A DNA stretch of 64,000 nt, taken from the NCBI GenBank assembly GCA_021790215.1, contig JAJYIG010000001.1, forward strand, positions 194 through 64,193, written 5' to 3'. Source of the DNA: a bacterium. Its GTDB lineage: Bacteria > Patescibacteriota > Microgenomatia > UBA8517. Shown here one piece after another: positions 1-64,000 of this stretch (the first letter of the stretch is position 1; the number at the start of each line of letters is the position of its first letter). The position numbers and the translations under genes are program-made. Under the pieces are notes generated by a model that made no database searches, was not told the origin of the DNA, and saw only the letters and a program-made list of their open reading frames with translations.

Positions 1-135
1 AGTAGGCTGGTGGAAGGAATCGGATTCGAGTTTGTGAAAATCCCCGGAGAAGACCGTGTAATTGGCCGAACGACATTCAGAAATTTTAAAGATCTTGCCA
101 AATTTAACGAGATCATAGGCCCCCTTGAGAAATAA
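1..135 (+). CDS. 3' end of a gene running off the left edge (about 44 C-terminal codons, stop TAA 133-135); product not recognisable
   Basis: Open frame from position 1: ...LVEGIGFEFVKIPGEDRVIGRTTFRNFKDLAKFNEIIGPLEK*; convergent with the next gene. Confidence 0.3.
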   Translation, partial: SRLVEGIGFEFVKIPGEDRVIGRTTFRNFKDLAKFNEIIGPLEK

Positions 136-163
136 AGTGGAGTAAATCGTATAATCGGGCTAA

Positions 164-1192
164 TTATTTTCTCTTGGCACCTACTGCAATCCCCAAACCC
201 GTCATCGTCGCAAGAAGAGAAGAACCTCCGGATGAGACCAAAGGAAAAGGAAGACCCGTAACAGGAAGCATCCCCATATTCATACCTGTATGTATAAATA
301 TCTGCACAAGGTATGAAAGGAAAAACCCCGAAACATAGGCACGAGCTGCGGCAGATTCTGAACTCTCCATAATTTTAGTAAGTCTGAAAAGAATAAAAAA
401 ACTAACCAGTAGAAGGAGTCCAGCACCCACAAAACCAAGTTCTTCCGCAGTGGCTGCAAAAACAAAATCGGTTTGCTTTTCAGGCAAAAATGAAAGTTGT
501 GTCTGAATCCCTTTTCCGAGCCCAGTTCCAAAAATCTTGCCAGATCCGGCTGCAATCGTGGATTGCAAACTGTTATACCCAGCTCCCAATGGATCGCTGG
601 AAGGTTCCAGATAAGTCAGGATTCTCTGCTTTTGGTAAGGCGCCAAAATTTGCCAGAAAATAGGCAAAAGAACAAGTACCACCAAAAGGCCTGTAAGTAG
701 ATATTTCTTATTAAATTTACTGGCTATCAAAACTCCGATAAATCCGATAACGGTCAAAATCGAAACACCTAATGATGGCTGAATCACGATTAAGATTGCT
801 GGTATTGCCAAAAGCCCAAGCGACTTAAAAACCTTTTTAAGAGTAACCTCCCCCCTCGTAAGATATGATGCAAAAAAAACTAACAGAAAGGGCCTGACCA
901 CTTCAGCCGGCTGGAGTGTAAAAGGTCCCAATGGAATCCAGCGAATGGTACCTCTCGTAACTCTCCCGATAATAAGGGTCAAAACAAGAAGGAAGACACT
1001 TATTCCATAGAAATATTTGGAAAAAAGAGCGGTTACATCAAAATCAATATTTGAAAAAAACAAGAAAGCTAATGACGCAACAAAAATATAGACAAAATAG
1101 TTAGGAAAAATGTGAGGCGTAAGCGAATCCAAAACCACTGATCCAAAAATTATCAATATAAAAGTGGACAAAGCGATGCCAATATCACGCAT
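164..1192 (-). CDS. SEDS-family peptidoglycan glycosyltransferase (RodA/FtsW paralog)
   Basis: 342 aa polytopic membrane protein. Carries the SEDS signature region GSGKIFGTGLGKGIQTQLSFLPEKQTDFVFAATAEELGFVGAG. It is the second SEDS in the window; the other lies inside the dcw cluster. Confidence 0.8.
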   Translation of the reverse strand: MRDIGIALSTFILIIFGSVVLDSLTPHIFPNYFVYIFVASLAFLFFSNIDFDVTALFSKYFYGISVFLLVLTLIIGRVTRGTIRWIPLGPFTLQPAEVVRPFLLVFFASYLTRGEVTLKKVFKSLGLLAIPAILIVIQPSLGVSILTVIGFIGVLIASKFNKKYLLTGLLVVLVLLPIFWQILAPYQKQRILTYLEPSSDPLGAGYNSLQSTIAAGSGKIFGTGLGKGIQTQLSFLPEKQTDFVFAATAEELGFVGAGLLLLVSFFILFRLTKIMESSESAAARAYVSGFFLSYLVQIFIHTGMNMGMLPVTGLPFPLVSSGGSSLLATMTGLGIAVGAKRK

Positions 1193-1193
1193 T

Positions 1194-4100
1194 TTACGAG
1201 GACCTCACCACCTTAAATTTACCTTCTGATAACTTGGCTATTTGAGCTTTCCTAATCATCCATTGAGTAACTTTTTTATCCAACGGGATCCTTTCCATAT
1301 ATACATTAACCTTTTGGGTAAGATTTAACCCCAAATTCTTTCTTTCCTCTTGAATCTTTCTTACCACATCGCGAATCATCGCTTCTTCTTGAAGCTCTCT
1401 GGTAATTTTAATGTCAAGTCTTACACTTAGCTCTCCCTTCCCGGATTTTGAGACAACACTTTTGACATTCACCTCATCTGCAATAAGCTGACTTATCTCT
1501 TTTGAAAATTGGTAATTGGAAATAGACAACATACTTAGTGGCTGTCTTACAGGAATTCCCTTCTCCTTCCTTACTGCGTGAGCTTTTTCTACCACCTCTC
1601 TAGCCATTTGCATTTCCTCAACCAGTTCCGCACCTTTAATCCCAATCTTAAGACTCGATACTGGGAAATCTGCTAAATGTACAGATTCTTCTTTCGTCAG
1701 ATTTGAGTACATAATATCTGCCACAAAAGGGGTAAATGGGGCAAGAATCTTACTGATATCGCAGAGCAATTTATATGTCGTAGCATAAAAAGAATTGCGG
1801 TCTTTTTCACTTTCTGCTGCCGGACCAACTCTGGATCTGGAACGCCTAACGTACCACAAGGAAACATCGTCTATAAATTTCTCAATTTCCCCACTTGCAG
1901 AAACTGCATTAAATTTCTCCATAGCCTCAGTAACGGAGGTTGTTATCTGGCCGAGCCTAATTAAAATCCACCTGTCAAGAACGTTTATGCTTTTTACCCT
2001 CTCTTTTCCCCTTTGCGGCGTCCAGCCATCAAGATTGGCATAGGTAACAAAAAAGTTATATATATTCCATAGCTTAAGGTGAAATCTTCTTCTGATCTCA
2101 TCCGCGACTTTGTAACCAAAAAGCATATTCTCAGCTGGGTTCGCCCTTGCAAACATCCATCTCATAACATCAACGCCGATCTTGTCAGCCCCTTCGTTAA
2201 ATTCAATCGAATTACCCCAACTCTTATGCATGGGACGTCCATCCTCACCCAATAGCGTCCCAAAACCCAAAACCGTTTTGAATGGATTTGCATTTTCCAA
2301 AACGGTACTCATGGCGATAAGCGAATAAAACCAGTTTTTAAATTGCCCAGGAAAACTTTCTGTAATAAAATCTGCCGGGAACCATTTTCCCCAACTTTCT
2401 TTATCTGTCAGATACAACGGTTTGGTTGTCGTAACACCAAAACCGCAGGCTTTATTATTTTCACTTATTGTGGAAAAGGGAACTATTCCCGCATCAAGCC
2501 AGGGGTTCCCAACCGGCTCTATTCTTGGAGCGATAGCACCGCATTTAGAACATTTGATCTTAATTTCATCAATTTGAGGCTTATGGGGAGATCCTTTGAG
2601 CTTGCCAGTAACAGAACGTTTATTCAATTCTTCTTTTGATCCGATTACTTCAAAGTTACCACATTTGGGACATTCCCAGATAGGAAGAGCCAAACCCCAA
2701 TATCTGTTTTTCTTACTAATAAGCCAGTCGTGCATATTCGCAAGCCAATCCATTTCTCTATCCAATCCAAATCCGGGAAGCCAGGAAATCTTACCGGCTA
2801 CCTCTTTCATCTTCTCCCTTAATGTCCTTACATCTGATACTTCGGGTTCCTCGTCACTGCTATTCCATTTTTCAGATTCAGCATCTCGAGATTGTCTCTT
2901 GTGGGTAGCTGGTCTGTCCATTGATATATACCACTCATCGGTCACTTTCCAAACCAACTCAGTCTTGCATCTCCAACACGCGGGATAACGATGTGTGTAT
3001 TTTTCCGTTTTAAAGACAAATTTCCCATCTTCATATTTACTAAGATAGTCCAAAATGAGTTCTGGATGTTTCTTTGCATTTTTACCGGTGAGAAAATCAA
3101 ATCCGGAAAGGTACTCTGCCATATCATCAATAGCAGGAATTATAGGAAGTCCGATTTTTTGACCAAGTTTATAATCTTCAGTACCAGTTCCCGTTGAAGT
3201 ATGGACTAAACCGGTCCCTTCAGTGGCGGTTATGGGCATAAGCATCGGATCTGTAGAAACCACTGTATGAAACTTGTCATTTTTTCCCGCTCCCGACTTT
3301 ACGGCGGGCAAGTCATCAAATGCAGCAGTATATCTTAGTCCCACCAACTTTGACCCGCGCACACTTTTCAATATTTTATATTTTCTGCCTGCGAAAACTC
3401 TTTGCGCCGCATCCTCCCCAATCCAATACTTATTTTTACCGACTTCAGCAAGCACATATTCCATATCCCCGTCAACAGCAACCGCTATATTCGCAGGAAC
3501 AGTCCAAGGGGTTGTTGTCCAAACCAAAAGATATTCATTCTCCTGACCTACAATCGGGAAAGAAAGGAAAATTGATTCATGGGTAACTTCTTTGTAGTCT
3601 TCGGTTAAAATCTCATGCTCTGATATTGCTGTCTCGCAGCGGGGACACCATGGAACCACATCCGCTCCTTTATATATCCAACCGTTGTCGTAACAAACTT
3701 TCAGAAAATGCCATATCATATAATTATTGTCCTCACTCAATGTGTAATAAGAATTATCCCAATCCATAAAGTAACCAAGTCGTTTACTCTGCTCGGTCTG
3801 AATTCCAGAATATTTTTTAACCCTATCACGGCAGAGTTGAACAAATTTTTCTACACCGAAAGTTTCAATGTCCTTTTTATTTTTAAACTGGAGTTCCTTT
3901 TCTACTTCAACTTCCACCCAAAGTCCCTGGCAGTCAAACCCGTTCTGGAAACGCTGCCTATAACCCTGCATATTCTTAAATCTCTGCCAAATATCTTTAT
4001 AGGTCCTTCCCCATGCATGATGAACTCCCATCGGATTATTTGCAGTTATAGGACCATCGAGAAAAGAAAAATACTTTTTGGAGTTTTTATTACGTCTGAG

Positions 4101-4214
4101 ATACTTTTTAACTAAACCAGTCTTATACCACCGCGAGAGAAGTTTTTTCTCAGCCTCAGGAAAGTTTAACTTAGGGTCAACCGGTTCAAAATAGAGCTTG
4201 CTTTTACCAGCCAT
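1194..4214 (-). CDS. ileS: Isoleucyl-tRNA synthetase
   Basis: 1006 aa. Class I aaRS with HIGH-like PITANNPMGVHHAWGRT, KMSKS-like MHKSWGN and the IleRS editing/zinc region YPACWRCKTELVW. Length is typical for IleRS. Confidence 0.85.
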   Translation of the reverse strand: MAGKSKLYFEPVDPKLNFPEAEKKLLSRWYKTGLVKKYLRRNKNSKKYFSFLDGPITANNPMGVHHAWGRTYKDIWQRFKNMQGYRQRFQNGFDCQGLWVEVEVEKELQFKNKKDIETFGVEKFVQLCRDRVKKYSGIQTEQSKRLGYFMDWDNSYYTLSEDNNYMIWHFLKVCYDNGWIYKGADVVPWCPRCETAISEHEILTEDYKEVTHESIFLSFPIVGQENEYLLVWTTTPWTVPANIAVAVDGDMEYVLAEVGKNKYWIGEDAAQRVFAGRKYKILKSVRGSKLVGLRYTAAFDDLPAVKSGAGKNDKFHTVVSTDPMLMPITATEGTGLVHTSTGTGTEDYKLGQKIGLPIIPAIDDMAEYLSGFDFLTGKNAKKHPELILDYLSKYEDGKFVFKTEKYTHRYPACWRCKTELVWKVTDEWYISMDRPATHKRQSRDAESEKWNSSDEEPEVSDVRTLREKMKEVAGKISWLPGFGLDREMDWLANMHDWLISKKNRYWGLALPIWECPKCGNFEVIGSKEELNKRSVTGKLKGSPHKPQIDEIKIKCSKCGAIAPRIEPVGNPWLDAGIVPFSTISENNKACGFGVTTTKPLYLTDKESWGKWFPADFITESFPGQFKNWFYSLIAMSTVLENANPFKTVLGFGTLLGEDGRPMHKSWGNSIEFNEGADKIGVDVMRWMFARANPAENMLFGYKVADEIRRRFHLKLWNIYNFFVTYANLDGWTPQRGKERVKSINVLDRWILIRLGQITTSVTEAMEKFNAVSASGEIEKFIDDVSLWYVRRSRSRVGPAAESEKDRNSFYATTYKLLCDISKILAPFTPFVADIMYSNLTKEESVHLADFPVSSLKIGIKGAELVEEMQMAREVVEKAHAVRKEKGIPVRQPLSMLSISNYQFSKEISQLIADEVNVKSVVSKSGKGELSVRLDIKITRELQEEAMIRDVVRKIQEERKNLGLNLTQKVNVYMERIPLDKKVTQWMIRKAQIAKLSEGKFKVVRSS

Positions 4215-4222
4215 ATGAAGCT

Positions 4223-4231
4223 ATTTTAGCA
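4223..4231 (-). promoter_or_regulatory. Putative extended -10 element (TGCTAAAAT on the minus strand) 8 nt upstream of the ileS ATG, suggesting a leaderless or near-leaderless mRNA
   Basis: Reverse complement of 4223-4231 is TGCTAAAAT; no SD between it and the start codon at 4212-4214. Confidence 0.3.
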
Positions 4232-4302
4232 CAGATTTTAAGAAGCTGAAAACCTGTTTTGAGATCGGCGCAGACCGAAAGCACAAAAAGATATAGATAC
4301 TA

Positions 4303-4569
4303 TCAACCAAAATCTAAATCAATACTTGATTTTACAAAGTTCTTACTACGGGTTACAATGCGGCCAGATGCTCTTTTACCTTGCGAGACTGCATACGCCG
4401 CAGTTTGAGCCGATTCCTCAGCAGAAAAACGTAAATCAGGATCAGGATCTTCTCCAATTTCTATTCTTATATTCCTCCATGTAAACGGACCAAACTGATA
4501 TAGACCCTTATATGGCCCATTTACAGCATTTGATCTAAATCCCGATTCACAAATTGCAACATACCTCAT
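4303..4569 (-). CDS. Small transglycosylase-like (Rpf-type) domain protein without a signal peptide
   Basis: 88 aa. IAICESGFRSN...YKGLYQFGPFTW...AEESAQTAAYAV matches the transglycosylase-like/Rpf core (CESGG...GLxQF...TW). An in-frame TAA 15 codons upstream excludes a longer N-terminus. Confidence 0.5.
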   Translation of the reverse strand: MRYVAICESGFRSNAVNGPYKGLYQFGPFTWRNIRIEIGEDPDPDLRFSAEESAQTAAYAVSQGKRASGRIVTRSKNFVKSSIDLDFG

Positions 4570-4615
4570 AACATTAGGGTCTACTCCATACCGAACCGAA
4601 AATCTGTCAATTTAA

Positions 4616-5779
4616 TTAGTGGATTTTTCTTAAGAAGGCCGGAATTTCAAACTTCTGTCCAAACACATCCTCCTCACCCGGAGTTCCACCGTCATCATCG
4701 GGTGGTCTCTTTCTTTCTTCCTCATCTTCATTTTCCGTAATATGCTTGGTGGGCTCGCTGACAACGCCCTGAACTACTGGAGGCCTAACCTGCGTCTGGC
4801 TCATTTGAGCTAGACGTGAACGTGTTTCATCAAAACCTGTAGCAATAACCGTAATTTTAACCTGATCAGTAAGATCTGGTTTGATAACAGCTCCAAAAAT
4901 CACATTCGCGTCGGGATCGGCTGCTGAAGAAATGATCCTGGCAGCCTCATCAACCTCAAACATCGTCAAATCATTTCCACCAGCTATATTAAATAAAACT
5001 CCGCGGGCACCTTCAATAGAAAGGTCAAGAAGCGGAGAAGAGACAGCGGCGCGTGCTGCCATTTGGGCCCTGTTTTCGCCAACACCGGTTCCTATACCAA
5101 GAAGGGCAGAACCTGCTTCCTTCATAATTGTCTTAACATCAGCAAAATCAACATTTACAAGTCCTGCTGTAGTTATAATGTCAGCGATGCCCCCAACTCC
5201 TTGAGCCAGAACTGAATCTACAACTTTGAAGGCTTCGAGAAGTGTCATCTTACGGTCAATTACATCCATCAAACGCTGGTTAGGAATAACAATTAATGTG
5301 TCTGTAGCTTCCTTTAATTTTTCTATACCATCCTCAGCTGCCACCATCCTTCGAGTTCCTTCAAAAGCAAACGGTTTGGTGACAACTCCCACAGTAAGAG
5401 CTCCCGCTTCTTTTGCAAGTTGTGCGATAACAGGTGAGGCTCCAGTACCCGTTCCTCCTCCCATTCCTGCTGTAACAAAAACCATATCCGTATCAATCAT
5501 TAGCTCTTTAATTTTTTCGATAGACTCCTCGGCAGCGTGAGTACCGATTTCGGGATTTCCCCCCACACCAAGCCCTTTAGTTAACTTTTCTCCTATCTGC
5601 AGTTTTGTTGGAGCCTTATTGTTAAGAAGAACCTGAGCATCAGTATTAATCGCAATAAATTCAACACCATTGATCGTTCCTGAATCAATCATGGAGACAA
5701 TCGCGTTTCCGCCGCCGCCGCCGACGCCAATAACTTTTATTTTAGCTATCCTTGCGCTATCGGGTTTTACGAGTGCCAT
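4616..5779 (-). CDS. ftsZ: Cell division GTPase FtsZ
   Basis: Tubulin signature [13 protein letters not shown] and [20 protein letters not shown], with an acidic C-terminal tail. Confidence 0.97.
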
Positions 5780-5869
5780 AATATATTTATCAAAATTTCT
5801 TACAAAAATGTTAAATAAAGAATTTAAACAGACGCATTCGCCGCATTGTATCGTGGGCAGAAGAAAAAC

Positions 5870-7132
5870 TCAAGGCAGGAGATTCTTTATACTATCTATC
5901 ACCTTGCCGAAAATACCAATTGAGGGTAGTTTCACCTTTTTTGTGAAACTTGTCAAGTTCTGTTCCGGTATTTGTTTGGAACCATAAACCAAAAGTCCCA
6001 CTGAAGTTGCAAAAGAAGGTGTAATAATATCATCAATAAGACCTCCGACACCACCCGGAACACCAATTCTCACCGGAAGTGAAAGCATTCTTCTTGCAGA
6101 ATCGATTACACCAGCTGTTTCTGCACCTCCACCTGTAATGATTGCCCCTGAAGGAACCCTGTTGGCCAAACCTTCTCTTTCAAGTTCAAGCCTAACCATT
6201 GTAAATATCTCATTCAGACGAGGCCTTATTATTCCTTCCAAAAGAGTTTTTTTAGAAATTTTTTTGACCTCAGTAACACCCAGCGACTCCAGATCCACTT
6301 CATCCGTATCCTTATCATCTTTATGTTTTTTAGAAGAAAGAGCTAATTTGATTTTCTCTGCTGTCTCAAGTGAAACCCTCAGACCAATCGCCAAATCGTT
6401 GGTAACATTTTTAGCACCGACCGGAATCACACCCGAATAAGAAAGCGCACCGTCAACGTAAGCTGCAATTGAAGTTGTACCTCCGCCAATATCGACAAGG
6501 ACACATCCAAGCTCTTTTTCTGTCGGCGACACCACACCTTCTGAAGAGGCTACTCCTGAAAAAACCAAGTCTTCAATTTGGATCCCAACTTCATTAATTG
6601 CTTTTCTGAGATTTTTTACGGCGGCCGATGCAGCTGTAACAATGTGTGTATCAACTTCCAGCCGTACTCCGCTCATACCAACAGCATCTCTAACTCCCGC
6701 TTCTCCATCAACTACGAATTCTCTGGGCAAAACATGAATTACCTCCCGTGAAGCCGGCAAAGAAATCGCAGAAGCAGCTTCGATTGCCCGATCTACATCG
6801 TTTTGTGTAATTTCCCCGTTTGAATCAGATACCGCAACCACTCCATGTGAATTTTGTGAGTGAATATGCGCCCCGCCTAAAGAAACATAGGCAGCTTCAA
6901 GATTATATCCTGCCATTCTTTCTGCAGCCTCTACCGAGGAAATTATTGCCTCAACTGCCTCTTCAATATCTACTATCTGTCCTTTCTTGATTCCACGCGA
7001 TTCCGTTGCAGAAGCACCAACGACATTAATAGAAGTCTCAAAAGTTACAGGTTCTACCACAACCTGACTTACTAATGTGGAAATTTTACTTGATCCTATA
7101 TCAAGTGCAGCTACAATTCTGTTTTTAGCCAT
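5870..7132 (-). CDS. ftsA: Cell division protein FtsA (actin-like ATPase)
   Basis: 420 aa. N-terminal IVAALDIGSSKISTLV, DIGGGTT, actin-fold motifs, and its position upstream of ftsZ. Confidence 0.92.
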   Translation of the reverse strand: MAKNRIVAALDIGSSKISTLVSQVVVEPVTFETSINVVGASATESRGIKKGQIVDIEEAVEAIISSVEAAERMAGYNLEAAYVSLGGAHIHSQNSHGVVAVSDSNGEITQNDVDRAIEAASAISLPASREVIHVLPREFVVDGEAGVRDAVGMSGVRLEVDTHIVTAASAAVKNLRKAINEVGIQIEDLVFSGVASSEGVVSPTEKELGCVLVDIGGGTTSIAAYVDGALSYSGVIPVGAKNVTNDLAIGLRVSLETAEKIKLALSSKKHKDDKDTDEVDLESLGVTEVKKISKKTLLEGIIRPRLNEIFTMVRLELEREGLANRVPSGAIITGGGAETAGVIDSARRMLSLPVRIGVPGGVGGLIDDIITPSFATSVGLLVYGSKQIPEQNLTSFTKKVKLPSIGIFGKVIDSIKNLLP

Positions 7133-7137
7133 TTCAA

Positions 7138-7803
7138 TTATCTTAGCACAGGATTTTTATACCTCAAGTCGATTTGCGAATAAGAATTAACAGGTTCGCT
7201 TTGAATCTTTGAATATATCAATCTCAAAGCTCCAAGAAGAACCTGATAATCACCTTCTAAAGGAAATATTACTCTGATTCCACCAGGCATATCAACAAGC
7301 AAAGTTTTATTCTGAATATCCGAAGATTGAATCTGATACATTTCGTATACCCCAGCTTCCAGTTCAAGCGCAAAAAGATTTTGACCTCCGACATTTGCGC
7401 CTACAGCAGGAATACCACCGACAACTACGACAGTTGGTAGATTTGAGTTCTGTGTGGATGAAAAAACTTCACCGTTCTTCCCAACTAGATCTATATTTCC
7501 GGATCCTGAATCTTTTAGTGCAAACAAAGGCTCTCTAATGATTAGATTTACCTGAAGGAAATCCGGTAGTTTAAACTGCACTGAAAAATCTGAAACGAGA
7601 GGTTGGCTTTTGAGGAATTTTGAGAGCTCGGACCTAGCTTTAAAAAGGCTTTTATATTGCATTTTTGAAATCCCGGATTCAATTTCCACCGGACAGGATC
7701 CAACTTGAGATTTACATTCAATCCTTACTTTTACAAAAAATGGATAAAGAACCAAACCTAAAATAATGATGACTGCTGCGGTAGTTATCAGAATATTTTT
7801 CAC
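7138..7803 (-). CDS. ftsQ: Cell division protein FtsQ/DivIB (POTRA domain)
   Basis: 221 aa. Single N-terminal TM, C-terminal IDLRYKNPVL typical of FtsQ, and its position upstream of ftsA. Confidence 0.75.
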   Translation of the reverse strand: MKNILITTAAVIIILGLVLYPFFVKVRIECKSQVGSCPVEIESGISKMQYKSLFKARSELSKFLKSQPLVSDFSVQFKLPDFLQVNLIIREPLFALKDSGSGNIDLVGKNGEVFSSTQNSNLPTVVVVGGIPAVGANVGGQNLFALELEAGVYEMYQIQSSDIQNKTLLVDMPGGIRVIFPLEGDYQVLLGALRLIYSKIQSEPVNSYSQIDLRYKNPVLR

Positions 7804-7804
7804 T

Positions 7805-8962
7805 TTAGATTACGTAAGACTTGATAAGCTCTAAGAGTTTCTTGGAAGCCTCTTTGTCGGGGCTCGCTTTTGATTTAACTTTTTCCATTATCGATTGATA
7901 ATTTACAACCATGTTATCTAGGTTCCTGAGAAGAATCTCAGGAGTCAAATCTTTCTGCAAGATAATTTTGGCGATACCAAGTTCCTTGGCGATAAGCGCG
8001 TTTGCTTCTTGTTCGTTACGGTAGCTAATAGAAAGAGGAATCAAAATAGCCGGCCGTTTTACGGTTATAATTTCGGATACCGTATTTGCACCTGCACGTG
8101 ATACAATAAGATCAGCTTTCCCGTAAATTTCAGACACTTCTAGTGGGTTCACTCTAACAAATACTTCATAGTTATCTCTCAAAGCTTGCGGAAGTGCCTG
8201 TTTTATCTCCGAAAACTTATGATAATCCAGGCCTCCAGTTTGATGAATTACTTTATATTTCGCAAGGAGTTTCCTCAAAATTTTTTCAATAACTTTATTA
8301 ATACTTTGCGAACCACGCGATCCTCCGGTAATAAAAATGGTTGCGGGGTTTCCTATTTTCTTTTTAGGTTTAACCAAGGTGACTTCTTTCATGACCGGAT
8401 TGCCAGTAACAACACATTTTTGCAGAGGAAAATACTTTAAGCTATTTTCCCTGGATAGTGCAATCTTTGTCGCAAATTTTGATGAAATCTGATTCGAACG
8501 GCCACTCTCGGATGTTTGCTCGTGAATAACTATAGGAATTCCCAGAATTCTTGCACCCAAAACCACCGGGAAAGAGGCAAATCCACCAAAAGACAAAACT
8601 ACCTCAGGTTTAATCTGAACGAGGTAATAAAACGATTGAATAAAACCAATTGGTATTTTCAGAATTGAAGGGATTGTCCAAAATGTAAACCTAGTTTGGA
8701 AACGTCCTGTCTTTATCGCCAAAAATCTTACCCCTAGCCGGGGCAAAACTTCCGATTCCAATGTAACAATCTTTTTACCTTCAATTGCATTTCTCACACC
8801 AATCCAATAAAGCTTCCAATTCAGGTTTTGCGATCTAATTTCTTCCACCAAGGCAACTGCTGTTGTGGCAGCATGCCCGCCGGTAAAAACCACTGATTTA
8901 CTTTCTGTGTTTTTCATAAACATCGCTATATTTGCTGATATTAAGAAGTATACCGCAAGCAA
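7805..8962 (-). CDS. murG: MurG, UDP-GlcNAc:lipid I GlcNAc transferase
   Basis: VVFTGGHAATTAVAL and FITGGSRGSQSINK GT28 motifs. The true start is probably the internal Met near 8923 (MFMKNTESK...), which removes the overlap with ftsW. Confidence 0.9.
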   Translation of the reverse strand: MLAVYFLISANIAMFMKNTESKSVVFTGGHAATTAVALVEEIRSQNLNWKLYWIGVRNAIEGKKIVTLESEVLPRLGVRFLAIKTGRFQTRFTFWTIPSILKIPIGFIQSFYYLVQIKPEVVLSFGGFASFPVVLGARILGIPIVIHEQTSESGRSNQISSKFATKIALSRENSLKYFPLQKCVVTGNPVMKEVTLVKPKKKIGNPATIFITGGSRGSQSINKVIEKILRKLLAKYKVIHQTGGLDYHKFSEIKQALPQALRDNYEVFVRVNPLEVSEIYGKADLIVSRAGANTVSEIITVKRPAILIPLSISYRNEQEANALIAKELGIAKIILQKDLTPEILLRNLDNMVVNYQSIMEKVKSKASPDKEASKKLLELIKSYVI

Positions 8963-10121
8963 TAAGAGTCATCACTAAAGAACTCCCCCCATATGAAATA
9001 AAAGGCAGGGGAATACCCGTTAAAGGAACCAAAGCAACAATCGAGGCAATGTTTAAAAATGCCTGGCCGGCCACCCAAGTCGCAATACCAATTGCCAACA
9101 CTTTTGAAAAACTATCAGGAGCTTTTTGCGCTATCCTAATAGCTTTGAGAAAGAAATAAACAAACAGCGCAATAACAGCGACTGAGCCAATTAGTCCTAA
9201 TTCTTCAGAAATTACTGCAAAGATGGAATCAGTTGAAGCTTCAGGCAAAAACAAATATTTCTGGCGGGAAGCTCCGAGTCCCACACCAAAAGCACCACCC
9301 GAACCGAGAGCTAACAGAATCTGTCTAATGTGATAGGATTTTCCTAACGGATCTTCTGTGGTTTGCAAAAAGGTTGTCAATCTGGCCCTTCTGTATGGGG
9401 AAAGAATAATCAAGACAAATGTTGCCGCTGCACCCACTATACCCGCACCAAAGAAATAAAGAGGGTTAACATCTGAAACAAAGATCTGCGAAAGTCCTAT
9501 CATAGCTATAACTAACGTGGTTCCCAAATCCGGTTGCAGCATAATCAATGCCGAAACCACTGCAAGAGGAATAAAATATGACAAAGCATTTTTACCACGG
9601 CTGGCGACTTTCGCTAAATATATACAAATCGAGAATTTCATAAGTTCGGATGGTTGGAAATTAATTAACCCAAGTGAAATCCAACGTCTTGCACCAAGAG
9701 CGGCAGATCCAAAATGTGGAATTAAAACCAAAAGCAGAAGAGCAAGAGAACCAAAAAAGAATGGGGTCGCAACCTTCTCCCAAAATGAATATTTGATCTT
9801 GGATGCTATAACGAAAGCTATGATACCGATTACAGACCATTCCGCTTGCTGTTTTAAAAGATAAAATTTATCGCCATAAGCATTAAGGGCTTGCGGAGCT
9901 GAAACATCGGCAACGGCCACTAGTCCGAAAATAACCAAAAAAAGTACCAGTATGAGGAAATTCCTATCAATAGACCTCTCAGCTGAATTTTTCTGCTTGA
10001 GAAAACCTACTCTTTTCACACATTCATTGTAGCAATTTAGATAGTAGCTAACCAGAGCCCGAAGACGGCAAGAAGTATTCCCAAAATCCATGCTCTCATA
10101 ACAATCTTCGGCTCTTGCCAT
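8898..10121 (-). CDS. ftsW: FtsW (SEDS family, dcw cluster copy)
   Basis: Polytopic. LGKSYHIRQILLALGSGGAFGVGLGASRQKYLFLPEASTDSIFAVISEELG. The ORF start overlaps the mraY stop; a GTG at 10019 (VKRVGF...) would give a non-overlapping start. Confidence 0.88.
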   Translation of the reverse strand: MARAEDCYESMDFGNTSCRLRALVSYYLNCYNECVKRVGFLKQKNSAERSIDRNFLILVLFLVIFGLVAVADVSAPQALNAYGDKFYLLKQQAEWSVIGIIAFVIASKIKYSFWEKVATPFFFGSLALLLLVLIPHFGSAALGARRWISLGLINFQPSELMKFSICIYLAKVASRGKNALSYFIPLAVVSALIMLQPDLGTTLVIAMIGLSQIFVSDVNPLYFFGAGIVGAAATFVLIILSPYRRARLTTFLQTTEDPLGKSYHIRQILLALGSGGAFGVGLGASRQKYLFLPEASTDSIFAVISEELGLIGSVAVIALFVYFFLKAIRIAQKAPDSFSKVLAIGIATWVAGQAFLNIASIVALVPLTGIPLPFISYGGSSLVMTLIACGILLNISKYSDVYEKHRK

Positions 10122-11092
10122 CCACGCGCAAGAAAAGAATGATGAAGCGGTGCCAAAGTGAAAATTGGTTTTTTCAAAAATTTCCAGCCAAAGATCTGAA
10201 TTGCAGACGAAGCGACTTCAACTACAAAAATTCCACCAATAATAAGGAGGGCAACGATCTTCCCGGAAAGAAGACCTATTACTGCCAAAGTTGCGCCAAA
10301 TGATAGTGCACCCGCATCACCCAGGAAAATTCTTGCAGGCCAAACATTGAAATACAAGAAAGCTAGAAGTCCGCCAATCCATAAGGAAACAAAGATGGAT
10401 AAGGGAGTGTCTATCCTCCCGGCAGCAATAATCTCAAATGCAAAGAGACAAATTACCAAAAGTCCCACAGATAGTCCGTCGAGTCCGTCTGTAATATTAA
10501 AAGCATTTGAAAAAGAAACAATAGCTGCTGCAGCAAACGGAATATACCAAGGGCCCAAGTTCCAAACTATTCCGAAAATGGGAATATTAACAATTTGGAT
10601 ACCAAGAAGCTTATACATCATAAACCCTATTGAAAATCCCAAAATCCACTGCAAAAGGAATTTAGTACCGCGTCTTAATCCAAACCAAAGACCCAAGAAT
10701 CCTTTTGTCGGTTTTGCAAACATTTTGAGAAGATCATCGGACAAACCAAGAATACCAAAGGACAGGAAAGTAAAGAATATGACAAAAAGTTCAGAGTGCA
10801 AAGGGTAAGAGGTTTTTATAAAAATTCCCACCCGTTCAGCAAGCGGAAAAAGTATTGCAAATAGAAGACAAAGAAGAAAAATTATTAAAATTCCGCCGCC
10901 CACCGGCGTTCCGGCTTTTTTATCGTGAAGCTTATCAAAAAGCGGGACTTTACCGGTTTTTGGCGCCTCACGCCGCCTAGTGAAATGCAATCTATAAAGT
11001 AAGTCGATAAAAGGAATTATCAAAACAGAGGATATTAAGAAGGAAAAAATAATAATACCCAATGCTAATGGCAAAAAATGAGAGGTGGTCAT
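10037..11092 (-). CDS. mraY: MraY, phospho-MurNAc-pentapeptide translocase
   Basis: 351 aa polytopic with NAFNITDGLDGLSVGL, the conserved MraY/WecA motif. Confidence 0.93.
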   Translation of the reverse strand: MTTSHFLPLALGIIIFSFLISSVLIIPFIDLLYRLHFTRRREAPKTGKVPLFDKLHDKKAGTPVGGGILIIFLLCLLFAILFPLAERVGIFIKTSYPLHSELFVIFFTFLSFGILGLSDDLLKMFAKPTKGFLGLWFGLRRGTKFLLQWILGFSIGFMMYKLLGIQIVNIPIFGIVWNLGPWYIPFAAAAIVSFSNAFNITDGLDGLSVGLLVICLFAFEIIAAGRIDTPLSIFVSLWIGGLLAFLYFNVWPARIFLGDAGALSFGATLAVIGLLSGKIVALLIIGGIFVVEVASSAIQIFGWKFLKKPIFTLAPLHHSFLARGWQEPKIVMRAWILGILLAVFGLWLATI

Positions 11093-11122
11093 AAAAACCT
11101 AGGGTACAATGCCCTGAGAGAC

Positions 11123-11152
11123 ATTATATACTACTTGTGAAAACTATGACAA
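11123..11152 (-). promoter_or_regulatory. Candidate internal sigma70-like promoter for mraY (-35 TTGTCA, 18-nt spacer, -10 TATAAT on the minus strand)
   Basis: Reverse complement of 11147-11152 is TTGTCA and of 11123-11128 is TATAAT; it lies in the 65-nt gap between the FemAB-like gene and mraY. Confidence 0.3.
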
Positions 11153-11157
11153 TCAAG

Positions 11158-12180
11158 CTAAAGACGTCTCAAAAATTTTCTAATTCTCTCAAACAAATAT
11201 GTCAACCAATATAGCGGCGAAGTGGGCAGGTCACTAGCATGTAACCAATCTACCCTTTGTCCACCAAATCCGGTCTTGAATAAAGTTACTCCTGCAAAAC
11301 GATGATTCGGATTATTGTTCGGTGCAACTCCCCATAAATTATAGTATTTCAAACTACGTCTTTTTGCCTCCTGGATAATTTTCCATTGAAGGTAGTAAGA
11401 AAATGGCAAGCTAGGATATTTAGATGTTGATGCACTGAAATGATAGTAGGCAGCATTCCCATAAAATATTATTATTGCAGCTGCTAACACCTTCCGGTTC
11501 AACTTACACTCAAAAACACGCACACGATTGTCTTTTGCAAACGTTTCTATCTCTGCCTCAAACAGCTTTTGAGGAAAACCTACAAATTTATGACGTTTAG
11601 CAGTTTCCACTTGGAGATCGAACAATATCTTTGCCCTCCTCGGATCCTCTGACAACTCAACACTCAAACCGGAACCCAAACCTTTTTTCACAAGATACCT
11701 TGTCGATTTTCTCATTCCCATAAGTATTTTTTCTTCATCCTGGCTAATATCCAATATCCACGTATTTTCTGCATGAAGATGCATCGGCGCAGAGACAAAT
11801 CCAAATGATTTAAGAAGTTCTCTGTTATCTCTGGATTCAAGTATTTCCGGGCGTATTCTAACAAACCAAACACCTTCAGTATATGCAAGACTTCCTATCT
11901 CATCGACAAAAAAACGAAGCAGTTTTTTATTTCCAAAATCAAGAACAGGCCCGCCAGGGACAATCAGATGAGGCCCTCTTTTTGCATCCTCTCTGATAAG
12001 AAGGCATATGCCCACAAGTTTTTTCCCTTGGAAGAAACCAAGACGAAAAATTTTTGCTCCCATTCGTTCATTGACTTCACCCCAGTTCCACGACTGAAGA
12101 AATGACTTAGGATCTTTAGACAGCAAGAATCTCTCCCAAACCGCTTTATCTTCTATTACTTTTGATTTGTACTTCTCCAT
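11158..12180 (-). CDS. FemAB-family peptidyltransferase (FemX-like; tRNA-dependent addition of amino acids to the lipid II stem peptide)
   Basis: 340 aa. YYHFSASTSKYPSLPFSYYLQWKIIQEAKRRSLKYYNLWGV matches the FemAB C-terminal core (YYYGxS...Y...LQW..I..A...G...YDF.G). Lies inside the dcw cluster. Confidence 0.7.
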   Translation of the reverse strand: MEKYKSKVIEDKAVWERFLLSKDPKSFLQSWNWGEVNERMGAKIFRLGFFQGKKLVGICLLIREDAKRGPHLIVPGGPVLDFGNKKLLRFFVDEIGSLAYTEGVWFVRIRPEILESRDNRELLKSFGFVSAPMHLHAENTWILDISQDEEKILMGMRKSTRYLVKKGLGSGLSVELSEDPRRAKILFDLQVETAKRHKFVGFPQKLFEAEIETFAKDNRVRVFECKLNRKVLAAAIIIFYGNAAYYHFSASTSKYPSLPFSYYLQWKIIQEAKRRSLKYYNLWGVAPNNNPNHRFAGVTLFKTGFGGQRVDWLHASDLPTSPLYWLTYLFERIRKFLRRL

Positions 12181-13430
12181 AAATTTACAAGATTTGAAAT
12201 CCTCGTCGCTTCCTTCGCTGAAGTATTAATGTGAGTTGGAAGATTTAAGATTTGCTTTGAAATTTGTTCCGCCATAGGGCATTCTCCTTGATAACTTGTT
12301 TTAGCAAGCATTCTTCTTGGTGCAATGGGTGCATCATACCAAATATCTGAAACGTAAACCCTGTGACTTTTCAAATAAGTAACAAGGCCATTTCTGTTCT
12401 CTGTAAAAATCGGGTACCTTATGTTTGACGATTGATTGATATTCTTATTTAAATCATTCGATAACAAACTCTTATCAATAATCTCCATATATATCCTAGC
12501 AATTTTTCTTCGATGTCTGAGCTCAGAGTCAAATGAGGAAAACTTGTAATTAATCATAAAAGAATACCAATGAGGCAACCTGTGATATAAAACCAAATCC
12601 CTACCACCGATAGGTTGTGAAAGTACCTTTATTTTCTTCAGCAGAAAGTGTAAACCCCTTCCTAATCCAATTCGATAAAGACACCGAACCTTATACGTTA
12701 GGATTGGGTACAGTCGGTCTTTAAACCTTCTGATACTAGAAACATCAAAATACTGTATTTCTTTAAGACCCTTGTTAAACTTCTTGTTTCGTACAATCAG
12801 TGCGCCACCTGAAACGCCATCTATTATCTTATCCTGGCTGAACGAAAGCGTTGTAAAATCGCCAATTTTCCCAGCTTCCATACCATTTGAATAAAGGGTA
12901 CCTACACTATGAGCTAAATCTTCAATCAGAATAGTTTTATTTTTACTACAGTATTTTTTGATCTCCGCAATATCAACTGGATTACCAAGCGTATTTTGGA
13001 TAATGATAGCTTTCAGGTTTTTCACCTTTTCTAGTGCCTTGGACGAAAAATTCAAACTCTTGTCTATGTCTATATAGACAGGAATACACCCTGCTTCTAC
13101 CACGGCTTCATAAACCACAAAGCAAGTTAGCCCATTTACACCTATTCTGCTCCCTTTAGGGAATTGACACAGGTCAAGAGCTAACTTAATAGCTTCCCTG
13201 CCTTTATAGAGCAAAACTGGCTTTCCATCATATTTAGTATTCAAAAACTTTTTCAACTTCTCGCCTTCACCAAGAGTTCTCGAGGTAAAAAATGACTTAA
13301 CAACATATGCAAGGTTGTAATTTGAACCAAGCGAATTAAATACCATTTTTAATAATATTCCAGACTCTCTCGGGATGAGTATAAAAAGGGGTGTGTCTTG
13401 CTCCGTCAACAATAACCAATCTTGAACCAC
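12156..13430 (-). CDS. DegT/DnrJ/EryC1/StrS-family PLP-dependent aminotransferase-like protein
   Basis: Fold landmarks VNGLTCFVVYEAVVEAGCIPVYIDID, AIIIQNTLGNPVDIAEI, ILIEDLAHSVG and the putative Schiff-base Lys in LSFSQDKIIDGVSGGALI. Probable true start is the internal Met (MVFNSLG...) near 13346. Confidence 0.65.
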   Translation of the reverse strand: MVQDWLLLTEQDTPLFILIPRESGILLKMVFNSLGSNYNLAYVVKSFFTSRTLGEGEKLKKFLNTKYDGKPVLLYKGREAIKLALDLCQFPKGSRIGVNGLTCFVVYEAVVEAGCIPVYIDIDKSLNFSSKALEKVKNLKAIIIQNTLGNPVDIAEIKKYCSKNKTILIEDLAHSVGTLYSNGMEAGKIGDFTTLSFSQDKIIDGVSGGALIVRNKKFNKGLKEIQYFDVSSIRRFKDRLYPILTYKVRCLYRIGLGRGLHFLLKKIKVLSQPIGGRDLVLYHRLPHWYSFMINYKFSSFDSELRHRRKIARIYMEIIDKSLLSNDLNKNINQSSNIRYPIFTENRNGLVTYLKSHRVYVSDIWYDAPIAPRRMLAKTSYQGECPMAEQISKQILNLPTHINTSAKEATRISNLVNLWRSTNQK

Positions 13431-14055
13431 GAATCAGCTTTTCCATAATTCTTCCGTCAGAAAGTGGAGTTATTGTATCGTCCCTGCCCCAGATAATAAG
13501 CGTAGGTGTTTCTATTTCATCTAAATATGGTACTAAATCAGTACGTGTTAAATTTACCATCGATATCTTCATATTCGCAGACGCTTTCTGATAGTCACGC
13601 TCTCTTGCAAGGTAATATAAAAGGTTCTTCAGCGAATCCGACTTAGTAACCTTCTTACCGATGCTACTGAGAGTGCCAAAAACAAAACGTTTTATCTGAA
13701 GGAACAGCTCCTTATGATAAACACCGGCCGGGTCAATCAAAATCAGTTCTTGGAACTTTTCAGGGTGCTTCGCTGCAAAATAGGCTGCAATTCTACCACC
13801 ATTACTATGTCCCAAAAGTACAATCTTTCCCTTAATTTTATTTAACTCATCTCCAAGCCAGTCAGAATACCTTTCAATATCCCACACCTCATCCGAAGGC
13901 GCAGTTAAACCCGGAATCTTAAGAAAGATTAATTCACAACCGTCCTTTTTTAATAACTTTGCAAAGGTTTTCCACTTATCCAACGAATAGGTCCAACCAT
14001 GCAAAACATATATTTTTTTAATCACAGTCCCCATTTTTTCCTCCTTATCTCCCAA
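13336..14055 (-). CDS. Alpha/beta-fold hydrolase
   Basis: 239 aa. Nucleophile elbow LLGHSNGG, acid GRDDTITP and His GARHTPF give a catalytic triad pattern. Confidence 0.8.
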   Translation of the reverse strand: MGDKEEKMGTVIKKIYVLHGWTYSLDKWKTFAKLLKKDGCELIFLKIPGLTAPSDEVWDIERYSDWLGDELNKIKGKIVLLGHSNGGRIAAYFAAKHPEKFQELILIDPAGVYHKELFLQIKRFVFGTLSSIGKKVTKSDSLKNLLYYLARERDYQKASANMKISMVNLTRTDLVPYLDEIETPTLIIWGRDDTITPLSDGRIMEKLIRGSRLVIVDGARHTPFYTHPERVWNIIKNGI

Positions 14056-15278
14056 ATTTTTTCTCTTCTAGAAAGCATTTCAATATTCTTCTTATTTTTA
14101 AGTAGATGTTCAATTACCCCTTCAAGAAATCTTGCTCCCTTAAAAAGGATAATCTCTCCGCCTCTTAGGTTGCTTTTAAGATATTCCAAAACCTCTTTCG
14201 GACCGAGGAACGCCACCGTACTATCCGGTAAAAGCGGTTTGGTGTATTGAGTAACCCTGGGCCCCATTAAAATTATCCTATCAAACTTAAAATTTAAGAT
14301 CAGTTTTGCAAGATTCTCATGTTCCTCCTTCTCTTCTTTTCCTTGTTCAAGCATGTCTCCCAAGACTACCCACTTCTTCCTGGCTTTTATCTTGCCAAAC
14401 ATGCCAACAACAGCAGACATTGAATCCATATTTGCATTGTAAGTACTATCTACTATGGTAGTACCTTTAATTCCTTCAAAAAGTGAGTTTCGCCCCGGGG
14501 GCAAAATAAATTTTCCAAACGTTACATCAAACTCAATACCTAAGTAATTTGTAATTTGCCTTGCCATAAGTATCGAGGTAGATATCTCACCTGGCATTAA
14601 ATATCTAAAACTCACAACAAAATCATCAAATTTAAATTCCGTTTTTCCCAAACTAATTGAGTAATTTTTCAAACTATGTTTAGAGGAAACAGAAACAACA
14701 TTTGCCATTGTCCTTCCAAGCTCGCTGGCCTCATACAAATCGTCATCATTAATTATGACGAGGTTTCGGGTGCGTTCAATAAAATAACCAAATTCATATG
14801 CAATTGCGTTTTCAATTCTTGAAAATTTGTTCTTTCCTACCAGCCTATCAAAGTTCATACTGTGAGTTCTTGATACGTTGGTCCAAGCAGTTACCTCAGG
14901 TTTTAGAAGAGAACTAATGAAATTTCCTTCATAGGGTCTGTCGCAGTCCGCTTCAACAATATATATCTTTTCTCTCGGAACTGGTTTGAAAAGACTAAAG
15001 ATAGGAAGAAAAACTATCTTGGGCCATTCAATAAATGTGAGGTCCTTTCTATGAATTCCCAAAATATCAAAGGGGATTCCGAACGAACTATTGGCCTCGT
15101 GTGTGTATTTTGCCTTATCTCCAATCTGGGACTCCACCAAATGAAGTAGTGTGGTCTTTCCACTCGATCCTGTAATGACAATTATTCTCGGATTCCAAAA
15201 TTTAAGTCTGAGAGAAGCAAAAAAACGAAAATAAAAGGCAAGTGGAAAGTAAAAAAGCCTTTTAATTCTTATGTACAT
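14022..15278 (-). CDS. murF: Mur ligase, MurF-like (UDP-MurNAc-tripeptide:D-Ala-D-Ala ligase) lacking the usual N-terminal domain
   Basis: P-loop IVITGSSGKTT at residue about 33, IVDSTYNANMDSMSAVVG, and the C-terminal domain GDMLEQG (MurF GDMLELG). Confidence 0.65.
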   Translation of the reverse strand: MYIRIKRLFYFPLAFYFRFFASLRLKFWNPRIIVITGSSGKTTLLHLVESQIGDKAKYTHEANSSFGIPFDILGIHRKDLTFIEWPKIVFLPIFSLFKPVPREKIYIVEADCDRPYEGNFISSLLKPEVTAWTNVSRTHSMNFDRLVGKNKFSRIENAIAYEFGYFIERTRNLVIINDDDLYEASELGRTMANVVSVSSKHSLKNYSISLGKTEFKFDDFVVSFRYLMPGEISTSILMARQITNYLGIEFDVTFGKFILPPGRNSLFEGIKGTTIVDSTYNANMDSMSAVVGMFGKIKARKKWVVLGDMLEQGKEEKEEHENLAKLILNFKFDRIILMGPRVTQYTKPLLPDSTVAFLGPKEVLEYLKSNLRGGEIILFKGARFLEGVIEHLLKNKKNIEMLSRREKIWEIRRKKWGL

Positions 15279-15285
15279 ACACTAA

Positions 15286-16059
15286 TTATAAATCGACCTT
15301 GGTTATTTTGTCTTGAAGCTTTTGCCCCAAGAAGATTTCAGCCATCCTAGTAAAACGTTCGGTAAAATCTGTAACAAAGTAAGTGCTTTTGCCTACCAAA
15401 TTTTGGGAGTTTAACATCGAGTTTACTTTTAAATATTCGTAAACTTGTTTAGCCGCGGCTTTACCAGGATCAATTAACTTCACTCGATAATCAACCTCAC
15501 TCTCAATAATATTTTGGATAATCGGGTAGTGGGTACATCCCATTATCAGGGTATCTATTTTCTTTTTTTTAAAAGGATCTAAATATTTTTTAGCAATTAG
15601 TTTAAGTGCAGGTGTGTCAATTTCATCCTCCTCAATAAAGGGAACAAATAGAGGACAGCTTTGGGAATAAGAAACTTTATATGCGCCACTCTCGATTGTT
15701 CCCCTGGTACCGATTACTCCAATTTTTCCGGTTTTTGAAATCTTCCTTGCTTCGTCAATAGCCGGAGTAATTACGTCAAAGATCGGAACTCCCAATTTCT
15801 TTTTTAGAGCATTACCAGCAAGAGCCGAGGCGGTATTGCAGGCAATAACAATGCACTTAACTTTTTTATCCAAAAGAAAATTTGCATCTTCAAATGCAAA
15901 TTTTGTTACTGTTTCTTTACTTCTTGTTCCATAAGGAACTCCGGCAGTGTCTCCCAAATAAATAAAATCCTCATGCGGCATAAGTTTTATTAACTGCTTC
16001 AAAACTGTTAAACCACCAAGACCTGAGTCAAAAACTCCAATAGGATTTTCTTTAGTCAT
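15286..16059 (-). CDS. murI: Glutamate racemase
   Basis: VFDSGLGGLTV, GDTAGVPYG, IACNTAS and MGCTHYP motifs. Confidence 0.92.
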   Translation of the reverse strand: MTKENPIGVFDSGLGGLTVLKQLIKLMPHEDFIYLGDTAGVPYGTRSKETVTKFAFEDANFLLDKKVKCIVIACNTASALAGNALKKKLGVPIFDVITPAIDEARKISKTGKIGVIGTRGTIESGAYKVSYSQSCPLFVPFIEEDEIDTPALKLIAKKYLDPFKKKKIDTLIMGCTHYPIIQNIIESEVDYRVKLIDPGKAAAKQVYEYLKVNSMLNSQNLVGKSTYFVTDFTERFTRMAEIFLGQKLQDKITKVDL

Positions 16060-17362
16060 TCTGAAGAGATTCTACAGCCTTTTTGAATTGATTTCCCCTA
16101 TCCTTGTAATTTCGAAACATGTCAAAGGAGGCAGAGGCCGGCGATAAGATAACCACTCCTCCTTTTGGTGTAACTTCATACGCCTTCTTAACTATCTTAT
16201 CCATCGACGAATACCCCAAATCAAACATTTCACCTTTAAAGACATGGTCTTTAAAGGTATCTAAAATCTTTACCCTAGTGTCACCAACCAAAATGATGTT
16301 TATGATATTTTTTTTCTTCACTATCTCACGCGCCAGGTCAGCATAATCCAATCCTTTATCACTTCCTCCCAAAATCAATGTCTCCGGCTCGGAAAAAGAA
16401 TTTATTGCAGCAATTGTAGGTTGAGGTCCCGTTGCAAAAGAATCATTATAAAAAGTCACGCCACCCACCGTACTAACAAGTTCCAAACGATGTTCCAAAC
16501 CTTTAAAGTTTTTTACCGTCTCAAGAATTTTATCATCACCAACTTCTAAAATCCTGCCGACAGAAACCGCCGCAGCAATATTTTCTAAATTATGTTCTCC
16601 CCTTAAAAGCAGCTTTTCTTTGAATTTACTATCTAAAAATTCTTTCGAAAAAAATATTACTTTCCCTTTTGTAAATTCTGCGAAGCTTCTTGAAGTTTCA
16701 TATTCCTCGTTTATAAGCGAATAATCAGAAGGTTTTTGATGACTGACGATATTTCTTTTTGCCTCAACATACTCTTCCCGATTCTTGTGCCAATCAAGGT
16801 GATCAACAGTAATATTAAGAACCACAGCAATGTGTGGACTAACATTCATATCTATAAGTTGGAAAGAAGACATTTCCATTATTACGAGACTATCAGAAGA
16901 CAGCTCCGGCAAAAGCTCCAAATAAGGCTTACCTATATTCCCAGCAAGATAGACATTCTTTCCTGCTGCTTTCAAAATCTCATAAACTAAAGTCGATGTT
17001 GTCCCTTTACCTTTAGTACCGGTCACGCCAATAATTTTGCCCGGACATTCATCAAAAAATATTTTTATGGGGCTTGTAATTATTACACCTGATTCCTCCG
17101 CAGAAATTATTTCAGGGATATATCTGTAAACTCCGGGTGAACGGACAATCAGGTCAAAATCATTGAGCCCTTCCTTTAGGTAATCTTGTCCGAGCTTCCA
17201 TGAAACGTCGTTCACGTTGAGCTTCTCAATACTTTCATTTCGGTCAAAAACGGTGATCTTTGCACCTCGTTTTCTCAAAAAATTCAAGGCATCTTTCCCT
17301 TCCAAGCCAAAACCCAAAATCGCAACATTTTTATTTCTATATTCCATATTGTTTGTATTCAT
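16052..17362 (-). CDS. murD: MurD, UDP-MurNAc-L-Ala:D-Glu ligase
   Basis: N-terminal Rossmann VAILGFGLEGKDALNFL, then the Mur ligase P-loop IIGVTGTKGKGTTSTL. Confidence 0.9.
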   Translation of the reverse strand: MNTNNMEYRNKNVAILGFGLEGKDALNFLRKRGAKITVFDRNESIEKLNVNDVSWKLGQDYLKEGLNDFDLIVRSPGVYRYIPEIISAEESGVIITSPIKIFFDECPGKIIGVTGTKGKGTTSTLVYEILKAAGKNVYLAGNIGKPYLELLPELSSDSLVIMEMSSFQLIDMNVSPHIAVVLNITVDHLDWHKNREEYVEAKRNIVSHQKPSDYSLINEEYETSRSFAEFTKGKVIFFSKEFLDSKFKEKLLLRGEHNLENIAAAVSVGRILEVGDDKILETVKNFKGLEHRLELVSTVGGVTFYNDSFATGPQPTIAAINSFSEPETLILGGSDKGLDYADLAREIVKKKNIINIILVGDTRVKILDTFKDHVFKGEMFDLGYSSMDKIVKKAYEVTPKGGVVILSPASASFDMFRNYKDRGNQFKKAVESLQND

Positions 17363-17388
17363 GTATTACTACATGAATACATTGAAAA

Positions 17389-19653
17389 TTAAAAGTTTAT
17401 TAACTGGACTTCACGCTCCAGCCTTACACCAAATTTTCTAAAAACATCGGCAATTATATTTTCTGAAAGATCGTAAATATCTGAGGCACTAGATTTACCA
17501 TCAGGATTTATTAAAATAAGAGAGTTTCTGGATGAAACGGCAGCAGTCTTATAACTTTTACCCTTCCAACCGGCTTGTTCTATCAACCACGCTGCAGAAA
17601 CTTTAAAGGATTTACCAAAAGGAAAAATTTTTATTTCCGGATATTCTTTCTTCAATCTAGTTTCTGCATCCTGGGAGACAATCGGGTTTTTGAAAAAAGA
17701 TCCGGCATTGCCAATCTTTTTCGGATCCTCCAACTTTTCTGACCTAGCTTTTAAAACTGCGTTCCTTACCTGAAGTAAAGTAGAATTTTCAGAAAGATAG
17801 TTCTTAAGAGTTTCATAACCAATAAATGGTTTTCCACCTTTATTGAGTTTTAAAGTTACTTCTGTTATTAAAAATTTTTGCCAATGAGACTTTTTCTTAA
17901 AAATACTTTCTCTATAATCAAATTTACAATCTTCTTTATCGAAAGTGACAAATTTTTCTATATCAATGTTGTAAGCTTTAAGGCTCACAAAAACATCCTT
18001 CAGTTCCTGCCCATACGCTCCGATATTTTGTATGGGGGCAGCTCCTACTGTGCCGGGAATACCGGACATACACTCGATTCCCTGCAAATTATTCCGAACA
18101 GAATAGTCGACCAAATCGTCCCACTTCATTCCGGCACCTGCCGTAACCAAAGCTTCGTTCCCGTTAAAATTTACGTTAACGCTTTTACCCGAGAACTTAA
18201 TAACAATCCCATCAAAATCTTTGTCGCTAGGGAGGATGTCACTTCCACCTCCAATAATAAAAAATGGTTGATCATTCTTTTTAATTTCCTTCACCATTGC
18301 AGGTATCTCCACCTCTGAGTCAATCTCAACATATCGATTAATTTTTCCGCCAACCCTAAAGGTTGTAAGATCGGAAAATTTGACAGGAAGTAAATTGGCA
18401 ATTTCCCTCGCCCATAGGTAGCTTTTTCCGGCACCCATGACCAAGACAATATCACCTTCTCTTAAATCACGCAGCAATATATCTTTAATTTCTTCAAACG
18501 AATCAAATCCTTTCGCATCCTTATGTCCTGTCTCCTTTGCAACAATTTCCGGGGTAATTCCGAACGTCTCCTTATCGCGTGCCTTGAAAATCGGCCCGAT
18601 TAAAACTTTATCAGCATCCATAAAAGAATTTTTATATAAAGAAAGTAGGGCCTTGGTTCTGACAAAACCGTGCGGTTCATCGATAGCCCAAATCTTTGAT
18701 TTTGGGTAAACCTCGCGAAGCGCCGAGATTGTTGCCGCGATTGCTGTGGGGTGATGGGCATAATCATCATAAACTTTTACACTGCTTCTATCCGAAATAA
18801 GCTCAAGTCTCCTACCAATACCTTTGAAATTTTCAAGAGAGTCCCTAATGGTTTCATTTTTAATTCCCAGAAGTTCTGCAAGTTTCAAAACCCCCAAAGC
18901 ATTTGCAATATTGTGTTTACCCGGAATCTTCAGAGTAAAACCAAGGCTCTCTTTAGATGGAAAATATTTAATAATTTTGATATCGGCAGTATCAAGAGAT
19001 ACCAAAAGTTTTTGTATTCCTTCTGACTCCCCGTTAACGATCAGGGTTTTTTCTCCAACCAGGTTCCCGACAAATTTAGAAAAACTTTTAATTACCTCCT
19101 CCTCAGAAGCAAAATAATCGGGATGGTCAAACTCGATGTTATTTAGAACAATAATTTCCGGGTGATAATTCAGAAAATTATCGTTAAATTCATCTGCTTC
19201 AATGACAAAATACTCCCCCTTTCCATACCTGGAATTCCCGTTCCACTCAGGGACAGTCGCTCCAAGAACTACCGTGGGGTCCAGTCCGGCATCAACGAGA
19301 AGACGACCGGTCATTGCTGTTGTTGTAGATTTGCCATGAGTTCCTGCTACGCAAATTACCTTTTTATCCTTTGCCAGATACTTTCCTGCAAATTCCTCCC
19401 AAGTTACAACCACTTTTCTTTTCTCACCTTCGATAAGCTCCGGGCTTTTATTTTTCTGGAAATATACAGCTGGCGTGACAACCAATAAATCAATACCTTC
19501 CAAGTGTTTTGGATTGTGGCCCTGGATTATGTCACCGGAATATGCAGTACTTTTCTCCAAGTCACACCCCGTAATTTCATATCCCATGTTGGCAGCAAGC
19601 TTGGCAACTCCTGCCATTCCGCTTCCTCCAATTCCCATCATGTGAATTCTCAT
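17389..19653 (-). CDS. murC/murB: Bifunctional MurC-MurB fusion (UDP-MurNAc:L-Ala ligase fused to UDP-GlcNAc-enolpyruvate reductase)
   Basis: 754 aa. Residues 1-~440 are MurC (HMMGIGGSGMAGVA, VCVAGTHGKSTTTAM). Residues ~445-754 are MurB (TTFRVGG, FIIGGGSDIL, IPGTVGAAPIQNIGAYGQE; FAD-binding/PCMH fold). The domain boundary is near nt 18320. A 4-nt ATGA overlap with murE gives translational coupling. Confidence 0.85.
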   Translation of the reverse strand: MRIHMMGIGGSGMAGVAKLAANMGYEITGCDLEKSTAYSGDIIQGHNPKHLEGIDLLVVTPAVYFQKNKSPELIEGEKRKVVVTWEEFAGKYLAKDKKVICVAGTHGKSTTTAMTGRLLVDAGLDPTVVLGATVPEWNGNSRYGKGEYFVIEADEFNDNFLNYHPEIIVLNNIEFDHPDYFASEEEVIKSFSKFVGNLVGEKTLIVNGESEGIQKLLVSLDTADIKIIKYFPSKESLGFTLKIPGKHNIANALGVLKLAELLGIKNETIRDSLENFKGIGRRLELISDRSSVKVYDDYAHHPTAIAATISALREVYPKSKIWAIDEPHGFVRTKALLSLYKNSFMDADKVLIGPIFKARDKETFGITPEIVAKETGHKDAKGFDSFEEIKDILLRDLREGDIVLVMGAGKSYLWAREIANLLPVKFSDLTTFRVGGKINRYVEIDSEVEIPAMVKEIKKNDQPFFIIGGGSDILPSDKDFDGIVIKFSGKSVNVNFNGNEALVTAGAGMKWDDLVDYSVRNNLQGIECMSGIPGTVGAAPIQNIGAYGQELKDVFVSLKAYNIDIEKFVTFDKEDCKFDYRESIFKKKSHWQKFLITEVTLKLNKGGKPFIGYETLKNYLSENSTLLQVRNAVLKARSEKLEDPKKIGNAGSFFKNPIVSQDAETRLKKEYPEIKIFPFGKSFKVSAAWLIEQAGWKGKSYKTAAVSSRNSLILINPDGKSSASDIYDLSENIIADVFRKFGVRLEREVQLINF

Positions 19654-21647
19654 TTTAGTTTTTCCTCCATCTTTCTCTCAGCCTCTGCAAGCTGTTCAGG
19701 GGTATTGATTCCCTGCCACTCAATTGAATTAGGAAGTGTATAGGCAACAGTCCTTTCTCCCTGATCAATCGCCATTTTGATAAGCTCGACTATGTAATAT
19801 TCTCCGGAAACAGGGCTTTTTTCAACTTTTGGCAGATTTTTCTCCAGCCACTTTTTATCAAATACATAAAGTCCATCATTTATTTCCTTAATCTTTCGCT
19901 CTTTATCCGTCGCATCTTTTTCTTCAATAATACCTTTCAGATTTCCTCTTCCATCACGTACGATTCTTCCAAGTCCGTGGGGGTCATCCTTAATTAGAGT
20001 GACAAAACTTAAGATAGCTTTTTTCTCCTTATGGTTTTCCAAAACTTTATTTATTGTCTCTGGAGAATAAAACGCAGTATCGTCTCCATATAAAACCATT
20101 ACGTATTTTGTTTCATCCGAAACACGCTGAAGTCCGGAGGAAGCAGCGTCTGCGGTTCCTCCTTTGGGATTACCCTGAACTGCAATCTTAACCGCGCCAT
20201 CTATTTGCCTTATAACCAGATTTTTCTTAAATGAAACCACAACAATAATTTCTCCAACACCGGCATTTCTTAAATGCTGAAGTGAATAAGTGATCATGGG
20301 TCTTCCGCAAATTTTGTGAAGGACTTTGGGAAGGCCTGAGTTCATCCTGGTCCCTTTTCCGGCCGCAAGGAGGATCGCAGAAACATCTTTTTTCCTTTCA
20401 ATGTAGTTTTTTACGGACTCAAAATCGCTCCAAGGATGTTCATATCCATCGTAGGCCATACTTTTCTCATGTCCTTTTCCGGCGAAAACTACAGTGTCTC
20501 CTTTTTTAGCAATTGAGAGAGCATAGGGAATTGCCTCCCCTCTTTCGGGAATCGCGACATAATTTTTGGCGTCCTTCTTCATCGATCGCAAAATATCAAA
20601 AATATTTTCACTTCTCGGATCCTCAGCCGTAAAGACACTCATATCGGCCAATTCTCCGGATATTTTGCCCATCTTTCGGCGTTTTTTATGATCCCTTTCT
20701 CCTGCGCAACCAAAAACTGAGATTAACTTTCCGGACGTAACTGATCTCAAATATTTTAGAAGTGCCTCAAGTGATTCTGGGGTATGTGCAAAATCAATAA
20801 AAACCTTAATGCCCAAATTATTTTTAATTTCCATAAGTCGTCCTTCGGGAAGCTTAAAGGTTTTTAAGGTCATAAGAGCTTGGCTCCTCTCAAAACCAAG
20901 TTTTTCAACTGCCATTAAAGCTGCCTCCACATCCAAATTGTTAAAATCCCCCGGAAGAATTTTCAAGTTTGTAAACTCCGGAGCAATAACCTTCAACCTG
21001 GCCGAATTCAAAAATGACATTTTAACCTTCTTATATTCCTTAAAGGTTTTGTGATAATCCAAATGCTCAGGCGCAATATTGGTCAAAACTCCTACTTCAA
21101 ATCTAACCCCGGCAATTCTTTTTTGATCAATTCCATGCGAACTAACCTCGACCACAGCATATTCACATCCCGCCTTTACCATTTCCGCTAAAAATTTATG
21201 AAGAGAGAGTGTGTCAGGACTTGTTACATGGAAACCTGTATCAATCTCTTTATCCCCTATCTTGGCAATTATTGAAGAAACCAGGCCAGTTTTCTTACCT
21301 AACGAGGTTAAAATATGATAGATCAGGTGAGATGTGGTAGTTTTACCTTTCGTGCCTGTTACTCCTATTACTGTAAGATGCTCGGAAGGGTTGCCATAAA
21401 ATTCTGAAGCGATCTCCCCAAGGGCCTCCCTTGAATCCGGCACTTTTATGTATATGGCATCTTTCAGCTTCAAATTTCGCTCTCCAACTACTGCAATCGC
21501 TCCCCTTTTTACAGCCTCAGAAATAAAATCGTGGCCGTCAGAATTCATGCCTTTTATAGCTACAAAGATAAAGCCTTTTCTTACATTTCTTGAGTCATCG
21601 GCAACCCCCTTTGCGCCTTTGACCAAATCCTCCAAATCTTTTATCAT
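19650..21647 (-). CDS. murE: MurE (UDP-MurNAc-dipeptide:diamino-acid ligase) fused to a GlmU-type sugar-1-phosphate uridylyltransferase domain
   Basis: 665 aa. Residues 1-~415 are MurE (ADDSRNVRKGFIFVAIKG, VIGVTGTKGKTTTSHL, GKGHE). Residues ~416-665 are ILLAAGKGTRMNSGLPKVLH, LYGDD and EEKDATDKERKIKEINDG, which closely match the GlmU N-terminal uridyltransferase signatures (LAAGKGTRM, YGDVPL, KDATxEQRxIxEIN). No LbH acetyltransferase domain follows. Confidence 0.8.
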   Translation of the reverse strand: MIKDLEDLVKGAKGVADDSRNVRKGFIFVAIKGMNSDGHDFISEAVKRGAIAVVGERNLKLKDAIYIKVPDSREALGEIASEFYGNPSEHLTVIGVTGTKGKTTTSHLIYHILTSLGKKTGLVSSIIAKIGDKEIDTGFHVTSPDTLSLHKFLAEMVKAGCEYAVVEVSSHGIDQKRIAGVRFEVGVLTNIAPEHLDYHKTFKEYKKVKMSFLNSARLKVIAPEFTNLKILPGDFNNLDVEAALMAVEKLGFERSQALMTLKTFKLPEGRLMEIKNNLGIKVFIDFAHTPESLEALLKYLRSVTSGKLISVFGCAGERDHKKRRKMGKISGELADMSVFTAEDPRSENIFDILRSMKKDAKNYVAIPERGEAIPYALSIAKKGDTVVFAGKGHEKSMAYDGYEHPWSDFESVKNYIERKKDVSAILLAAGKGTRMNSGLPKVLHKICGRPMITYSLQHLRNAGVGEIIVVVSFKKNLVIRQIDGAVKIAVQGNPKGGTADAASSGLQRVSDETKYVMVLYGDDTAFYSPETINKVLENHKEKKAILSFVTLIKDDPHGLGRIVRDGRGNLKGIIEEKDATDKERKIKEINDGLYVFDKKWLEKNLPKVEKSPVSGEYYIVELIKMAIDQGERTVAYTLPNSIEWQGINTPEQLAEAERKMEEKLK

Positions 21648-21675
21648 TCGTGAATATTATATATCAACTGCTTCG

Positions 21676-22704
21676 CTAGGCAGAACCCGATTCCAAGATG
21701 GCCTTTGCAAGCCTTTCGGAATTATGGCGTAAAAGATGATCCTTCTTTAGGTATTCCCCAAGCTTAGCCTTAACAACCTTCACATTTGGTGCAAGCTTTC
21801 TGCAGAGTTCTTCGTCAAGCTCAACCACTTCCTGACCTTCCTTTTTATAAAGATTCACTATTTCTTTATCCAATCTTGCATTACTTACTACCAAAAAGTT
21901 TAAGCGTTTTTTATTGCCTAAATAAAAAAGTAATGCCTTAAGGTAATCCGATGCTTTGAAAGAATCAGTTTCACCTGGCTTAGTAGTCAAATTTAAGACG
22001 AAGTAAACTTTTGCACGGGAACGGCAGATGGCCTCCGCAACTCCGTCAATCAAAAGGTGCGGCAAAACACTTGTAAAAAGATCTCCTGGAGCAAAGACAA
22101 TTTTATCAGCCTGGCTTATGGCAGTGAGCACTTTGGGATTATTGTCGGCGTGAGTTCCAAAATAAATCCTCACAATTCTATCTTTTGGATCAAAATCCTT
22201 TCTTTCACTTCTTTTATCGATATTTGTTTCACCATCCACCTCAACTCCACGCTCAGTATGGCAACCAAGAGTTAAATCGGTAAGACTTGCGGGAAGGACC
22301 TGGCCGCGAATACGGAATAAGGCTCTTTCGGCGTCGGTTCCTCTATCCTGTCCATGAAATATACGATCAAGCCTGACACCAATTAAATTACCAAGGGAAT
22401 GTCCTTTTAGTGGGCCAACCACTTCTTTTAGTCTATCGTCAAAAAGTCTCTGGGCAACTCTTTGCTGTTCATCGTCTTCCATTAAAGCCAAAAGACAGGC
22501 TCTAATGTCCCCCGGAGGCAAAACTCCGAGTTCAGTACGTAAAATACCGGAAGAACCTCCACTGTCCCATGTCCCAACTACTGCAGTTATCAAAGATGGG
22601 TCGTTAAACTTTTTTAAACCGGTGAGAAGTTGAAAATGGCCGGTCTTACCGCCAAAAGTCACTATCTTTTGTCTGAATTTACTTTTGGCCGTTTGAGCTA
22701 TCAT
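21676..22704 (-). CDS. YvcK/UPF0052 (CofD-like, gluconeogenesis-factor/GlmR family) protein
   Basis: IVTFGGKTGHFQLLTGLK ... VVGTWDSGGSSGILR ... LPPGDIRACLLAL matches the YvcK/CofD family core (GGGTG, DDGGSSG, PPGDxRN). Confidence 0.75.
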   Translation of the reverse strand: MIAQTAKSKFRQKIVTFGGKTGHFQLLTGLKKFNDPSLITAVVGTWDSGGSSGILRTELGVLPPGDIRACLLALMEDDEQQRVAQRLFDDRLKEVVGPLKGHSLGNLIGVRLDRIFHGQDRGTDAERALFRIRGQVLPASLTDLTLGCHTERGVEVDGETNIDKRSERKDFDPKDRIVRIYFGTHADNNPKVLTAISQADKIVFAPGDLFTSVLPHLLIDGVAEAICRSRAKVYFVLNLTTKPGETDSFKASDYLKALLFYLGNKKRLNFLVVSNARLDKEIVNLYKKEGQEVVELDEELCRKLAPNVKVVKAKLGEYLKKDHLLRHNSERLAKAILESGSA

Positions 22705-23950
22705 ACTTTTCGATCTCGGCCCCTAATTCACGAAGCCTTTCATCGATCTTTTCATATCCACGATTGACTACTTCCACATTCTCAATTTCACTTTTTCCCT
22801 CTGCAACAAGAGCCGCCAATATAACTGATATGCCCGCTCTTATATCCTTACAAAAAAGTCTATCACTCATAAGATGCGTCGGGCCGCTAACTATAACCCT
22901 ATGGGGATCAGCAATAAAAATGTTAGCCCCCATCGAAATAAGATCGTCAACAAAAAACATTCTCCATTCATACATCCAGTCGTGACAAAGTACGGTTCCT
23001 TGAGTTTGAGTAGCAAGAACTATAAAGGGACTCATCAAGTCTGTGGGAAAACCCGGCCAGGGACGTGTCTGAAACTTTCTCCTCTTTGCAACAAGTTTTG
23101 AAGGCATTACGGTAACAGAATGATCCGTAGCCTTAAACTCGACCCCCATATAAGAAAGGTAATTCATAACCATCGGATATTTATCAATTTCAAACCCTTC
23201 GATTTCAACCTCACCTCCGGTGATAGCTGCCGCAATTGCAAAGGTTCCCCCCTCAATGTGGTCCGGGCAGATCCTATGCTCAGCTCCATTCATAGGCCCT
23301 CCTTCTATATTTAAAACATTCGAACCTATTCCGGAAATCTTTGACCCCATTTTATTCAAAAACATTGCCAAGTCAGTTACATGCGGTTCTGTTGCAGCAT
23401 CCTCTATTTTCATTCCTCCCGGAAGACTTGATGCCATCATAAGTCCCATTTCTGTGGCAGTTACCGAAGGTTCATCCAAAAAAATATCTGATGATTTCCG
23501 ATGTTTCCAGTCTAAAAAGAACCGTCCGTCTTTCCTGGCAATTTCCACCCCCATTTTTTGCATCATTGCAAAATGAGTATCAAGGAGCCTTTCTCCGATT
23601 TGATCACCTCCCGGAGGTGTGACAATGGTTTTTCCGAACCTGGCAAGAAGCGGCGCGGCTAGAACTACAGAAGCTCTAAATCTGGAAGAAAGATCAGGAT
23701 CAAGATCATAAGACGATAAACCGGATGGATCAATCGTCACCGTATGATCCTCGCGTTTCACTTTAACCCCAAGCCTTTCAATAAGCTCCAGCATAACAGA
23801 AATATCAGAAATGTCGGGAACGTTTGTGAAAGTAGATGGAGAATCAGCCAAAAGAGCAGCTGGAATAAGCTTCAAGGCCGAATTTTTGTTGCCGAAAAGC
23901 CTGATTTTTCCGTTTAAAGGCTTTCCTCCTGTCACAATAAACTTGGACAT
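22679..23950 (-). CDS. murA: MurA, UDP-GlcNAc 1-carboxyvinyltransferase
   Basis: 423 aa. N-terminal KFIVTGGKPLNGKIRLFGNKNSALKLIPAALLA, the EPSP-synthase-like fold, and its cluster position. Confidence 0.88.
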   Translation of the reverse strand: MSKFIVTGGKPLNGKIRLFGNKNSALKLIPAALLADSPSTFTNVPDISDISVMLELIERLGVKVKREDHTVTIDPSGLSSYDLDPDLSSRFRASVVLAAPLLARFGKTIVTPPGGDQIGERLLDTHFAMMQKMGVEIARKDGRFFLDWKHRKSSDIFLDEPSVTATEMGLMMASSLPGGMKIEDAATEPHVTDLAMFLNKMGSKISGIGSNVLNIEGGPMNGAEHRICPDHIEGGTFAIAAAITGGEVEIEGFEIDKYPMVMNYLSYMGVEFKATDHSVTVMPSKLVAKRRKFQTRPWPGFPTDLMSPFIVLATQTQGTVLCHDWMYEWRMFFVDDLISMGANIFIADPHRVIVSGPTHLMSDRLFCKDIRAGISVILAALVAEGKSEIENVEVVNRGYEKIDERLRELGAEIEKYDSSNGQK

Positions 23951-23997
23951 GTAACTAGTATTTTACTACAACACCTACAAAATCAATAATCAAGGCT

Positions 23998-25713
23998 TTA
24001 ACTTGATGGCTGAACTCCCAGATAAGGAAATAAGTCTCTAGCGATTGAAAACCACAACGGCGCCGCCGTCTCGGATGCCCAAGGAGACGCCTGAGGAGAA
24101 TCAAGAGTGACAAGCATTACAAACTTTGGATGGTCAGCGGGCGCAAACCCTATAAACGAATGGTTTGTGTTAACTGGATCGTAATGCCCGGCAACAGGAA
24201 TTTGTGCCGTACCGGTTTTCCCGGCTACATTATCAAAACCAGAAATCTTGCACCACTTGGCCTCACCTAAATTTGCTGCCTGAACCATCATTTGAGCAGC
24301 CTCCTGAGCAGCTTTTTCGCTAATAATTCTCACGGGTGGGTCAGTATTTACAGGTTGCTGCCATCCGTCTCCCCGGATTGAATCAACAACGCGCGGAGTC
24401 ACTAAATAGCCTCCATTTGCAATCACTGAAATTGCTCTCACCATTTCTATTCCTGTAACAGCTACCCCCTGTCCGAAACTCGCAGTATCAAGGTCGACAT
24501 TACTCCAACTCCCCTTCTTCCTTAATGGCGGTGCAGCCTCTCCCTGCAAATCTATACCCGTTGTTTTTCCAATCCCAAAACTATTAAGATAGTTATAAAG
24601 CTTATCTGCCCCCAGCTTTTGTCCGACAAAACTCATTCCAACATTATCAGAGTTTATAATAACTTCTGTCATTGTTGAGTTTGATCTGTATTTATTATCC
24701 CAAGTCCTTATCTGAAAGCCATCAACATTAATTGGACCGGAGCAGATATCGCACTCTGTGTCGGGAGTTACGAGTCCTGCATCAATGGCCGAAGCCATAA
24801 CAATTGGTTTAAATATCGATCCTGGTTCAAAAGAGTCCGATATCACGGTATTTTTAAACACCTCGTTGCTGTATTGAGAATAGTTGCTTGGGTCAAAACT
24901 TGGTAAACTCGCCATTGCCATAATTTTACCTGTATACGGATCCATTATTGTTACACTTCCACCCTTTGCCTGATATTTTTGAATTCCATTTGCAAGTTCC
25001 GTTTCAGCCAAAATTTGAATCCTTTTGTCGACATTTGTCAGAAGATCCACACCCGGAACTGCTGACACCTCCATTGTTCCACCCGAAAGAATAGGCGCAC
25101 CTAAAGCATTCTTCTCCCCACCCATAAATCCAGGTTTACCGCTTAACGGAAGGTCGTAATATCCCTCAAGCCCAAAATATCCCACATCATGGCCACTTGA
25201 ATCTTTACCCACAAAACCCAGGATATGTGCAGCAGAAGACGCCTCAGGATAATACGAATCCTCCTCCGGATCAAAACCTATCCCCCGGATTCCCAAAGCA
25301 TCAATATTCCTTTTGGTAGGATCATCCATCTTACCACCCAAAGAAACCCAACTTAGATTACTTTTGGAAAGAATTCCCTGCAATTTATCGACCTCGTCCA
25401 TTAGCTCCACCTTATCGGTCGGGTCTTTAACAAAAAAGGGTGCCAGCCTGTTTGCAACGGCCTGGACGGAATCAGTCAACATCTTAGGATTTGCCCACGG
25501 AAGCCAGCCTTGAGTTCTTACAACCCAATATGTTCCGTCGGAGGCGAGAATATTTCCTCTTGGAGCGCTAGTTACTTTAGAAGAACTATATTGTGCCTGG
25601 GCATCTTGAGAGAGGACAGAACCTTTTATAATTTGCCAGTAAAAAAGTCTGACGATAACGGCAGCAAAAAGAATTAAAAAAAAGATAGAGAGTAATCGAA
25701 TTTTTACACCCAT
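23998..25713 (-). CDS. ftsI: Class B penicillin-binding protein (FtsI-type transpeptidase)
   Basis: N-terminal TM. SxxK (PGSIFKP), SxN (INSDNVG) and KTG (AGKTGTA) transpeptidase motifs. Sits at the dcw position of ftsI. Confidence 0.9.
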   Translation of the reverse strand: MGVKIRLLSIFFLILFAAVIVRLFYWQIIKGSVLSQDAQAQYSSSKVTSAPRGNILASDGTYWVVRTQGWLPWANPKMLTDSVQAVANRLAPFFVKDPTDKVELMDEVDKLQGILSKSNLSWVSLGGKMDDPTKRNIDALGIRGIGFDPEEDSYYPEASSAAHILGFVGKDSSGHDVGYFGLEGYYDLPLSGKPGFMGGEKNALGAPILSGGTMEVSAVPGVDLLTNVDKRIQILAETELANGIQKYQAKGGSVTIMDPYTGKIMAMASLPSFDPSNYSQYSNEVFKNTVISDSFEPGSIFKPIVMASAIDAGLVTPDTECDICSGPINVDGFQIRTWDNKYRSNSTMTEVIINSDNVGMSFVGQKLGADKLYNYLNSFGIGKTTGIDLQGEAAPPLRKKGSWSNVDLDTASFGQGVAVTGIEMVRAISVIANGGYLVTPRVVDSIRGDGWQQPVNTDPPVRIISEKAAQEAAQMMVQAANLGEAKWCKISGFDNVAGKTGTAQIPVAGHYDPVNTNHSFIGFAPADHPKFVMLVTLDSPQASPWASETAAPLWFSIARDLFPYLGVQPSS

Positions 25714-25722
25714 TTTTCCTTG

Positions 25723-26019
25723 CTATGGAAGTTTAGCAACAGCTTCGCCGGCTGAGGTATAAACCAAAGCCGTCGGCTTAACATATCCCATTGCCACACT
25801 TTCCTCCTGAAGTTGACTGACAGAAAGAGATTTAACCAAAGAATCCTGCAAGTACCCTTTCTGATCTAGAAGCTGTACTTCTTCTTTTTGTAAAGCCGCA
25901 AACTCAACTCCTGAAGTTGCTGTTTCAATTGTAACAAAAACCGATGAGACAACCATAACCGCTAAAGTTATCACTAAAATAACTCCTCTCGGACTTTTTA
26001 AATCAATTATTTTTTTCAT
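25723..26019 (-). CDS. FtsL-like small bitopic division protein
   Basis: 98 aa. Single TM (GVILVITLAVMVVSSVFVTI), then a short extracytoplasmic coiled segment. Lies between rsmH and ftsI as ftsL does in canonical dcw clusters. Confidence 0.5.
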   Translation of the reverse strand: MKKIIDLKSPRGVILVITLAVMVVSSVFVTIETATSGVEFAALQKEEVQLLDQKGYLQDSLVKSLSVSQLQEESVAMGYVKPTALVYTSAGEAVAKLP

Positions 26020-26032
26020 ATTTTGGATAATC

Positions 26033-27052
26033 TTATTTCTTCTCTAAAATTCTCATCTTTGCGCTTCTCGCCCTGGGATTTCCTTCAAGTTCATCCGCGC
26101 TTGCTATATCAAATCCTGAGACACCTTTTCCTGTCATAAAATCTTTAACAATTTTGTCCTCCCCGGAATGAAAACTGATAACAACCAGTCTTCCTCCTAC
26201 CTCAAGCAAGTTATAAGCTTTTGGTAAAACCTCCTTTAAATTTTCAAGCTCGCTATTGACAGCTATCCTTAAAGCCAAAAATGGTAATGTTGCTTCGTTC
26301 AACCCGTGTTTGCCGGTTCTTAATCCGTCACAAATCTCAAGCATGTCATTGACCTTCAATATAGGACTTCTTTTCCTAAACTCCGTAACCTTTTTAGAAA
26401 TCCACTTGGCCGGACCAGGTTCAATAGTTACTTCAAAAAGATTCCTAAGTTGATCCTCTCTAAGAATATTTAAAAGGTCAGATGCTTTTACCCCCTGGGC
26501 CTCAGGATTAATCCGCATGTCCAATGGCGCTTCCCGGTTGGCAAAAGAAAACCCTCTCTCCAAATCTTTGAGGTGAAGATTACTCACCCCAAGGTCAAGT
26601 AAAATCCCCGAAACTTTCTCAAAACCGTTTTCCTTTGCAATCCTGTCTATGTCGGTAAAATTCCCATTAACCAGACTGTATTTATCTCTATCTAGGATCT
26701 CTTTCCCGATTCTCTTACGAGACATCTCAACCATTTTAGGATCGAGATCAATTCCCAAAACCTCTCCCCCAAGTTTCAAAATCTCCAGGGTGTGTCCCCC
26801 TGTTCCGAGAGTAGCGTCAATATATTTGCAAGCTTTTTTAAGGTGCTTTGACCTGCTACAGATGTGCAAGGCACTTATTACCTGATCAACCATTACCGAT
26901 TCATGGTATTTACCAGGGCCTTGGCTGGCCAAGCTTTGCTTATTTTCCATCTCTTTTTGCCAATCTTTCGATATAACTCGCTGCCTCTTTTGCAACCTCA
27001 GCTTCCTTCTTTTCCCAAAGCTCTTTGTTCCAAATCTCAATCCTATCCCCAA
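26033..27052 (-). CDS. rsmH: 16S rRNA m4C1402 methyltransferase RsmH (MraW)
   Basis: DATLGTGGHTLEIL SAM motif. Probable true start is Met35 (MENKQSL...) at 26950, leaving a 10-nt overlap with mraZ. Confidence 0.88.
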   Translation of the reverse strand: MGIGLRFGTKSFGKRRKLRLQKRQRVISKDWQKEMENKQSLASQGPGKYHESVMVDQVISALHICSRSKHLKKACKYIDATLGTGGHTLEILKLGGEVLGIDLDPKMVEMSRKRIGKEILDRDKYSLVNGNFTDIDRIAKENGFEKVSGILLDLGVSNLHLKDLERGFSFANREAPLDMRINPEAQGVKASDLLNILREDQLRNLFEVTIEPGPAKWISKKVTEFRKRSPILKVNDMLEICDGLRTGKHGLNEATLPFLALRIAVNSELENLKEVLPKAYNLLEVGGRLVVISFHSGEDKIVKDFMTGKGVSGFDIASADELEGNPRARSAKMRILEKK

Positions 27053-27377
27053 CCCCTAAGAAGTAAACCTGCTCACCAAGACCGGCGTATACCACTAATC
27101 TGTCAGGTAAAACTATTCTCCCCTGGTCATCAATATCAACCTCGTAGGCTGAAGCAAAAATAAAATGTTCAGTCTCTCTAATCGGTTCGATGATCATCCT
27201 CTCTCCTCCTGTCAATCTATCTAAAAGTGCACTCCAAGAATCATTACCCACCAAAACCAAACAGTTCTCGTACCATTTGGCTAAAATTGCCGATTGTCCT
27301 ATCTTTTGGCGGAATACTGAAGGGATCGATGTTCGCTTTCCCGAAGTTACACTGACAAGATATGTACCTACAAACAT
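26940..27377 (-). CDS. mraZ: Transcriptional regulator MraZ
   Basis: 145 aa, first gene of the dcw cluster, two MraZ/SpoVT-AbrB-like half domains (MFVGTYLVSVTSGKRTSIPSVFRQKIG ... GRIVLPDRL). Confidence 0.8.
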   Translation of the reverse strand: MFVGTYLVSVTSGKRTSIPSVFRQKIGQSAILAKWYENCLVLVGNDSWSALLDRLTGGERMIIEPIRETEHFIFASAYEVDIDDQGRIVLPDRLVVYAGLGEQVYFLGVGDRIEIWNKELWEKKEAEVAKEAASYIERLAKRDGK

Positions 27378-27398
27378 TTCTTTTCATCTAGGCAGATG

Positions 27399-27434
27399 GG
27401 TGAGAAAATACCATTTCTCACCATTATCAACCAT
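27399..27434 (-). promoter_or_regulatory. Candidate MraZ operator: three direct repeats (WWATGGT on the coding strand) at exact 10-bp spacing, plus a 9-bp inverted repeat GGTGAGAAA-N6-TTTCTCACC
   Basis: ACCAT on the plus strand at 27410, 27420 and 27430. The inverted repeat spans 27399-27422. The site is 22-57 nt upstream of the mraZ ATG. Confidence 0.45.
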
Positions 27435-27461
27435 AATGATATTATTTTCACAAAATGTCAA
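27433..27461 (-). promoter_or_regulatory. Candidate dcw promoter (-35 TTGACA, 17-nt spacer, -10 CATTAT on the minus strand)
   Basis: Reverse complement of 27456-27461 is a perfect TTGACA; the best -10 at 17-nt spacing is CATTAT (27433-27438). Confidence 0.35.
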
Positions 27462-27513
27462 CCCCTATATTTCACGAAAAAGCGGATTCGGACTTATCTT
27501 TAAAAAATGAGAC

Positions 27514-28188
27514 TCATTGCGAAGTTACACTTCCAGCATGAGGTTTACCATCGGAAGCAAAAATAGAATAGCCATTAGAGGTAATTACTGTAGTAGAAGC
27601 GTCAGGCGCAGCAAAACTCTGCATAGTTACAAAGTAAACATTTTTGGCAAGCTTGTCCAAATTATATTTAAACTTTCCGTCGGCAGATGAAAGTGATGTC
27701 GTATTTGATTGTAAAGTAAATTCAGATGTAAGTTTACCTATAAGTTTGCCACCGGAATCTCGGAAAGTAATAGTAATCGTTCCCTGATTCACACCGTCGT
27801 CAAATCGATAATTCCCGGAAGATTCTGATCCCAAAAGAAGTACTCGATCGATATCCCCACTCGTAAGATGAACTGTTCCCGGAACACCCTGCTGACCGCC
27901 ATCAGTAGTATTATAAACAAGTTCGTAATCCATACTGGCAGCACCAGGAATGTTTATCTTTTGCACCTTAAGGTCCAGTAGATGTCCCAAAGAATTGGGA
28001 ATTTTAGGGTCCGTTGTAGGAATTAACGAGACTACCGGCCACTCACTCTGGGGAAGGACAGGAGCATTAGCAATCTGGTCGGTTGGTGTTGAAGATGGAG
28101 TTTTTGAGCCAGATGTAATAAGAAGTGCTGCAACAACAACTATCAAGACTCCAACCCCGGCAATTATAAATGGTAGGAACTTTTTCAT
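27514..28188 (-). CDS. Hypothetical exported/membrane-anchored protein (N-terminal TM or signal anchor, Ser/Thr-rich linker)
   Basis: 224 aa: MKKFLPFIIAGVGVLIVVVAALLITSGSKTPSSTPT..., no recognisable catalytic motif. Confidence 0.5.
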   Translation of the reverse strand: MKKFLPFIIAGVGVLIVVVAALLITSGSKTPSSTPTDQIANAPVLPQSEWPVVSLIPTTDPKIPNSLGHLLDLKVQKINIPGAASMDYELVYNTTDGGQQGVPGTVHLTSGDIDRVLLLGSESSGNYRFDDGVNQGTITITFRDSGGKLIGKLTSEFTLQSNTTSLSSADGKFKYNLDKLAKNVYFVTMQSFAAPDASTTVITSNGYSIFASDGKPHAGSVTSQ

Positions 28189-28263
28189 AACACTTTAGTG
28201 ATATGTGAAATTCATCTTTGGAGATTCTTCGAATCGCTAAATCTCTACTGACAGAATTTCATA

Positions 28264-29559
28264 CTAAGATAGTCTATTTTGAAAGTATTCGGAAAGTTTG
28301 TCAACTGCAAGCCTTTCCTGCTTTGCACTATCTCTATCACGAATCGTCACAGTCCCATCATCAAGTGTCTGAAAATCAATCGTAACACACCATGGAGTTC
28401 CAATCTCATCCTGTGCAAAATAGCGCTTTCCGATATTTCCACGGTCATCCCATGTAACCACAAAATTCTTTTTCAGGGTTTGATAAATTTCCCGGGCCTT
28501 TGCAACCAAATCGGGTTTATTGGCAAGAAGAGGAAAAACTGCAACTTTATAGGGAGCAAGTCGAGGGTCTAATTTTAAATAAACACGAAGTTCTGAACCC
28601 GCCGATAAATCTTCTCTATAAGCATCAATTAGGAAAAATAGAGCCGCCCGGTCAACTCCACCCGAGGTCTCAATAACCCAGGGCGTATATTCCTCACCCG
28701 TCTGATTATCGTGATATGAAAGCTTGTGATTCCCCAAATCATAGTCACCCCTATGATGAATTCCCTCCATTTCGCTCCATCCGAAAGGAGCCTGATATTC
28801 AATATCTGTTGCGTACCTTGCATAGTGAGCCCTTTTTTCCGGCTCGTGATCGTGAAAATGAAGCTTCGAGTCATCCATTCCTAAACTTTTATACCAATTT
28901 AGTCTAACTTCCTTGAATTCCTCAAAAGTCTTAGCACTGCTATCTTCATCCGGTCTCACAAAATACTCCAACTCCATCTGTTCAAATTCGCGCGAACGGA
29001 AAGTAAGATTCCCCGGAGTAATTTCGTTTCTGAACGCTTTTCCTATTTGGGCAATACCAAAGGGAATTTTAACACGGGTTGAATCAACCACATTTTTAAA
29101 GTTAACAAAGACTCCCTGAGTAATCTCACCACGGAGATAAGATTTCTCTTTAGGTTCGGTGGTTCCCAAAAGAACCTCCGTCATCAAATTAAAAGTTTTC
29201 GGTTCGCTCCACTCAACTTCTTCTTTGTGTGTTTTCTCGTGATCCTTTATTGCCCCTTCGTTGTCTGCGCGAACCCTTTTGTGGCAAACTTTGCATTCAA
29301 CAAGAGGGTCTGTGAAAGCTTGCAGGTGTCCCGATTTTTCCCAAACAATCGGGTTCATGATAATTGCAGCGTCTATCCCTACAACATCTTCCCGGCTATA
29401 AACCATACTTTTCCACCACTCACGCTTTAAATTGTTCTTAAATTCCACACCGGCAGGCCCATAATCCCAAAAACCTTGATAACCGCCGTAGATTTCACTA
29501 CCCGGGTAAATAAAACCTCTCCTTTTTGCAAGAGAAGTAATTTTTTCCATTAAATCCAT
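28264..29559 (-). CDS. glyQS: Glycyl-tRNA synthetase (dimeric alpha2 type)
   Basis: N-terminus MEKITSLAKRRGFIYPGSEIYGGYQGFWDYGPAGVEFKNN is the conserved GlyRS-alpha2 start; class II aaRS core. Confidence 0.92.
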   Translation of the reverse strand: MDLMEKITSLAKRRGFIYPGSEIYGGYQGFWDYGPAGVEFKNNLKREWWKSMVYSREDVVGIDAAIIMNPIVWEKSGHLQAFTDPLVECKVCHKRVRADNEGAIKDHEKTHKEEVEWSEPKTFNLMTEVLLGTTEPKEKSYLRGEITQGVFVNFKNVVDSTRVKIPFGIAQIGKAFRNEITPGNLTFRSREFEQMELEYFVRPDEDSSAKTFEEFKEVRLNWYKSLGMDDSKLHFHDHEPEKRAHYARYATDIEYQAPFGWSEMEGIHHRGDYDLGNHKLSYHDNQTGEEYTPWVIETSGGVDRAALFFLIDAYREDLSAGSELRVYLKLDPRLAPYKVAVFPLLANKPDLVAKAREIYQTLKKNFVVTWDDRGNIGKRYFAQDEIGTPWCVTIDFQTLDDGTVTIRDRDSAKQERLAVDKLSEYFQNRLS

Positions 29560-29648
29560 AATTAAGAAGAATTATAACAGCATTCAAGAATGTACAGCAA
29601 TCCCATTACCCACCTGAGTTGAAAGCCGATATGTCATTCAGCAGAATG

Positions 29649-30131
29649 TCACATTCCCTGCGTATTCAAAATCCAAATGGAGAAATTAAGAATTGTGGCA
29701 AAGCTAACCCAAATGATATAGGGATAAAGCAAATAGCTTGCGGTTTTGTCCACTTTTGCAAATGCTCCAATGGTTTTGACTATATAAACCCACATCAGAA
29801 CAATAATAATTAAGGCAATAAAAATACTTTTGGCACCGAAAAATGTCGGCGACCAGATTGCATTTAAGACCATCTGAACTCCAAACACGAAAATCGCATC
29901 GCGCACTTTTTTGGTTTTTAATCCTCTCTTCCAAATCAGATAAAAAGAAACTCCCATAAGAATATAAAGAAGAGTCCAGACTGGAGCAAAAAGCCAATTG
30001 GGTGGACTAAAATAAGGTTTATTCAGATTTGTATACCATGTGGAAATTGCTGGTGCTGTAAAGAAAGATCCTAAAAAACCAATTAGAAGCGGAACTATCA
30101 GCGAAACCACGAACTTGACAAATTTATTCAT
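29649..30131 (-). CDS. tspO: TspO/MBR family tryptophan-rich sensory protein
   Basis: 161 aa from the internal Met (MNKFVKF...). Five-TM with PPNWLFAPVWTLLYILMGVSFYLIW. The listed ORF (to 30332) extends over the divergent promoter, so I use 30131 as the start. Confidence 0.75.
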   Translation of the reverse strand: MNKFVKFVVSLIVPLLIGFLGSFFTAPAISTWYTNLNKPYFSPPNWLFAPVWTLLYILMGVSFYLIWKRGLKTKKVRDAIFVFGVQMVLNAIWSPTFFGAKSIFIALIIIVLMWVYIVKTIGAFAKVDKTASYLLYPYIIWVSFATILNFSIWILNTQGM

Positions 30132-30151
30132 TAGAATAACCTTTATATTAC

Positions 30152-30159
30152 TGTATAAT
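30152..30159 (+). promoter_or_regulatory. Extended -10 (TGTATAAT) 9 nt upstream of the LCP-gene ATG, suggesting a leaderless transcript
   Basis: Plus-strand TGTATAAT matches the TGnTATAAT consensus; the ATG is at 30169. Confidence 0.35.
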
Positions 30160-30168
30160 ATCCACCAT

Positions 30169-31236
30169 ATGTTTTCAAACAGATTTTTCTCCAAACGAAA
30201 TATTTTACTTGGAATTTTATTTCTAGGTATCTTCGCCTTTGGTTTTATCGTTACGACTTGGGGCATGAAACTTTCAAAGATGTTTGTAAAAAATCCTGTT
30301 TCGGCAACTACGGTTGCGGCAACTCCCAACACATTCTCGCAGGCGACCCCTGCTCCAATAGACCAAGTAAGTACCCAAAAAGGGGTCTATAACGTTATTC
30401 TTTTGGGCTACGGAGGGGCGGGGCATGCCGGTGCACTTCTTACAGATAGTATGATCATTGTCCATGTTGATACAAACACCAAAAAGGCAGCATTAATCTC
30501 CGTACCAAGAGATCTTTGGGTTCCCGGAAATACAAAGGTAAATGCGATCGGATCAATCAATGGTTTTCAGAATGTAGGACCGATGGTTAAAAGTATTACT
30601 GGACTCCCCATAAATTATTTTGTTTCTGCGGACTTCGGGAGCTTTATAAAACTTGTTGACAACCTAGGCGGAATTACCGTTCAAGTTCCTGTAACTTTCA
30701 ACGATCCTTTTTATCCAATCACCGGTCAGGAGAATAACACATGTGGATTTTCGGCAGATCAAATTAAATCTCTCGAGGCAAAATACTCGGGATATCAACT
30801 GGAGACCCAATTTACCTGTCGATATGAACACCTGCATTTTGATAAAGGGCCGGTAAATCTCGACGGCACAACCGCCCTCAAATACGTCCGGTCACGCCAC
30901 GGAGACAGCGATTTTGCCAGATCTTTAAGACAATTCTCTGTTCTTATCGGTATAGAAAACAAACTGATTTCTCTGAAGTCGCTGGGAAAATTTGATGAAA
31001 CAATAAACACCATTAGCGGAATGGTCAAAACAGATCTTGATGCCGGAACGATCAAAACTCTCATTCAGGTTTTTGGAGATCCCGGAGCATACCAGATTAA
31101 CCAAATCCAACTGACAACCGAGAACGTCTTAAATCAAACTACAAGTTCCGACGGGCAGTATATTCTTGTGCCCAAGTCCGGAAACTTTAACTTCAGCGGA
31201 GTGCAAGCATATATTAACGAAAACCTCAACAAATAA
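30169..31236 (+). CDS. LytR-CpsA-Psr (LCP) family glycopolymer phosphotransferase
   Basis: Start at the internal Met (MFSNRFF...) preceding the TM anchor. LCP core VYNVILLGYGGAGHAGALLTDSMIIVHVDTNTKKAALISVPRDLWV. The listed ORF began at GTG 30040. Confidence 0.8.
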   Translation: MFSNRFFSKRNILLGILFLGIFAFGFIVTTWGMKLSKMFVKNPVSATTVAATPNTFSQATPAPIDQVSTQKGVYNVILLGYGGAGHAGALLTDSMIIVHVDTNTKKAALISVPRDLWVPGNTKVNAIGSINGFQNVGPMVKSITGLPINYFVSADFGSFIKLVDNLGGITVQVPVTFNDPFYPITGQENNTCGFSADQIKSLEAKYSGYQLETQFTCRYEHLHFDKGPVNLDGTTALKYVRSRHGDSDFARSLRQFSVLIGIENKLISLKSLGKFDETINTISGMVKTDLDAGTIKTLIQVFGDPGAYQINQIQLTTENVLNQTTSSDGQYILVPKSGNFNFSGVQAYINENLNK

Positions 31237-31241
31237 ACCTT

Positions 31242-32078
31242 TTAATCAGGAAGAATATATATATCCTGCCTGGTATCGCTTACTCCCACCAGCTCCCCCT
31301 CTCCTTTAAGAATTCTTTCGTATGGCCTACAGGTGGAACACCCTCCTTTGGGACATTTGAAATGATTAATTTGCCTTGCAAGCTTTATCCTTCGGGCAAT
31401 AGTCATTACTTTCTCGAAAGATTCATTCATATTGGGCAGTTTTTTTTCAATAGGACCTTCATCTTTATCCAAATACCAATATGAGGCTCCTGAGACCTTT
31501 TTACTCTGGGTATTTGTCGCAAGAAGTAAATAAATGGGTAGCTGGAGTGAATCTTCCCTCTCTTCATTTTTCCCGGTTTTAAAGTCAATAATATGGACAC
31601 TGTCGTCTTCTTCCCGATATTCCAACCAATCAATCTTTCCACAAAGAATAATTCCTTCCCCTTCATCCAGCCAATAATTCGGCAGATTCATTTTTGACTT
31701 AATTTTTATAGCTTTTTCCATAATTGGGCCGGGATTTTCCTGCAAATTCATAAGCATTTGAACTGCCCTGTCCCGATAGGCAATTTCTGTTTCGTGGTTC
31801 AAAAAACCACCTTTCTTACCGGTAACTTTAAGCCAGACAGGATCCAGTTTTTTAACCAAAGAAATTTTTAACCTTTCTTCAACCGGCAGGGTTGCAAGAG
31901 ACTCAATAACTTCATGGACAGCCTGTCCCAGTGCCATAGGATGAGTCACAATCGCCATTTTGTGGCCTGTTCTTGGGTCTTTGTAGACATTTCGCAAGTA
32001 ATAAGCCCTCGGACATTTTAAGAAATCGGAAATTGAGGAGTGTGAAACCCAAACTGCAGAATATTTATCCCCTGTCAT
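31242..32078 (-). CDS. Cas4-like PD-(D/E)XK nuclease with a 4-Cys Fe-S cluster (RecB nuclease-domain family), standalone
   Basis: N-terminal SISDFLKCPRAYYL (Cys1). Catalytic GKIDWLEY...IIDFKTGK (D...E/D-x-K, motif III hhDFKTG). QLPIYLLL (QhxxY). C-terminal CPKGGCSTC (Cys2-4). No CRISPR array or other cas genes in the window. Confidence 0.7.
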   Translation of the reverse strand: MTGDKYSAVWVSHSSISDFLKCPRAYYLRNVYKDPRTGHKMAIVTHPMALGQAVHEVIESLATLPVEERLKISLVKKLDPVWLKVTGKKGGFLNHETEIAYRDRAVQMLMNLQENPGPIMEKAIKIKSKMNLPNYWLDEGEGIILCGKIDWLEYREEDDSVHIIDFKTGKNEEREDSLQLPIYLLLATNTQSKKVSGASYWYLDKDEGPIEKKLPNMNESFEKVMTIARRIKLARQINHFKCPKGGCSTCRPYERILKGEGELVGVSDTRQDIYILPD

Positions 32079-32098
32079 ATTCCGATTATATCAAACAA

Positions 32099-33016
32099 TC
32101 ACCTGGTGAGATTTTTCTTTAAATTAAAGTCTGGCTTTCTAACAAAAATAAAAATCATTCCCGCAGCAAACACAACGATTCCTATCCAAATCCAGACACC
32201 GATTGCCTCTTGAATCACAGGAGGAAGCAGTATCCTCGCAATCATATCTCCAATAGTTGTCGTCTGGCTCATTCCATCCGCCATACTTAAGTTTGCAAAT
32301 ATGATAAGCCGATAAAGAACTATTGTTAAAAGTCCTGAAATAAGATAGGTGATCCCCAAAAACGTAAATCTTTTTCCCGATTTAGTGAGGAGAATTAGTA
32401 AAACCGTGAACAAAAGAATAAGAAACACGCTCCCAAAAAACAGAAGATTAACACTTCTTCCAAATTGTGAGACTCCTTTGTAGTCAAAACTTCCTGGGCT
32501 TACATCAAATTTAGTAAGAAGGAGGCTGATAGGCATGGAGTCTTGCATTCCCAAAAGATTATCCGGCAAGAGACTCCTGGGAATCTTATTTATAGGCACG
32601 TAAACATTCCAATCAGCCGCTTTTCCGTTTGCATAACCTAAAATATTTACGACATTTTTATCGATAAGATCTTTCAGATTTCCGGAAGTAATGAGATCTG
32701 TGATAACTTTTACATCACTCACATTTCCCCCGCTGCTATTTATTTTGTCATCAAGATTATTTCTTAAAACAGTTGCCAAACTCTGATAAACGTCATACTT
32801 CGTAAAAGTTACCTGCCAAAACTTAACATCCAAAAGTTGAAATTTTGCTGTTCCGGTAACAATAGCAACTAAGAAGATGGGGATAAAAAAGATAGCTAGT
32901 AACAATTTCGCCACAAATTTCATTGCAAGATTAGTATACAATGAAAAGACGAAGGGTGGTGATAAATATGGCAGGATACTACGGACACATAGAAAAAGAC
33001 ACCAAGGAAAATTCAT
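32099..33016 (-). CDS. Hypothetical membrane protein (N-terminal TM, extracytoplasmic domain, C-terminal TM bundle)
   Basis: Likely starts at the internal Met near 32923 (MKFVAKLLLAIFF...); no recognisable domain. Confidence 0.5.
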   Translation of the reverse strand: MNFPWCLFLCVRSILPYLSPPFVFSLYTNLAMKFVAKLLLAIFFIPIFLVAIVTGTAKFQLLDVKFWQVTFTKYDVYQSLATVLRNNLDDKINSSGGNVSDVKVITDLITSGNLKDLIDKNVVNILGYANGKAADWNVYVPINKIPRSLLPDNLLGMQDSMPISLLLTKFDVSPGSFDYKGVSQFGRSVNLLFFGSVFLILLFTVLLILLTKSGKRFTFLGITYLISGLLTIVLYRLIIFANLSMADGMSQTTTIGDMIARILLPPVIQEAIGVWIWIGIVVFAAGMIFIFVRKPDFNLKKNLTR

Positions 33017-33351
33017 TTTTTCGAAAAGTTCTTTTCACCGCCCCCCATTCTCAACTTGTTCTAATGTCACTAAAGCCAAATGAAGAAATAGGAATGGAGG
33101 TTCACCCCGATAATGACCAATTTTTCAGATTTGAGATAGGTCAGGGAAAAGTAATTATTGCGGACGAAGAGTTTTCAGTTGCCGATGGAGATACCGTAAT
33201 TGTTCCGGCAGGACAAATGCATAATGTTATTAATACATCCCAAACTGAAGAACTAAAGCTTTACACAATTTACTCACCGGCACATCATCCGGATGGAACC
33301 ATCCATAAAACGAAGGAGGAAGCTTTGGCGGCAGAAAAGGAAGAAGGGTAG
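32941..33351 (+). CDS. Cupin-fold (cupin_2) small protein
   Basis: Two cupin motifs, G(X)5HPDNDQFF and GDTVIVPAGQMHNVINTS. Probable start is the Met at 32968 (MAGYYGH...). Confidence 0.6.
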   Translation: MKRRRVVINMAGYYGHIEKDTKENSFFRKVLFTAPHSQLVLMSLKPNEEIGMEVHPDNDQFFRFEIGQGKVIIADEEFSVADGDTVIVPAGQMHNVINTSQTEELKLYTIYSPAHHPDGTIHKTKEEALAAEKEEG

Positions 33352-33619
33352 TAATAATTTTGTTTGAAAATCTTCCGGTAAGGGTGTAAAATCTCCCCTT
33401 ATGAAAACTTGCGAAACCCTCGACCAGTTACGCCAAATCAATGTTATATCAAAGAACGGGTTACCTGATGTGTGCTGCGGATGTTCCAGCAATCTGGAGC
33501 CCGATAGGTGTCCTGTCGTAAGGTTTGCAGCCAAACTCGATCATAATAGCAGAAGTAGAGATTGGCAAAAAAGCGATGAGCCCATTGCTTATTGAGTACC
33601 AAGATCTCATTTCCCTCTA

Positions 33620-34222
33620 TCAAAAAAGACTTGTTTGAATTTCGTCTTTTTCCTTCGGATAACTAAAATCCAACTTAATCTCATGAGACTCGTTCCAGAA
33701 ATCTTTATATCGCAGAACTCCATTTTTTAGAACATAGTCATAAAGGTCGCGGGTTATGATTACGTCCATCTCACAATATTTCTTTAGTTTGGCCAACGAT
33801 TCCCTAGTTCCCTCATTCCAATATTTTATTGCATTTTCACCGCTGTCGTTTTTCTTGCTGCCTAGCGTTGCCTTAGCTAAAGAGTCCAGAGACATTCTTT
33901 TACCCCAGGTCTTTTTAATGGAATCCAGGATGTCGAAATGTTTCAATTTAGACCAGTGAGATGGCAAATACGGCGAAAGGGCGGGAACATCAAAATTGAT
34001 TGAATTAAAGCCGATTATTCTATCCGCTTTCTCAAAAAGTTTAAACATCTCATTAAAATCCTTTTCCCAAAAGCTTTGCATCTTGCCTTCAACTTCGCTC
34101 AAATTTTTATCAAGCGTCCTTGTATATACCGAGGTTATTGAAACACCGAGCTTTGCCGGATCGTTTCCGTTTGTCTCATCAAAAAATGTTTTGGTCTCTG
34201 TATCGAAAATCACTTCAAACAT
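33620..34222 (-). CDS. DEDD-family 3'-5' exonuclease (DnaQ/PolB-exo-like, RNase H-like fold)
   Basis: 200 aa. Exo I IFDTETK, Exo II IIGFNSINFDVP, Exo III YCEMDVIITRDLY (Y-x3-D). Confidence 0.6.
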   Translation of the reverse strand: MFEVIFDTETKTFFDETNGNDPAKLGVSITSVYTRTLDKNLSEVEGKMQSFWEKDFNEMFKLFEKADRIIGFNSINFDVPALSPYLPSHWSKLKHFDILDSIKKTWGKRMSLDSLAKATLGSKKNDSGENAIKYWNEGTRESLAKLKKYCEMDVIITRDLYDYVLKNGVLRYKDFWNESHEIKLDFSYPKEKDEIQTSLF

Positions 34223-34261
34223 ATGTATGTAAACAATAATTTTAGCATAATGAGGAACAAA

Positions 34262-35029
34262 TTAGTGCTTCTTCAAAACATAACTGAGGATAAACATGGC
34301 AACGGCAACAAGTATCACAATTGGACCCGAAGAAGCGTTAAAATTTCTGGCAACTAATATTCCGATAACCGACGCAACTACCCCTGCTCCGATAGACAGA
34401 TACTGATATGAAGTAATACTGCGTGCCAAATTTTTAGCGGTTGCTGCTGGTATAATAACCATAGCTCCGGTTAGTATAGTACCCAAGAATTTAACCCCAA
34501 GAGCCACAACTAAGGCAACAAGAAGTAGGTAGACCAAATTAATTTTATTAATATTGATTTTTTGGGCCTTGGCTAAATCTTCCGAAACAACCCCTAAAAG
34601 AAGCTTCTTGGAAATTGCAAGCGTAACCGCAAAAATGATAATTGCACCAATCATAGTTAAGATGCCATCAGTAAAGCCGATTTTGTCAATATTTCCAAAA
34701 AGTGCCTCCAGAAGATCCGGTTCCGGAGTAAGAAGAAGCCCTATCGAAAGACTGGCGGTAAAAAACACTCCCACTAAAGCCTCCGGATAAACTTCTGAGT
34801 GCTCCGATAGATACCAAATTCCAAAAGTGGCAACGACTAAAGCAATGAGCGCACCAAGAATGGGGTTTATTCCAAAAGTGAGTGCAATTGCGATTCCGGG
34901 TAATGCTACGTGGCTTAAAGCATCTCCAACCAAAGACATGCGTTTAATAACCATAAAACTTCCCAAAAGTCCGCTTGTAGCGCCAACTAAGATTCCTATA
35001 AAAAGCAGGAATGGTAAATTAATGGTCAT
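34262..35029 (-). CDS. znuB: ABC-3 family metal (Zn/Mn) importer permease
   Basis: 255 aa polytopic; LGSFMVIKRMSLVGDALSHVALPGIA is typical of ZnuB/MntB permeases. Confidence 0.8.
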   Translation of the reverse strand: MTINLPFLLFIGILVGATSGLLGSFMVIKRMSLVGDALSHVALPGIAIALTFGINPILGALIALVVATFGIWYLSEHSEVYPEALVGVFFTASLSIGLLLTPEPDLLEALFGNIDKIGFTDGILTMIGAIIIFAVTLAISKKLLLGVVSEDLAKAQKININKINLVYLLLVALVVALGVKFLGTILTGAMVIIPAATAKNLARSITSYQYLSIGAGVVASVIGILVARNFNASSGPIVILVAVAMFILSYVLKKH

Positions 35030-35786
35030 GATGGGTGTGATGCTCGTGATGGCTATAAATTGACTCTATATCTGCATGTTTATAGAAAGTAATTCCTTCT
35101 CCATACATTTTAATTAGAGCTTTCTTATCAACAACCTCTTTGGGAGGACCAAAGCAGATTTCAGATTTATTTAGACAAAGAGCAGTCGTCGCGTGCTGAT
35201 AAACAATTTCAAGCTCGTGGGAAATAAATATAATTGTTAAATCGGATTTCGCCTGAAGTTTATGAATAAGGCTATAAACAGTTTCTTCACCGGCAACATC
35301 AACTCCGACAGTAGGTTCATCAAAAAGTAAAACATTAGGATTGCCCAAAAGGGCATAGGCAATTAAGACTCTCTGAAATTCCCCGCCAGAAAGATCCCCA
35401 ATTGAAGTTGACAAAACCCTCAAGTCATTATGCAAGTGACTGGCGTTTTCCAAAAAACCTACTTCCCTCAAAGCATTATCAATTTGCCGCTGGTCATTCT
35501 CTTTTAAACTTAAAAATTCACGGACAGTAAGAGGCAAGTCCTTTTCTACAGCCAACCTTTGGGGAACATAACCAATTTTTACATCTGGCGCCCAGGTAAT
35601 TGTACCCTCAAATGGAATTAACCCTAGAATTGCCCGAAAAAGAACCGTCTTACCAGCCCCGTTCGGTCCAATAATCGCTAGGGTATCATCTCTTTTTACA
35701 TCAAAGCTCACATTTTCAAGAATAATATGACCGTCAAATTTAACGTTCAAACCGGAGACTTTAAGAATACTTGAATCTTCTCGCAT
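35019..35786 (-). CDS. znuC: ABC metal importer ATP-binding subunit with a His-rich C-terminal tail
   Basis: Walker A GPNGAGKT, signature LSGGEFQRV, Walker B LLFDEPTVGVD, and tail HHEHHTHHDH. Confidence 0.85.
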   Translation of the reverse strand: MREDSSILKVSGLNVKFDGHIILENVSFDVKRDDTLAIIGPNGAGKTVLFRAILGLIPFEGTITWAPDVKIGYVPQRLAVEKDLPLTVREFLSLKENDQRQIDNALREVGFLENASHLHNDLRVLSTSIGDLSGGEFQRVLIAYALLGNPNVLLFDEPTVGVDVAGEETVYSLIHKLQAKSDLTIIFISHELEIVYQHATTALCLNKSEICFGPPKEVVDKKALIKMYGEGITFYKHADIESIYSHHEHHTHHDH

Positions 35787-35830
35787 TAACTTATTCTACA
35801 GTTTAGGAGCTGTTTATTCCATGGCGGATC

Positions 35831-36379
35831 TCAATCTTCAGAGATTTTCTTACCTACGCGCTTAGAATAAACCTGCCTTTCAATAACTTCCTCAAGTTGC
35901 CCATCCGGATCTGGAAGTTCCTTATCCTTCGGCCAAAAACCGAGGAGTGTCAAAATTTCGGTAATAAAATCAAAACGCAACTTTTTTAACTTTTTGCTCA
36001 CTTTCAATTCTTCTAAATATCTCTGAAGCAAATCAAAAAGTTCCTGATTCGGTTCCAGTTCCCGCGTTACCTTACTTGTCACTTCCACAAAATAATATGC
36101 GAGAGAAACTTTCTTGAGGCTCTTTCTGATTTCCGAATAATTATCGGTGACTTCCGCCTCTGTCATAATATCAAACCCGTGCGAAGAAACAGCCTGAAAT
36201 TTTATTAGGTTAAAAATCTCCAAGTGTCCTCTTTTCCGGCTATTTGGACGCCTGATACCTTTTGCAATCAAAGTAACTCTGCCTAAATCTTTAGAATAGA
36301 CAGAAAGAATCCTATCCGCCTCGCCATAATTTTTACGGGCGAGAATGATGCCTTCTGATTTATAATTATGTGGTCTCAC
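35831..36379 (-). CDS. recO: DNA repair protein RecO (short form, N-terminal OB-fold; no C-terminal Zn module)
   Basis: MRPHNYKSEGIILARKNYGEADRILSVYSKDLGRVTLIAKGIRRPNSRKRGHLEIF follows the RecO N-terminal consensus (EGIVLRxRxYGESDRIL...GKV..VAKGARR..S). Confidence 0.7.
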   Translation of the reverse strand: MRPHNYKSEGIILARKNYGEADRILSVYSKDLGRVTLIAKGIRRPNSRKRGHLEIFNLIKFQAVSSHGFDIMTEAEVTDNYSEIRKSLKKVSLAYYFVEVTSKVTRELEPNQELFDLLQRYLEELKVSKKLKKLRFDFITEILTLLGFWPKDKELPDPDGQLEEVIERQVYSKRVGKKISED

Positions 36380-36419
36380 TGAAGACTCTATACCTTATTC
36401 TATCTCAATAATCAACAAT

Positions 36420-38453
36420 CTATAATCCGATTTTTACCTCTTTGTCCGTCTTCAAATAAAATTCCTCCGAGTATTTTCCAAGATTTATTGTATAAAGATA
36501 GTCATCAGTCCCCGGCTGCTTCTGAATCAAAAGATCATATTGCCCCTTCACCTTGAACGGCAACTTGTATTCAAAAGTGACTTTAGAAACTCCCTCGGGT
36601 CTCAGCTGGAAGTACCCTGCAAAAACAGTTTTGCCCAAATCCTCGTAGGGAGCTTGTGTTGCCTCTAACCCGTCAGATGAAATCAATTGGGAACCTTTAG
36701 GAACATAAACCCTCACCCAATCGGGTAGAACTGAATTAAGCCAGCCATCCTGACTCTGGGGATTTTTATAAGTTATTGTAACTGTCTTTGTCACCGTTCC
36801 ATCACCGGCCACATTTACGTCCTGTTCAACATCTTCAGTAGCATATAAATTAGATTTCCTTCCACCCAGATTGGCATCGATAATACTAAGATAATCGCCG
36901 CTACTGTCCTCATTGATAGTTCCACCTATGCCGAAATCCGTTACGGCTTTCTCCATATCAGCATTTGTCATGTAAAAAAGAACATGTTTCTCGGTGATTG
37001 AGGAATAAATTGCCGAAAAAAGCGAGGCAAGTTTATCTTTAGGCTGTGCCATTGCGTTTGCCAAAACTGAATTCATCAATGGTCCGATAATTTTCTTCCT
37101 GTTTGCTGCATTTTGCGGTTCATGGATAATCTTGCCGGTGACAGGATCCCAAATAATCGGTCCCTCGACGTCAGCATACGCTTCAAGGGCATGAATCACC
37201 TGAGCACAATTACATTGCGGATCAATTTGCGTGCTGAATGTTCCAAAACCAGGGACACCAATCGGTCCGGTTACATTGAGTAAATTCACCAATGTCTGGG
37301 TATCAACTGCAATTATTCCATCAATATTATTAACTCCAACTGTAGAAAGGGCTTTATCGACTTGATTCATGCTGACTTCAAAATCAGGCGACCAGTTCAT
37401 ATCCCTCAACCGCAAATTCTGAGAAATAATGTATGGCCCTTTTATATATTTGATAATTGGTTCGGGTGCCGGAGTAGTGGGCTTATACTTAGCATCAAGG
37501 TTATAAATATCGTCCGACAAGACGGGCTCAACTTTTGCCTTATCTACTTTCATAATCGCATATGCAGTCATAAATCCACCGGTAGGCCTTAACTCTTTAT
37601 CATTTTGGAAAAGAACAAAGTACGTCCTTGGTGAATCCATACCTAAAAAGTAGGGCAAATTCTGCAAAATGGGCTTACCCGCAACTAAAAATGTGGAAAC
37701 CTGATCCACCAGGTTTTGACCATTTTCTATTTGACTCCTAAGTTGTATTCCCCTAAAACTCACAGGATATCTATTGGCATCGATCTGCGATATTTCATTC
37801 TGAACCACCTTCATGTCCGCCGAGATTGAATCCATTTTTGGTAAAAGCTGCGGCACCGTCTGAACTATAAAATCAATCCTCGCCTGTGTTGTTTGGGCAC
37901 CTCCGGTCAAACCGCTTTGAGACGCTACTGAAGCTCCACCAAGTCCTAAAATATCCGAATATGGTTCCACTGCAGTCAAAACAATATCAGATGCATCAAG
38001 TCCCGCCTGTCCCGCCTTAACTACATGCCCGACATCGGAAACATATCCTCCGGCCCAGGGTAACACCTTGGCCCAAGCAATTAATTTGTAGTTGTAATCA
38101 AAAGAATTCAGATCCGACTTTGTTACTTCAATCCCACTTTTGATTTTGCCTAAATCTTTTGATTTAACAGTTTGGGAAAGAGCAGTAATAGAAGATTTAA
38201 GTTTCATTCCGCTTTTATAAAGTAAAAGTCCTACCGCTCCGAAATAAACAAGAAGTATCACCAAAAAAGCTGCGATGCCAAGCAGTATCTTACCCCAAGG
38301 AAAATTCTTTGTCTTCGGAATATTGTTAACAGGCTGCTTTTGGGGCCGAAATGCCTGGGGCTGAGAAGGAATAGATTGCGACTGACTCCCGGGTGTGGCA
38401 GGAGCAGTATTTTCAACTTCTATTTTTGGAACCAATATGGAATCTTCTTGCAT
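36420..38453 (-). CDS. Large extracytoplasmic protein anchored by one N-terminal TM, function unknown (possibly DUF4012-like, tentative)
   Basis: 677 aa. Pro/Gln-rich cytoplasmic N-terminus, TM at residues ~55-80, large soluble domain. Immediately upstream of the glycan-island initiating transferase. Confidence 0.5.
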   Translation of the reverse strand: MQEDSILVPKIEVENTAPATPGSQSQSIPSQPQAFRPQKQPVNNIPKTKNFPWGKILLGIAAFLVILLVYFGAVGLLLYKSGMKLKSSITALSQTVKSKDLGKIKSGIEVTKSDLNSFDYNYKLIAWAKVLPWAGGYVSDVGHVVKAGQAGLDASDIVLTAVEPYSDILGLGGASVASQSGLTGGAQTTQARIDFIVQTVPQLLPKMDSISADMKVVQNEISQIDANRYPVSFRGIQLRSQIENGQNLVDQVSTFLVAGKPILQNLPYFLGMDSPRTYFVLFQNDKELRPTGGFMTAYAIMKVDKAKVEPVLSDDIYNLDAKYKPTTPAPEPIIKYIKGPYIISQNLRLRDMNWSPDFEVSMNQVDKALSTVGVNNIDGIIAVDTQTLVNLLNVTGPIGVPGFGTFSTQIDPQCNCAQVIHALEAYADVEGPIIWDPVTGKIIHEPQNAANRKKIIGPLMNSVLANAMAQPKDKLASLFSAIYSSITEKHVLFYMTNADMEKAVTDFGIGGTINEDSSGDYLSIIDANLGGRKSNLYATEDVEQDVNVAGDGTVTKTVTITYKNPQSQDGWLNSVLPDWVRVYVPKGSQLISSDGLEATQAPYEDLGKTVFAGYFQLRPEGVSKVTFEYKLPFKVKGQYDLLIQKQPGTDDYLYTINLGKYSEEFYLKTDKEVKIGL

Positions 38454-38477
38454 GACGCCTTTTAATAATACACTAAA

Positions 38478-39164
38478 TTAGATAGCGCCGACACCGCTAA
38501 TCATGGCAAATGGAGTTTTAATCATAACACCTAAATCAAAAAGGATTGATTTTCGGCGCGCATATTCAGCATCCATTTTAATCCTCTTTTCAAAACCAAT
38601 ATTACTCCTTCCGGTAACTTGCCAATACCCTGTAATCCCAGGCTTTACCGTCAACATGTCTTTAACATATTTTTCTGTCCCTCTGTACCTTTTTTGCTGC
38701 TCTTCAAGCTCTTTAGGTAGGTAGGGTCTGGGACCCACCAAACTCATTTCTCCTTTCAAAACATTAAAAAGTTGCGGCATCTCGTCAATAGAGTGTTTCC
38801 GAATAAACCGTCCGAATTTCATAACCCTTGGGTCTTTGTGAAGCTTGTAGCCCGAATTTTTGTATTCTTCATAAAGACTCCTAAACTTCGGGTCTGTCTC
38901 AAGAAGTTTATCGGCGTTAACAAGCATGGAACGGAATTTATAAAGCCTAAAAACTTTTCCGCCTTTTGTAAGACGTCTCATGTGTGAGTTCTCTTTCTCG
39001 ACAAGCACAGGACCTTCCGAAGTAATTTTAATTATTATGGCTGTCAAAATTATTATTGGGGAAAAAAGAACTAAAAGAAATATTGAGGCGAAGACATCTA
39101 TCGTTCTTTTAGTAAGATCATATAACATAAATTTCCTAAAGAAGGTCCGAACGTTTTTCCTCAA
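38478..39164 (-). CDS. Initiating polyprenyl-phosphate hexose-1-phosphate transferase (bacterial sugar transferase, PglC/WbaP C-terminal-domain type)
   Basis: 228 aa. Re-entrant helix KRTIDVFASIFLLVLFSPIIILTAIIIKI, then KFRSM...DEMPQLFNVLKGEMSLVGPRP, the monotopic PGT catalytic signature. Confidence 0.88.
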   Translation of the reverse strand: MRKNVRTFFRKFMLYDLTKRTIDVFASIFLLVLFSPIIILTAIIIKITSEGPVLVEKENSHMRRLTKGGKVFRLYKFRSMLVNADKLLETDPKFRSLYEEYKNSGYKLHKDPRVMKFGRFIRKHSIDEMPQLFNVLKGEMSLVGPRPYLPKELEEQQKRYRGTEKYVKDMLTVKPGITGYWQVTGRSNIGFEKRIKMDAEYARRKSILFDLGVMIKTPFAMISGVGAI

Positions 39165-40242
39165 TTAATTTCTCAACGACTTTTTTAACATTCTGCGCCT
39201 TGCTCTTGGAGCATATCAAAAGGGCATCATCTGTGTCGACGACAATAATATTATCAACATCAATTACTGCAATTGTCCTGCCGTTCTTGTGTATCAGGGC
39301 ATCTGAGGTATCAATATTTATAATCTCTCCGCCTTTTTCGCCATCATCCAATACCACATTCCCTGAATCGTCTTTCTTACTATTCTCCCAGACTTCCTTC
39401 CAATCCCCGATATCTGTCCAATTGAAGTCACCATGAACAACATAGAAGTTTTTAGATTTTTCAGCCACAGCGTAATCAATTGCAATCTTAGGTATATCTT
39501 TATAGACATCCCCGATACTTTCCCCATTCTCCAATCTTTTGAGATGTTTTGAGATTTCTGGAGCATATTTCTCAATTTCAGACAGAAGCACATCGGCTCT
39601 CCAAACAAACTCGCCGGCATTCCAATAGTAATCTTTAGATTCCGTATATTTTTTGGCTAATTCAAGGGGTGGCTTTTCAACAAATTTTTCCAACTTAAAA
39701 AATGACACATCACCCACATCTGCAAGTCTTTTACCTCTTTTGATATGTCCAAGACCTGTGTGGGGATATCTTGGTGGAACACCTAAAGCGATCAAAACTC
39801 TTTCAGAGTAAGCGACCTCGGCTGCAGCTTTTAGCACTTGAAGATAGCGGTGAACCGGACTAACCAGCCGATCCGCAGCCTCTGTAATTATAACCGCATC
39901 GGGATCTAGTTTTTTAATAATATATGCCCCGAGTGCGTGTGCCGGTCCTGTTTCCCTTCTTGCCGGTTCCACAATAATGTTTTCCTTCTTAAACTCCGGC
40001 ACCTCTTTAATAATTTCCTTTTTATAATCCTCAGATACAGTTACGCAATAGATATGATCCGGCGACACCAATTGCTTAAACCTCAAAAATGTCAACTGAG
40101 TTAACGTTTGCTTATCCAGGAAAAGCGGCAAAAACTGTTTGGGGGTCTTGTTTCTTGATTGCGGCCAAAGTCGGGTTCCTCCTCCGCCTGCCAGGATCAA
40201 AGCGTACAAGTGATCTTTATAATTATTTGCCTTTGATTGCAT
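39136..40242 (-). CDS. manC: Mannose-1-phosphate guanylyltransferase (GDP-mannose pyrophosphorylase)
   Basis: LILAGGGGTRLWPQSRNKTPKQFLPL nucleotidyltransferase signature; no PMI domain. Confidence 0.78.
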   Translation of the reverse strand: MQSKANNYKDHLYALILAGGGGTRLWPQSRNKTPKQFLPLFLDKQTLTQLTFLRFKQLVSPDHIYCVTVSEDYKKEIIKEVPEFKKENIIVEPARRETGPAHALGAYIIKKLDPDAVIITEAADRLVSPVHRYLQVLKAAAEVAYSERVLIALGVPPRYPHTGLGHIKRGKRLADVGDVSFFKLEKFVEKPPLELAKKYTESKDYYWNAGEFVWRADVLLSEIEKYAPEISKHLKRLENGESIGDVYKDIPKIAIDYAVAEKSKNFYVVHGDFNWTDIGDWKEVWENSKKDDSGNVVLDDGEKGGEIINIDTSDALIHKNGRTIAVIDVDNIIVVDTDDALLICSKSKAQNVKKVVEKLIEEKRSDLL

Positions 40243-41347
40243 TATTTACTATTCTAACAAAATCTTTCCCAAATTTCTCATTTGAAAATCTATTGGAATT
40301 TCTAATGAGATTATCCGCTTTAAATTTCATCTTTTCAAATCTTAGAACTGCTTCCTCCAAACTTTCTGTGGTTTGACTACCAAAAAAAAGGCCGGTCTTT
40401 CCGTCAATAACAGTATCCAATGCTCCACCTTTTTTGTATGCGATAACAGGAACGCCGCGCGCCTGAGCTTCAACGGCAACAATACCAAAATCTTCCTCCT
40501 GTGGCATTACAAGCGCCTTCGCTTTCCGGTAAATCTCATCGAGCTTCCTTTCAGTAACTCTACCTACAAATTTAATGTTTTTATCTGCCATTTGTTTTAA
40601 TTTACTCTCCTCTCTTCCGGATCCGACAATCGTAAGAGGTAATTTCAACCTGTTAAATGTTTTAATCGCCAAATCAACCTTTTTATAACCATAGTCCAAT
40701 CTGCTAACTAACAGATAGTACTTTTTTGTACTATCAATGAGTCGATTCATTGATACACCCACAGGAGGAAACACTACTACCGAACTTCTCCCATAATATT
40801 TTTTAATACGCTCTTTTACTCCGCTGGAGATAGCGACCATAATATCAGGTTTTTTTGCCATTTCTTTATCCCAATTTCTATGAATATTAATAAATGGTTT
40901 TACAAAAAACCTAAGTATCGGGTTTTTGAAATAATCATTAAAACCGCTCCATAAATACCGCGTTGGAGTCAGGCAATAACAGATATGTTTTGTTTTTCTA
41001 CCAACACGAATTCCTTTGGCAGCCTCACTGGTTACAGTAATAACAAGATCATAATCTGAAAAATCAAATGAATTGAAAGCCACCGGCATTAAAGGGGCAA
41101 AAAATTCATGGTTTGAATGGGCAAAAGGAATTTTCTGCAAAAATGATGTATGCACCTCAGGGAAAACTTTCGCCCAAGGAGCCTTCCGAGACTCATACAC
41201 CGAAGTAAAAAGTGGAGCCTCAGGAAAGATCTCATGAAGGGCAAGAAGAACTCTTTCCGCTCCTCCCCACTTATTGACCCTATCATAAACCAACGCAACC
41301 CTCAGGAGTTTCTTATTCATTGGACATAAGAGCAGTTTCATAAACAT
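40223..41347 (-). CDS. GT4-family (GT-B) glycosyltransferase
   Basis: C-terminal EX7E region EEDFGIVAVEAQARGVPVIA. Confidence 0.85.
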   Translation of the reverse strand: MFMKLLLCPMNKKLLRVALVYDRVNKWGGAERVLLALHEIFPEAPLFTSVYESRKAPWAKVFPEVHTSFLQKIPFAHSNHEFFAPLMPVAFNSFDFSDYDLVITVTSEAAKGIRVGRKTKHICYCLTPTRYLWSGFNDYFKNPILRFFVKPFINIHRNWDKEMAKKPDIMVAISSGVKERIKKYYGRSSVVVFPPVGVSMNRLIDSTKKYYLLVSRLDYGYKKVDLAIKTFNRLKLPLTIVGSGREESKLKQMADKNIKFVGRVTERKLDEIYRKAKALVMPQEEDFGIVAVEAQARGVPVIAYKKGGALDTVIDGKTGLFFGSQTTESLEEAVLRFEKMKFKADNLIRNSNRFSNEKFGKDFVRIVNNAIKGK

Positions 41348-42428
41348 GTAAGGTCTCTTTAGCCATTTTGCCCCAGCTATATTTCTCGATGAACTTCAGA
41401 GATTTGGCAATTCTTAATTCTCTTTCTTTTTTGGTCATACCAAGCACTTTTATCATAGAATCCGAAATTGATGAAGGGTCAAAGGGATCAAAATAGATTG
41501 CATTCTCGCCATATATCTCCTTGAAGATCGGAATATTTGAGGCGAGAACCAAAGTTCCGGAAGACATAGCCTCAAGTCCTGGGAGACCAAACCCTTCAGA
41601 GACGGAGGGAAAGACAAAAGCTAAAGAATTCTTGTACATCTGTCCCAACACATCATCAGGAACAAAACCGGCAAGTTTTACAAATCCATCCACGTCCAGA
41701 TTTTTTGTTATTTTTTGAAGTTTTTGAGTAAAAATATTCCTCGCACTGGCAATAACCAAAATAACCTTATGATCAACTTTTTTGTTCAATAATTTAACCG
41801 CTTCAACCAAGCGATTCAAATTCTTGTGAGGATAAGCGTTACCTGCATAGAAAAAATAAGGTTCCTTAATTTTTTCGCCCTCCTTAAAACCAATCGTCTT
41901 ACCAACTCCTTCGTAAGTAATAAAAATCTTGTCAGACGTAAAGTGATAACTCTTAACGATATCACTTTTAACAACTCCGCTAGGAACCAAAATATACTTT
42001 GAATTTCTTACAGCCCTATTAAAAACAAATTTATAAGCTAGTTGTTTAAAGAAATATAATGGAGCAGGAAGTGTCGTCGCCGAAAGTCCTGCAAATTCAT
42101 GCATCAACATATCGTGTATCGTAACAACATATTTACCTTCGTAAAAAACTGGGACATTAAAGTGCGGAAAATGAACTAAGTCAGGTTTTTCTTTTTTAAT
42201 ATAAATAGGAAGAAGTATTTGCTCCTTAATTGAATAGTGCCGAAAGTCTGTCATAACTTTCTTCCAATTTTCAGGAAGGGTTAAGTTATTAAAATACTTT
42301 TTTCTCAAAAAAATCACATATTCATTTCTAGAATCGATTTTGGAAAGTTCTGAAACCAAATTGACAAGGTACCTGCCTAAGCCGGCGTTTTCCAGACCAT
42401 AAAGACGTCCGTCAATTAGAATCTTCAT
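41313..42428 (-). CDS. GT4-family glycosyltransferase
   Basis: SVSEGFGLPGLEAMSSGTLVLASN; paralogous to the GT4 genes at 50000 and 51188. Confidence 0.85.
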   Translation of the reverse strand: MKILIDGRLYGLENAGLGRYLVNLVSELSKIDSRNEYVIFLRKKYFNNLTLPENWKKVMTDFRHYSIKEQILLPIYIKKEKPDLVHFPHFNVPVFYEGKYVVTIHDMLMHEFAGLSATTLPAPLYFFKQLAYKFVFNRAVRNSKYILVPSGVVKSDIVKSYHFTSDKIFITYEGVGKTIGFKEGEKIKEPYFFYAGNAYPHKNLNRLVEAVKLLNKKVDHKVILVIASARNIFTQKLQKITKNLDVDGFVKLAGFVPDDVLGQMYKNSLAFVFPSVSEGFGLPGLEAMSSGTLVLASNIPIFKEIYGENAIYFDPFDPSSISDSMIKVLGMTKKERELRIAKSLKFIEKYSWGKMAKETLHVYETALMSNE

Positions 42429-42429
42429 A

Positions 42430-43338
42430 TTAGTATGCGGACAGAAGCACCACCCTCACATATCTAATCAACTTGAAGACATTTATTCCAAAAACAACAA
42501 AATAGTCAAAGAGAAGGGGATAATTGTTCCATAAATTTTTTCTGAAAAATCTCTCCATAGAGACAACACCCGCCAGTCTCACCTTTCTCCTCTCCGCAGT
42601 CGTGGTCTTATGTTTCCATTTAGCAACCTTCCCTTTAGTTACACCCTTAATATGAGTCACTATAACTTCCGGATAATAGACTAGCTTATAGCCAGACTTA
42701 TGAATTTGATAACAGAGATCGATATCTTCACCGTCAAAAAAATAGTTTTCATCAAACCAACCCACTTTATCCAAGATTTTCTTCCAGGTCAGAAAGAATG
42801 CCCCCTGGATAGCCTCTACTTCCTGAATTGTGTTTTCAGGCACGTCCTCATACCAATATTCCTTACCCAACCCAAGAATAAGGTGCTGAAATGAAATCCA
42901 GGGCGTAGGAAACCGACGCCGCGCATCTTTATCCATTGAACCATCAGGAAGAACTAATTTACACGTCAATGCCCCAATGTCATCGTGCTCCTTAAGATAT
43001 CCAACGGTTTTTCGAAACACATTGTCGTTAATTACTGTATCAGGGTTTAAGAAAAGAACCATCTTTCCTCTAACAAGCGGCTTGGCACGGTTGTTGCCTT
43101 TAGAAAATCCTTCGTTTGGCCCTTCGATTAATTTCACCCATGGGAACTTTTTCCTAACCATAGCGACGCTCCCGTCTGTTGAGGAGTTATCAGAAACAAC
43201 AACTTCCATAGAAACTTCTTTCATATGCGCCTTAACCGAATTCAGACAATCCTCTAGAAGTTCTTTTGTATTGTAATTAAGAATTATTACTGTTAAATCT
43301 GGTTTTTTCATACTTGGTTTCCTCGTAAATTCTGTCAA
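42430..43338 (-). CDS. GT2-family (GT-A) glycosyltransferase
   Basis: LTVIILNYNTKELLEDCLNSV ... VVVSDNSSTDGS, DxD region. Confidence 0.85.
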   Translation of the reverse strand: MTEFTRKPSMKKPDLTVIILNYNTKELLEDCLNSVKAHMKEVSMEVVVSDNSSTDGSVAMVRKKFPWVKLIEGPNEGFSKGNNRAKPLVRGKMVLFLNPDTVINDNVFRKTVGYLKEHDDIGALTCKLVLPDGSMDKDARRRFPTPWISFQHLILGLGKEYWYEDVPENTIQEVEAIQGAFFLTWKKILDKVGWFDENYFFDGEDIDLCYQIHKSGYKLVYYPEVIVTHIKGVTKGKVAKWKHKTTTAERRKVRLAGVVSMERFFRKNLWNNYPLLFDYFVVFGINVFKLIRYVRVVLLSAY

Positions 43339-44503
43339 GATATTCCGCCATTCTATACCAGCTGTACTTTCTAACTACAAGGTCTCTGGCATTTCTTGCA
43401 ATCAAGGATGCGAAATGTTTGTTACTAAGAACTTTCAAAACAGCATTTGCTATATCTTCAGGGTTATCTTCAATAATTATTTCTTTATTATTTTTTGCAC
43501 CAAGACCTTCAGCCCCTACTGTAGTTGTAACCAACGGTAATTTCGCAGCCATTGCTCCAAAATGTTTGAGCCTAGTCCCGCCAGGTCCTTTTAAGGGTGA
43601 GACAAAAACAGACGCCTCGTAATAAGCTTTTCTGATTCCCTCCTGATCATCTTCCTTCAGATCGTCTATCAATATATTTCCAGTTTGTCTTTCCTTAATC
43701 TCGCTTGGAATATGTTGACCGACAATCCAAACTTTTACCGTAGGATCTTTTCTATAAACAAGTGGAAAGACATCATCCAAAAGGATTTTTGCCGCCTCTA
43801 TATTTTGCAACCACTTAAAATTTGCCACAAACAACATCCTCGGATTTTTACGATTCCAGTTAACTTTAACCTTGAAAAAACTCAAGTTAACTCCGTTCGG
43901 AACCAATGCAACATCCAGATTCGGCACCAACTTCCGCATCTCAGTTTTATCAACATCTGAAACCGCAACAACTCCGTCTGCTTTTTTCCAAAATTTTGTT
44001 TCCCAAAAACGAAGTTTAGCGACATCAATTGACAATACCCATCTAACGATGGAGTTTTTAATTCCTTCAACATAATGTTTATAAACAAGATATTCTATCG
44101 TTTGTTCTACTAAAAGGATTGGGATTTTGGTATCGGGAATATGAGGCATTACATAGAATGTTTCCGCATGGATTAAGTCGTAATTAACTTTTGTTATTTC
44201 CTCTTTAACAGCAGCGCTTTCCCTGGGAGAAAGATTTCGAATAACCAAAAATGGGTAGGGCCCGAAACCAGTCAAGAGAATGTTACGTAAGGTCCAGGGT
44301 GACTTTGAGCGCCTAAATACACGAACCTTTTTACAATATTTCTCCAATTCCGGAATATACTTTTTTTCCGAGTCATCTTTTATTAAAGAAAAGAGAGTGA
44401 TCTCGTGTTTTTTGCTCAAATCCTTAATTAAATTGTAAGAACGTATTTGCCCGCCCGATGAGTCCGGAAAAGGCAAATATGGTGTAAGCATCAAAATCTT
44501 CAT
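43277..44503 (-). CDS. GT4-family glycosyltransferase
   Basis: MKILMLTPYLPFPDSSGGQIRSYNL start, C-terminal EASVFVSPLKGPGGTRLKHFGAMAAKLPLVTT. Confidence 0.8.
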   Translation of the reverse strand: MKILMLTPYLPFPDSSGGQIRSYNLIKDLSKKHEITLFSLIKDDSEKKYIPELEKYCKKVRVFRRSKSPWTLRNILLTGFGPYPFLVIRNLSPRESAAVKEEITKVNYDLIHAETFYVMPHIPDTKIPILLVEQTIEYLVYKHYVEGIKNSIVRWVLSIDVAKLRFWETKFWKKADGVVAVSDVDKTEMRKLVPNLDVALVPNGVNLSFFKVKVNWNRKNPRMLFVANFKWLQNIEAAKILLDDVFPLVYRKDPTVKVWIVGQHIPSEIKERQTGNILIDDLKEDDQEGIRKAYYEASVFVSPLKGPGGTRLKHFGAMAAKLPLVTTTVGAEGLGAKNNKEIIIEDNPEDIANAVLKVLSNKHFASLIARNARDLVVRKYSWYRMAEYLDRIYEETKYEKTRFNSNNS

Positions 44504-45981
44504 TTTGTTTTTGCAGGTAGTGGCTTAAGAAGATCGATAATTATATAATTATTAGTTTTTTCAACTGTAGTAAAACGAGATTCAATCATCTTGGTGTCAG
44601 CGCTTCCAAGATCTACTGAGACGTAGTAGCTTGCACCTTCTTTAATAATATTGTCTATCGAATTGTCAATTGCGGGCCACCCCCACCTCCCCGTCGCATA
44701 CAAAAATGCTGTATCACCGTCGTATGGTGCAACAACAAGAGCATTTTTGGGAGTAATTTTATCGACCTCTGCCCCGGCTTGGATAATCTCAGGGTGATTA
44801 ATATTATAATCTCCGGCTATTTGGTACCATCCGGTAATTAACATTACCCCAATCGAAAATATTAGGACAGTCCTTGCAAGAATCTTGTTAAAATTTGTTT
44901 GAGTCCAAAGGTAAACTGATCCGGAGGAAAGAGCCAAAGCAATCACAGGGATTGTCAGAATCTGATAATAGTCATGCATCACGTTTGCATCAGCCACCAA
45001 AACAACATAAAAAAGAGCCCCAATTAAAAACCAATGTATGAACAAATTTTTAGTCTTTGTATTAAATACGCCGAAGATAAAAGGAACAACACCCAAAGAT
45101 CCAAGTATGAGATGCCCCAACCGTTCTCCAAAAATCCAGTTCCAGTAAGCCGGATGAAACCTAATCCCATTCCCATTAAATGCCCACCAAAAAAACGGTA
45201 TCCCCATGGGAAACTTTGATTCCCACCACCTCCATAAAGCAAAAGGAATAGACCCAATTAGTACATAGGAAATTCCTTTTAAGATGAGCTTTCTATCTTT
45301 TAGAATTCTTTTAAACCCAAACTTCTGCACTGTAAGATATGCGATCGGAATGGCATAAAAACCTTGATAGGGTTTGATAAGCATCATAAGGGCAAAAAAT
45401 ACTGCTGAGAGATAGAAATAGAAATCTTTGGAATTGTCAAAAAACCTAACATACATCCAAATTGAAATCACTCCGAAAGTTACTCCCATGGGATCGGGCA
45501 AAATTACTCTTGTAAAGTAGATGTTATAAGGAATAAATAAGTAGAAAAACGCGGAGGCAATCCCTCCCCAACCACCCAAGAACCTTTTACCAATAAGATA
45601 AAGAAAAAATGCAGTAATTAGGGCAGAAAATATGGTAATCAGACGCGACCAAACCTCCAAACTAAGATGCCCCAGGTTTGTTGTAAGAAGAGCTCCGATA
45701 GCATTATAGATGGGGAATTCCACCATTCTATAACCGTTGGGATTAAAAATTCCTGTTTGAATACTCGAAATATCATGATAGCGGGGAAGAAGTAAATTTA
45801 TACCCTGTTGAATATAAACCTTTGTGACCGAAGCGGTATCTGCCTGACGCCAACTATGCCAATCAGCAACCGGATTATTAATTTTATAAAGCCTGACTAT
45901 AAATCCGACAACAATCATTAACGATAACAAAATATACTCAAGCCATCTGCTTTTTAGAATAAGATTAATTTTCTTTAACAT
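44500..45981 (-). CDS. GT-C fold membrane glycosyltransferase (PMT/ArnT-like, GT39/GT83 type; lipid-phosphate-sugar dependent)
   Basis: 493 aa with at least 10 TM. First extracytoplasmic loop carries DWHSWRQADTA; architecture is that of dolichyl/undecaprenyl-P-sugar transferases. Confidence 0.6.
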   Translation of the reverse strand: MLKKINLILKSRWLEYILLSLMIVVGFIVRLYKINNPVADWHSWRQADTASVTKVYIQQGINLLLPRYHDISSIQTGIFNPNGYRMVEFPIYNAIGALLTTNLGHLSLEVWSRLITIFSALITAFFLYLIGKRFLGGWGGIASAFFYLFIPYNIYFTRVILPDPMGVTFGVISIWMYVRFFDNSKDFYFYLSAVFFALMMLIKPYQGFYAIPIAYLTVQKFGFKRILKDRKLILKGISYVLIGSIPFALWRWWESKFPMGIPFFWWAFNGNGIRFHPAYWNWIFGERLGHLILGSLGVVPFIFGVFNTKTKNLFIHWFLIGALFYVVLVADANVMHDYYQILTIPVIALALSSGSVYLWTQTNFNKILARTVLIFSIGVMLITGWYQIAGDYNINHPEIIQAGAEVDKITPKNALVVAPYDGDTAFLYATGRWGWPAIDNSIDNIIKEGASYYVSVDLGSADTKMIESRFTTVEKTNNYIIIDLLKPLPAKTK

Positions 45982-47368
45982 AATCTAAATTTCTTGCCAA
46001 AAATACGGCAATACCCAATAGTAACCAAAAGACCATTGCAAACTTGGACGCCTCAAATATATCAATAAATAATGCAATCAGAAACGTCCCGATTAGTCCA
46101 CCGATTATCCCAGCAAGAAATCCCTTTATAAGGCCGTTTGTGTTTTTGGTTTGAAAAAAAGCGGAAACAATCTCCGAGCCAATTCGCAAAAACACCAAAA
46201 TAAACGCCGTAAGTCCTAATATACCAGTCTCTCCAAGCATTCTCAAATAATCATTATCTGTCGCAAGAGTAATAGAAGAGTACCCAGTTCCAACTAAAGG
46301 ATTTTTTTCAAGAGCTCGAATTGCCCTTGGCCATTCAACACTTAACCTTATGGATGTCGACCGATCTTCAACTGCCGGTATGGGTGTTGGTGCCACAGAA
46401 GTAGGTGTAACCTTATCAGCCAAAACAACAAAATCTGACTGTATTTGGCTTAATACTTTACTTAAGTGAAACTGCTGATAGATAACATCAAATATCCTTC
46501 CAAAACGCGTTTGTATACCACCCGACATTCCCATAAGTAGTGCGCTTACCACCACAATAGCAATCATTGTTTTGAACTTCTTTAATAGAAATAAACTCGT
46601 GGAAACCGCAATTAAATATGCAAATTGACCCATTCTGGAAATTGAAGAAATAAGAAGCCACAAGCCTGCTCCAGATACCAGAATTACAGCTAGTCTACCC
46701 AGCCAATCTTTAAATACAAAAAGAAGAGTAATTAAAATCGGAATTGTTATTACAATAAAGGCGGCCAAATCGTATGACCCTGCAAATGTCGAATTAATTT
46801 GGGCTCCCGGCGTCCAAAAAAGCGCGATTCCTCTCGAGTACTCCGCATTCTGGGTTATAATAACAGGAAAATGAAAATACTCCTGTCCGAAACCGTAGAT
46901 AAAGGCAACCGTTATTACAAAGATCAATAGTTTCAAATAAAAGGCCAGATCGTGCATAATTGTTTTTCTATTCAAAAATGCTAAGCAGGCAAAAAATGGC
47001 ACCACATACTCCACCCGCCGGAGGTATTCCAAAAGTCCGATTCCAATCCCAATAGTCTTGGTTAAAAATATTCCAGAAAGAAGTGAGATTAACGTAACTC
47101 CAAAGAAAATTAGAAACGCCCTGATAACCCTATCATTAAGGAAAGTTTTGAGGTTAATCAGTATCTTGACTGCAGTAAAAATCCCCAAACCCAAAAGGAG
47201 TAAATCCTCAAATCTAATAGCAACATAAGTTCCGGGAACACTAATTAACGGGAACTTTGGATAAAGCGGCACCATGACAATAACTGCTGCCAACAGATAT
47301 TTCGGAATTGCATTAAATAACTTTGAGAGCTTTTGCATAAATTTTCGTAGCATCACGCTTACACGCAA
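45965..47368 (-). CDS. O-antigen ligase/polymerase-like membrane protein (Wzy_C domain)
   Basis: 467 aa polytopic. SISRMGQFA ... NDYLRMLGETGILGLTAFILVF resembles the WaaL/Wzy_C H-N-x-Y-L..L.E.G..G motif region. Confidence 0.55.
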   Translation of the reverse strand: MRVSVMLRKFMQKLSKLFNAIPKYLLAAVIVMVPLYPKFPLISVPGTYVAIRFEDLLLLGLGIFTAVKILINLKTFLNDRVIRAFLIFFGVTLISLLSGIFLTKTIGIGIGLLEYLRRVEYVVPFFACLAFLNRKTIMHDLAFYLKLLIFVITVAFIYGFGQEYFHFPVIITQNAEYSRGIALFWTPGAQINSTFAGSYDLAAFIVITIPILITLLFVFKDWLGRLAVILVSGAGLWLLISSISRMGQFAYLIAVSTSLFLLKKFKTMIAIVVVSALLMGMSGGIQTRFGRIFDVIYQQFHLSKVLSQIQSDFVVLADKVTPTSVAPTPIPAVEDRSTSIRLSVEWPRAIRALEKNPLVGTGYSSITLATDNDYLRMLGETGILGLTAFILVFLRIGSEIVSAFFQTKNTNGLIKGFLAGIIGGLIGTFLIALFIDIFEASKFAMVFWLLLGIAVFLARNLDYVKEN

Positions 47369-48245
47369 TAGACCAAAGAATAATTCTTAATATTACACCA
47401 AACTTTAGGATTGCCTGAAGTACGGGAATTTTCCACTTCGGTTCATGCTTCCTGTAAAGCAATATAAGATTTTGCAACTCATATATCACAGCTTTTTCGC
47501 TTCCTGTGGTCACCTGACCAAAGTGGATTATCTTCCATTTTGGTAAATACCAAACCTCCCATCCCGCTTTTGCAATTCTATTGGAAAGTTCAACTTCCTC
47601 AACATATAGGAAAAAGTCCTCATCAAAATATCCCGCCTCCTCCATTGCTTCTTTTCTCACCCAAAAATAGGCGCCCGTTACCCAATCTTGACGGTGGGGT
47701 TTTTTGAAAAATTCATCTCCTTTATAAAAAGGCGACCAACCATGAAGGGGGTGATAAGGTTTCACAAATCTGTCAACCCAGGGAATATCATCCAAAAAGA
47801 TCATCCAAGCCAAAACCCTTGGAAGAGTCGGGTAAAAACCTCCCGATCCCTGATATGTTTTTCCGTCAGAATTAAGAAGTGCGCAGCTGGAAAGTCCCAC
47901 TTTTGGATGTTTATCCATCCAGGAAATCATCTCTTTAAAAGTTTTTTTATCAATTATTTTAGTGTCCGAATTTAAAAGCAAAATATACCTACCTTTGGCA
48001 ATCTTCATCCCATAATTATTGTTCTCTCCAAAACCATGGTTTTCGTATTTTCTAATTAGTTTTACCTGAGGGAACTCCTTTGCCACCATTTTCGGAGTGT
48101 TATCTGAAGAGGCATTATCAACTACTATGACCTCGCTTGAGATGCCTTTCAGAGAAGAAAAGACACTTTTGAGACAATCCCAGAGCATGTTCTCAAAGTT
48201 CGTACTAACAACGATAATCGACAAGTCTACTTCCTTTTGTGCCAT
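47313..48245 (-). CDS. GT2-family glycosyltransferase
   Basis: LSIIVVSTNFENMLWDCLKSV ... VVDNASSDNT ... LLLNSDT. Confidence 0.85.
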   Translation of the reverse strand: MAQKEVDLSIIVVSTNFENMLWDCLKSVFSSLKGISSEVIVVDNASSDNTPKMVAKEFPQVKLIRKYENHGFGENNNYGMKIAKGRYILLLNSDTKIIDKKTFKEMISWMDKHPKVGLSSCALLNSDGKTYQGSGGFYPTLPRVLAWMIFLDDIPWVDRFVKPYHPLHGWSPFYKGDEFFKKPHRQDWVTGAYFWVRKEAMEEAGYFDEDFFLYVEEVELSNRIAKAGWEVWYLPKWKIIHFGQVTTGSEKAVIYELQNLILLYRKHEPKWKIPVLQAILKFGVILRIILWSIACKRDATKIYAKALKVI

Positions 48246-48781
48246 AAATAAGTTAGTGTCTCCCTAAACTCTCTAAATAAAATGATTACACAGACCATCT
48301 CGGCCACAAACACAGCAATTCTAATAAAAATTGAGGTTGGCATCATCTTTATTATAATTTTCTGTCGCCAAGTCTTGCCGTCAACATAAAAAACTGGCTG
48401 ATTATCATAACTCGGAGGTTCAAATCCGTTTATATAGATACTCTCCCTAAAAGGGTGAACCAACTCTTGTAAAAAAGTACTGCTCGTCTGGTCTCTGATA
48501 ATGGTTTGTGCATCCTCAGGCGGATAGTTTAGAAGAAGCGTCGGAATTTTTATACTCAAAAAATTTGAATGATCAAATTGATTCTCGTACCAGGTAATGA
48601 CCTGGGCTCTCGTGTAATTAGTAAAATATCCCCGTCTTAGAGGAGTTTCGAGATCCGCTGGTTCCCGAGACTGAAGTGAATCCGGAGGAGGCTTGGGAAA
48701 GTTAAAATTGGGCAACGAAATATAGAAAAGAAAAACCAAAGAGGCAACAACAAGCAAGACTTTTAGTATCTTGGCACCCAT
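48227..48781 (-). CDS. Hypothetical membrane-anchored protein
   Basis: 184 aa, N-terminal TM (ILKVLLVVASLVFLFYISL), C-terminal hydrophobic segment; no recognisable domain. Confidence 0.45.
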   Translation of the reverse strand: MGAKILKVLLVVASLVFLFYISLPNFNFPKPPPDSLQSREPADLETPLRRGYFTNYTRAQVITWYENQFDHSNFLSIKIPTLLLNYPPEDAQTIIRDQTSSTFLQELVHPFRESIYINGFEPPSYDNQPVFYVDGKTWRQKIIIKMMPTSIFIRIAVFVAEMVCVIILFREFRETLTYLWHKRK

Positions 48782-49404
48782 TATATTATTATCCTTTCTT
48801 CTCCAATTACTGTAATTCTACCATCATCAACTATTATTTCCTCACCATCCTTAAGAAGGTAAATCTTTTTACCAGTATATCTCGCCCTAATCTTGCGTAG
48901 GTATTTATCCTGGAAATGTGGAAAGATATCAAAATTAACTAACCGCAATGGTTTTATAACCTCAGTACCCCGTTCGTTATCCACAAAACCGAAGCTTGAG
49001 ACTTGTAAGGTCTGGCCAGCAACCATTGCTCCCGCACTTGATCCTACATACCATGCCGTCTTTAAAAGCGTCTTAATATATAAATCGACTTTACATCTCC
49101 TAATCCAATACATAAGGTATCCGGGCATTCCTCCTGCGAACCAAATTACATCTTGATCTTTTAGCTCTTTTATAACAGATTCATTCCGATAATCCTCCAA
49201 CAAAATCGGCTTTACCATTGCATCAAGCGTGTTAACTACCTTCCACGAACCATCTTTCTTTGTCTTCCAATGACCCCAATCTTGCTCTCCATTCGAAGCT
49301 GTGGGAATGTAGGCGATCCTCTTTCCCTTAAATCCCCCAAGAGATTCTTCTAGTCTAGCCAGTGTCAGTTCGTTTTTTACATTCGAAGCCAAAAAAAGTT
49401 TCAT
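48781..49404 (-). CDS. Peptidase S51 family (dipeptidase E/cyanophycinase-like, class I glutamine-amidotransferase fold)
   Basis: IWFAGGMPGYLMYWIRR ... YVGSSAGAMVAG matches the S51 GGNTF...GxSAG Ser nucleophile region. Confidence 0.65.
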   Translation of the reverse strand: MKLFLASNVKNELTLARLEESLGGFKGKRIAYIPTASNGEQDWGHWKTKKDGSWKVVNTLDAMVKPILLEDYRNESVIKELKDQDVIWFAGGMPGYLMYWIRRCKVDLYIKTLLKTAWYVGSSAGAMVAGQTLQVSSFGFVDNERGTEVIKPLRLVNFDIFPHFQDKYLRKIRARYTGKKIYLLKDGEEIIVDDGRITVIGEERIII

Positions 49405-49410
49405 AAGAAG

Positions 49411-50007
49411 CTACTGAAAAAGTCTGGCCCTCCCCAACTTGTAGTTTGGATTTTTGTTCTTTCTTTCCCCAATTACTTTGGCAGGAACCCCCCCCACAAT
49501 CGCAAAATCCGGAACATCTTTTGTAACAACCGCTCCGGCTGCAACAACCGCACCTTTACCGATTTTAACTCCTGGCAAGATTATCGCTCTGGGACCGATA
49601 AAGACGTAATCTCCAATTTGCACAGGCTCTTCCCGGGCTGAAAAATCTTCATTTTCCAAATCATGCTCCGAATTATAAATCATAACGGATGAAGCTATGT
49701 CAGTATGGTTACCTATATAAAGAGATGCTCTGCCATCTAAAAAAGCGTGATCACCCACGATAGTATCCTCACCTATTATTATTCCGTTAGGCTCAAAAAA
49801 ATTGGCCCACATGTGTATCACAGAGCCTCTGCCGATCTTCATTCCTGCCATAATATAGAAAAATTTACGAACAAAGTGCGACGGAATGTGGCTTACCCAC
49901 CTTAATATCATCAACTCCAGATCAAGAAAATAGTTATAAAAACGGTTCAGGACCTTGGGGAGGGCCTGCCCTAAAGTTAATGATCTGCCTGTTCTATCTT
50001 TAAACAT
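49411..50007 (-). CDS. Left-handed beta-helix (hexapeptide-repeat) acyl/acetyltransferase, sugar O-acetyltransferase-like
   Basis: Hexapeptide repeats [17 protein letters not shown]...[14 protein letters not shown]...[32 protein letters not shown]. Confidence 0.85.
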
Positions 50008-51124
50008 TAGTAATTATTTCTAGAGTTTCTCTTGCTGTTTTCTCCCAGGAAAACTTCTTAACCTGACTTAAACCCTTTTCAACTAAACTATTATACTTCA
50101 ATTTTGAGGCCGAGATCACTTTTTCAATTCCATCTGCAATGCTTCTTGTACTCTTCGGGTTGACCAAAACTCCTGCATCTCCAACAACCTCGGGAAGTGA
50201 GCCCGTGTTTGAAACAACAACGGGAACTCCGCAAGCCATAGCATTTAGTGCATCAAGACCAAAACCCTCCCAAAAAGAAGGAAGTACAAAAACTTTTGCA
50301 CCTTTAATTAAACCCTGTTTATCAACCTCCGGAATAAAGTCTGTAAAAATAACATCTTTTTCAAGACCAAGTTCCTCGACCTTTTTAAAAATCGGTTCAT
50401 AAAGCCACCCTTTTTTACCAGCAATGACCAACTTTAACTCATGACCCGTATTCTTTAATCTCAAAAAAGCCTCAACAAGACCTTCAATATTTTTGCTTGG
50501 CTTGAGGGTTCCCAAATAAAGTATATAGTCATCAACTATGGAGTATCTGCTCCTTATACGTCGCACAACCTTGTTAGAAACAAGGTTATTAAATTGATTT
50601 GGATCATAAGCCAAATATGTAATGTGTATTTTAGATTTTGCAGAGGGGTAGTGTCGTACAATATCGTCTTTTGTGCTTTGTGAGATTGCAATGATAGACT
50701 TTGATACAAAAATACTAATAGCAGTCCATATCTTTAATTGCCAAAAGTCCTTTTTTGTAAATTGTGTCGAATATTCGAGATATCCAAGATCCATTATTGA
50801 ACTTATCTTGGGCATGGGAGCAAGAAAAGGAACATAATGACTGGGAGAGAAGAAAATGTCAGGTTTGTCTTTCGCAAAAATTAAGTCTGGTGTCAGCTTG
50901 GTCAGAATCCACATTTTACCTCCCGGAATTATCTTATATTTAAAATGAGACGTTTCTTCCGGCATGTCCGGAAGAGGATCCTCTTTAAGATAAACTACAA
51001 GACTATGGCTTCTTTTCCATTCATCCTGTAGTTTCCAAAGATTTTGCAAGAGTTCAAAGGCATATTGATTCACCCCAACCCTATTCTTTATGTTCGCCTC
51101 ATTACCATCAATCCCTATCAACAT
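50000..51124 (-). CDS. GT4-family glycosyltransferase
   Basis: [39 protein letters not shown]; tandem paralog of 51188..52270. Confidence 0.85.
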
Positions 51125-51187
51125 TTAACTTATTGTAAAGCAACCCACAGACATTCACAAAGGCATAGCTAACTAACATATATTAAG

Positions 51188-52270
51188 TCAAATGGAAGAT
51201 CTCGCCTCTTTGTAAACATCCAGTGTCATCCTAGCTGTTTTTTCCCAAGAAAAGTTTTTAACTTTTTTATAACCCTTGTCTATGTAACTTTTAGGGCCTC
51301 TTAGAACATCTTCAATTCCCTCCGAAATAGAGTCGACCTTGTAGGGATCAACTAAAGCTGCTGCTTCTCCAGCAACTTCAGCCATCGATGAGATATTTGA
51401 GGTCACAACCGGGCAGCCGCAGGCAAAGGCTTCCAAAATCGGTAACCCAAAGCCCTCATACAGTGAGGCGTAGATAAGAGCCTGTGCTCCGGAATACAAA
51501 GCAGGCAAATCTTCGAATGGTACTCTACCCAAGATTCTAACGTTTCTGGAAACCTTAATTTTCATATATTTTGGCTGTCCCACAAGAACCAGTTTCAAAT
51601 CTTTCCCTGCGCTTGATAGTTCAAAAGCCTTTATAATACGTTCGGTGTTTTTTCTGGGATCCAGGCCCACTGCCAATAGATATTCTCCAAACAGTTTATA
51701 TTTCCTCTTAACTAAGGCTATTTTTTCATCATAAACCCGCGTAAATACATGGGAAGCAGCCTCCGGAACAACTCTAACAAGCGACTGATTAAATCCAAGC
51801 CTAACCAAATCTGTTTTCGTTGATTCGGTAGGAACGATAATGCGTTTGGTTTCTTCCCTAACCCTAGCTAATTTAAATTTATGCGTATCAACAATGTTCC
51901 TTATAACATCTCTCGGAAATAGGTTCGGATATAAAAACGGCGCCAAATCATGCACTGTAGTTACTTTGAAAGCACTCGACGGCGGTTCTGCCCAATCTGA
52001 TGTATGAAAAACATCTACCGCACCAATGAGTTTTTCTATCGGCAGTACATGTAGCCGATTCCATAATAAATTCGACAAAGTTGGGGGAATAGGAAATATT
52101 TTGGCTTGAGGGAAAACGGAAAGAATATCCTGCTTACGCCTCAATGTTCCTGCATATAAGATATATTCATTCTCTTTATCGATATTGAGTAAATTTTGTA
52201 CCAAATTCTTTGTATAAAAAGAAACTCCTGTACCGTAAACTATCTGACTGATATCAATTGCTATTTTCAT
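51188..52270 (-). CDS. GT4-family glycosyltransferase
   Basis: ASLYEGFGLPILEAFACGCPVVTSNISSMAEVAGEAA; tandem paralog of 50000..51124. Confidence 0.85.
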   Translation of the reverse strand: MKIAIDISQIVYGTGVSFYTKNLVQNLLNIDKENEYILYAGTLRRKQDILSVFPQAKIFPIPPTLSNLLWNRLHVLPIEKLIGAVDVFHTSDWAEPPSSAFKVTTVHDLAPFLYPNLFPRDVIRNIVDTHKFKLARVREETKRIIVPTESTKTDLVRLGFNQSLVRVVPEAASHVFTRVYDEKIALVKRKYKLFGEYLLAVGLDPRKNTERIIKAFELSSAGKDLKLVLVGQPKYMKIKVSRNVRILGRVPFEDLPALYSGAQALIYASLYEGFGLPILEAFACGCPVVTSNISSMAEVAGEAAALVDPYKVDSISEGIEDVLRGPKSYIDKGYKKVKNFSWEKTARMTLDVYKEARSSI

Positions 52271-52336
52271 GACTTTTATTTCATATAAAATCCACTATCT
52301 GAGATTCTTGAATCGTTTAATTGTACTAATAGAATT

Positions 52337-53668
52337 CTATATTTTTTTGTATTTCCAAAAGATAACTCCGTTAAAGTTATATTCAGCGACTTTATTATAT
52401 CCCAAAATTTCGATTTTATTTCGGGCAGAATCTGTCGGGTCGGCAATCTCCCAAACATATCTTGAAAGCCAAATTTCCTTGGGGCCTCCCGAAAAATTCA
52501 CTGCATCAACTATTTGGTTACCCTTGCCGTAATAAATTAGAGCCTCTTTTTGTGAATCTGCGGGAACTACTATTTCATCACCGCCTATCATCTTGGCTGC
52601 CCCTCTCCAATTTTCTCTTTGAAACTTCGGGTTAAAAAGATAGTAACCGGAAGACCCAATATTAATAAGAAGTATCAGAGTAAATAAAGTCCTTAGCTGG
52701 TTTGTTCCGAGTCTTCTAAGTCCATTAGAAACTAAAATATAAAAAGGTGGCAAACAAAACAAAAATCGAAAATATGTAAGCGTGGGTATTTCAAAACTAA
52801 GAAGCACTCCAAAAAATATCGGCAAAAGAAGCCAAAACCACAGAATTTTTGCGCTTCTGACCACTTTTAACACCAAATAGGCAAAAAGTAAGAAGCTTAA
52901 TCCGAAAACAATTGCGTAAACATCTTTATTATCAAAACTGATTCTGCCTAAAATAAATTTGACCGGTATCAGAGCCATGTTTTTTATACTGACTGTGCCA
53001 AGCACCTTCCACCAAAGCGGTGAGACACTCTTAACCGACAGCCCTGTCAGTAGCTGCCTAGAAAATATCGGAAGCCATGCTAAAAATACTCCAACCAAAG
53101 GCAGGTTTGCCAATATAAACTTCTTCTTTCTAAATCCAAAAAACCAAAAGACTGGTAAAATTAGAAGCGAAGCGTAATCTGTAATTCCAAGAAGAGCTAA
53201 TGTAATAGAAAACCAAACCCACTTATTTTCGAGAAATAAAAATACCAGGAGGCCAACCAAAAATGCTGCCAAACTATACATCCGGGCCTCTTGTGAATAG
53301 TAAATCGAAAGACCGGAAGTAGCCAGCAGTATGGCCGAGATTAACCCGGTTTTTTTGTCAAAAAGTTTTTTTGAGATTAAATAAACCACATAAATTGTTG
53401 CAACACCAAAAATCACGGATGGAATCCGTAAAGAAATTTCCGAGTATCCAAAAATCTTAATCCAGAAATGCATTAGAAGATAATAAAAAGGCGGGTGAAA
53501 ATCCCCCGGGAGAAATTTTATAAAGAGATCAGTTAGAGGCATTTTGGCTGCCAAGGCAGTTGTTGCCTCATCAAGCCATAAAGATTGATTTATAGAAATC
53601 AACCTTAAAGCCACCGCCATAAATATAACAATCCAGATTGAAAATTTACTACTGATGAATCGATTCAT
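52337..53668 (-). CDS. GT-C fold membrane glycosyltransferase (PMT/ArnT-like)
   Basis: 443 aa polytopic. First loop motif LWLDEATTALAAKM (DE motif of GT39/GT83-type enzymes), then many TM helices. Confidence 0.6.
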   Translation of the reverse strand: MNRFISSKFSIWIVIFMAVALRLISINQSLWLDEATTALAAKMPLTDLFIKFLPGDFHPPFYYLLMHFWIKIFGYSEISLRIPSVIFGVATIYVVYLISKKLFDKKTGLISAILLATSGLSIYYSQEARMYSLAAFLVGLLVFLFLENKWVWFSITLALLGITDYASLLILPVFWFFGFRKKKFILANLPLVGVFLAWLPIFSRQLLTGLSVKSVSPLWWKVLGTVSIKNMALIPVKFILGRISFDNKDVYAIVFGLSFLLFAYLVLKVVRSAKILWFWLLLPIFFGVLLSFEIPTLTYFRFLFCLPPFYILVSNGLRRLGTNQLRTLFTLILLINIGSSGYYLFNPKFQRENWRGAAKMIGGDEIVVPADSQKEALIYYGKGNQIVDAVNFSGGPKEIWLSRYVWEIADPTDSARNKIEILGYNKVAEYNFNGVIFWKYKKI

Positions 53669-53674
53669 TGATAG

Positions 53675-54574
53675 TTATTTAGAAGATCTTCCTGTAATAA
53701 GATACTCTATAATCCCTACAAAAATCCCAAAATCATAAACAATTTTAAAAATTAAAAATGAATAACCAACTTTGTTGTGAAAATTGGAATTTGTGAATGA
53801 CTTATAAAAACCCACAATAAGCGATACAGGGAAACTTGATCTAAACAAGGCGACCAAGTAACCAATCAGACCTAGTTTATAGCTCCTTTTTCCCACCCAT
53901 TTTGCGTGAGTAAAAATCTCGGAAAGACTTTCCGGATTTTTGTGATAAAAGATTGCCCCGGGAGCTGCCGTTGCTTCATAACCCAGTTTTTTACTCAAAC
54001 TCCAATCATCGTCATACCCTCCGGGGGTGAAACCACCCACCCTATCAAATTCGCTTTTTAAAATCGCTCTGAAAACCGGTTGGTGATCAGGATAATTTTT
54101 GGGGTGACGGCGCCTTTCTTCCCAACCTTCATTTATATTCCAGCATCTTGCCCAGACATTATTCCAATTACTTACCAACTCTTCTTTACTGAAAGTACCT
54201 TTTACCTCGCCGGGGTCTTGCGAAGGAAGGTTTTGCATAATTGGAGCAATCAATTTTTCTAAAAAACCTTTGTCAAAAGTCATATCTGCATCAACAAAGA
54301 CCAAGATTCTTCCTTTTGCAGATTTTGCTCCCAGGTTCCTTGCCGATCCCGCCCCTTTGTGATCTTGTTTTAAAATTCTTAAATCTTTATCGCAAGGCGT
54401 CCTGTTTTTCTTAAATCTTAAATCAGATAAAATCCTAGAAGTTTTGTCATTACTTCCATCATCAACAGCAATAACTTCAAAACTTTTATAAGTCTGGTAA
54501 CATAAAGATTCTAAACATTCTCTTAAGACTTTATCTTCATTAAAAACCGGAATTATTACTGATACTTTAATCAT
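53675..54574 (-). CDS. GT2-family glycosyltransferase (candidate polyprenyl-phosphate sugar synthase, Dpm1/GtrB-like)
   Basis: VSVIIPVFNEDKVLRECLESLCYQTYKSFEVIAVDDGSNDKT ... VFVDADM (DxD). Confidence 0.8.
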   Translation of the reverse strand: MIKVSVIIPVFNEDKVLRECLESLCYQTYKSFEVIAVDDGSNDKTSRILSDLRFKKNRTPCDKDLRILKQDHKGAGSARNLGAKSAKGRILVFVDADMTFDKGFLEKLIAPIMQNLPSQDPGEVKGTFSKEELVSNWNNVWARCWNINEGWEERRRHPKNYPDHQPVFRAILKSEFDRVGGFTPGGYDDDWSLSKKLGYEATAAPGAIFYHKNPESLSEIFTHAKWVGKRSYKLGLIGYLVALFRSSFPVSLIVGFYKSFTNSNFHNKVGYSFLIFKIVYDFGIFVGIIEYLITGRSSK

Positions 54575-55773
54575 TTAGATAATTTAAAAACGGAATAACT
54601 GTTATTAACATCGGTCAATTTAGTTATCTTATACGCTCCCCCAGCCTTAATCTCCCAGGTGTCACTCTTTGCAAAATTATATCCGTTCGGGGCTAATACA
54701 TACAGAAGTTTAATACCCTTATAGTCCGTAACCGGAAGAGGATCCTTCTTAAATTGATAGATAAGAAAATACCTTAAAGGATAAGCTTGTTTATCAAAAT
54801 CAATTACCGACGCAACGTTAAAATCCTTTTTAGCATCAAGGGTAATTGCCTCGGCTGCCTTTTTCTGCTCCGCCACACTTAAGTAAATTGTTTCCGGGAT
54901 CGGATTTTTCAAATTCCAAAATATGTAAAGTCCGAGAACTGGAGAAATAAGCAAAAGGTTAAATCTGGACAAAAGCGCTCCGATAAAAACCGGAACAACC
55001 GAAAAAATGGGAAGCAGATAATAATAAGAAAAAGAAGCATCACTTTTTCCCATAAGAGTATCGATAAAATATTTCCAAATTGTTGTTGTCTCGTAAAAAT
55101 TATGCCGCATGTCAAAAAGAAACATTGGCAAGTTTCCTACAATAACTCCGACGACAAACATTAAAAACGAAGCAATCTTACTCTTGCTCTTAAAAATATT
55201 TATTAAAAATGTTACAAGGGCATAGGCAATAAATAAGATCTGAAGCCCAATACCAATCCCCGACAAAATTCCCAACGTCAAGAAATAATTGAGTTTGTAT
55301 TCGCTGAAATTCCTAAGAGTGATATAAAGAATTAGAATTCCGACAAGGGGTAGAAAATTGTAGTTCCATATAAAATATGAGTGATAAATCATGTAATTAT
55401 TAAACAAGAAGAGCACGGAAGCTATAATCCCAGCCTTGACGCCATAAAATTGTTTGGCAACCAAATATACAACAAGACCTGTGAATATATTAAGGAGAGC
55501 AAAGGCGACTGTAATCTTTGCGGGATCGAGACTGGAAAATAAGATTAGGGGCAAAAGAAGATAATTAAAAAACGCACCGGAAAAGATTATGTGAGAATTA
55601 CTGTCCTGCCGAAAATATTCCTGACCCAAGAGAGAGGGCTTTTTTAAATACTCAAGAGACGTAATTATGCTTCGCGATTGTTCCGTCCAAAAAATAATTT
55701 TCTGATCAAAATTATTAAAACGTACAAAATACGCAAAGAGAAAAATGCTACAAAGAATTAAAAAGTATTTCAT
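54571..55773 (-). CDS. Polytopic membrane protein with C-terminal soluble domain (possible GT-C-like; unassigned)
   Basis: 400 aa, about 9 TM then a ~110-aa extracytoplasmic tail; no diagnostic motif. Confidence 0.45.
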   Translation of the reverse strand: MKYFLILCSIFLFAYFVRFNNFDQKIIFWTEQSRSIITSLEYLKKPSLLGQEYFRQDSNSHIIFSGAFFNYLLLPLILFSSLDPAKITVAFALLNIFTGLVVYLVAKQFYGVKAGIIASVLFLFNNYMIYHSYFIWNYNFLPLVGILILYITLRNFSEYKLNYFLTLGILSGIGIGLQILFIAYALVTFLINIFKSKSKIASFLMFVVGVIVGNLPMFLFDMRHNFYETTTIWKYFIDTLMGKSDASFSYYYLLPIFSVVPVFIGALLSRFNLLLISPVLGLYIFWNLKNPIPETIYLSVAEQKKAAEAITLDAKKDFNVASVIDFDKQAYPLRYFLIYQFKKDPLPVTDYKGIKLLYVLAPNGYNFAKSDTWEIKAGGAYKITKLTDVNNSYSVFKLSK

Positions 55774-56773
55774 ATTTCTCAGTTATTTTATCCCAATCAA
55801 ACTTTTCTGCCTGAGTCCTCGGTTTATTCTCCCAATTCGTATTCATAGCTTTTTGTAAAGCCTTAGCATATTCATCAATATCGGTTGGGTCTACCAGGAT
55901 TCCTGCCTCACCAACTATTTCTCTTCTTACAGGATCGTCTGTGGCAACTACAGGCAGTCCTGATGCCATAGCTTCTACCAAAACGTTTCCAAACGCCTCA
56001 GAGGAAGCTGAGGGCAATGTAAAAACATCGGCTGCCCCATAAACTTCCGGCATTTTCTCAAAAGGCACGGATATTACCTCGAATCTTTCTTTACCCAACT
56101 TCTTAATTCCTAGATCGTAGATCTTGTCTCTTAATTCCCCTCCTCCACCGGCAATAATAAGCTTTACGTTCTTAAGTTTGGCCGCTGCATCAATGGTAAG
56201 ATTTAATCTCTTTTGTTCCGTAAATGCACCAACAGCTAAAATGATTTTTGTTTTATTCCTTAATCGATAATCTCTAACCTTAAATCTAGTCAGATCAACA
56301 CCGTTCGGGATTTTGATGATCTTTGCAAACGGAACTTTTTTTGCCCACTGTTCTGCTTTAGTCGAAAGAGCAACAAAAGCGTTTGGAAAACACCAAAGAT
56401 TGTTAAGATCATCCCATCCAATCCCCGATTGCCCGGAAATCACCATTTTAGATCCCCGAATCCAAGTTAAAATCCTGATAAACGCCGGCTGCCACCCACC
56501 ATTGAGAGGAATAATAATATCCGGTTTTTCTTTCCAAATTTCTGGAAGTTTTTTAAGGGTAAAGCCCGCAATTGCACGACCGTTTCTATCAAGAAATGGT
56601 CTTGAAAGACGGCTTTTAGACCTTGGAGGAACTATGATATCTCCCCCTGATATTATCTTTACTTTATTATTCTCGGAAAGCCTTTTGGAAAGTTCCTTTA
56701 CAAAAGTTTCAGCGCCTCTTGAGGTAGTATCCTGATAAATATTTAAAAACAAAACCTTCATTTTTGTATTCAT
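55748..56773 (-). CDS. GT4-family glycosyltransferase
   Basis: FTLPSASSEAFGNVLVEAMASGLPVVATDDPVRREIVG. Confidence 0.85.
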   Translation of the reverse strand: MNTKMKVLFLNIYQDTTSRGAETFVKELSKRLSENNKVKIISGGDIIVPPRSKSRLSRPFLDRNGRAIAGFTLKKLPEIWKEKPDIIIPLNGGWQPAFIRILTWIRGSKMVISGQSGIGWDDLNNLWCFPNAFVALSTKAEQWAKKVPFAKIIKIPNGVDLTRFKVRDYRLRNKTKIILAVGAFTEQKRLNLTIDAAAKLKNVKLIIAGGGGELRDKIYDLGIKKLGKERFEVISVPFEKMPEVYGAADVFTLPSASSEAFGNVLVEAMASGLPVVATDDPVRREIVGEAGILVDPTDIDEYAKALQKAMNTNWENKPRTQAEKFDWDKITEKYEILFNSL

Positions 56774-56794
56774 GTATTAATACATTAAAACAGC

Positions 56795-58159
56795 TTATTT
56801 GGGAACCAGTATCTCAATCCCGTCAACTTTATTGCTAATTTTATAGTTTGCTGAAACAAAAGCGTAGACCTTTTCCGGAATGTAAGAGGAAAGTCCTGTT
56901 TCAGAATATTGTTGAAGTAAAATTAATCTTGGTTTTGAGTTTTCCAAATCCGCAACTTCCTTTTCCTGAACTCCGTGAATTTCCTGGTACCAGGAAAGTT
57001 GCGGAACCCACGGATCAGTTGCAGGAAGCGTATCGGTTAATGCATAAAGACTATCCCAATAGTTCATTACAAAAATCTTTTCTCCCGGAATCGAGTTCTG
57101 CCTCACATAAGAAGCCACGTCCTGAACATCCTGCTCGTAGAACCTAATACCCTCGTCATAATTCCTGATGAAAAATACCGCCAATAAATATAACGATGCA
57201 AAAACATAAAATATTATAAGGAAACGGATTAAAACATTTTTCCAATTTAAGTTTGTAAATACCAGTCCAGAGACGATTGCAAGATATGGGACAGCGGGCT
57301 GAAAATGAAAATATTCAAACCGGGGGTAAGCCCCCAAACAACCGACAAAAGCCCAAATGGTCATTTGCAAGGGACGAACCCTTGCAGAACTATGAGATTT
57401 AAAAAACAAAGGAATGAAAATCGCAAAAGGAACTGCCGCAACAGCCAGGCTTCTCAAGTCCGGTAATTGTATCTGGCCCGAAGCTTTTGGCAAAATAAAA
57501 ACACCGAAATTCACAGCCCAGTAATAAAAACTTGGTAAAAGGTGAATGGCAAAAAGTAAAAACACGAAAGAGGTTAAAACTACCAACCCACCCAAAACAA
57601 AGTTCTTGCCGTCTTTAAAAATTGCTTTGGACCCGAAAATTTCGAGAGCCACGGGAACGATAAAATAAGCCGCCGTTTGTTTGGTAAAAACAGCCAGCGC
57701 AAAAAGAACGCCAGCAGCAAACCACTTTTTGATGCGCAAAAAGTAAAACGAGGCAAACATCCAAAAACCCATAAATAGATCAAACCAAAGTCCGTTCCCA
57801 TCAAAGAATAATTGCCAGATAACAAATGATGTAAGTGCAATGAGCGCAACTCTCCGCCCCCAGAGCCTCCTGACAACCCAAAAGAAAAAGGCATCGAAGG
57901 CCAAAATTAATCCCCAGGTAAATATCTGCAGTTGGGAAATTCCAACTCCGAATAATTTGTAAAAAACTGTAAGAAAGACAAGCAGTAAAGGTGTATGGGC
58001 AATTGCGATGTCTTTGTAGGGCAAAAGGCCGTGCAATGTTAAATATGGCCAGACAAGCATCTCCGGCCAGGCAGTAAATTTAAATTTCAACAGAAGAAGC
58101 AGGTGTAGTAGTAAAATCCCAACAAGAAATACTAATACTATTTTATTTATTCTACTCAT
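56795..58159 (-). CDS. Polytopic membrane protein (possible GT-C/mannosyltransferase-like; unassigned)
   Basis: 454 aa, 10+ TM, aromatic-rich loops; no diagnostic motif recognised. Confidence 0.45.
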   Translation of the reverse strand: MSRINKIVLVFLVGILLLHLLLLLKFKFTAWPEMLVWPYLTLHGLLPYKDIAIAHTPLLLVFLTVFYKLFGVGISQLQIFTWGLILAFDAFFFWVVRRLWGRRVALIALTSFVIWQLFFDGNGLWFDLFMGFWMFASFYFLRIKKWFAAGVLFALAVFTKQTAAYFIVPVALEIFGSKAIFKDGKNFVLGGLVVLTSFVFLLFAIHLLPSFYYWAVNFGVFILPKASGQIQLPDLRSLAVAAVPFAIFIPLFFKSHSSARVRPLQMTIWAFVGCLGAYPRFEYFHFQPAVPYLAIVSGLVFTNLNWKNVLIRFLIIFYVFASLYLLAVFFIRNYDEGIRFYEQDVQDVASYVRQNSIPGEKIFVMNYWDSLYALTDTLPATDPWVPQLSWYQEIHGVQEKEVADLENSKPRLILLQQYSETGLSSYIPEKVYAFVSANYKISNKVDGIEILVPK

Positions 58160-58209
58160 TAATTTCTATTATTAAATACACTACATTAATATATATCAAT
58201 GTAGTCAGA

Positions 58210-59049
58210 TCAATAACCAACCTGCCCTTTCCATAATCTTCTTTTAATTTTTCTTAGTGGTGTTTCGAAAAATGCCCTTGTCTCGAAGTACCCCGACATG
58301 GCTTCCCAAGGGCTACTTATAAAATCAGGTTTATTTTCAAAAAATACTTCCGGGTAATAATAATCTAAAGGAAATGGTTTACCAATTTCATATTTTAATT
58401 TTTTCGCCCTCTTAATTACTTCCAGATCGTTTGACCTTTCTCCGCCTCTCGGAAGAAATGTCGCGTGAAGGTATGGTACATCTACAAACTTTAGCTTGTC
58501 AGAATCTCTATCCTGAATCATCTTACCATCACCGTCTGCCCAACCCCAAACCCCGTGAGCTCCCTTTGAGTGAAGTCCGGGAATATTTCTTTTTATAGCA
58601 CGCAAATTATAGTGCCCCACCTTATCTCCGAATTTATACCTACCTGCAGCTTCTTCCTGAAAATGAAAAATATCACCGACTAAATTAATTGTTTGAACAA
58701 CTACCGATTCAATACTTTCCCCCTCATTCTTTATAGTTCCAATGACCTTCTTAATTGAATCTTCAAACCATATTTCATCTGCATCTAGCATTAAAAACCA
58801 GTCAGATTCTGTTTCATCAAGCATTTCTTGCCGGACACCCGTAAACTCTTCTGCTGTTTTTTGCAAACGGCTTTTGAAAATAATTTTGTCCGGATATTTC
58901 TTAGCTAACTCTTTTTCAATTTCGATACTCCCATCTGTACTGCCCGCATCCCAAAGAAGCAATTTATCTACATGATTAATAACTGAAGATACCGAATACC
59001 AAAGCCGTCTTGCTTCGTTTTTAACGAGTGTGTGTGCCCAAATCTTCAT
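58210..59049 (-). CDS. GT-A fold (GT2-like) glycosyltransferase
   Basis: LLWDAGSTDGS ... FLMLDADEIWF (DxD), no TM. Confidence 0.6.
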   Translation of the reverse strand: MKIWAHTLVKNEARRLWYSVSSVINHVDKLLLWDAGSTDGSIEIEKELAKKYPDKIIFKSRLQKTAEEFTGVRQEMLDETESDWFLMLDADEIWFEDSIKKVIGTIKNEGESIESVVVQTINLVGDIFHFQEEAAGRYKFGDKVGHYNLRAIKRNIPGLHSKGAHGVWGWADGDGKMIQDRDSDKLKFVDVPYLHATFLPRGGERSNDLEVIKRAKKLKYEIGKPFPLDYYYPEVFFENKPDFISSPWEAMSGYFETRAFFETPLRKIKRRLWKGQVGY

Positions 59050-59121
59050 AAATCTATTTTACCCCATTTCTTTCTTTAAAACTCGGAGCTATACTTGTAT
59101 CCAACTTAGAACGAGCTTAAA

Positions 59122-60984
59122 ATGTGCGGGGTTGCAGGCATAGCTTACTTCAATAAAAATAAAGAGATTCATCCACACGAGCTAACGTTAATGGCAAAGG
59201 CCCTTATTCATCGGGGACCTGATGATGGAGGAATATTTCTGTCGGAAGATAAACGAGTGGGTTTTGCGTCAAGGAGATTATCCATCATCGACCTATCCAA
59301 AAAGGGCCACCAGCCCATGACATATTTAGATAGATACACAATTACTTATAACGGTGAAATATATAACTTCCAGGAAGAAAAAAGGAAACTTCAAAAACTC
59401 GGCTTTTCCTTCAAATCTGACACTGACACTGAAGTAATCCTTGCCTTATATGCAAAATATGGGAAAAATTGCCTGGAACATCTACGGGGTATGTTTGCTT
59501 TTGTAATTTATGATCATATCGAAAAAACATTATTTATGGCCAGGGACAGAATCGGGAAAAAACCATTAAAGTACTTACTCGATGACCAAAAGATAATTTT
59601 TGCCTCTGAACTCAAAGCAATTCTTACACAAACTGGGATCAAGAAGATTCCGGATTATAATGCAATTCATCTTTACCTGACTTATGGATACACCCCATCC
59701 CCCCTAACCGGATTTGAAGGGATCAAAAAGCTTGAACCCGGAACTTACATATTTATAAATCTTAGAAGAAAAACTTTTGACAAAGTCAGATATTGGCAGC
59801 CCAAGTTTAATAATAAACTTCAACTATCAGAAAAGCAGTGGTGTCAAAAAATATTGGATACACTAACTGAATCCACAAAAATCAGAATGGTTTCAGATGT
59901 CCCGATTGGTGCATTTCTTTCCGGCGGGGTTGACAGTAGCGGTGTTGTCGCCACAATGGCAGAGCTTTCAGGTAAACCCATTGAGACTTTTACAATAGCT
60001 TTTAATAGCAAAGAATATAACGAGGCGCCTTATGCTGCGAGGGTTGCGAAAATGTATAAGACTCACCATCACATTCTAACAGCCAAACCAAAATCGGTAG
60101 ATATCCTGCCGTCAATTGTAAAACAGTATGAAGAACCGTTTTCCGATGCCAGTGCGGTTGTATCCTTCCTGGTATCTGAGATGACCAAAAAATATGTAAC
60201 CGTAGCCCTAAATGGAGATGGTGGAGATGAAAATTTTGCGGGATACCCCAATAGATATATGCGACTCAGACGTGATGTTGATTATGACTTTTGGATACAA
60301 AATATAAGACCGGTTGCTGCGAAACTACTACAAAGTTTTCCGAAAGCAAGAAATTTCTTTGAAAAAGCAAAACTGCCTTTATATATGAGGTTTGCATCAT
60401 ACAATAAAGTTTTCTCTCCGGATGAACTGATGAACCACGCCAGGGGACCAATACTTGATCTTGCCAGACATCAAAATCCATATCAGATTGTAGAATCATG
60501 CTTCAAAACATTTAATGGGAAAGATATAAAAGATGCGGGACTTAAATTTGATTTACTATATTTTCTGCCGGATCAACTTCTTACAAAGATGGATATTGCA
60601 TCAATGGCGGTTTCTCTTGAAGCCAGATCTCCTTTATTGGATCAGAACATGATCGAATTGGCCGGAAAAATTCCTTTTGAGCTCAAAGTTAAAAATGGGG
60701 TATCAAAATATATACTAAAAAAGGCCTTTGAAAAAATTGTACCCAAGGAGTGTCTTTATAGACCCAAGGTGGGTTTTGGTCTTCCTTTAAACAAATGGTT
60801 TTCTGGTACGCTTAATAAATATGCAAAAAGTTTGCTGCTTTCCAAGGATTCTCGGGTTAGCGAAATATTCGACAGAGAATATGTAAAAAATATCGTCGAG
60901 GATAACAACAAACATGACGATTTTGGACCGAGACTTTGGAACTTAATGTGTATGGAGCTTTGGTTCAGAGCTTATTTCACCTAG
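59122..60984 (+). CDS. asnB: Asparagine synthetase B-type glutamine amidotransferase (N-terminal Ntn Cys2 with PP-loop synthetase domain)
   Basis: MCGVAGIAY (Cys2 nucleophile), PP-loop SGGVDSS. 620 aa. It is the only plus-strand gene inside the glycan island. Confidence 0.88.
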   Translation: MCGVAGIAYFNKNKEIHPHELTLMAKALIHRGPDDGGIFLSEDKRVGFASRRLSIIDLSKKGHQPMTYLDRYTITYNGEIYNFQEEKRKLQKLGFSFKSDTDTEVILALYAKYGKNCLEHLRGMFAFVIYDHIEKTLFMARDRIGKKPLKYLLDDQKIIFASELKAILTQTGIKKIPDYNAIHLYLTYGYTPSPLTGFEGIKKLEPGTYIFINLRRKTFDKVRYWQPKFNNKLQLSEKQWCQKILDTLTESTKIRMVSDVPIGAFLSGGVDSSGVVATMAELSGKPIETFTIAFNSKEYNEAPYAARVAKMYKTHHHILTAKPKSVDILPSIVKQYEEPFSDASAVVSFLVSEMTKKYVTVALNGDGGDENFAGYPNRYMRLRRDVDYDFWIQNIRPVAAKLLQSFPKARNFFEKAKLPLYMRFASYNKVFSPDELMNHARGPILDLARHQNPYQIVESCFKTFNGKDIKDAGLKFDLLYFLPDQLLTKMDIASMAVSLEARSPLLDQNMIELAGKIPFELKVKNGVSKYILKKAFEKIVPKECLYRPKVGFGLPLNKWFSGTLNKYAKSLLLSKDSRVSEIFDREYVKNIVEDNNKHDDFGPRLWNLMCMELWFRAYFT

Positions 60985-62527
60985 ATGGGCACATATTTTC
61001 TAAAGATCCTGCGTAAATATATGCCAAATCAACTCCGTTTTCTCTCGCCACATAAGTAGGATTATTCGCCCCATAAAATGCATCCAACTCAGGATCCTTT
61101 TCCAACTGAATATAATAGGCTTCTACAAAAAACAGCTTTTGGTTTTTCCAGTTAGGACTAAAGCGGTATGGGTAATAATATGGAATTGTCGAGTTTCCGC
61201 ATCCTAAAGCACCAATTTCCTTTACTTCAGGGTAGCACTTAAGAATGTAATCCGCCGCCGCCTTAGACCCTTCACAAAGCCCCACAAGGTCATATTTTCT
61301 AGCATTCACGCTTCCGCCTATGAAAACATTATAATAAAGATCGTGGTACGGGAAGAGCGAAATAAACAAATAAAAAAACCAAATAAAAATTGCAGAGATC
61401 GCCACCACTCTTAACCACAACGTCTTTAGCTTACCGGCAGCCCAGACAATAACCCAAGAAGAAAATGCATATATCCACGGCCAGACCGGAAGTTCATACC
61501 GCACACCAAGCTTCTTGGCGGAAAAAGAAATTGAGGCCAAGAATAAAACAATAAATACAGTAATGCTCCCGCCGTGTTTAAAATCGACAATTTTCTTCCT
61601 GACCAAATTTAGGTAGATAAAAACGAGAAGCCCCAAAATGATTATAGGCGGAGTCCTGACCAATATCTCAAAAAGATAATAATAGGGTGGGGGGTTGTTG
61701 GTAAGCTGCCCGAAAAAATAATTATTTATTCCGCCACCAACCAAAGCCGTTTCTCTAAAAAGATATTCAGGTATGGCTAAAAATAAATTTTCCCAGCATG
61801 TCGGCCACGCAAGAGAAATAAAGATAAAGGACAAAAAGACGGAGGATAAGAATTTCGTAAGCTCGTCCTTCCAGTTTTTATAATTTAGAAATATCTGTAA
61901 GAAAAATATCGGAAAGACAAGAATCCCGTCCGGCTTAGTCAAAAAGGCTGTGGCTGCAGTTAGAGAAGAAATAATAACCGACCAATTTCTATTTTTTATC
62001 AAAAGGTAGGAAGAGAGCGAAACAAAAGTAAAAGCCGTTAAGAATATATCATTCATAATCAGCTTACTATTCGCAACAAAAATGGGGTCCAAAAGTAGCA
62101 AAAGAGATGAAACTGCGGCAACCTTCTTATTAGTAAATCTTTTTACGAATAGATAATAAAAGACAATAAAAACTGCCGAGAAAAAAATAACTGCTCCTCT
62201 TCCGGCTATATAATCCTGAAAAACGTTGCGGCTGACAACACTCTGCCCTTTGCCCAAATAAATCAAAGGGAAACCGGAAATCACTGACAAGGGAATTGCA
62301 ATAGCCTCTGTGTCGGTTTTACTCGTCCACCAGGCAGTCTTGAAATAATTAAAGTTCTTAGTTTTTATCGCCAATGCGGTTTCTTTGCCGCGAACCATCC
62401 ACGTAATCTCATCGGGATAGACCGGTGTTTCACTTAAACGATAAAAACGCGTTGCTAAAAATAATCCGAAAAGGATGAGGATAAAAATAATTTCTTTCCG
62501 GTGTCTAACCATGTTACTTGCTTTCAA
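60977..62527 (-). CDS. GT-C fold membrane glycosyltransferase (PMT/ArnT-like)
   Basis: 516 aa polytopic. First loop YPDEITWMVRG (DE motif) with the ArnT/PMT-like architecture. Confidence 0.6.
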   Translation of the reverse strand: MKASNMVRHRKEIIFILILFGLFLATRFYRLSETPVYPDEITWMVRGKETALAIKTKNFNYFKTAWWTSKTDTEAIAIPLSVISGFPLIYLGKGQSVVSRNVFQDYIAGRGAVIFFSAVFIVFYYLFVKRFTNKKVAAVSSLLLLLDPIFVANSKLIMNDIFLTAFTFVSLSSYLLIKNRNWSVIISSLTAATAFLTKPDGILVFPIFFLQIFLNYKNWKDELTKFLSSVFLSFIFISLAWPTCWENLFLAIPEYLFRETALVGGGINNYFFGQLTNNPPPYYYLFEILVRTPPIIILGLLVFIYLNLVRKKIVDFKHGGSITVFIVLFLASISFSAKKLGVRYELPVWPWIYAFSSWVIVWAAGKLKTLWLRVVAISAIFIWFFYLFISLFPYHDLYYNVFIGGSVNARKYDLVGLCEGSKAAADYILKCYPEVKEIGALGCGNSTIPYYYPYRFSPNWKNQKLFFVEAYYIQLEKDPELDAFYGANNPTYVARENGVDLAYIYAGSLENMCPSR

Positions 62528-63800
62528 CCCAGTAGTGCCTTATTACAATCACCCAAGTAAAGACGGCGAGAATTAAATTGGTAGCACCTAAAGTGATAGT
62601 CGGCCCAAAAACCCCAAATTTGGGAATTAAGAAAAAGTTCAGAAGAAATATTGCAGCTATCTGGAAAAAAGAATAGGCACCAATAAAAACAGTTTTCTTC
62701 ATTGCGTAAATAATTGCCGAAACGGATGGAGCAGTAAAAAGAAATGGAATTTGGGCAGCTGCCAAAGCCTGGAAAACAGGAACGGATGCCAAATATTTAG
62801 TCCCAAAAAGGACAAGAATGAAAGGCTTGGCAATTATTATCCAAAATATTATTCCCGCAGTAATCGGTAAGATGGCAAGCGTCGACTTAACAAGGTATTT
62901 CCTCTCACTCATTTTATCTCCGAAGGCAGCAAATCTTGGCGCGAGAACGGAAGAAAAACTCCCGGAAAGAACCACTATAAAAGACGCCAGGCGGGAAGGG
63001 ATCGAGTAAAGTCCTGTCGCAAAAGCACCTGCCATTGTAGCCAACATCTGTATATCAAGCCTTCCGGAAATTGATGAAATGATTCTATTAACCCCGATCC
63101 AGCCGGAAAACTTAAGAAGATTTTTATATTCATTTTTTGTAGGATTAGAAAATATAAAATCGGTTCTTACAAAATAAATTACCAATATCGTCTCTACAAT
63201 AAAGCCCGCCCCAAATGCCCAGAACGCCCTTGAGATGTTTAATCCTCCATAAACATAAAATGCCAACGCAAATAAAAGCCTGCCTATATAAAACGCATTA
63301 TCAATAATTGTTGAGTGCAGGAATTTCTTCTTGGCTTGGAGAATGTAAGGAAAAAACATATCGGGAAATATAAATATCGGTATAATTGCGGCCCATACAG
63401 CAACTGAAGGGTCGCGGGTAGCCAAAAGTTTTGTTGAGACAAAGGGTGCAAAAATTATCACAACAGCCGAAATCGCAAGAACTATCAAAATCCTGATTAC
63501 AAAAGATGCTTTTACATACTCATCAGCTTTCTTGCTATCACCTTTTGCAAAATGCTCAGAAACAAAGTTAACAGAACCTGAAGATATTCCGACATCGGCC
63601 AATGAGGACAGGATTGTAACTAAATTAATCGCTGCCGAGAAAATCCCGAATTCCGCAATAGAAACAGCGCGAGCAATAAATAGGGTAAATAAAAAACCCC
63701 AAAAAGCAGAAGCGGTGTTGCCGACAAAAAGAATAAAGGTATCTTTGGCAGTTGCAGAAAAAAGGGCGGATCTAACCCAGTCAAAATATTTCCTCATCAA
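62514..63800 (-). CDS. Wzx-like oligosaccharide flippase (MOP superfamily polysaccharide biosynthesis protein)
   Basis: 428 aa with about 12-14 TM; N-terminal region FILFVGNTASAFWGFLFTLFIARAVSIAEFGIFSA is typical of Wzx/RfbX. Confidence 0.65.
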   Translation of the reverse strand: MMRKYFDWVRSALFSATAKDTFILFVGNTASAFWGFLFTLFIARAVSIAEFGIFSAAINLVTILSSLADVGISSGSVNFVSEHFAKGDSKKADEYVKASFVIRILIVLAISAVVIIFAPFVSTKLLATRDPSVAVWAAIIPIFIFPDMFFPYILQAKKKFLHSTIIDNAFYIGRLLFALAFYVYGGLNISRAFWAFGAGFIVETILVIYFVRTDFIFSNPTKNEYKNLLKFSGWIGVNRIISSISGRLDIQMLATMAGAFATGLYSIPSRLASFIVVLSGSFSSVLAPRFAAFGDKMSERKYLVKSTLAILPITAGIIFWIIIAKPFILVLFGTKYLASVPVFQALAAAQIPFLFTAPSVSAIIYAMKKTVFIGAYSFFQIAAIFLLNFFLIPKFGVFGPTITLGATNLILAVFTWVIVIRHYWVESK

Positions 63801-63896
63801 TATAGATTATAGATTATCCAAAATAAATTCCAAATAACAAGTTCCAAGATCCAAACAAGAAACTAAATCATAAATCACAAGATCCAAGAACCAAGA

Positions 63897-64000
63897 ATGC
63901 GAAACTACTTGGATTTAGAGATTATCGAGGAAAGAATGTTTCTAAGCTCTACACACTCTTTAATTAAATTTTTGAATTCAGAATCAAATTCAGAATTGGC
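63897..64000 (+). CDS. Possible 5' end of a plus-strand gene running off the right edge (34 codons, no stop in window)
   Basis: The ATG at 63897 opens MRNYLDLEIIEERMFLSSTHSLIKFLNSESNSEL...; no clear SD; divergent from the flippase gene. Confidence 0.2.
   Translation, partial: MRNYLDLEIIEERMFLSSTHSLIKFLNSESNSEL

Follow-up and report, generated by a model that had tools for sequence, protein, structure and literature searches.

Genomic context of the four genes

The question raised by this locus is why three genes, encoding a putative FemX-type transferase, a DegT-like PLP enzyme and an alpha/beta hydrolase, lie between a murF-like gene and mraY, and what they do there. The window, which is the whole 64-kb stretch of DNA analysed, carries a Woesebacteria-like CPR dcw cluster. 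ORF coordinates, along with Pfam and NCBIfam matches, confirm the earlier note: three consecutive, mutually overlapping ORFs, on the minus strand, lie between the gene of the MurF-like ligase and mraY. The features of the region are the following:

14022..15278, minus strand: MurF-like Mur ligase, 418 aa (Pfam and NCBIfam); member of the conserved module
13336..14034 (ORF to 14055), minus strand: alpha/beta-fold serine hydrolase, 232 aa (Pfam, NCBIfam)
12156..13346 (ORF to 13430), minus strand: DegT/DnrJ/EryC1-fold PLP enzyme, 396 aa (Pfam, AF2 model)
11158..12180, minus strand: putative FemX-type aminoacyl-tRNA-dependent transferase, 340 aa (Pfam FemAB, AF2 model)
11093..11157, minus strand: intergenic gap of 65 nt, the sole gap in the murI-to-mraY run
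10037..11092, minus strand: mraY (TIGR00445, 1.1e-51), downstream neighbour outside the conserved module

The mraY product is also matched by Pfam as Glycos_transf_4. The hydrolase and the DegT-like gene likely start at the ATG codons at 14034, with AAGGAGG 5 nt upstream, and 13346, respectively. The same starts, yielding proteins of 232 and 396 aa, occur in independent gene calls on two further contigs from this organism. From the corrected starts, genes overlap by 13, 11 and 25 nt. Because of these overlaps, and because terminator-like signals are not in excess in the module region, co-expression of the genes, as the earlier note proposed, is plausible. A promoter-like TTGTCA-18-TATAAT sequence is located at 11152-11123, in the 65-nt gap before mraY, though over the whole region such sites are no more numerous than expected from shuffling. 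All four module proteins are basic (median pI 9.3-9.6, 87-95% above 8.5), unlike MurD, MurA and FtsA of the same cluster, which are acidic.

An Rfam scan of the whole window gave no match. tRNA genes, sought as a clue to the amino acid involved, were found neither in the window nor in most of the 60 loci scanned. A tRNA-Met(CAT) gene lies 0.5-6 kb from the module in about 10 Peribacteria loci, and in one locus (L045) adjoins a recombinase; as a functional signal it was rejected, and read as lineage synteny.

A four-gene unit maintained across CPR

The three genes and the unusual MurF form a four-gene unit kept across CPR. Module loci were collected via FemX, so that counts cover FemX-bearing genomes. 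The DegT-like gene is directly upstream of FemX in 79 of 80 GTDB species-level loci, and MurF and hydrolase genes usually adjoin the pair as well. A span of 6 kb holds all four genes in 59 of 82 loci, and where it does not, a contig end is mostly the cause. The module resides in Woese-, Blackburn-, Beckwith-, Parcu-, Sacchari- and Peribacteria. It adjoins mraY only in loci of the Microgenomates type; in Saccharibacteria, Peribacteria and locus L083 the four genes are surrounded by unrelated genes, with mraY elsewhere. The idea that genes were inserted into the canonical murF-mraY junction has thus to be abandoned, since the CPR unit includes MurF and exists also far from mraY.

Modules contain one of two types of MurF, and gene order (M-A-D-F or A-M-D-F, where M is MurF, A the hydrolase, D the DegT-like gene and F FemX) co-varies perfectly with MurF type. 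In the complete genome of a member of Beckwithbacteria (L036), the order is hydrolase-MurF-FemX-MraY, and no DegT gene is present in the 17 kb covered. DegT-like and FemAB sequences are also found fused in single proteins of 706-743 aa, which are encoded in at least five divergent lineages and make up five clusters differing mutually by more than 50%; several of these clusters include multiple distinct members from independent assemblies. One lineage carries the fusion with neither MurF nor hydrolase nearby. Fusions of the hydrolase to MurF or DegT were not found among its best 120 homologues. A conserved fifth partner gene was not found either, as the clustering of neighbours gave lineage-specific synteny only, namely of genes encoding ArgRS and an SH3/polysaccharide-deacetylase protein in Peribacteria.

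Neighbour-joining trees with bootstrap, based on Poisson distances, separate the genes into two sets. In FemX and MraY trees, the window clade joins type-2 Microgenomates (bootstrap 99-100/100); in MurF, DegT and hydrolase trees it joins Saccharibacteria (100, 100 and 96, respectively). The latter three trees are concordant, but conflict with those of FemX and MraY, and the three genes therefore travel as a block. The view of the trio as a unit holds in part. The three genes are conserved, and are syntenic in essentially all the relatives sampled, but DegT-like and hydrolase genes track MurF in the trees, and the DegT-like gene is fused to FemX in some lineages.

Features of the four proteins

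The MurF-like ligase belongs to the conserved module. TIGR01143 (murF) is the best Mur-ligase family in both module types; the window protein scores 129.5 bits, under the cut-off of 288.6, and its matches to MurT profiles are negligible. The cluster also encodes MurC, MurD and MurE, which makes this ligase the fourth, and it lies in the canonical dcw position. MurE is above the DAP-ligase equivalog cut-off (426 vs 373 bits). Pfam matches the ligase to Mur_ligase_M and Mur_ligase_C only; the canonical N-terminal (UDP-binding) domain, retained in MurC, MurD and MurE of the same cluster, was not detected. The window ligase is of type 1. The P-loop, GSSGKT, is at about residue 36, so about 35 residues precede it, and the alignment to T. 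maritima MurF (3zl8) starts at chain residue 77. In the type-2 MurF, 4-5 predicted membrane helices replace the N-terminal domain. MurT/GatD, the lipid II amidation complex, likewise includes a member of the Mur-ligase family in which the canonical N-terminal domain is missing. MurT/GatD resembles the module in having a dedicated partner enzyme, and in acting on a late precursor at the membrane. It differs in that profiles place the window ligase with MurF, and in that this ligase is accompanied by FemX, a PLP enzyme and a hydrolase, not by a glutaminase.

The assignment of the other proteins to FemAB, DegT-like and hydrolase families, made in the earlier note, stands by profile, fold and catalytic residues. 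PF02388, PF01041 and PF00561 all match above cut-off, and the first gene encodes a true Fem protein, not a generic GNAT. FemX matches FemAB with an E-value of 5.7e-38 (131.2 bits vs a cut-off of 24). Its AF2 model (pLDDT 94) has the dupli-GNAT Fem fold, with TM-scores of 0.82/0.83 to Weissella viridescens FemX (FemX_Wv, UDP-MurNAc-pentapeptide:L-alanine transferase) with both proteins covered in full, 0.82 to S. aureus FemX, and 0.50-0.59 to aaPGS/MprF domains. S. aureus FemX (6snr) is the best sequence match in the PDB (E 1.4e-13). It has a coiled-coil arm of about 65 residues, which the alignment passes over, whereas the CPR protein exhibits the short, arm-less architecture of FemX_Wv (335 vs 340 aa). 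S. aureus FemX, FemA and FemB and pneumococcal MurM and MurN belong to the same family, and share the same presumed stem-peptide branching based on aminoacyl-tRNA. The residues F301-K302, conserved in at least 95% of 84 sequences, align with the Phe-Lys of S. aureus FemX, and correspond to the catalytic pair of FemX_Wv, F304-K305; Y254 of FemX_Wv is conserved as Y246. Identity to FemX_Wv is 18%, and residues K36, R211 and Y215, presumably lining the UDP-MurNAc-pentapeptide cavity, are aligned at this level of identity with N37, F202 and L206. As the cavity residues are unmatched in such an alignment, acceptor or binding mode may differ. NF047883 likewise does not identify FemX as a FemX_Wv orthologue (62.8 bits vs a cut-off of 500). 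FemX_Wv is unpaired, whereas CPR FemX is paired with the PLP enzyme and sometimes fused to it; two FemX copies occur in tandem in Saccharibacteria, one in the window. By analogy, the donor would be an aminoacyl-tRNA, and the acceptor an amine of a peptidoglycan precursor. MurF linkage and dcw placement fit this assignment, and the position of the window genes right after murF suits a soluble or just-made precursor as substrate.

The DegT-like enzyme matches DegT_DnrJ_EryC1 with an E-value of 2.6e-34 (119.4 bits vs a cut-off of 19.8). The active site (PLP lysine K173, D143, S168) is at least 95% conserved CPR-wide. Foldseek identified NDP-sugar 3-aminotransferases as the best matches of the AF2 model (pLDDT 91.9), at 18-20% identity and E ~1e-21. 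QdtB, WlaRG and WbpE share with the model fold, PLP lysine, Asp and Ser, but the TM-score is only ~0.72, and the rmsd 6-9 A. W336-Y337 provides an aromatic pair aligned with H309-Y310 of QdtB, which we take to be nucleotide-contacting residues. Unlike these enzymes, the CPR protein has an invariant Cys75, aligned with the Phe of 7b0d and QdtB that is the aromatic residue of the T-F motif of sugar aminotransferases, an invariant R50, and an additional basic or hydrophobic helical insertion (basic, at residues ~204-238, in the window protein); its pI is ~9.3-9.8. It falls outside PseC, LegC, WecE, ArnB, DesI and RfbH, with 38-93 bits vs NCBIfam cut-offs of 375-650. DegT-family enzymes characterised so far require a keto-sugar. 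In the modules with annotated neighbours, no dehydratase or dehydrogenase forming one was found, either inside the module or next to it. The DegT-like::FemX fusion resembles DhpH of dehydrophos biosynthesis, in which a PLP domain is presumably joined to a tRNA-dependent transferase of the Fem-like kind. Domains are in the same order, and the making of an amine by PLP chemistry precedes Fem-like aminoacylation. DhpH belongs however to a secondary-metabolite pathway, acts on a phosphonate and has no MurF or hydrolase partner, and the likeness is one of domain logic.

The hydrolase matches Abhydrolase_1 with an E-value of 2.7e-22 (80 bits vs a cut-off of 25.8), and has a pI of 9.4. In 66 sequences from across CPR, conservation is at least 95% for the HGW oxyanion motif, the nucleophile elbow GHSxGG and the triad S77/D186/H214. 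The closest solved relative is 6i8w, deposited as 'Alpha/beta fold hydrolase' and presumably the membrane phospholipase PlaF; lipases and ABHD6 come next. BioH, the pimeloyl-ACP methyl ester esterase given as the JGI name, is not what the profile indicates (TIGR01738, 82.2 vs 206.95, in two partial stretches). The C-terminal extension of about 200 aa in Saccharibacteria hydrolases has no Pfam or PDB match.

Proposed role and alternative explanations

As judged from sequence, the module points to an undescribed step in the building of CPR cell-wall precursors. There is, in our estimate, an even chance that the four genes serve the end of the cytoplasmic pathway that is closest to the membrane, where they would complete the peptidoglycan precursor and tailor it. 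In the scheme that we infer, as regards acceptor, amino acid, PLP reaction, hydrolase substrate and any physical complex, MurF would complete the stem peptide, being anchored in its type-2 form by 4-5 predicted membrane helices. FemX would then move an amino acid from aminoacyl-tRNA onto a free precursor amine, most likely the side-chain amine of a DAP-type residue 3, so that the stem peptide would become branched at about the stage of MraY. The DegT-like enzyme, apparently catalytically intact and an obligate partner of FemX, would carry out PLP chemistry on the amine side of the transfer, and either create or reshape the acceptor amine, or alter the aminoacyl group before or after transfer. 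The Ser-Asp-His hydrolase would cut an ester or an amide, and probably edits or trims.

The same enzymes could serve amino-sugar chemistry. According to this hypothesis, which we judge unlikely, the DegT-like enzyme transaminates a nucleotide-linked keto-sugar, the supplier of which is encoded elsewhere, and FemX aminoacylates the new sugar amine; instead of a stem-peptide branch, this would yield an aminoacylated sugar, destined for the glycan strand or a wall-linked polymer. Fem-like enzymes of antibiotic pathways acylate amino sugars or phosphonate amines, and a Fem fold with an amino-sugar acceptor is found in the PDB in the streptothrisamine complexes 9wqx and 9wqy (query TM 0.69-0.71). 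All close structural neighbours of the DegT-like model are NDP-sugar 3-aminotransferases, the order DegT to FemX in fusions suits the making of an amine followed by acylation, and the cavity residues of FemX_Wv are not conserved. NCBIfam also includes a pair of FemAB and PLP-enzyme families, TIGR04421/TIGR04422, which the window matches weakly. Yet modules with annotated neighbours contain no dehydrogenase, dehydratase or glycosyltransferase, and are tied to MurF, with which DegT co-varies, not to sugar genes. Where sugar aminotransferases have the canonical Phe, the CPR enzyme has an invariant Cys, and it comes close to none of the NCBIfam equivalogs for sugar aminotransferases. In MurNAc, C3 and C4 are unavailable, being occupied or needed. 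As the annotated modules also revealed no enzyme that forms a keto-sugar, the amination or deacylation of MurNAc/GlcNAc envisaged in the earlier note is unsupported.

The block formed by MurF, hydrolase and DegT, which has one phylogeny and swaps independently of FemX, could alternatively be concerned with the C-terminal D-aminoacyl unit. The PLP enzyme would supply a D-amino acid by racemase- or transaminase-like action, the hydrolase would remove a wrong dipeptide, depsipeptide or terminus, and FemX would be a mere pathway neighbour. Neither ddl nor alr turned up in the dcw cluster, in a scan that took in 46 of the window's larger ORFs, and this, together with the invariant Cys75 and Arg50 of a PLP site unlike that of sugar aminotransferases, favors such supply or policing. 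Against it, the fusion partner of DegT is FemX and not MurF, a supplier of free amino acids has no reason to co-vary with MurF, and racemases with a DegT fold are not known. Matches to Van-type D-Ala-D-X ligase genes have moreover been reported in CPR genomes, and all peptidoglycan genes in Peribacteria (PMC8651080, PMC4736985). We consider this role rather improbable. Very improbable is that FemX esterifies a membrane lipid from aminoacyl-tRNA in the manner of MprF, or works otherwise outside peptidoglycan, and that the lipase-like hydrolase reverses the reaction. The solved relatives of the hydrolase, the monoacylglycerol lipase ABHD6 included, the basic nature of all module proteins and the predicted membrane embedding of type-2 MurF are in keeping with the idea, and pairs of aminoacyl-phosphatidylglycerol synthases and hydrolases are known. 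Against it are the TM-scores, higher to Fem proteins than to aaPGS/MprF domains, the Pfam FemAB score well above cut-off, and the constant MurF partnership with dcw placement. Finally, three unrelated genes with no shared function could have entered the dcw cluster by chance or as mobile DNA. This would explain the departure from the textbook murF-mraY junction and nothing more, and has a negligible probability, because order, overlaps, fusions and invariant active sites are kept across phylum-level CPR lineages, and module GC (0.375-0.39) is inside the range of the remaining window (0.36-0.44). Random insertion is refuted by synteny in 80 species-level loci.

Returning to the finishing and tailoring of the precursor, a more specific version is conceivable, though doubtful, in which CPR have a tRNA- and PLP-dependent route to a modified stem-peptide branch, and the DegT-fold enzyme acts on the aminoacyl group. 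Its target would be either the aminoacyl-tRNA or the freshly transferred N-terminal residue, and the outcome could be, for example, epimerisation to a D-residue or a keto-acyl cap. The esterase-like hydrolase would act in proofreading. MurF, with its UDP-binding domain exchanged for a membrane anchor, would organise a membrane-bound complex, and its substrates may be linked to lipid and not to a nucleotide.

Implications for CPR cell-wall biology

Patescibacteria/CPR account for much of the diversity of bacteria and, to our knowledge, their cell-wall chemistry has yet to be determined. In the literature searched no description of the module was found, and femX is mentioned in passing for Patescibacteria (PMC12992704). 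Routine annotation calls module genes 'perosamine synthetase' and 'BioH', and these names have probably been fed into metabolic reconstructions, as for the perosamine synthesis inferred for Peribacteria (PMC4736985). Saccharibacteria can be co-cultured and genetically manipulated (PMC10633639); since members of this group carry the module, muropeptide analyses and knock-outs are feasible.

The module points to a specific way in which CPR would diverge from the textbook pathway at the MurF/Fem stage, and which is conserved in Microgenomates as well as in Saccharibacteria and Peribacteria. The undescribed peptidoglycan chemistry suggested in the earlier note is, on sequence grounds, plausible. 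Should the PLP enzyme and the hydrolase have the precursor or aminoacyl-tRNA as their substrate, the reaction would be of a new type both for peptidoglycan biosynthesis and for the DegT fold, and the module would also provide a lineage-specific envelope target and marker. If the tRNA- and PLP-dependent route is true, CPR would possess a phylum-wide, as yet unseen peptidoglycan chemotype, in which the late cytoplasmic steps are reordered.

Gene order and conservation of the unit

The close named homologues of the window, and the related loci, are from Woesebacteria/Microgenomates, i.e. CPR/Patescibacteria. The dcw cluster is organized as follows.

Dcw cluster, one end: mraZ, mraW, ftsI, murA
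21676-22704, minus strand: CofD/YvcK-like gene, between murA and murE
19650-21647, minus strand: murE fused to the N-terminal, nucleotidyltransferase half of glmU (665 aa)
17389-19653, minus strand: murC-murB fusion (754 aa)
Next: murD, murI
14022-15278, minus strand: MurF-like ligase
13336-14034, minus strand: alpha/beta hydrolase (Pfam Abhydrolase_1, 2.7e-22)
12156-13346, minus strand: DegT-like PLP enzyme (Pfam DegT_DnrJ_EryC1, 2.6e-34)
11158-12180, minus strand: FemX (Pfam FemAB, 5.7e-38)
10037-11092, minus strand: mraY
Next: ftsW, murG, ftsQ, ftsA, ftsZ

The presence of three genes between the MurF-like ligase and mraY, reported in the earlier note, is confirmed by the Pfam matches. The notion that they are an insertion is not borne out, since they form with MurF a conserved unit, also found away from mraY. 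Scanning one genome per GTDB species with a FemX alignment identified 80 loci, spanning Woese-, Blackburn-, Beckwith-, Parcu-, Sacchari- and Peribacteria; all have been located via FemX, and counts thus refer to FemX-bearing loci, not to a fraction of CPR. Profile searches with the window proteins placed a DegT-like gene directly upstream of FemX in 79 of the 80 loci. Mur ligase, hydrolase, DegT and FemX lie within 6 kb in 59/82 loci, most of the others being cut by contig ends, and the adjoining ligase is MurF-like by NCBIfam in every lineage tested. The four genes are flanked by unrelated genes, among which rpsL/rpsG, and genes for a recombinase, an EamA transporter, ArgRS and DNA glycosylases, in loci from Saccharibacteria (L057) and Peribacteria (L045), and in locus L083. 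The unit is therefore independent of mraY.

The GC content of the three genes (0.375-0.39) falls inside the range of the remaining window (0.36-0.44). Translation likely starts at ATG 14034 for the hydrolase, which is preceded by AAGGAGG, and at ATG 13346 for the DegT-like gene; the same starts were found in independent gene calls in two further contigs of the same organism. With these revised starts, successive genes of the murF-femX quartet share 13, 11 and 25 nt. The sole intergenic gap of the run, 65 nt ahead of mraY, hosts an 11/12 match to the sigma-70 consensus, which is weak evidence.

Several loci show peculiar features. L036 (Beckwithbacteria CP011210, complete genome, 5786-10069) holds a naturally DegT-less module, ordered hydrolase-MurF-FemX-MraY; a tblastn search of the 17 kb retrieved gave no DegT-like match. 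A CofD/YvcK-like homologue lies directly upstream of the module hydrolase in Beckwith-like loci (L026-L032, L036), and murC and murB are separate ORFs in many relatives. A contig carrying an identical FemX (L001:9858-14777) stops matching the window after ftsW: where murG-ftsQ-ftsA would follow, it has small genes of phage-like type (ERF recombinase, SLT_3 lytic transglycosylase). It may be a prophage or strain variant, or else an assembly chimera. In some Peribacteria (L038, L042, L044, L045, L049, L053, L054, L056, L062) the module has a tRNA-Met(CAT) gene 0.5-6 kb upstream of it; in L045 this gene borders directly on that of a serine recombinase, which suggests an integration hotspot beside the module. 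Many public MAG records with typical CPR dcw/module content are titled Gammaproteobacteria, Alphaproteobacteria or Pseudomonadales (L003, L005, L007, L016-L019, L023-L027, L030, L031, L034, L035), titles which look like taxonomy mislabels.

Two architectures and an unusual MurF

The module occurs in two forms. Type 1, found in the window clade, Saccharibacteria and L083, has the order MurF-hydrolase-DegT-FemX and a MurF of about 415-440 aa. Type 2, found in other Microgenomates, Beckwith-, Parcu- and Peribacteria, has the order hydrolase-MurF-DegT-FemX and a MurF of about 480-560 aa. MurF type and gene order co-vary with zero exceptions. When the window clade is compared with neighbouring Microgenomates of type 2, mean identity is 56.5% for FemX and 67.4% for MraY, about equal to within-group values, whereas it falls to 30% for DegT, 31% for the hydrolase and 19% for MurF. 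Neighbour-joining bootstraps agree with this split: FemX and MraY trees group the window clade with type-2 Microgenomates (99 and 100 of 100), MurF, DegT and hydrolase trees group it with Saccharibacteria (100, 100 and 96). MurF, hydrolase and DegT have thus been swapped, or have co-diverged, as a single block apart from FemX. As FemX hardly differs between types, the two blocks are plausibly equivalent in function, and we infer that MurF, hydrolase and DegT must match one another, e.g. as a complex.

The window MurF begins about 35 residues ahead of the P-loop and aligns to T. maritima MurF from chain residue 77; the canonical N-terminal domain is therefore missing. MurC, MurD and MurE of the same cluster retain theirs. 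In type-2 MurFs (L006:5312-6898, L019:5183-6760, L045:5124-6677 and other type-2 loci) the N-terminus is extended by ~170 residues. This segment matches no Pfam family; 4-5 membrane helices are predicted in it, and it carries a conserved WQxKEYRFDR motif. This extended, membrane-helix MurF, in which the canonical domain is replaced, is found in most CPR lineages. The four proteins of the module are all basic, their median pI across lineages being 9.3-9.6. MurG and MraY are similarly basic; MurD, MurA and FtsA of the same window have pI 5.2-5.9. The basic character fits proteins that act at the membrane surface, on tRNA, or both.

Fusions and conserved residues

When 1.84 billion representative proteins were searched exhaustively with HMMER, 460 clusters reached E<=1e-30. 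The top 150 of these include five proteins of 706-743 aa in which Pfam places a DegT domain N-terminally and a FemAB domain C-terminally. One of them, P0246, shares 46% identity with the DegT-like protein of the window and, in its C-terminal half, 40% with the window FemX along the full length. Assembly errors are unlikely, since two of the fusion clusters include several distinct full-length members from different assemblies, and P0246 is present on four contigs. In L083 the order is MurF(414)-hydrolase(243)-fusion(735). In L085 (8001-10211) the fusion gene stands alone on an 877-kb contig, and no MurF or hydrolase gene was found within 8 kb on either side. Such fusions are strong evidence that the PLP enzyme and FemX take part in one reaction sequence.

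Conservation was checked in 66-84 sequences from all lineages. Residues conserved in at least 95% of them include, in the DegT-like protein, the PLP lysine K173 (SFxxDK motif), E142-D143, S168, G180-G181, W336, R50 and C75; in the hydrolase, H12-G13-W14, G75-H76-S77-x-G79-G80, D186 and H214; in FemX, F301-K302 and many arginines. Judged by these residues, the three proteins look active. Saccharibacteria L057 and L059 host two tandem FemX paralogues, and a module hydrolase (L057:5589-6887) with a C-terminal extension of ~200 aa that has no Pfam or PDB match.

The predicted FemX model (pLDDT 94) superimposes on Weissella FemX (TM 0.82/0.83 in both directions) and S. aureus FemX (TM 0.82), and lacks the staphylococcal coiled coil. 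Of the Weissella residues, Y254 is conserved, and K36, R211 and Y215 align with N, F and L; the alignment is of low identity, and gives only a hint that the acceptor may be bound differently.

Possible function

Well supported, as a prediction, is a Fem-type aminoacyl-tRNA-dependent transfer linked to the work of MurF, to which a PLP reaction would be obligatorily coupled and in which a serine hydrolase would also take part. The FemX acceptor would be an amine of a peptidoglycan precursor, the likeliest candidate being the DAP-type side chain at residue 3; MurE exceeds the DAP-ligase equivalog cut-off (426 vs 373 bits). Possible roles of the PLP enzyme are to make or remodel the amine partner, or to work on the aminoacyl group; the hydrolase may edit or trim.

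Alternatively, the DegT-like enzyme could aminate a sugar. Its model (pLDDT 91.9) shares the fold of the NDP-sugar 3-aminotransferases WlaRG, QdtB and WbpE (TM about 0.72, 18-20% identity), but has an additional helical stretch inserted around residues 204-238, basic in the window and hydrophobic in type 2. In HMMER alignments C75 replaces the Phe of the T-F motif of 7b0d and QdtB, which presumably stacks on the cofactor, and W336-Y337 align with QdtB H309-Y310, a pair which we take to contact the nucleotide. No characterised aminotransferase equivalog in NCBIfam is approached by the protein. The main weakness of sugar amination is that a keto-sugar-forming enzyme was not found in the modules annotated. 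Elsewhere in the window, a long run of GT1/GT2/GT4 glycosyltransferase genes with a sugar-1-phosphate nucleotidyltransferase (39136-56773, minus strand) is probably a locus for a surface polysaccharide; the ORFs scanned there included no partner enzyme for an aminotransferase. The module could otherwise supply or edit a D-aminoacyl unit for MurF; the chief objection is that DegT is fused to FemX, not to MurF, and the matches to van-type D-Ala-D-X ligase genes reported in CPR genomes (PMC8651080) also count against it. As for lipid aminoacylation of the MprF type, the FemX model matches MprF domains with a TM of about 0.55 only.

The gene femX has been listed among the wall genes of Patescibacteria (PMC12992704). 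Peribacteria have been described as encoding all peptidoglycan genes and making 'perosamine' (PMC4736985), a claim plausibly reflecting the automatic name of the DegT-like gene. No description of the MurF-hydrolase-DegT-FemX module was found in the literature searched in full text, and within searchable literature it is treated here as undescribed. The earlier suggestion of a lipid II modification holds in part, once reframed: what the window carries is the CPR-conserved unit MurF-hydrolase-DegT-FemX, in which DegT and FemX are naturally fused in some lineages and MurF is either domain-less or membrane-anchored. The module belongs, as a variant, with known systems of stem-peptide branching and tailoring; what makes it of real interest is that it spans the phylum and can be tested by experiment.

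Follow-up and report, generated by a model that had tools for sequence, protein, structure and literature searches.

The gene at positions 19650..21647 (minus strand) of the window, i.e. the whole 64,000-nucleotide stretch analysed here, encodes a MurE ligase and a GlmU-type uridylyltransferase domain in one genuine gene, murE-glmU(N). It was defined from the ORF list, Pfam and NCBIfam domains, homologues and an AF2 model. The ORF starts with ATG, has zero internal stops and encodes 665 amino acids. The initial annotation had described a 665-aa ORF carrying the motifs LAAGKGTRM, LYGDD and KDATDKERKIKEIN; its coordinates were exact, the frame is continuous on the minus strand, and each motif was found in the translation. 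Pfam assigns the domains Mur_ligase (residues 14-84), Mur_ligase_M (96-218), Mur_ligase_C (270-392) and NTP_transferase (424-662), and the AF2 model of the whole protein reached a pLDDT of 91.2 and a pTM of 0.87. The protein is probably a bifunctional MurE-GlmU(N), born by stop loss between overlapping dcw neighbours and providing co-production without channelling. Acting in cell-wall precursor synthesis in a bacterium of the Patescibacteria (CPR, Microgenomates/Woesebacteria-like), it would use its N-terminal module, an ATP-dependent MurE, to add the third residue onto UDP-MurNAc-L-Ala-D-Glu, and its C-terminal module, the pyrophosphorylase half of GlmU, to convert UTP and GlcNAc-1-P into UDP-GlcNAc and PPi.

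The GlmU half

The C-terminal module (residues 417-665 plus the stop codon, 19650..20399, minus strand) was delimited by GlmU profiles, PDB matches and fold. Residues 423-664 match the NCBIfam GlmU models with E values of 1e-62 to 1e-64. Only positions 2-240 of the ~450 in these profiles are matched, so the module has no LbH half; likewise, Pfam and NCBIfam gave no Hexapep match in the fusion protein, which ends at residue 665. Nucleotidyltransferase families other than GlmU follow at 1e-28 or weaker. Scored alone, the domain obtains 214.9 bits, which is below the cutoff of the bifunctional equivalog TIGR01173 (366.85); it lies outside that equivalog and is predicted to act like the uridylyltransferase half. 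Among PDB sequences, S. pneumoniae GlmU (1G95/1HM0) matches with an E value of 1.5e-38, and 17 GlmU sequences (1e-27 to 1e-38) rank ahead of any other family. The fold matches the UDP-GlcNAc-bound 1G97 with an rmsd of 1.5 Å over 239 columns, and GlmU gave the best alignment when the domain was compared with GlmU and other nucleotidyltransferases. Pfam, NCBIfam, PDB-sequence and fold matches all agree with the earlier description of a MurE joined to an N-terminal GlmU uridylyltransferase without LbH.

The signature L-x2-G-x-G-T-x-M-x4-P-K is present in this half as LLAAGKGTRMNSGLPK. Across 46 sequences there is no variation at R434, K441, Q491, T498, D522/D523, G560, E575, N590 and N648, and in the alignment invariant residues match positions R15, K22, Q72, D102, E154, N169 and N227 of S. 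pneumoniae GlmU (1G95), with R434 and K441 corresponding to the catalytic Arg and Lys (R15 and K22). We take Q76, T82, D105, G140, E154, N169 and N227 of E. coli GlmU to be its uridine-, metal- and GlcNAc-binding positions, and their equivalents are invariant here. N169 has been reported as diagnostic for a working uridyltransferase site (preprint 10.64898/2026.06.23.733835).

Like the bifunctional GlmU enzymes (E. coli 1HV9/1FWY, S. pneumoniae 1G95/1G97), the module has the N-terminal pyrophosphorylase fold and the signature, together with the residues that bind metal, uridine and GlcNAc, but it lacks the LbH acetyltransferase/trimerisation domain, scores at about half the equivalog cutoff and is joined to the MurE C-terminus. 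It resembles the truncated, N-terminal-only GlmU of some RefSeq bacteria, such as Polystyrenella longa, in being a uridylyltransferase only, a form that presupposes either an acetyltransferase not yet identified or another route (preprint 10.64898/2026.06.23.733835). However, the same preprint deals with NagU-containing taxa and reports no CPR, no residence in the dcw operon and no Mur fusions.

The MurE half and the junction

The MurE module (residues 1-416, 20400..21647, minus strand; N-terminal domain 14-84, central 96-218, C-terminal 270-392) was recognised by its matches to TIGR01085, 4BUB and 1E8C. All three Mur ligase domains (PF01225, PF08245 and PF02875) were found by Pfam, and the scores exceed the cutoffs of TIGR01085 (442.5 vs 257.3 bits) and of the MurE equivalog NF001126 (426 vs 373). 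The closest solved relative is Thermotoga maritima MurE (4BUB, E value 5e-81), and the fold matches 1E8C with a TM of 0.77 on the target. The P-loop G98-T105, E167, H195-H199, K209 and E342-D343-R345 are invariant in the 46 family members, and G98-T-K-G-K-T-T-T105, E167, H195-L-D-Y-H199 and K209 align with T. maritima MurE. From the Mur ligase literature, we take the P-loop (GxxGKT) to be the ATP site, the histidine stretch to be the metal/His motif and K209 to be the central-domain lysine that carries a carbamyl group in known Mur ligases. The unchanged catalytic residues in 46 sequences indicate that both halves are under purifying selection, and, judged only by this conservation, both would be functional.

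The module had initially been called a complete MurE. This holds for the three domains and for the scores above the family cutoffs, but the central domain is ~47 residues shorter than in T. maritima MurE. As seen from two-stretch profile and 4BUB matches, residues 213-232 (20952..21011, minus strand) stand opposite 223-289 of 4BUB; the Pfam match to Mur_ligase_M reaches only as far as position 115 of the 200-position profile, and the missing stretch lies between the conserved lysine and the kept GxFNxxN motif. The AF2 model is confident at this site (pLDDT of 91-96 in 10-residue blocks). The full central domain is retained in the divergent fusions P0125 and P0178. In MurE, the DNPR motif specifies meso-diaminopimelate. 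At this position the window protein carries E342-D343-P-R345, which is invariant in the family and nearest to the DDPR of the L-/D-lysine-adding T. maritima enzyme, which has a D-D-P-R-type motif where E. coli has DNPR; the two proteins differ in the lost central residues and the added C-terminal module. Given the deletion and EDPR in place of DNPR, the ligase activity of the MurE half is formally a prediction, and the sequence assigns it no particular amino-acid substrate.

The two modules meet without a linker (residues 408-427, 20367..20426, minus strand). According to DSSP of the AF2 model, the last MurE helix (408-416) directly continues as the first beta-strand of the nucleotidyltransferase (419-427). 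The junction reads ...PWSDFESVKNYIERKK|DVSAILLAAGKGTRM; in the unfused locus L083, MurE ends with ...LKLRLKK* and GlmU(N) follows as MMKKFAAVVLAAGKGTRL. Both the model and the comparison with unfused loci show that the fusion joins the MurE end to the GlmU(N) start.

Operon setting, relatives and origin

The stop codon of the fusion gene overlaps the start codon of its downstream neighbour in an ATGA (19650..19653, minus strand, from the ORF coordinates; sequence AAAATGAGAATT). This neighbour encodes a second chimera, a MurC-MurB of 754 aa (17389..19653, minus strand), identified with Pfam and NCBIfam (murC TIGR01082, 349.6 bits; murB NF000755, 336.6 bits); in the relatives L001 and L003, murC and murB are separate genes. 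The upstream neighbour (21676..22704, minus strand) encodes a YvcK/GlmR-family (CofD-like) UDP-GlcNAc-binding protein (TIGR01826, 232.9 bits vs a cutoff of 196), and in L001, L003, L011 and L090, too, such a gene lies close to murE or to the short glmU. Two genes upstream of the fusion lies murA (22679..23950, minus strand; Pfam EPSP_synthase, E value 7e-67), whose product is the first consumer of UDP-GlcNAc. Canonical glmU, glmS and glmM were not found within the window, nor was an LbH acetyltransferase, which bears out the remark in the initial annotation that no separate glmU is visible there.

GlmU is normally encoded outside the dcw cluster. Comparative loci show that the dcw operon of these bacteria has a resident gene between murE and murC, a short, uridylyltransferase-only glmU. 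It is unfused in L087 (TAATG), L083 (ATGATG) and L004, where the order is murE/glmU(N)/murC/murB with overlapping stops and starts, and fused to murE in the window and in L001, L088 and L089, where the fusion occupies the identical operon slot. In other lineages the short glmU is fused to murC (P0135/L081, P0273/L082), and a HAD-fused version sits in the identical slot in L090.

The Mur-ligase plus NTP_transferase architecture occurs in all 120 of the 120 best database relatives (60-100% identity, 634-693 aa), which come from NCBI, JGI, ENA and Logan assemblies on contigs of up to 1.08 Mb; the named ones are Patescibacteria/Woesebacteria. At least six further 50%-identity clusters also consist of MurE plus short GlmU. 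The MurE-GlmU(N) fusion is therefore common, and a large Patescibacteria family has it as its standard form. That the fusion be widespread and annotated had been named beforehand as part of what would refute the initial claim; it is indeed widespread and stands in public databases with generic annotation, which partly counts against that claim. Standalone short GlmUs of ~250 aa form a large family, also without LbH, and LbH loss is a trait of this family that is not peculiar to the fusion. In other relatives the domain is joined to a HAD, GNAT or APH-kinase partner, e.g. to an APH-type kinase in P0167 and to HAD phosphatase-like domains in the P0158 group. The domain tree puts one MurC-fused protein next to a standalone one with 100% support, and does not discriminate between a single and several origins of the MurE fusion.

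The chimera would have arisen by stop-codon loss between translationally coupled, overlapping murE and short glmU genes. Because the same short glmU is MurC-fused or unfused elsewhere, operon adjacency rather than a MurE-specific partnership explains the join. Its effect would be 1:1 co-production, possibly co-assembly, of the entry enzyme and a mid-pathway enzyme. The join presumably does not serve substrate channelling: MurA, MurB, MurC and MurD act between the GlmU and MurE reactions, and direct channelling across these four enzymatic steps is unlikely. On the same two grounds, the intervening enzymes and the MurC-fused or free short glmU, the initial claim that the fusion physically couples UDP-GlcNAc synthesis to stem-peptide elongation is not upheld.

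Alternative readings and significance

Instead of being an accident of adjacency, the fusion might have been specifically selected within a physical Mur 'metabolon', with the GlmU module docked rigidly on MurE for functional coupling; in variants of this idea, the module regulates MurE (e.g. by UDP-GlcNAc/UTP sensing) or seeds the assembly of a complex that also contains MurA, YvcK and MurC-MurB. The pTM of 0.87, a confident relative domain placement, and the missing linker suggest a fixed inter-domain interface, and the fusion could have been selected for something beyond co-expression, e.g. allostery or scaffolding. It has been kept throughout a family with identities down to at least 60%, as well as in the further 50%-identity clusters, the MurC-MurB chimera and the YvcK/GlmR homologue adjoin it, and a MurE-MurF chimera with a fixed hydrophobic interface binds other Mur ligases (PMC10214165). 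However, other lineages fuse the short GlmU to MurC, in the opposite order, sister lineages keep it free-standing (including the 100%-supported pair), and the two reactions are four steps apart; we consider selection for such coupling rather unlikely.

It is considerably less probable still that the C-terminal module activates another sugar-1-phosphate, be it MurNAc-1-P (MurU-like recycling), GlcN-1-P or Glc-1-P. The canonical step from GlcN-1-P to GlcNAc-1-P is missing with the LbH half, P0167 with its APH-type kinase recalls AmgK/MurU-style salvage, and further family members are fused to HAD phosphatase-like domains. Against this stand the GlmU models (1e-63, compared with 1e-28 or weaker for all other nucleotidyltransferase families), the 17 best solved relatives, which are all GlmU, the 47 PDB sequences with E <= 1e-5, none of which is a MurU-named chain, the invariant equivalents of the GlcNAc/metal-holding T82, G140, E154, N169, N227 and D105, and the fold shared with UDP-GlcNAc-bound 1G97 at 1.5 Å. 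Moreover, a kinase-fed salvage would still yield GlcNAc-1-P and leave the domain chemistry unchanged. No MurU model appeared among the top 25 NCBIfam matches of the fusion protein, and a MurU identity was rejected because GlmU ranks first in the PDB-sequence and NCBIfam comparisons. There is a negligible probability that an artefact of assembly or sequencing, a lost stop or a frameshift, merged two genes into the long ORF. A single base error could mimic the fusion at the stop/start overlaps of unfused relatives, but all 120 of the closest protein clusters, contributed by numerous independent projects and assemblers, contain the fusion, as do L001, L088 and L089, and the window protein's own 90% cluster holds a same-length member from a separate ENA assembly. 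This recurrence across independent assemblies effectively refutes an artefact.

With its continuous frame and the adjacent, overlapping murE and glmU(N) of L083, L087 and L004, the MurE-GlmU(N) gene fits the definition of a Mur chimera. Natural Mur chimeras surveyed so far comprise MurE-MurF, MurC-Ddl, MurC-MurB, MurG-MurC, MurD-FtsW and MraY-MurG (Shirakawa et al., 2023, PMC10214165). Some of them join enzymes that do not follow each other in the pathway, and stability, stoichiometry or the assembly of complexes has been proposed as their purpose (PMC10214165). The window gene likewise turns neighbouring dcw genes into two non-consecutive peptidoglycan-pathway enzymes on one polypeptide, but its partner is half a GlmU instead of a Mur, Ddl or Fts protein. 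That survey, which left out sequences from unidentified species, does not contain the MurE-GlmU pairing and never mentions GlmU (PMC10214165). The fusion was not described in the literature searched either, in line with the initial annotation, and the pairing is apparently unreported. Mur chimeras are taken to support the existence of a cytoplasmic complex for peptidoglycan precursors and offer a way into structural work; MurE-GlmU(N) brings the entry step, UDP-GlcNAc formation, into this set, from CPR bacteria, which the survey left out.

The HAD, GNAT and APH-kinase fusions of the domain's relatives hint at a non-canonical or salvage GlcNAc-1-P route. More broadly, we tentatively propose, as a possible but minority reading, that Patescibacteria make wall UDP-GlcNAc by a route other than the textbook GlmS-GlmM-GlmU, in which a uridylyltransferase-only GlmU in the dcw operon, fused to MurE or MurC, is fed GlcNAc-1-P by unrelated enzymes within a compact assembled precursor factory of fused Mur enzymes and YvcK/GlmR. 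The feeders would be a GNAT acetyltransferase, a HAD phosphatase/mutase and/or an APH-type anomeric kinase, possibly with GlcNAc from a host as their starting material. The kinase, nucleotidyltransferase and phosphatase classes of the AmgK/MurU/MupP salvage of Pseudomonas recur in the domain's relatives (APH in P0167, HAD in the P0158 group), but the window nucleotidyltransferase is GlmU-like and not MurU-like by sequence ranking, and APH-kinase or HAD partner domains were not found in the window. We take this resemblance to be one of logic and claim no membership. According to recent evidence, alternative bacterial routes to UDP-GlcNAc 'are not rare'. If the proposal is true, a very large radiation has an alternative hexosamine pathway that is still undescribed, and the MurE-GlmU(N) chimera is its visible tip. 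An LbH-less GlmU as a standard dcw gene of reduced-genome bacteria also sharpens the question of the GlcNAc-1-P source in supposedly host-dependent organisms. The free, MurE-fused and MurC-fused states of the short glmU form a clean natural experiment on the fusion of overlapping operon genes.

The MurE-GlmU(N) reading frame

The fusion (19650..21647, reverse strand) is a single frame of 665 codons with an ATG start and no internal stops. The coordinates and ORF continuity given in the initial annotation were exact, and all of the motifs it quoted were found in the translation. Pfam places three Mur-ligase domains at residues 14-84, 96-218 and 270-392, followed by an NTP_transferase domain at 424-662. 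The N-terminal part is called MurE by the NCBIfam models TIGR01085 (442.5 bits; cutoff 257.3) and NF001126 (426 bits; cutoff 373), while eleven GlmU models match residues 423-664 with E about 1e-63. Only positions 2-240 of the roughly 450 in the GlmU profiles are covered, so the acetyltransferase (LbH) half is missing. As sequence matches, these scores lie far beyond chance. The proposal of a MurE and a GlmU-type domain without LbH in one ORF was confirmed.

When the C-terminal residues were compared with nucleotidyltransferases, GlmU ranked best and the other families were far weaker (archaeal GlmU 1e-28, AglF 1e-20, RmlA 1e-14). The closest solved relatives were 17 GlmU sequences, including those of S. 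pneumoniae (1G95/1HM0, E 1.5e-38) and E. coli (1HV9, 4e-33), with RmlA-type enzymes as the next solved family at about 1e-8. A MurU-like identity was rejected by this similarity ranking, both in NCBIfam and among the PDB sequence matches.

Residues R434, K441, Q491, D523, E575, N590 and N648 align with pneumococcal R15, K22, Q72, D102, E154, N169 and N227, the positions that bind phosphate, uracil, metal and GlcNAc in published GlmU structures. All are invariant across 46 family members with 61-82% identity to the window protein, as are the MurE P-loop (G98-T105), E167, H195-H199, K209 and E342-D343-R345. According to a 2026 preprint, residue 169 marks a working uridyltransferase site and is Ser in the impaired S. 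aureus GlmU (10.64898/2026.06.23.733835); its equivalent in the fusion family is an invariant Asn. By these alignments, both halves look catalytically intact. A confident AF2 model built from the 46-sequence alignment (pLDDT 91.2, pTM 0.87) has no disordered linker: the final MurE helix (408-416) leads straight into the opening beta-strand (419-427) of the nucleotidyltransferase fold. Foldseek paired the MurE part with 1E8C (TM 0.77 on target) and aligned the C-terminal part over 239 columns with 1G97, a structure with bound UDP-GlcNAc (rmsd 1.5 Å).

The MurE half had been described as a complete ligase. All three Mur domains are indeed present, but about 47 residues of the central domain are gone (20952-21011, reverse strand; residues 213-232 against 223-289 of T. 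maritima MurE 4BUB, the closest solved relative, E 5e-81). The model is confident in this region, and family members share the short form; unfused MurEs in related CPR (candidate phyla radiation) loci are likewise short (373-428 aa), and two fusions that are more divergent (P0125, P0178) keep the full-length central domain. The meso-DAP motif DNPR is EDPR in the fusion, which resembles the DDPR of the lysine-adding Thermotoga enzyme.

Spread of the short GlmU and proposed origin of the fusion

A search of a 5.8-billion-protein collection returned Mur-ligase plus NTP_transferase domains in all of the best 120 matches (60-100% identity, 634-693 aa), which came from assemblies of NCBI, JGI, ENA and Logan, with contigs as long as 1.08 Mb. 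That 120 of the 120 nearest clusters share the fusion, as do three loci fetched independently, excludes an assembly or frameshift artefact. Source names, where given, were "Mur ligase family protein [Patescibacteria group bacterium]", [quoted passage not shown] or plain MurE. The fusion is common, and its plentiful database entries carry generic names. The source of the window is a CPR/Patescibacteria bacterium of the Microgenomates type.

The initial annotation knew of no description of this architecture, and the literature searched agrees: among 8 million papers and preprints, with subscription journals mostly outside, there was no report of a MurE-GlmU fusion, of a short (uridylyltransferase-only) glmU residing in the CPR division/cell-wall (dcw) cluster, or of glmU in CPR. 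A 2023 survey of Mur chimeras lists MurE-MurF, MurC-Ddl, MurC-MurB, MurG-MurC, MurD-FtsW and MraY-MurG and never names GlmU; because it excluded sequences of unidentified species, CPR fell outside it (PMC10214165). CPR were also left out of a study of dcw evolution. The window fusion is of the same kind as the published chimeras, joining dcw neighbours, and differs in its GlmU partner. N-terminal-only GlmU has been noted in a few RefSeq taxa, with an unidentified acetyltransferase inferred; these share the same half but are neither CPR nor fused (10.64898/2026.06.23.733835). The MurE-GlmU(N) fusion is real and conserved, and seems to be undescribed.

With only the 250-aa domain as query, an exhaustive HMMER search gave 904 clusters at 50% identity with E < 1e-30. 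Among the best 150 cluster representatives, 96 were standalone proteins of about 250 aa, 6 had an N-terminal extension of at least 300 aa (all MurE), and C-terminal extensions of at least 300, 150-299 ("canonical size") and 60-149 aa were found in 4, 23 and 11, respectively; the remainder were fragments (8) or other (2). The C-terminally extended class includes P0135 and P0137, in which the short GlmU precedes MurC, that is, in reversed order and with a different ligase. Given the 96 standalone forms, loss of LbH is a trait of a large family and not specific to the fusion. Some records whose dcw clusters are clearly of Patescibacteria type carry the labels "uncultured Gammaproteobacteria", "Alphaproteobacteria" or "Candidatus Nanoarchaeia archaeon" (locus L001, CAZWNZ010000002.1; proteins P0115 and P0126); they are probably mis-binned or mis-classified MAGs.

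In every state compared, the short glmU occupies the same place in the dcw operon, after murE and before murC. Among the matches listed by a scan of a genome collection for phyletic spread, only L001, L004 and L011 were informative. It is unfused in L087 (PBP / GNAT / murE / glmU(N) / murC / murB / murA, with junctions TAATG and ATGA), in L083-L085, where murE and glmU(N) overlap by ATGATG ahead of a Cu-oxidase_4 family gene, murC and murB, and in L004, which has the same overlapping pair. It is fused to MurE in L001 (a 680-codon frame) and in L088 and L089 (PBP / murA / murE-glmU(N) / ... murC / murB), to MurC in L081 and L082 (PBP / murE / glmU(N)-murC / murB), and to a HAD domain in L090 from Beckwithbacteria. 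In the last locus, a divergently oriented gene pair (4222-6253, reverse strand) is also inserted between yvcK and glmU(N)-HAD; one gene encodes a HAD S6PP-like hydrolase, the other an NTP_transferase of 418 aa that carries a GMPPB-like LbH.

In the encoded proteins, the end of one partner simply meets the start of the next: the window protein reads ...NYIERKK followed directly by DVSAILLAAGKGTRM, as against ...LKLRLKK, a stop and then MMKKFAAVVLAAGKGTRL in unfused L083, and the L081 fusion retains the MurC initiator Met (...GDK followed by MKKIHIMG). The simplest reading of these sequences is that a stop codon would have been lost between translationally coupled neighbours, with position in the operon setting whether MurE or MurC became the partner. 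In a neighbour-joining tree of the GlmU(N) domain (100 bootstraps), the window family forms one clade (96%), and MurC-fused P0137 pairs with P0127, a true standalone protein from Curtissbacteria (100%). Only these two groupings are solid; the deep nodes, on which a count of fusion events would depend, have 7-46% support. Three "standalone" proteins near the fusions (P0121, P0124, P0130) are truncated gene calls.

Predicted function of the fusion and possible supply of GlcNAc-1-P

Judged by its conserved residues, each module would be expected to carry out the reaction normal for its family: the MurE module would add the third residue to UDP-MurNAc-L-Ala-D-Glu, and the GlmU half would turn GlcNAc-1-P and UTP into UDP-GlcNAc. 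The isolated N-terminal domain of truncated E. coli GlmU is an active uridyltransferase. It is implausible that one site channels its product directly to the other, because MurA, MurB, MurC and MurD intervene and UDP-GlcNAc is no substrate of MurE. The initial annotation was borne out in the architecture and in the lack of a published description, but not in the MurE-specific functional coupling that it proposed. The fusion is explicable as an ordinary joining of operon neighbours, which would secure equal dosage and perhaps co-assembly. The high pTM and linker-less junction of the model leave room for a fixed MurE/GlmU(N) interface with a more specific role, which we consider unlikely.

As the LbH domain is absent, the textbook step of GlcN-1-P acetylation is missing. 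Among the representatives, GlmUs confirmed to bear an LbH appeared only at about 37-38% identity (P0213, P0193). The nearest relatives of canonical size (P0158 from Beckwithbacteria, encoded at L090 6329-7753, and P0140, P0160 and P0175; 474-487 aa, a length like that of canonical GlmU) have no hexapeptide repeats and carry a HAD-superfamily domain with DxDNT...K...DD motifs in place of LbH. In a PDB profile search this domain matched 2P11 (8e-28) and 2HOQ (7e-11), with N-acylneuraminate-9-phosphatases among the weak matches. P0174 combines the short GlmU with HAD and GNAT domains, both barely above the Pfam cutoffs, and P0167 with an APH-family kinase. In L087, a gene for a 164-aa GNAT acetyltransferase (6199-6693) lies directly upstream of murE and is a possible stand-in for the lost acetyltransferase.

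The HAD, HAD plus GNAT and APH partners are candidate suppliers of GlcNAc-1-P. They recall the MupP-AmgK-MurU salvage route, which consists of a HAD phosphatase, an APH kinase and a nucleotidyltransferase, and the GNAT partner and the L087 gene recall the GNAT step of the eukaryotic UDP-GlcNAc pathway. This likeness is confined to relatives: no homologues of the HAD, GNAT or APH partner domains were found in the 64-kb window. By analogy, these partners suggest the hypothesis, if a rather doubtful one, that GlcNAc-1-P in these bacteria comes by a non-canonical route or from salvage. Taken alone, the chimera is only mildly surprising. It matters more for what it exposes: a dcw-resident, acetyltransferase-less GlmU that is found in several states of fusion throughout a huge radiation, and the concrete and testable question of how CPR bacteria obtain hexosamines.

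The dcw cluster and the wider window

All genes of the window's dcw cluster lie on the reverse strand, in the order mraZ, rsmH, PBP, murA (22679-23950), a YvcK/GlmR-family gene and murE-glmU(N), followed by a MurC-MurB chimera, murD, murI, a murF-like ligase, an alpha/beta hydrolase, a DegT-type aminotransferase, FemAB, mraY, ftsW, murG, a weak FtsQ-like ORF, ftsA and ftsZ. The gene between murA and the fusion (21676-22704) encodes a CofD-like UDP-GlcNAc-binding protein (TIGR01826, 233 bits against 196). Homologues lie close to murE or to the short glmU in L001, L003, L011 and L090, in L011 directly upstream of glmU(N); Listeria GlmR is reportedly an accessory uridyltransferase. The fusion stop overlaps the start of the MurC-MurB gene by ATGA (19650-19653). 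This 754-aa chimera (17389-19653; MurC 2-418, MurB 426-753, both above NCBIfam cutoffs) is a later, narrower event, since murC and murB are separate genes in L001 and L003. Such chimeras are already known in Verrucomicrobia (PMC10214165, PMC4803751).

The murF-like gene (14022-15278) scores 129.5 bits with TIGR01143, far under the cutoff of 288.6, matches profile positions 118-409 only and has no N-terminal Mur domain detectable by Pfam; it could be a MurF that has diverged or been truncated. Between it and mraY lies a trio unusual in dcw clusters, also present in L002: the alpha/beta hydrolase (13336-14055), the DegT/LegC-type sugar aminotransferase (12156-13430) and the FemAB-family peptidyltransferase (11158-12180). 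Together with the EDPR of MurE, this trio points tentatively to a peptidoglycan that is of the lysine type, contains bridges or is modified in some other way. Two FtsW/RodA/SpoVE-family genes are present, one within the cluster (8898-10121) and one adjoining ileS at the window start (164-1192), both on the reverse strand. The overlap of about 110 nt between rsmH and mraZ (26940-27052, reverse strand) reflects a mechanical ORF with a TTG start at 27052; the true rsmH start is probably further downstream, as the Pfam match begins at residue 49. Promoter and terminator counts over 10000-28500 equalled the shuffled expectation.

No glmS, glmM or canonical glmU was found in the rest of the window; the initial annotation had likewise seen no separate glmU. 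The other nucleotidyltransferase (39136-40242) was rejected as a standalone glmU because it is ManC (TIGR01479, E 2e-83). A 198-aa hexapeptide protein (49411-50007), the sole LbH protein of the window, was rejected as the GlmU C-terminal half; it is WcaF/maltose-O-acetyltransferase-like, lies in a polysaccharide cluster and is matched by GlmU models over 49 residues only (E 7e-10). The surrounding surface-polysaccharide/glycosylation region (38478-63800) encodes a Bac_transf priming transferase, ManC, about ten GT1/GT2/GT4 glycosyltransferases, a Wzy-like polymerase, a Wzx-like flippase, the WcaF-like acetyltransferase, an AsnB-like amidotransferase (forward strand) and four to five PMT_2/PMT-family (dolichyl-phosphate-mannose protein mannosyltransferase-like) membrane proteins. 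The tRNA and Rfam scans gave no matches in the 64 kb. Across the window (1-64000), the large ORFs lie almost all on the reverse strand, and GC skew is negative in all 2-kb bins, with a cumulative value that declines steadily to -4.57, the pattern expected of a single replichore whose genes strongly favour one strand.

Follow-up and report, generated by a model that had tools for sequence, protein, structure and literature searches.

A single open reading frame in the 64-kb stretch of DNA analysed here (the window) encodes MurC and MurB in one 754-residue chain, and we consider its product very probably a genuine bifunctional enzyme. Its domain identity, its intact catalytic residues, its fold and the conservation of both fusion and junction in relatives were all established. 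Judged by these sequence features, the gene would be translated as one chain carrying both activities. The reading frame occupies exactly the interval given for it in a preliminary description of this DNA, which had left the strand (minus) unstated. It ends in TAA, and a GGAGG motif lies about 10 nt upstream of its start. The features of the gene and its two neighbours are as follows, in the direction of transcription.

19650..21647, minus strand: upstream gene, MurE (aa ~13-395) joined to the N-terminal uridyltransferase domain of GlmU (aa ~420-665); Pfam, NCBIfam
19650..19653, minus strand: ATGA overlap of the murE-glmU(N) stop codon and the murC-murB start codon; sequence read directly
17389..19653, minus strand: whole murC-murB ORF, 754 aa plus stop codon; single ORF with ATG start and no internal stop
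18394..19653, minus strand: MurC module, aa 1-420; TIGR01082, alignment to solved MurC, TM 0.82 to 1P3D
19405..19650, minus strand: Mur_ligase N-terminal domain, aa 2-83; Pfam
19321..19344, minus strand: ATP-binding P-loop GTHGKSTT, aa 104-111; G104-T110 invariant in 104 fused homologues
18886..19350, minus strand: Mur_ligase_M domain, aa 102-256; Pfam
18427..18813, minus strand: Mur_ligase_C domain, aa 281-409; Pfam
18379..18399, minus strand: fusion junction ANLLPVK, aa 419-425; MurC model ends at aa 418, MurB models start at aa 423-426
17392..18393, minus strand: MurB module (type I, E. coli-like), aa 421-754; NF000755, PDB alignments, Foldseek
17971..18333, minus strand: FAD_binding_4 domain, aa 441-561; Pfam
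17911..17913, minus strand: MurB catalytic Arg581 (E. coli Arg159); aligned to 2MBR, invariant in fused homologues
17398..17772, minus strand: MurB_C domain, aa 628-752; Pfam
17698..17700, minus strand: MurB catalytic Ser652 (E. coli Ser229), in GNAGSFFKNP; aligned to 2MBR, invariant
17410..17412, minus strand: MurB catalytic Glu748 (E. coli Glu325); aligned to 2MBR, conserved in at least 90%
16052..17362, minus strand: downstream murD, 26 nt after the murC-murB stop; fused onto MurB in some relatives

The gene lies in a complete dcw cluster with the order mraZ-rsmH-ftsL-ftsI-murA-cofD-like-murE/glmU(N)-murC/murB-murD-murI-murF-...-mraY-ftsW-murG-ftsA-ftsZ. Two Mur fusions had previously been reported in this cluster, and both are present, the second being the upstream gene at 19650-21647, in which MurE is joined to the N-terminal uridyltransferase half of GlmU. 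This murE-glmU(N) arrangement recurs as a single ORF in nine relatives. A search against Rfam returned nothing at the gathering threshold anywhere in the 64-kb window.

Identity and predicted structure of the two modules

Domain analysis revealed that all five Pfam domains of the protein exceed their gathering scores, and each half was further assigned with a curated NCBI equivalog model (TIGR01082 and NF000755, NCBIfam). The N-terminal half scored 349.6 bits against TIGR01082 murC (cut-off 335.1), with aa 2-418 spanning model positions 1-448 of 449. Alignment to solved MurC structures located the P-loop at aa 104-111, EADE at 152-155, NIEFDH at 172-177 and DDYAHHP at 296-302, and these motifs are invariant or nearly so (at least 90%) in an alignment of 104 fused homologues. 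This half has the three domains of a Mur ligase, with a P-loop of the GxxGK(T/S) type and acidic and histidine metal-binding motifs. In Foldseek comparisons, the corresponding part of the predicted model matched Haemophilus influenzae MurC (1P3D) with a TM-score of 0.82-0.83.

The C-terminal half belongs to the type I, E. coli-like class of MurB. It scored 336.6 bits over aa 426-753 against NF000755 (PRK00046; cut-off 277) and 176.2 bits against the type II model NF010480, under the cut-off of 259 for that model. A sequence search of the PDB ranked Pseudomonas aeruginosa MurB 4JAY (201 bits) and E. coli MurB (about 179 bits) above Staphylococcus aureus 1HSK (65 bits). The type I-specific segment, which includes the Tyr190/Lys217 region of the E. 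coli enzyme, aligns without gaps, so that Tyr613, Lys640 and Asn656 correspond to E. coli Tyr190, Lys217 and Asn233. Among the 104 fused homologues no variation occurs at R581 or S652, and at least 90% retain K640 and E748.

Both Pfam and the predicted model identify in this half an FAD-binding fold of the PCMH type followed by the MurB C-terminal substrate domain. The fold comparison, one of the checks by which the preliminary description would have let its reading be overturned, gave a close match to the type I enzymes 4JAY and 1MBB (TM 0.92, rmsd 1.7-1.8 A) and a poorer fit to the type II enzyme 1HSK (TM 0.81, rmsd 4.0 A). The Pfam domains and equivalog cut-offs agree with the earlier reading of one ORF for MurC and then MurB, and show both enzymes to be complete. 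All of the motifs cited for that reading were recovered, namely GTHGKSTT at aa 104-111, GGGSDIL at aa 468-474 and GIPGTVGAAPIQNIGAYGQE at aa 531-550.

An AlphaFold2 model of the 754-residue protein, built with the alignment of 104 fused homologues as input, reached a mean pLDDT of 91.6 and a pTM of 0.81. The junction is ordered in this model, with pLDDT of about 90 across it, and such a short, well-ordered predicted junction argues against processing into separate chains. By analogy with the fusion of Verrucomicrobium spinosum, the protein may act as a single uncleaved polypeptide. Neither sequence search nor Foldseek found a PDB chain spanning both halves, the best query-normalised TM-score being 0.52.

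Fused, split and triple forms among relatives

Homologues were sought in a collection of 5.8 billion proteins, where the best matches came from independent NCBI, ENA, JGI and Logan assemblies. All of the best 120 homologues (52-68% identity) combine the five domains in a single protein, and those with a taxonomic name are Woesebacteria or Patescibacteria. JGI already annotates some of the homologous fusions as multifunctional. Among the best 120 full-length matches, 15 are longer (about 1130-1170 aa) and join three enzymes, MurC-MurB-MurD. A search with the MurB half only returned, among its matches, 119 stand-alone MurB proteins of 313-357 aa at 52-64% identity.

The junction itself is conserved. 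Fused homologues share the consensus WAREIAxL(L/I)-P(V/I)-xFSDLTTF, represented in the window by WAREIANLL-PV-KFSDLTTF, and the spacing from invariant W414 to invariant T430 is 15 aa in 51 of 104 and 16 aa in another 26. The assembled junction is free of stops and frameshifts, and nt 18379-18399 contain no ATG, GTG or TTG that might serve as a separate MurB start. The junction had at first been placed near nt 18320; it lies some 60-80 nt away from there, position 18320 being already within the MurB module.

The preliminary description had proposed surveying related genomes for the same fusion, and a scan of species-representative genomes yielded 74 loci, 11 of them Woesebacteria-like. Five of these 11 carry the same single murC-murB ORF (L001, L002, L003, L004 and L009), five have the two genes as separate ORFs, murB lying in the -1 frame (L005, L007, L008, L010 and L011), and one (L006) combines a separate murC with a fused MurB-MurD. 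Locus L009 belongs to the complete genome CP011214. The murB ATG of the split forms has one of two positions, within the conserved Leu-Trp codons of murC (TT ATG GG) or at an ATGA overlap, and the N-termini of the stand-alone MurB matches fit these two architectures. Three of the split relatives (L008, L010 and L011) have T_TTA_AAG/C shortly ahead of the stop codon of murC, where a frameshifted MurC-MurB product may arise. More distant loci differ again: in Daviesbacteria murC stands alone, without an adjoining murB (in L016, murC is followed by murI on the opposite strand and then murD), and a Woykebacteria locus holds murC and a type II murB as separate genes.

Strong streamlining of the pathway, which the preliminary description read from two Mur fusions in one cluster, is at most a possibility. 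Close relatives have these genes in fused as well as in separate form, so the fusion is no constant trait of the lineage. In a neighbour-joining tree of 240 MurB domains, computed without branch support, the fused and split states require at least 23 changes, compared with about 81 when labels are shuffled; such a tree shows only that the state appears phylogenetically clustered yet labile. The figure of 23 is not to be read literally, as conservation of the junction in most fused proteins suggests fewer fusion or fission events than that.

One rival reading is an artefactual origin, in which a sequencing or assembly indel in this metagenome-assembled genome joined separate, overlapping murC and murB genes. 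In six of the 11 related loci murB occupies an ORF separate from murC, in the -1 frame and overlapping the murC end, so a single-base change could switch between fused and split forms; stand-alone MurB proteins of 52-64% identity are, moreover, common. However, the window junction is in frame and its spacing is identical to that of the largest group of independently assembled fused homologues, the next group differing by one residue. The closest relatives, P0002 (68% identity) and P0025, have the same LLPV/LIPI junction, whereas the junctions of split relatives differ, with starts of the form MGK.., MGT.. or MK... The window does have a -1-frame ATG within the Leu-Trp codons, but translation from it would meet a stop, which leaves MurB without a usable start of its own. 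A further murB or murC was not found within the 64-kb window, and the composition of the two halves (GC/GC3 0.413/0.374 and 0.366/0.320) falls inside the range of neighbouring genes. The conserved junction, the lack of a second copy in the window and the neighbour-like composition together make an indel artefact very unlikely. A chimeric assembly join was considered separately and ruled out by the GC/GC3 values and by conservation of the join in relatives. Programmed -1 frameshifting was likewise ruled out for the window itself, where one frame encodes the whole fusion.

Two other readings accept the fusion and dispute what its halves do. The N-terminal half might not be MurC but a different member of the Mur ligase family, for instance Mpl, which serves recycling, or a piece of a protein of the MurC-Ddl type, and the models for both match it significantly, though below threshold. 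The shortfall is large, with 187.6 bits for TIGR01081 mpl (cut-off 388.7) and 179.7 bits for NF011171 MurC/Ddl (cut-off 1015), whereas the murC model is passed, and MurD, MurE and MurF are each encoded separately in the same cluster; this reading is hardly credible. Alternatively, one half could be catalytically dead or purely structural or regulatory, with the activity supplied by a gene elsewhere in the genome. The visible portion of the genome is 64 kb, so a stand-alone murB or murC could sit outside it, and in the V. spinosum fusion MurB activity was undetectable in vitro and the isolated MurB domain failed to complement (PMC4803751). Against this, every catalytic and cofactor-binding residue examined is in place and conserved in the 104 homologues, both halves exceed their equivalog cut-offs, and the window holds no paralogue, though the rest of the pathway clusters there. 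We give an inactive half only a slight chance and retain the bifunctional MurC-MurB enzyme as the preferred reading.

Pathway steps and proposed function

MurB reduces UDP-GlcNAc-enolpyruvate, and the resulting UDP-MurNAc receives L-alanine from MurC, so the two reactions are consecutive (PMC6420597, PMC10214165); they have been termed "sequential steps" (PMC4803751). The preliminary description, which placed MurB two steps before MurC and regarded the fusion as joining non-consecutive steps, was mistaken on this point, as the pathway runs MurA, MurB, MurC and UDP-MurNAc is the MurC substrate.

In the proposed mechanism, the C-terminal module would act as an FAD-dependent UDP-N-acetylenolpyruvoylglucosamine reductase that uses NADPH to make UDP-MurNAc, and the N-terminal module, as the ATP-dependent ligase MurC, would join L-alanine to that same UDP-MurNAc. 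The fused protein would in this way cover cytoplasmic steps 2 and 3, with only the domain order reversed relative to the reactions. Fusion would impose a fixed 1:1 stoichiometry and co-localisation on the two enzymes. It may also favour the hand-over of UDP-MurNAc between the sites with a kinetic advantage, and substrate channelling in the fused protein is possible.

Relation to known Mur chimeras and significance

The MurC-MurB architecture is already known; what differs here is the patescibacterial host, the type I MurB and an essentially linker-less junction. As the preliminary description had noted, a comparable fusion exists in Verrucomicrobia: MurB/C of V. spinosum, with counterparts in other Verrucomicrobiales and in Methylacidiphilales, was reported by Naqvi et al. 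2016 (PMC4803751). A survey of UniProt by Shirakawa et al. 2023 (PMC10214165) distinguished the chimera types MurE-MurF, MurC-Ddl, MurC-MurB, MurG-MurC and MurD-FtsW. MurC-MurB made up 11% of the annotated Mur chimeras there and was assigned to Verrucomicrobia, unidentified species having been left out (PMC10214165). The window protein belongs to this listed type, but the survey mentions no Patescibacteria and no MurE-GlmU or MurC-MurB-MurD chimera (PMC10214165). Our literature search for Mur fusions in Patescibacteria, CPR or Woesebacteria found nothing relevant.

A junction-spanning query (aa 300-540) was searched against 1.84 billion cluster representatives at 50% identity, and the best 150 matches were analysed. 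MurC-MurB fusions accounted for 58 of these 150 representatives. Taken together with the share of annotated chimeras in the 2023 survey, this number indicates that the earlier remark that such fusions are rarely reported is only partly right and overstates their rarity. Within the 58, the MurB half is nearer the type II reference in 47, type I in four (including the class of the window) and ambiguous in seven. NCBIfam models applied to ten example fusions support this division, with NF010480 scores of 285-321 bits, above the cut-off, for P0390, P0258, P0297, P0307 and P0261 and NF000755 scores of 289-346 bits for P0245, P0247 and P0321.

The V. spinosum protein resembles that of the window in forming one chain of about 750-770 aa, with MurC N-terminal, MurB C-terminal and the same five Pfam domains, and in joining the same two consecutive steps. 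The differences lie in the phylum (Verrucomicrobia versus Woesebacteria-like Patescibacteria), in the gene context and in the MurB half. In V. spinosum the MurB domain comprises Gly479-Leu770, 292 aa beginning ..KLYEPMANH (PMC4803751), whereas here it is type I and 334 aa long, with the Tyr190-containing segment. The length of the V. spinosum domain and its YEPMANH start suggest that it is type II; the published peptides (KLYEPMANH and ...EEEPLPL) had no exact match among the representative proteins. Type II fusions have longer junctions and a MurB start of the form (N/D)EPMxxHTT: about 29-54 residues separate their MGAG and HTT motifs, in contrast to the 15-16 found here from the final invariant position of MurC to the earliest one of MurB. 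Compared with the stand-alone enzymes, the two modules share the folds (TM 0.92 to type I MurB 1MBB/2MBR and 4JAY, 0.82 to MurC 1P3D) and catalytic residues, and differ in being covalently joined.

The type I MurB half would place the window protein outside a monophyletic verrucomicrobial MurB/C clade defined by a short type II MurB and common descent. The same architecture combined with another MurB subtype, junction, gene context and phylum points to an origin that was probably separate from that of the Verrucomicrobium fusion. We tentatively raise a broader possibility, on which we lean towards doubt, that a linker-less MurC-(type I)MurB chimera with fixed inter-module geometry arose within the Woesebacteria-like Patescibacteria themselves, independently of Verrucomicrobia. 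It would then be one stage in a lineage-specific series (MurE-GlmU(N), MurC-MurB, MurB-MurD and MurC-MurB-MurD) whose members are gained and lost again and again by minor shifts of frame at the junctions.

The finding leaves the current understanding of the pathway unchanged. The Mur pathway is an antibiotic target, and the small, linker-less, confidently modelled Woesebacteria proteins, with their three-enzyme relatives, would be good candidates for the first structure of a MurC-MurB chimera and would also suit tests of substrate channelling. The worth of the finding would grow somewhat if the conserved linker-less junction proved to be that of a rigid two-enzyme machine and if the fusion series aided structural work on the Mur complex. 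Should the proposed series hold, these natural two- and three-enzyme chimeras would serve as compact models of the Mur multi-enzyme complex long hypothesised for the cytoplasm, and of direct hand-over of UDP-MurNAc. With a probably separate origin here, the joining of MurB and MurC emerges as a recurrent evolutionary outcome, seen with either subtype of MurB and across unrelated phyla, and this recurrence strengthens the case for a benefit of physically coupling these two consecutive enzymes.

Fusions extending into MurD and a MurB half closer to type II

Examination of the 120 closest homologues of the murC-murB fusion revealed 15 MurC-MurB-MurD triple fusions of about 1130-1170 aa (P0003, P0004, P0006, P0008, P0011, P0018, P0019, P0028, P0033, P0044, P0046, P0047, P0052, P0054 and P0093), originating from several independent assemblies. 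At the related locus L006, murC stands on its own and MurB is fused to MurD (5440-7842), an architecture also present in the homologous proteins P0253 and P0264. Literature searches found no published description of either the MurC-MurB-MurD or the MurB-MurD architecture.

The 770-aa homologue P0246 (ENA) is a further fusion, and its MurC half shares 53% identity with the window's. Its MurB half lies nearer type II, scoring 231 bits with NF010480 versus 162 bits with the type I model NF000755, both below cut-off. P0246 may represent a third combination, or a replacement of the MurB half inside an existing fusion.

Many related MAGs, including those carrying L001, L002, L006 and L013, bear the record title 'uncultured Gammaproteobacteria bacterium'. 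Their similarity and gene content are Patescibacteria-like, and the titles are probably database mislabelling.

Split relatives and a putative frameshift site

In the split relatives, murB begins at a -1-frame ATG inside the sequence TT ATG GG, which encodes the conserved Leu-Trp pair in murC.

Loci and positions concerned in split relatives
L008, 9110-9190
L011, 8925-9000
L010, 9120-9200
L005, 9170-9250

Shortly before the murC stop, L008 and L011 carry the heptamer T_TTA_AAG in the murC frame, and L010 has T_TTA_AAC at this position. A -1 slip at the heptamer would allow reading to continue into MurB (..FK[ED]LTT..), yielding a fused protein from split genes. Alternatively, the heptamer may be a mere by-product of Phe-Lys coding in an AT-rich genome.

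MurE-GlmU(N) and the surrounding dcw cluster

Upstream of murC-murB lies a second fusion, set here among the other genes of the cluster.

Genes of the dcw cluster and its surroundings
1-28200, (-), dcw cluster: mraZ, rsmH, ftsI, murA, murD, murI, murF, mraY, ftsW, murG, ftsA, ftsZ
164-1192, (-), second SEDS gene
1194-4214, (-), IleRS
11158-14055, (-), FemAB-family transferase, DegT-type aminotransferase and alpha/beta hydrolase, between murF and mraY
14022-15278, (-), MurF, 418 aa (Pfam)
19650-21647, (-), MurE fused to the N-terminal uridyltransferase half of GlmU, 665 aa (TIGR01085, 442 bits for MurE)
21676-22704, (-), CofD/YvcK-like gene, between murA and murE-glmU

Only the uridyltransferase half of GlmU is represented in the 665-aa protein (aa about 420-665), the acetyltransferase (LbH) domain being absent. 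The fusion is a single ORF without stops in nine related loci. Daviesbacteria, by contrast, encode the GlmU-N domain as a separate 255-aa gene immediately upstream of murC. This type is missing from the chimera list of the 2023 survey of natural Mur chimeras, which nowhere mentions GlmU (Shirakawa et al. 2023; PMC10214165).

The window's dcw cluster (1-28200) lacks ddl, and Pfam matches to MurF cover the middle and C-terminal Mur-ligase domains only. Across the whole 64 kb (1-64000), no Rfam family reached the gathering score, so the search yielded no tRNA, rRNA or riboswitch. The CofD/YvcK-like, FemAB-family, DegT-type and alpha/beta hydrolase genes are non-canonical for a dcw cluster; their presence hints that the stem peptide may be modified or that an interpeptide bridge may be made.

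Follow-up and report, generated by a model that had tools for sequence, protein, structure and literature searches.

A likely MraZ operator in the dcw promoter of a Woesebacteria genome and a conserved leader RNA that shares its sequence

Directly upstream of mraZ in a genome of the Woesebacteria (Patescibacteria), three ATGGT boxes are repeated in the same direction on the minus strand with a period of exactly 10 bp, and these boxes are likely to form the operator at which MraZ autoregulates the promoter of the dcw operon (mraZ-rsmH-ftsL-ftsI...). This reading is based on sequence anatomy, conservation, exclusivity, covariation and protein homology, from which we infer MraZ binding, repression, the start site of transcription and the roles of two hairpins in the leader of the transcript. 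The window, as we call the whole stretch of 64,000 nucleotides that was analysed, carries mraZ at 26940..27377 (minus strand, start codon ATG at 27377-27375), which encodes a protein of 145 aa and presumed operator-binding repressor (Pfam MraZ, E 4e-22). It is followed by rsmH/mraW as the second gene of the operon (26033..26950, start approximate; Pfam Methyltransf_5, E 2.5e-69), by a small ftsL-like ORF of 98 aa as a downstream dcw gene (25723-26019) and by ftsI/PBP (23998-25713; Transpeptidase, E 1.4e-70, and PBP_dimer). All four genes lie on the same minus strand, and their order matches that of the relatives. A further ORF of 224 aa (27514-28188, minus strand) is located between the glycyl-tRNA synthetase gene and the mraZ promoter; it has a N-terminal hydrophobic segment and no Pfam match, and a counterpart of 223 aa is found at the same place in the closest relatives.

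The Patescibacteria are almost all uncultured, their division is believed to be linked to life as episymbionts and, to our knowledge, almost nothing is known of how they regulate transcription. For this group the locus offers a concrete and testable regulator-operator pair at the cell-division operon. An MraZ operator is a known kind of element, expected by the specialist upstream of mraZ, so that current understanding is not overturned; here a probable member of this kind is found in a phylum where none was previously described, and our literature search found no paper linking MraZ with Patescibacteria. The most original part is the conserved two-hairpin leader RNA, likewise previously undescribed, which shares sequence with the operator.

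The triple box and its conservation

The promoter of mraZ and the dcw operon was predicted by reading the sequence and by a consensus scan. Its -35 hexamer TTGACA (27456..27461, minus strand) is separated by a 17-nt spacer from the -10 hexamer CATTAT (27433..27438), and both together match the sigma-70 consensus at 10 of 12 positions. From the position of the -10, adding 6-8 nt, transcription is predicted to start at 27425..27427 on the minus strand. Relative to this start, box 1 (27430..27434) would lie at about -8 to -4, box 2 (27420..27424) at about +3 to +7 and box 3 (27410..27414) at about +13 to +17, and the first two bases of box 1, AT, are at the same time the last two bases of CATTAT. 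The boxes would therefore span approximately -8 to +17, which is the position of a repressor. The sequence-only reading had described three ATGGT repeats at 10-bp phasing over a TTGACA promoter, and its coordinates and description are correct when the minus strand is read. The array ATGGT-N5-ATGGT-N5-ATGGT occurs a single time in the 64-kb window, even if one mismatch is allowed, and in none of 100 dinucleotide shuffles. The looser RTGG-N6 triple is also single in the window, yet it is present in 8 of 100 shuffles, and therefore the weight rests on the exact pentamer triple and above all on its conservation.

Orthologous promoters were collected by a profile scan with one genome per species, which gave 80 loci. 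The first 39 of them (L001-L039) are nearly all from Woesebacteria/Microgenomates, with MraZ identities of 38-81%, and the remaining ones come from other Microgenomates, WWE3, Saccharibacteria and Firmicutes. Another 80 loci, with flanks of up to 10 kb, came from a metagenome scan. Conservation was counted in 38 distinct Woesebacteria promoters anchored on box 1 (x, position relative to this anchor). Every Woesebacteria promoter retrieved has the same order of elements, which is TTGACA, a GTGAAA within the spacer, an A/T-rich -10 ending in AT and the three boxes. The hexamer TTGACA is near-invariant (35-37 of 38 per position), and the -10 has the -11 A in 30 and the -7 T in all 38 promoters. 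Box 1, with its TGG at x = 1-3, reads ATGG in 40/40 promoters and starts 21 nt after TTGACA in 37 of these 40, with a distance of 20 or 22 nt in the rest. The TGG of box 2 (x = 11-13) is present in 38/38; box 3 (x = 21-23) has TG in 38/38 and TGG in 37/38, and the base preceding each box is A in 36-37 of 38, with 37 for boxes 2 and 3. Not a single insertion or deletion between the boxes was found in the 38 unique orthologues, while the inter-box positions and all sequence upstream of about -50 vary freely. More than 70 metagenomic loci likewise have the phased [A/G]TGG triple at the fixed distance of 21 nt from TTGACA. The closest relatives, with 91% MraZ identity, have flanks that can no longer be aligned, and keep promoter, boxes and leader with substitutions in the spacers. 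Such conservation amid diverged flanks is a classical phylogenetic footprint. Non-conservation of the repeats among related mraZ upstream regions had been named beforehand as an observation that would speak against an operator; the phased boxes are in fact kept in all Woesebacteria promoters retrieved. In more distant Woesebacteria boxes 2 and 3 read GTGG, and in these lineages box 1 is still ATGG, as is expected if box 1 must double as the end of the -10.

In the DNA that was sampled, the triple is furthermore restricted to the mraZ promoter. We scanned 885 kb of Woesebacteria-type DNA, consisting of the window, the 39 genome loci and the metagenome loci; this sample is centred on the dcw region and covers mostly 10 kb around mraZ. 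The RTGG-N6 triple was found 100 times at mraZ promoters and once more at the mraZ promoter of locus L027, which has a long leader. Away from mraZ promoters it was found zero times in these 885 kb of related DNA, mostly from the 10 kb around mraZ; shuffles give 0.2 occurrences. This mirrors the situation in Bacillus subtilis and Mycoplasma genitalium, where the triple is present only at Pmra.

Proven MraZ sites and the reading loop of the protein

MraZ sites are well described in several bacteria. In the cryo-EM complex of M. genitalium the boxes GTG(G/T) are each followed by six spacer bases, giving a 10-bp period; most bacteria have three boxes and some mycoplasmas four, and the transcription start of M. 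genitalium falls inside a box (PMC12957436). The protein binds cooperatively and represses in a box-dependent manner, with Lys13, Arg15 and Arg86 contacting TG(T/G); single alanine mutants of Lys13 abolish binding, and the G in front of TG is also within reach of Lys13 (PMC12957436). In B. subtilis three GTGG[A/T]G repeats (MBRs) with 4-nt spacers are needed for repression and are unique in the genome (bioRxiv 10.1101/2022.02.09.479790), and the boxes of Mollicutes are AAAGTG[T/G] in three to four copies (PMC8475190). In M. gallisepticum MraZ is described as raising FtsZ, according to work cited in PMC8475190, and hence the sign of regulation is not universal. In Escherichia coli K-12 (NC_000913.3), which we read directly, GTGGG is present three times with a 10-bp period, the first box lying 31 nt after a TTGACA.

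Similar to these proven sites, the element of the window has three copies with a 10-bp period, the same orientation, a TGG core and, usually, a preceding A, and its boxes would overlap or abut the predicted promoter and start. The core TGG is the trinucleotide that is contacted by MraZ in the cryo-EM complex. In contrast to the GTG(G/T) of known sites, the first base is A in all three boxes. The sequence-only reading had noted that the motif differs from that of E. coli, given there as TGGGN, which is appropriate for the A in place of G at the first position, but not for the TGG core, which is common to GTGGG and GTGG[A/T]G; a literature search for TGGGN returned nothing relevant. A second difference is the distance from the -35, since box 1 of the window starts 21 nt after TTGACA instead of 31 nt as in E. 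coli. The boxes are thus one helical turn nearer to the -35, whereby box 1 merges with the -10.

The MraZ protein of the window has 239 database relatives, the best of which are 80-91% identical, and the few relatives with a named source are labelled Patescibacteria/Microgenomates. The match to the Pfam family MraZ (PF02381, paired SpoVT/AbrB-like domains) covers residues 73-132; with phmmer, residues 1-126 align to the Mycoplasma MraZ structures 1n0e and 9qlr (E 1e-13 to 1e-11), and homology thus extends to both half-domains. The N-terminal loop aligns without gaps to the structures of M. genitalium and M. pneumoniae, and the residues of the reading loop were placed by sequence alignment to the solved MraZ-DNA complex. 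As in proven MraZ systems, the protein has retained Arg15 and Arg86: neither Arg15 nor the second DxxxR motif (D83...R87, in which Arg87 corresponds to Arg86) varies among 29 relatives. In place of DxKxR, the first motif has TSGKR. Unlike in proven MraZ proteins, the conserved Asp11, which positions Arg15, is therefore replaced by Thr and the base-contacting Lys13 by Gly, with a Lys at position 14. Binding of the operator by an MraZ with a TSGKR motif is assumed here. The mechanism that we propose is as follows. Three A-A/G-T-G-G-T boxes one helical turn apart would lie on the same face of the DNA, where an MraZ oligomer would bind them cooperatively with one subunit per box, and the TGG core would be read by Arg15 and Arg86. 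With the -10 and the start site covered by MraZ, RNA polymerase could form no open complex, and mraZ and the division genes downstream of it would be under negative feedback.

The loss of Lys13 and Asp11 and the fact that the link between boxes and MraZ is drawn from sequence could also point to an operator for another regulator than MraZ, and the conserved GTGAAA copies described below show that further factors may act at this promoter. We consider such a regulator very unlikely, because the boxes agree with the proven MraZ sites of four species in core, period, copy number, position and exclusivity, mraZ follows the site immediately in every case, and the first base of the boxes varies with the reading loop of MraZ across lineages. 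This last point emerged when box type and MraZ loop were compared across 79 distinct promoters. A loop with Lys13 goes along with GTGG-type boxes in 21 cases and with ATGG-type boxes in 1, without any tie, whereas a loop without Lys13 goes along with ATGG-type boxes in 34 cases and with GTGG-type boxes in 4, with one tie; these four exceptions, together with the tie, all belong to a single clade that has an SDARR/GDGRR loop and GTGG boxes. As Lys13 can reach the G preceding TG, it is mechanistically plausible that the loss of Lys13 accompanied the change from G to A, but the association is confounded by shared ancestry and is to be taken as a lead. The variation between ATGG and GTGG that tracks Lys13 could help to define the MraZ recognition code opened by the 2026 cryo-EM structure. 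Altogether, comparative evidence from orthologous promoters, exclusivity and the core of proven boxes supports the interpretation as an MraZ operator that had been put forward from the letters of the window.

The structured leader of the mraZ transcript

Downstream of the predicted start, the DNA contains a perfect 9-bp inverted repeat on the minus strand, GGTGAGAAA (27422-27414) and TTTCTCACC (27407-27399). It folds as the sequence-only reading had predicted, into hairpin 1 (27399..27422, minus strand) with the stem GGUGAGAAA/UUUCUCACC and the loop UGGUAU, placing box 2 in the 5' arm and box 3 in the loop. Hairpin 1 begins 3-5 nt from the predicted 5' end of the transcript and is followed by hairpin 2, and the leader of the window with both hairpins folds with -16.8 kcal/mol (z = -3.2). 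RNAalifold on MAFFT alignments of the leaders gave fragments only, since these alignments are not structure-aware; it was replaced by constrained folding of each sequence against shuffles and by counting of pairs in an ungapped alignment of 27 sequences. When boxes 2 and 3 were kept fixed and only the sequence after the boxes was shuffled, the native downstream arm folded much better with boxes 2-3 (z < -2, with a mean of -2.85) in 27 of the 34 lineages. In the ungapped alignment of 27 'long-type' leaders, 92% of the cells are paired versus 29-49% in slid controls, and the covariation score was reached by none of 500 shuffles. The spacer that separates box 2 from box 3 contributes three pairs, and all three have compensatory double changes in this alignment. 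The T and G of box 3 are invariant, and their partners alternate between A and G and between C and U, respectively, so that the pairing, as U-A/U-G and G-C/G-U, is preserved only as RNA.

This conservation at the RNA level, together with the inclusion of boxes 2 and 3 in the structure, raises the question whether the boxes could be explained by the structure of the 5' UTR alone, being the 5' arm of hairpin 1 without any protein that reads the DNA. We regard this as highly improbable. On the side of the boxes the stem stays constant, the changes falling in the 3' arm and including U-G and G-U partners, and the register of the hairpin varies by lineage, with box 3 in the loop (window, L001, L005) or paired (L002-L011), whereas the boxes do not move. 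Neither the 10-bp period nor the invariant TGG is needed for a hairpin. Moreover, all three boxes are kept in lineages without a leader hairpin (e.g., L030, L032, L034, L147), as well as in those with leaders of 14-20 nt, which have no hairpin either, and box 1 lies upstream of the predicted start, outside the predicted transcript and never in the hairpin; therefore, RNA structure cannot explain the boxes. The proposal that the inverted repeat could form a 5' UTR hairpin instead of an operator is consequently upheld as far as the hairpin is concerned, but the hairpin replaces nothing and coexists with the operator. The DNA would be constrained as the MraZ operator, and the 3' arm appears to have evolved to pair with the boxes: once transcribed, boxes 2 and 3 would pair with the downstream arm, and the resulting stem-loop would begin 3-5 nt from the 5' end.

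In the textbook arrangement, an mRNA is protected against 5'-end-dependent decay by a stem at just this distance of 3-5 nt, with the ompA leader hairpin as an example of a 5'-terminal stabilising stem-loop of a bacterial mRNA. Similar to stem-loops of the ompA type, hairpin 1 is stable, begins no further than about 3-5 nt from the predicted 5' end and has a 3' arm that is conserved by pairing and not by sequence, and we infer from its position that it most likely protects the mRNA from 5'-end-dependent decay. It differs from the ompA type in that its 5' arm doubles as the putative DNA operator.

Hairpin 2 was found by folding at 27385..27398 (minus strand), with the stem CAUCU/AGAUG and the loop motif CUGCC(C/U)A (27389-27395). 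Out of 40 Woesebacteria leaders, 39 have the heptamer CTGCCCA unchanged, while the window has CTGCCTA (27395-27389). The distance from the hairpin to the mraZ start codon downstream of it is 8-31 nt, with 12 as the commonest value. By contrast to the constant loop, the stem sequences vary (CATC/GATG, GAAC/GTTC, AGCC/GGCT, GTCC/GGAC, GTGA/TCAC and others; 14 inner stems). At least 4 pairs enclose TGCC in 34 of 38 unique sequences, against 10.6 +/- 2.4 (maximum 17) when the flanks are shuffled. In the enlarged set, which includes L085-L157, 82 of 96 leaders contain hairpin 2, and beyond the Woesebacteria it is present in one WWE3 genome (L051). The heptamer CTGCCYA occurs 18 times in the window (9.6 expected; 0 of 100 shuffles reach 18), but the copies besides the one in the mraZ leader are not in hairpins and are mostly coding; no further CUGCC(C/U)A hairpins were found in the window, and in the related loci the matches to CUGCC(C/U)A elsewhere are scattered and mostly coding as well. 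A partner in cis, complementary to the CUGCCCA loop, was searched for in the mraZ/rsmH mRNA and rejected, as none is position-conserved.

The constant loop, the covarying stem and the adjoining start codon in a leader without SD sequence suggest that hairpin 2 is a protein-binding translational operator or a processing site; it would probably bind a factor that modulates translation or processing. The target of RsmH in 16S rRNA is the first C of G1401-C1402-C1403-C1404, and the GCCC of the loop resembles G1401-C1404, by which RsmH could regulate its own operon through substrate mimicry; with a likeness of only 4-5 nt, RsmH is an improbable candidate for this factor. A structured RNA upstream of mraW/mraZ is also known from Actinobacteria as the mraW RNA motif, a family of Rfam. 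The leader of the window, unlike this motif, has no Rfam match: at E <= 10 it gave only a spurious match to IS128 (14.5 bits versus a gathering score of 80), and the whole window gave no match at gathering thresholds. The CUGCCCA hairpin, for its part, is confined to Woesebacteria and one WWE3 genome. What is shared with the mraW RNA motif, and with the processing of mraZ mRNA by RNase III in Corynebacterium glutamicum (known here from a title in the reference list of PMC12957436), is a structured RNA in the 5' part of the mraZ-rsmH transcript, and both are precedents for post-transcriptional control of this operon. In these reduced genomes, the pair of conserved leader hairpins points to an additional, post-transcriptional level in the control of dcw expression. 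A broader proposal, for which we have only tentative confidence and which may well turn out differently, is that Woesebacteria/Microgenomates retuned the MraZ code, with loss of Lys13 and Asp11 and a change from GTGG to ATGG, and added a post-transcriptional module to dcw. This module would consist of the 5'-terminal hairpin made from boxes 2-3 and of the CUGCCCA-loop hairpin near the SD-less start codon, the loop serving as the binding site for a trans-acting factor.

GTGAAA elements, start regions and other lineages

Besides the boxes, the promoter contains a GTGAAA inside the -35/-10 spacer (27446..27451, minus strand) and a GTGAA further upstream (27471..27475, minus strand), 14 nt before the -35. 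The spacer element is conserved in the orthologues, where it is found 10-11 nt after the start of TTGACA in 39 of 40 promoters, its central AA being invariant in 38 promoters. In the majority of Woesebacteria promoters the upstream GTGAA precedes TTGACA by 12-13 nt, and frequently there is another copy 9 nt above it, at 21 nt from TTGACA. In the window, in L001-L039 and in L085-L157, the GTGAA(A) copies and the -35 form a roughly helically phased series, which could serve another regulator or be UP-like. Neither the patterns of GTGAA pairs nor the combination of GTGAA with TTGAC are enriched elsewhere in the window. A general role of GTGAAA in the promoters of this genome was discarded, since the other TTGAC-N-GTGAA sites of the window are all within coding sequence.

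The consensus scan gave a second promoter candidate, GTGAAA-17-GATAAT, 10 bp downstream of TTGACA-17-CATTAT, which together with the A/T-rich bases before each box could suggest that the boxes are overlapping -10-like elements (xxTAAT|GG) of tandem promoters or starts; but this has next to no probability, since the -11 A of the would-be second -10 is A in only 12 of 38 promoters (x = 7), by which GTGAAA is also ruled out as the -35 of a second, phased promoter, the invariant TGG is outside the -10 consensus, and the homologous boxes of E. coli and Firmicutes, which read GTGG, could not serve as -10 elements. Box 1 taken by itself could be conserved purely as a -10 followed by a G-rich discriminator.

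A SD-like tetramer is present upstream of 8 of 50 long ORFs in the window. Hexamers of the -10-like type TAnnnT are enriched 6-9 nt before the start codons of about 50 long ORFs (15 versus roughly 5 expected), whose start regions include those at 15278, 32078, 35786, 40242 and 51124 on the minus strand. These features suggest that many genes of this genome are leaderless or nearly so, and the structured mraZ leader of 50 nt is therefore unusual; our literature search returned nothing relevant on leaderless mRNAs in Patescibacteria. In ten loci of other Microgenomates (L054, L056, L059, L060, L065, L069-L072, L077) the ATGGT boxes reach the mraZ start itself (for example TTGACA...AATAATGGTTCTATATGGTG, at ~1501). 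There the mraZ mRNA appears to be leaderless, and the last box would contain the ATG. In the WWE3 loci L042, L047 and L051, up to five ATGG/ATGT units with 10-11-bp spacing are present upstream of 1501, an array that begins right after the -35 and is longer than that of the Woesebacteria. The leader sequence CTGCCCAAGAACTT of three Woesebacteria (L032, L037, L038) is nearly identical to CTGCCCAAGAAACTT (~1553) in the mraZ coding sequence of the same three WWE3 loci, where it encodes LPKKL in the DNA-binding loop region of the WWE3 MraZ; this likeness could be a coincidence or the trace of an old partial duplication.
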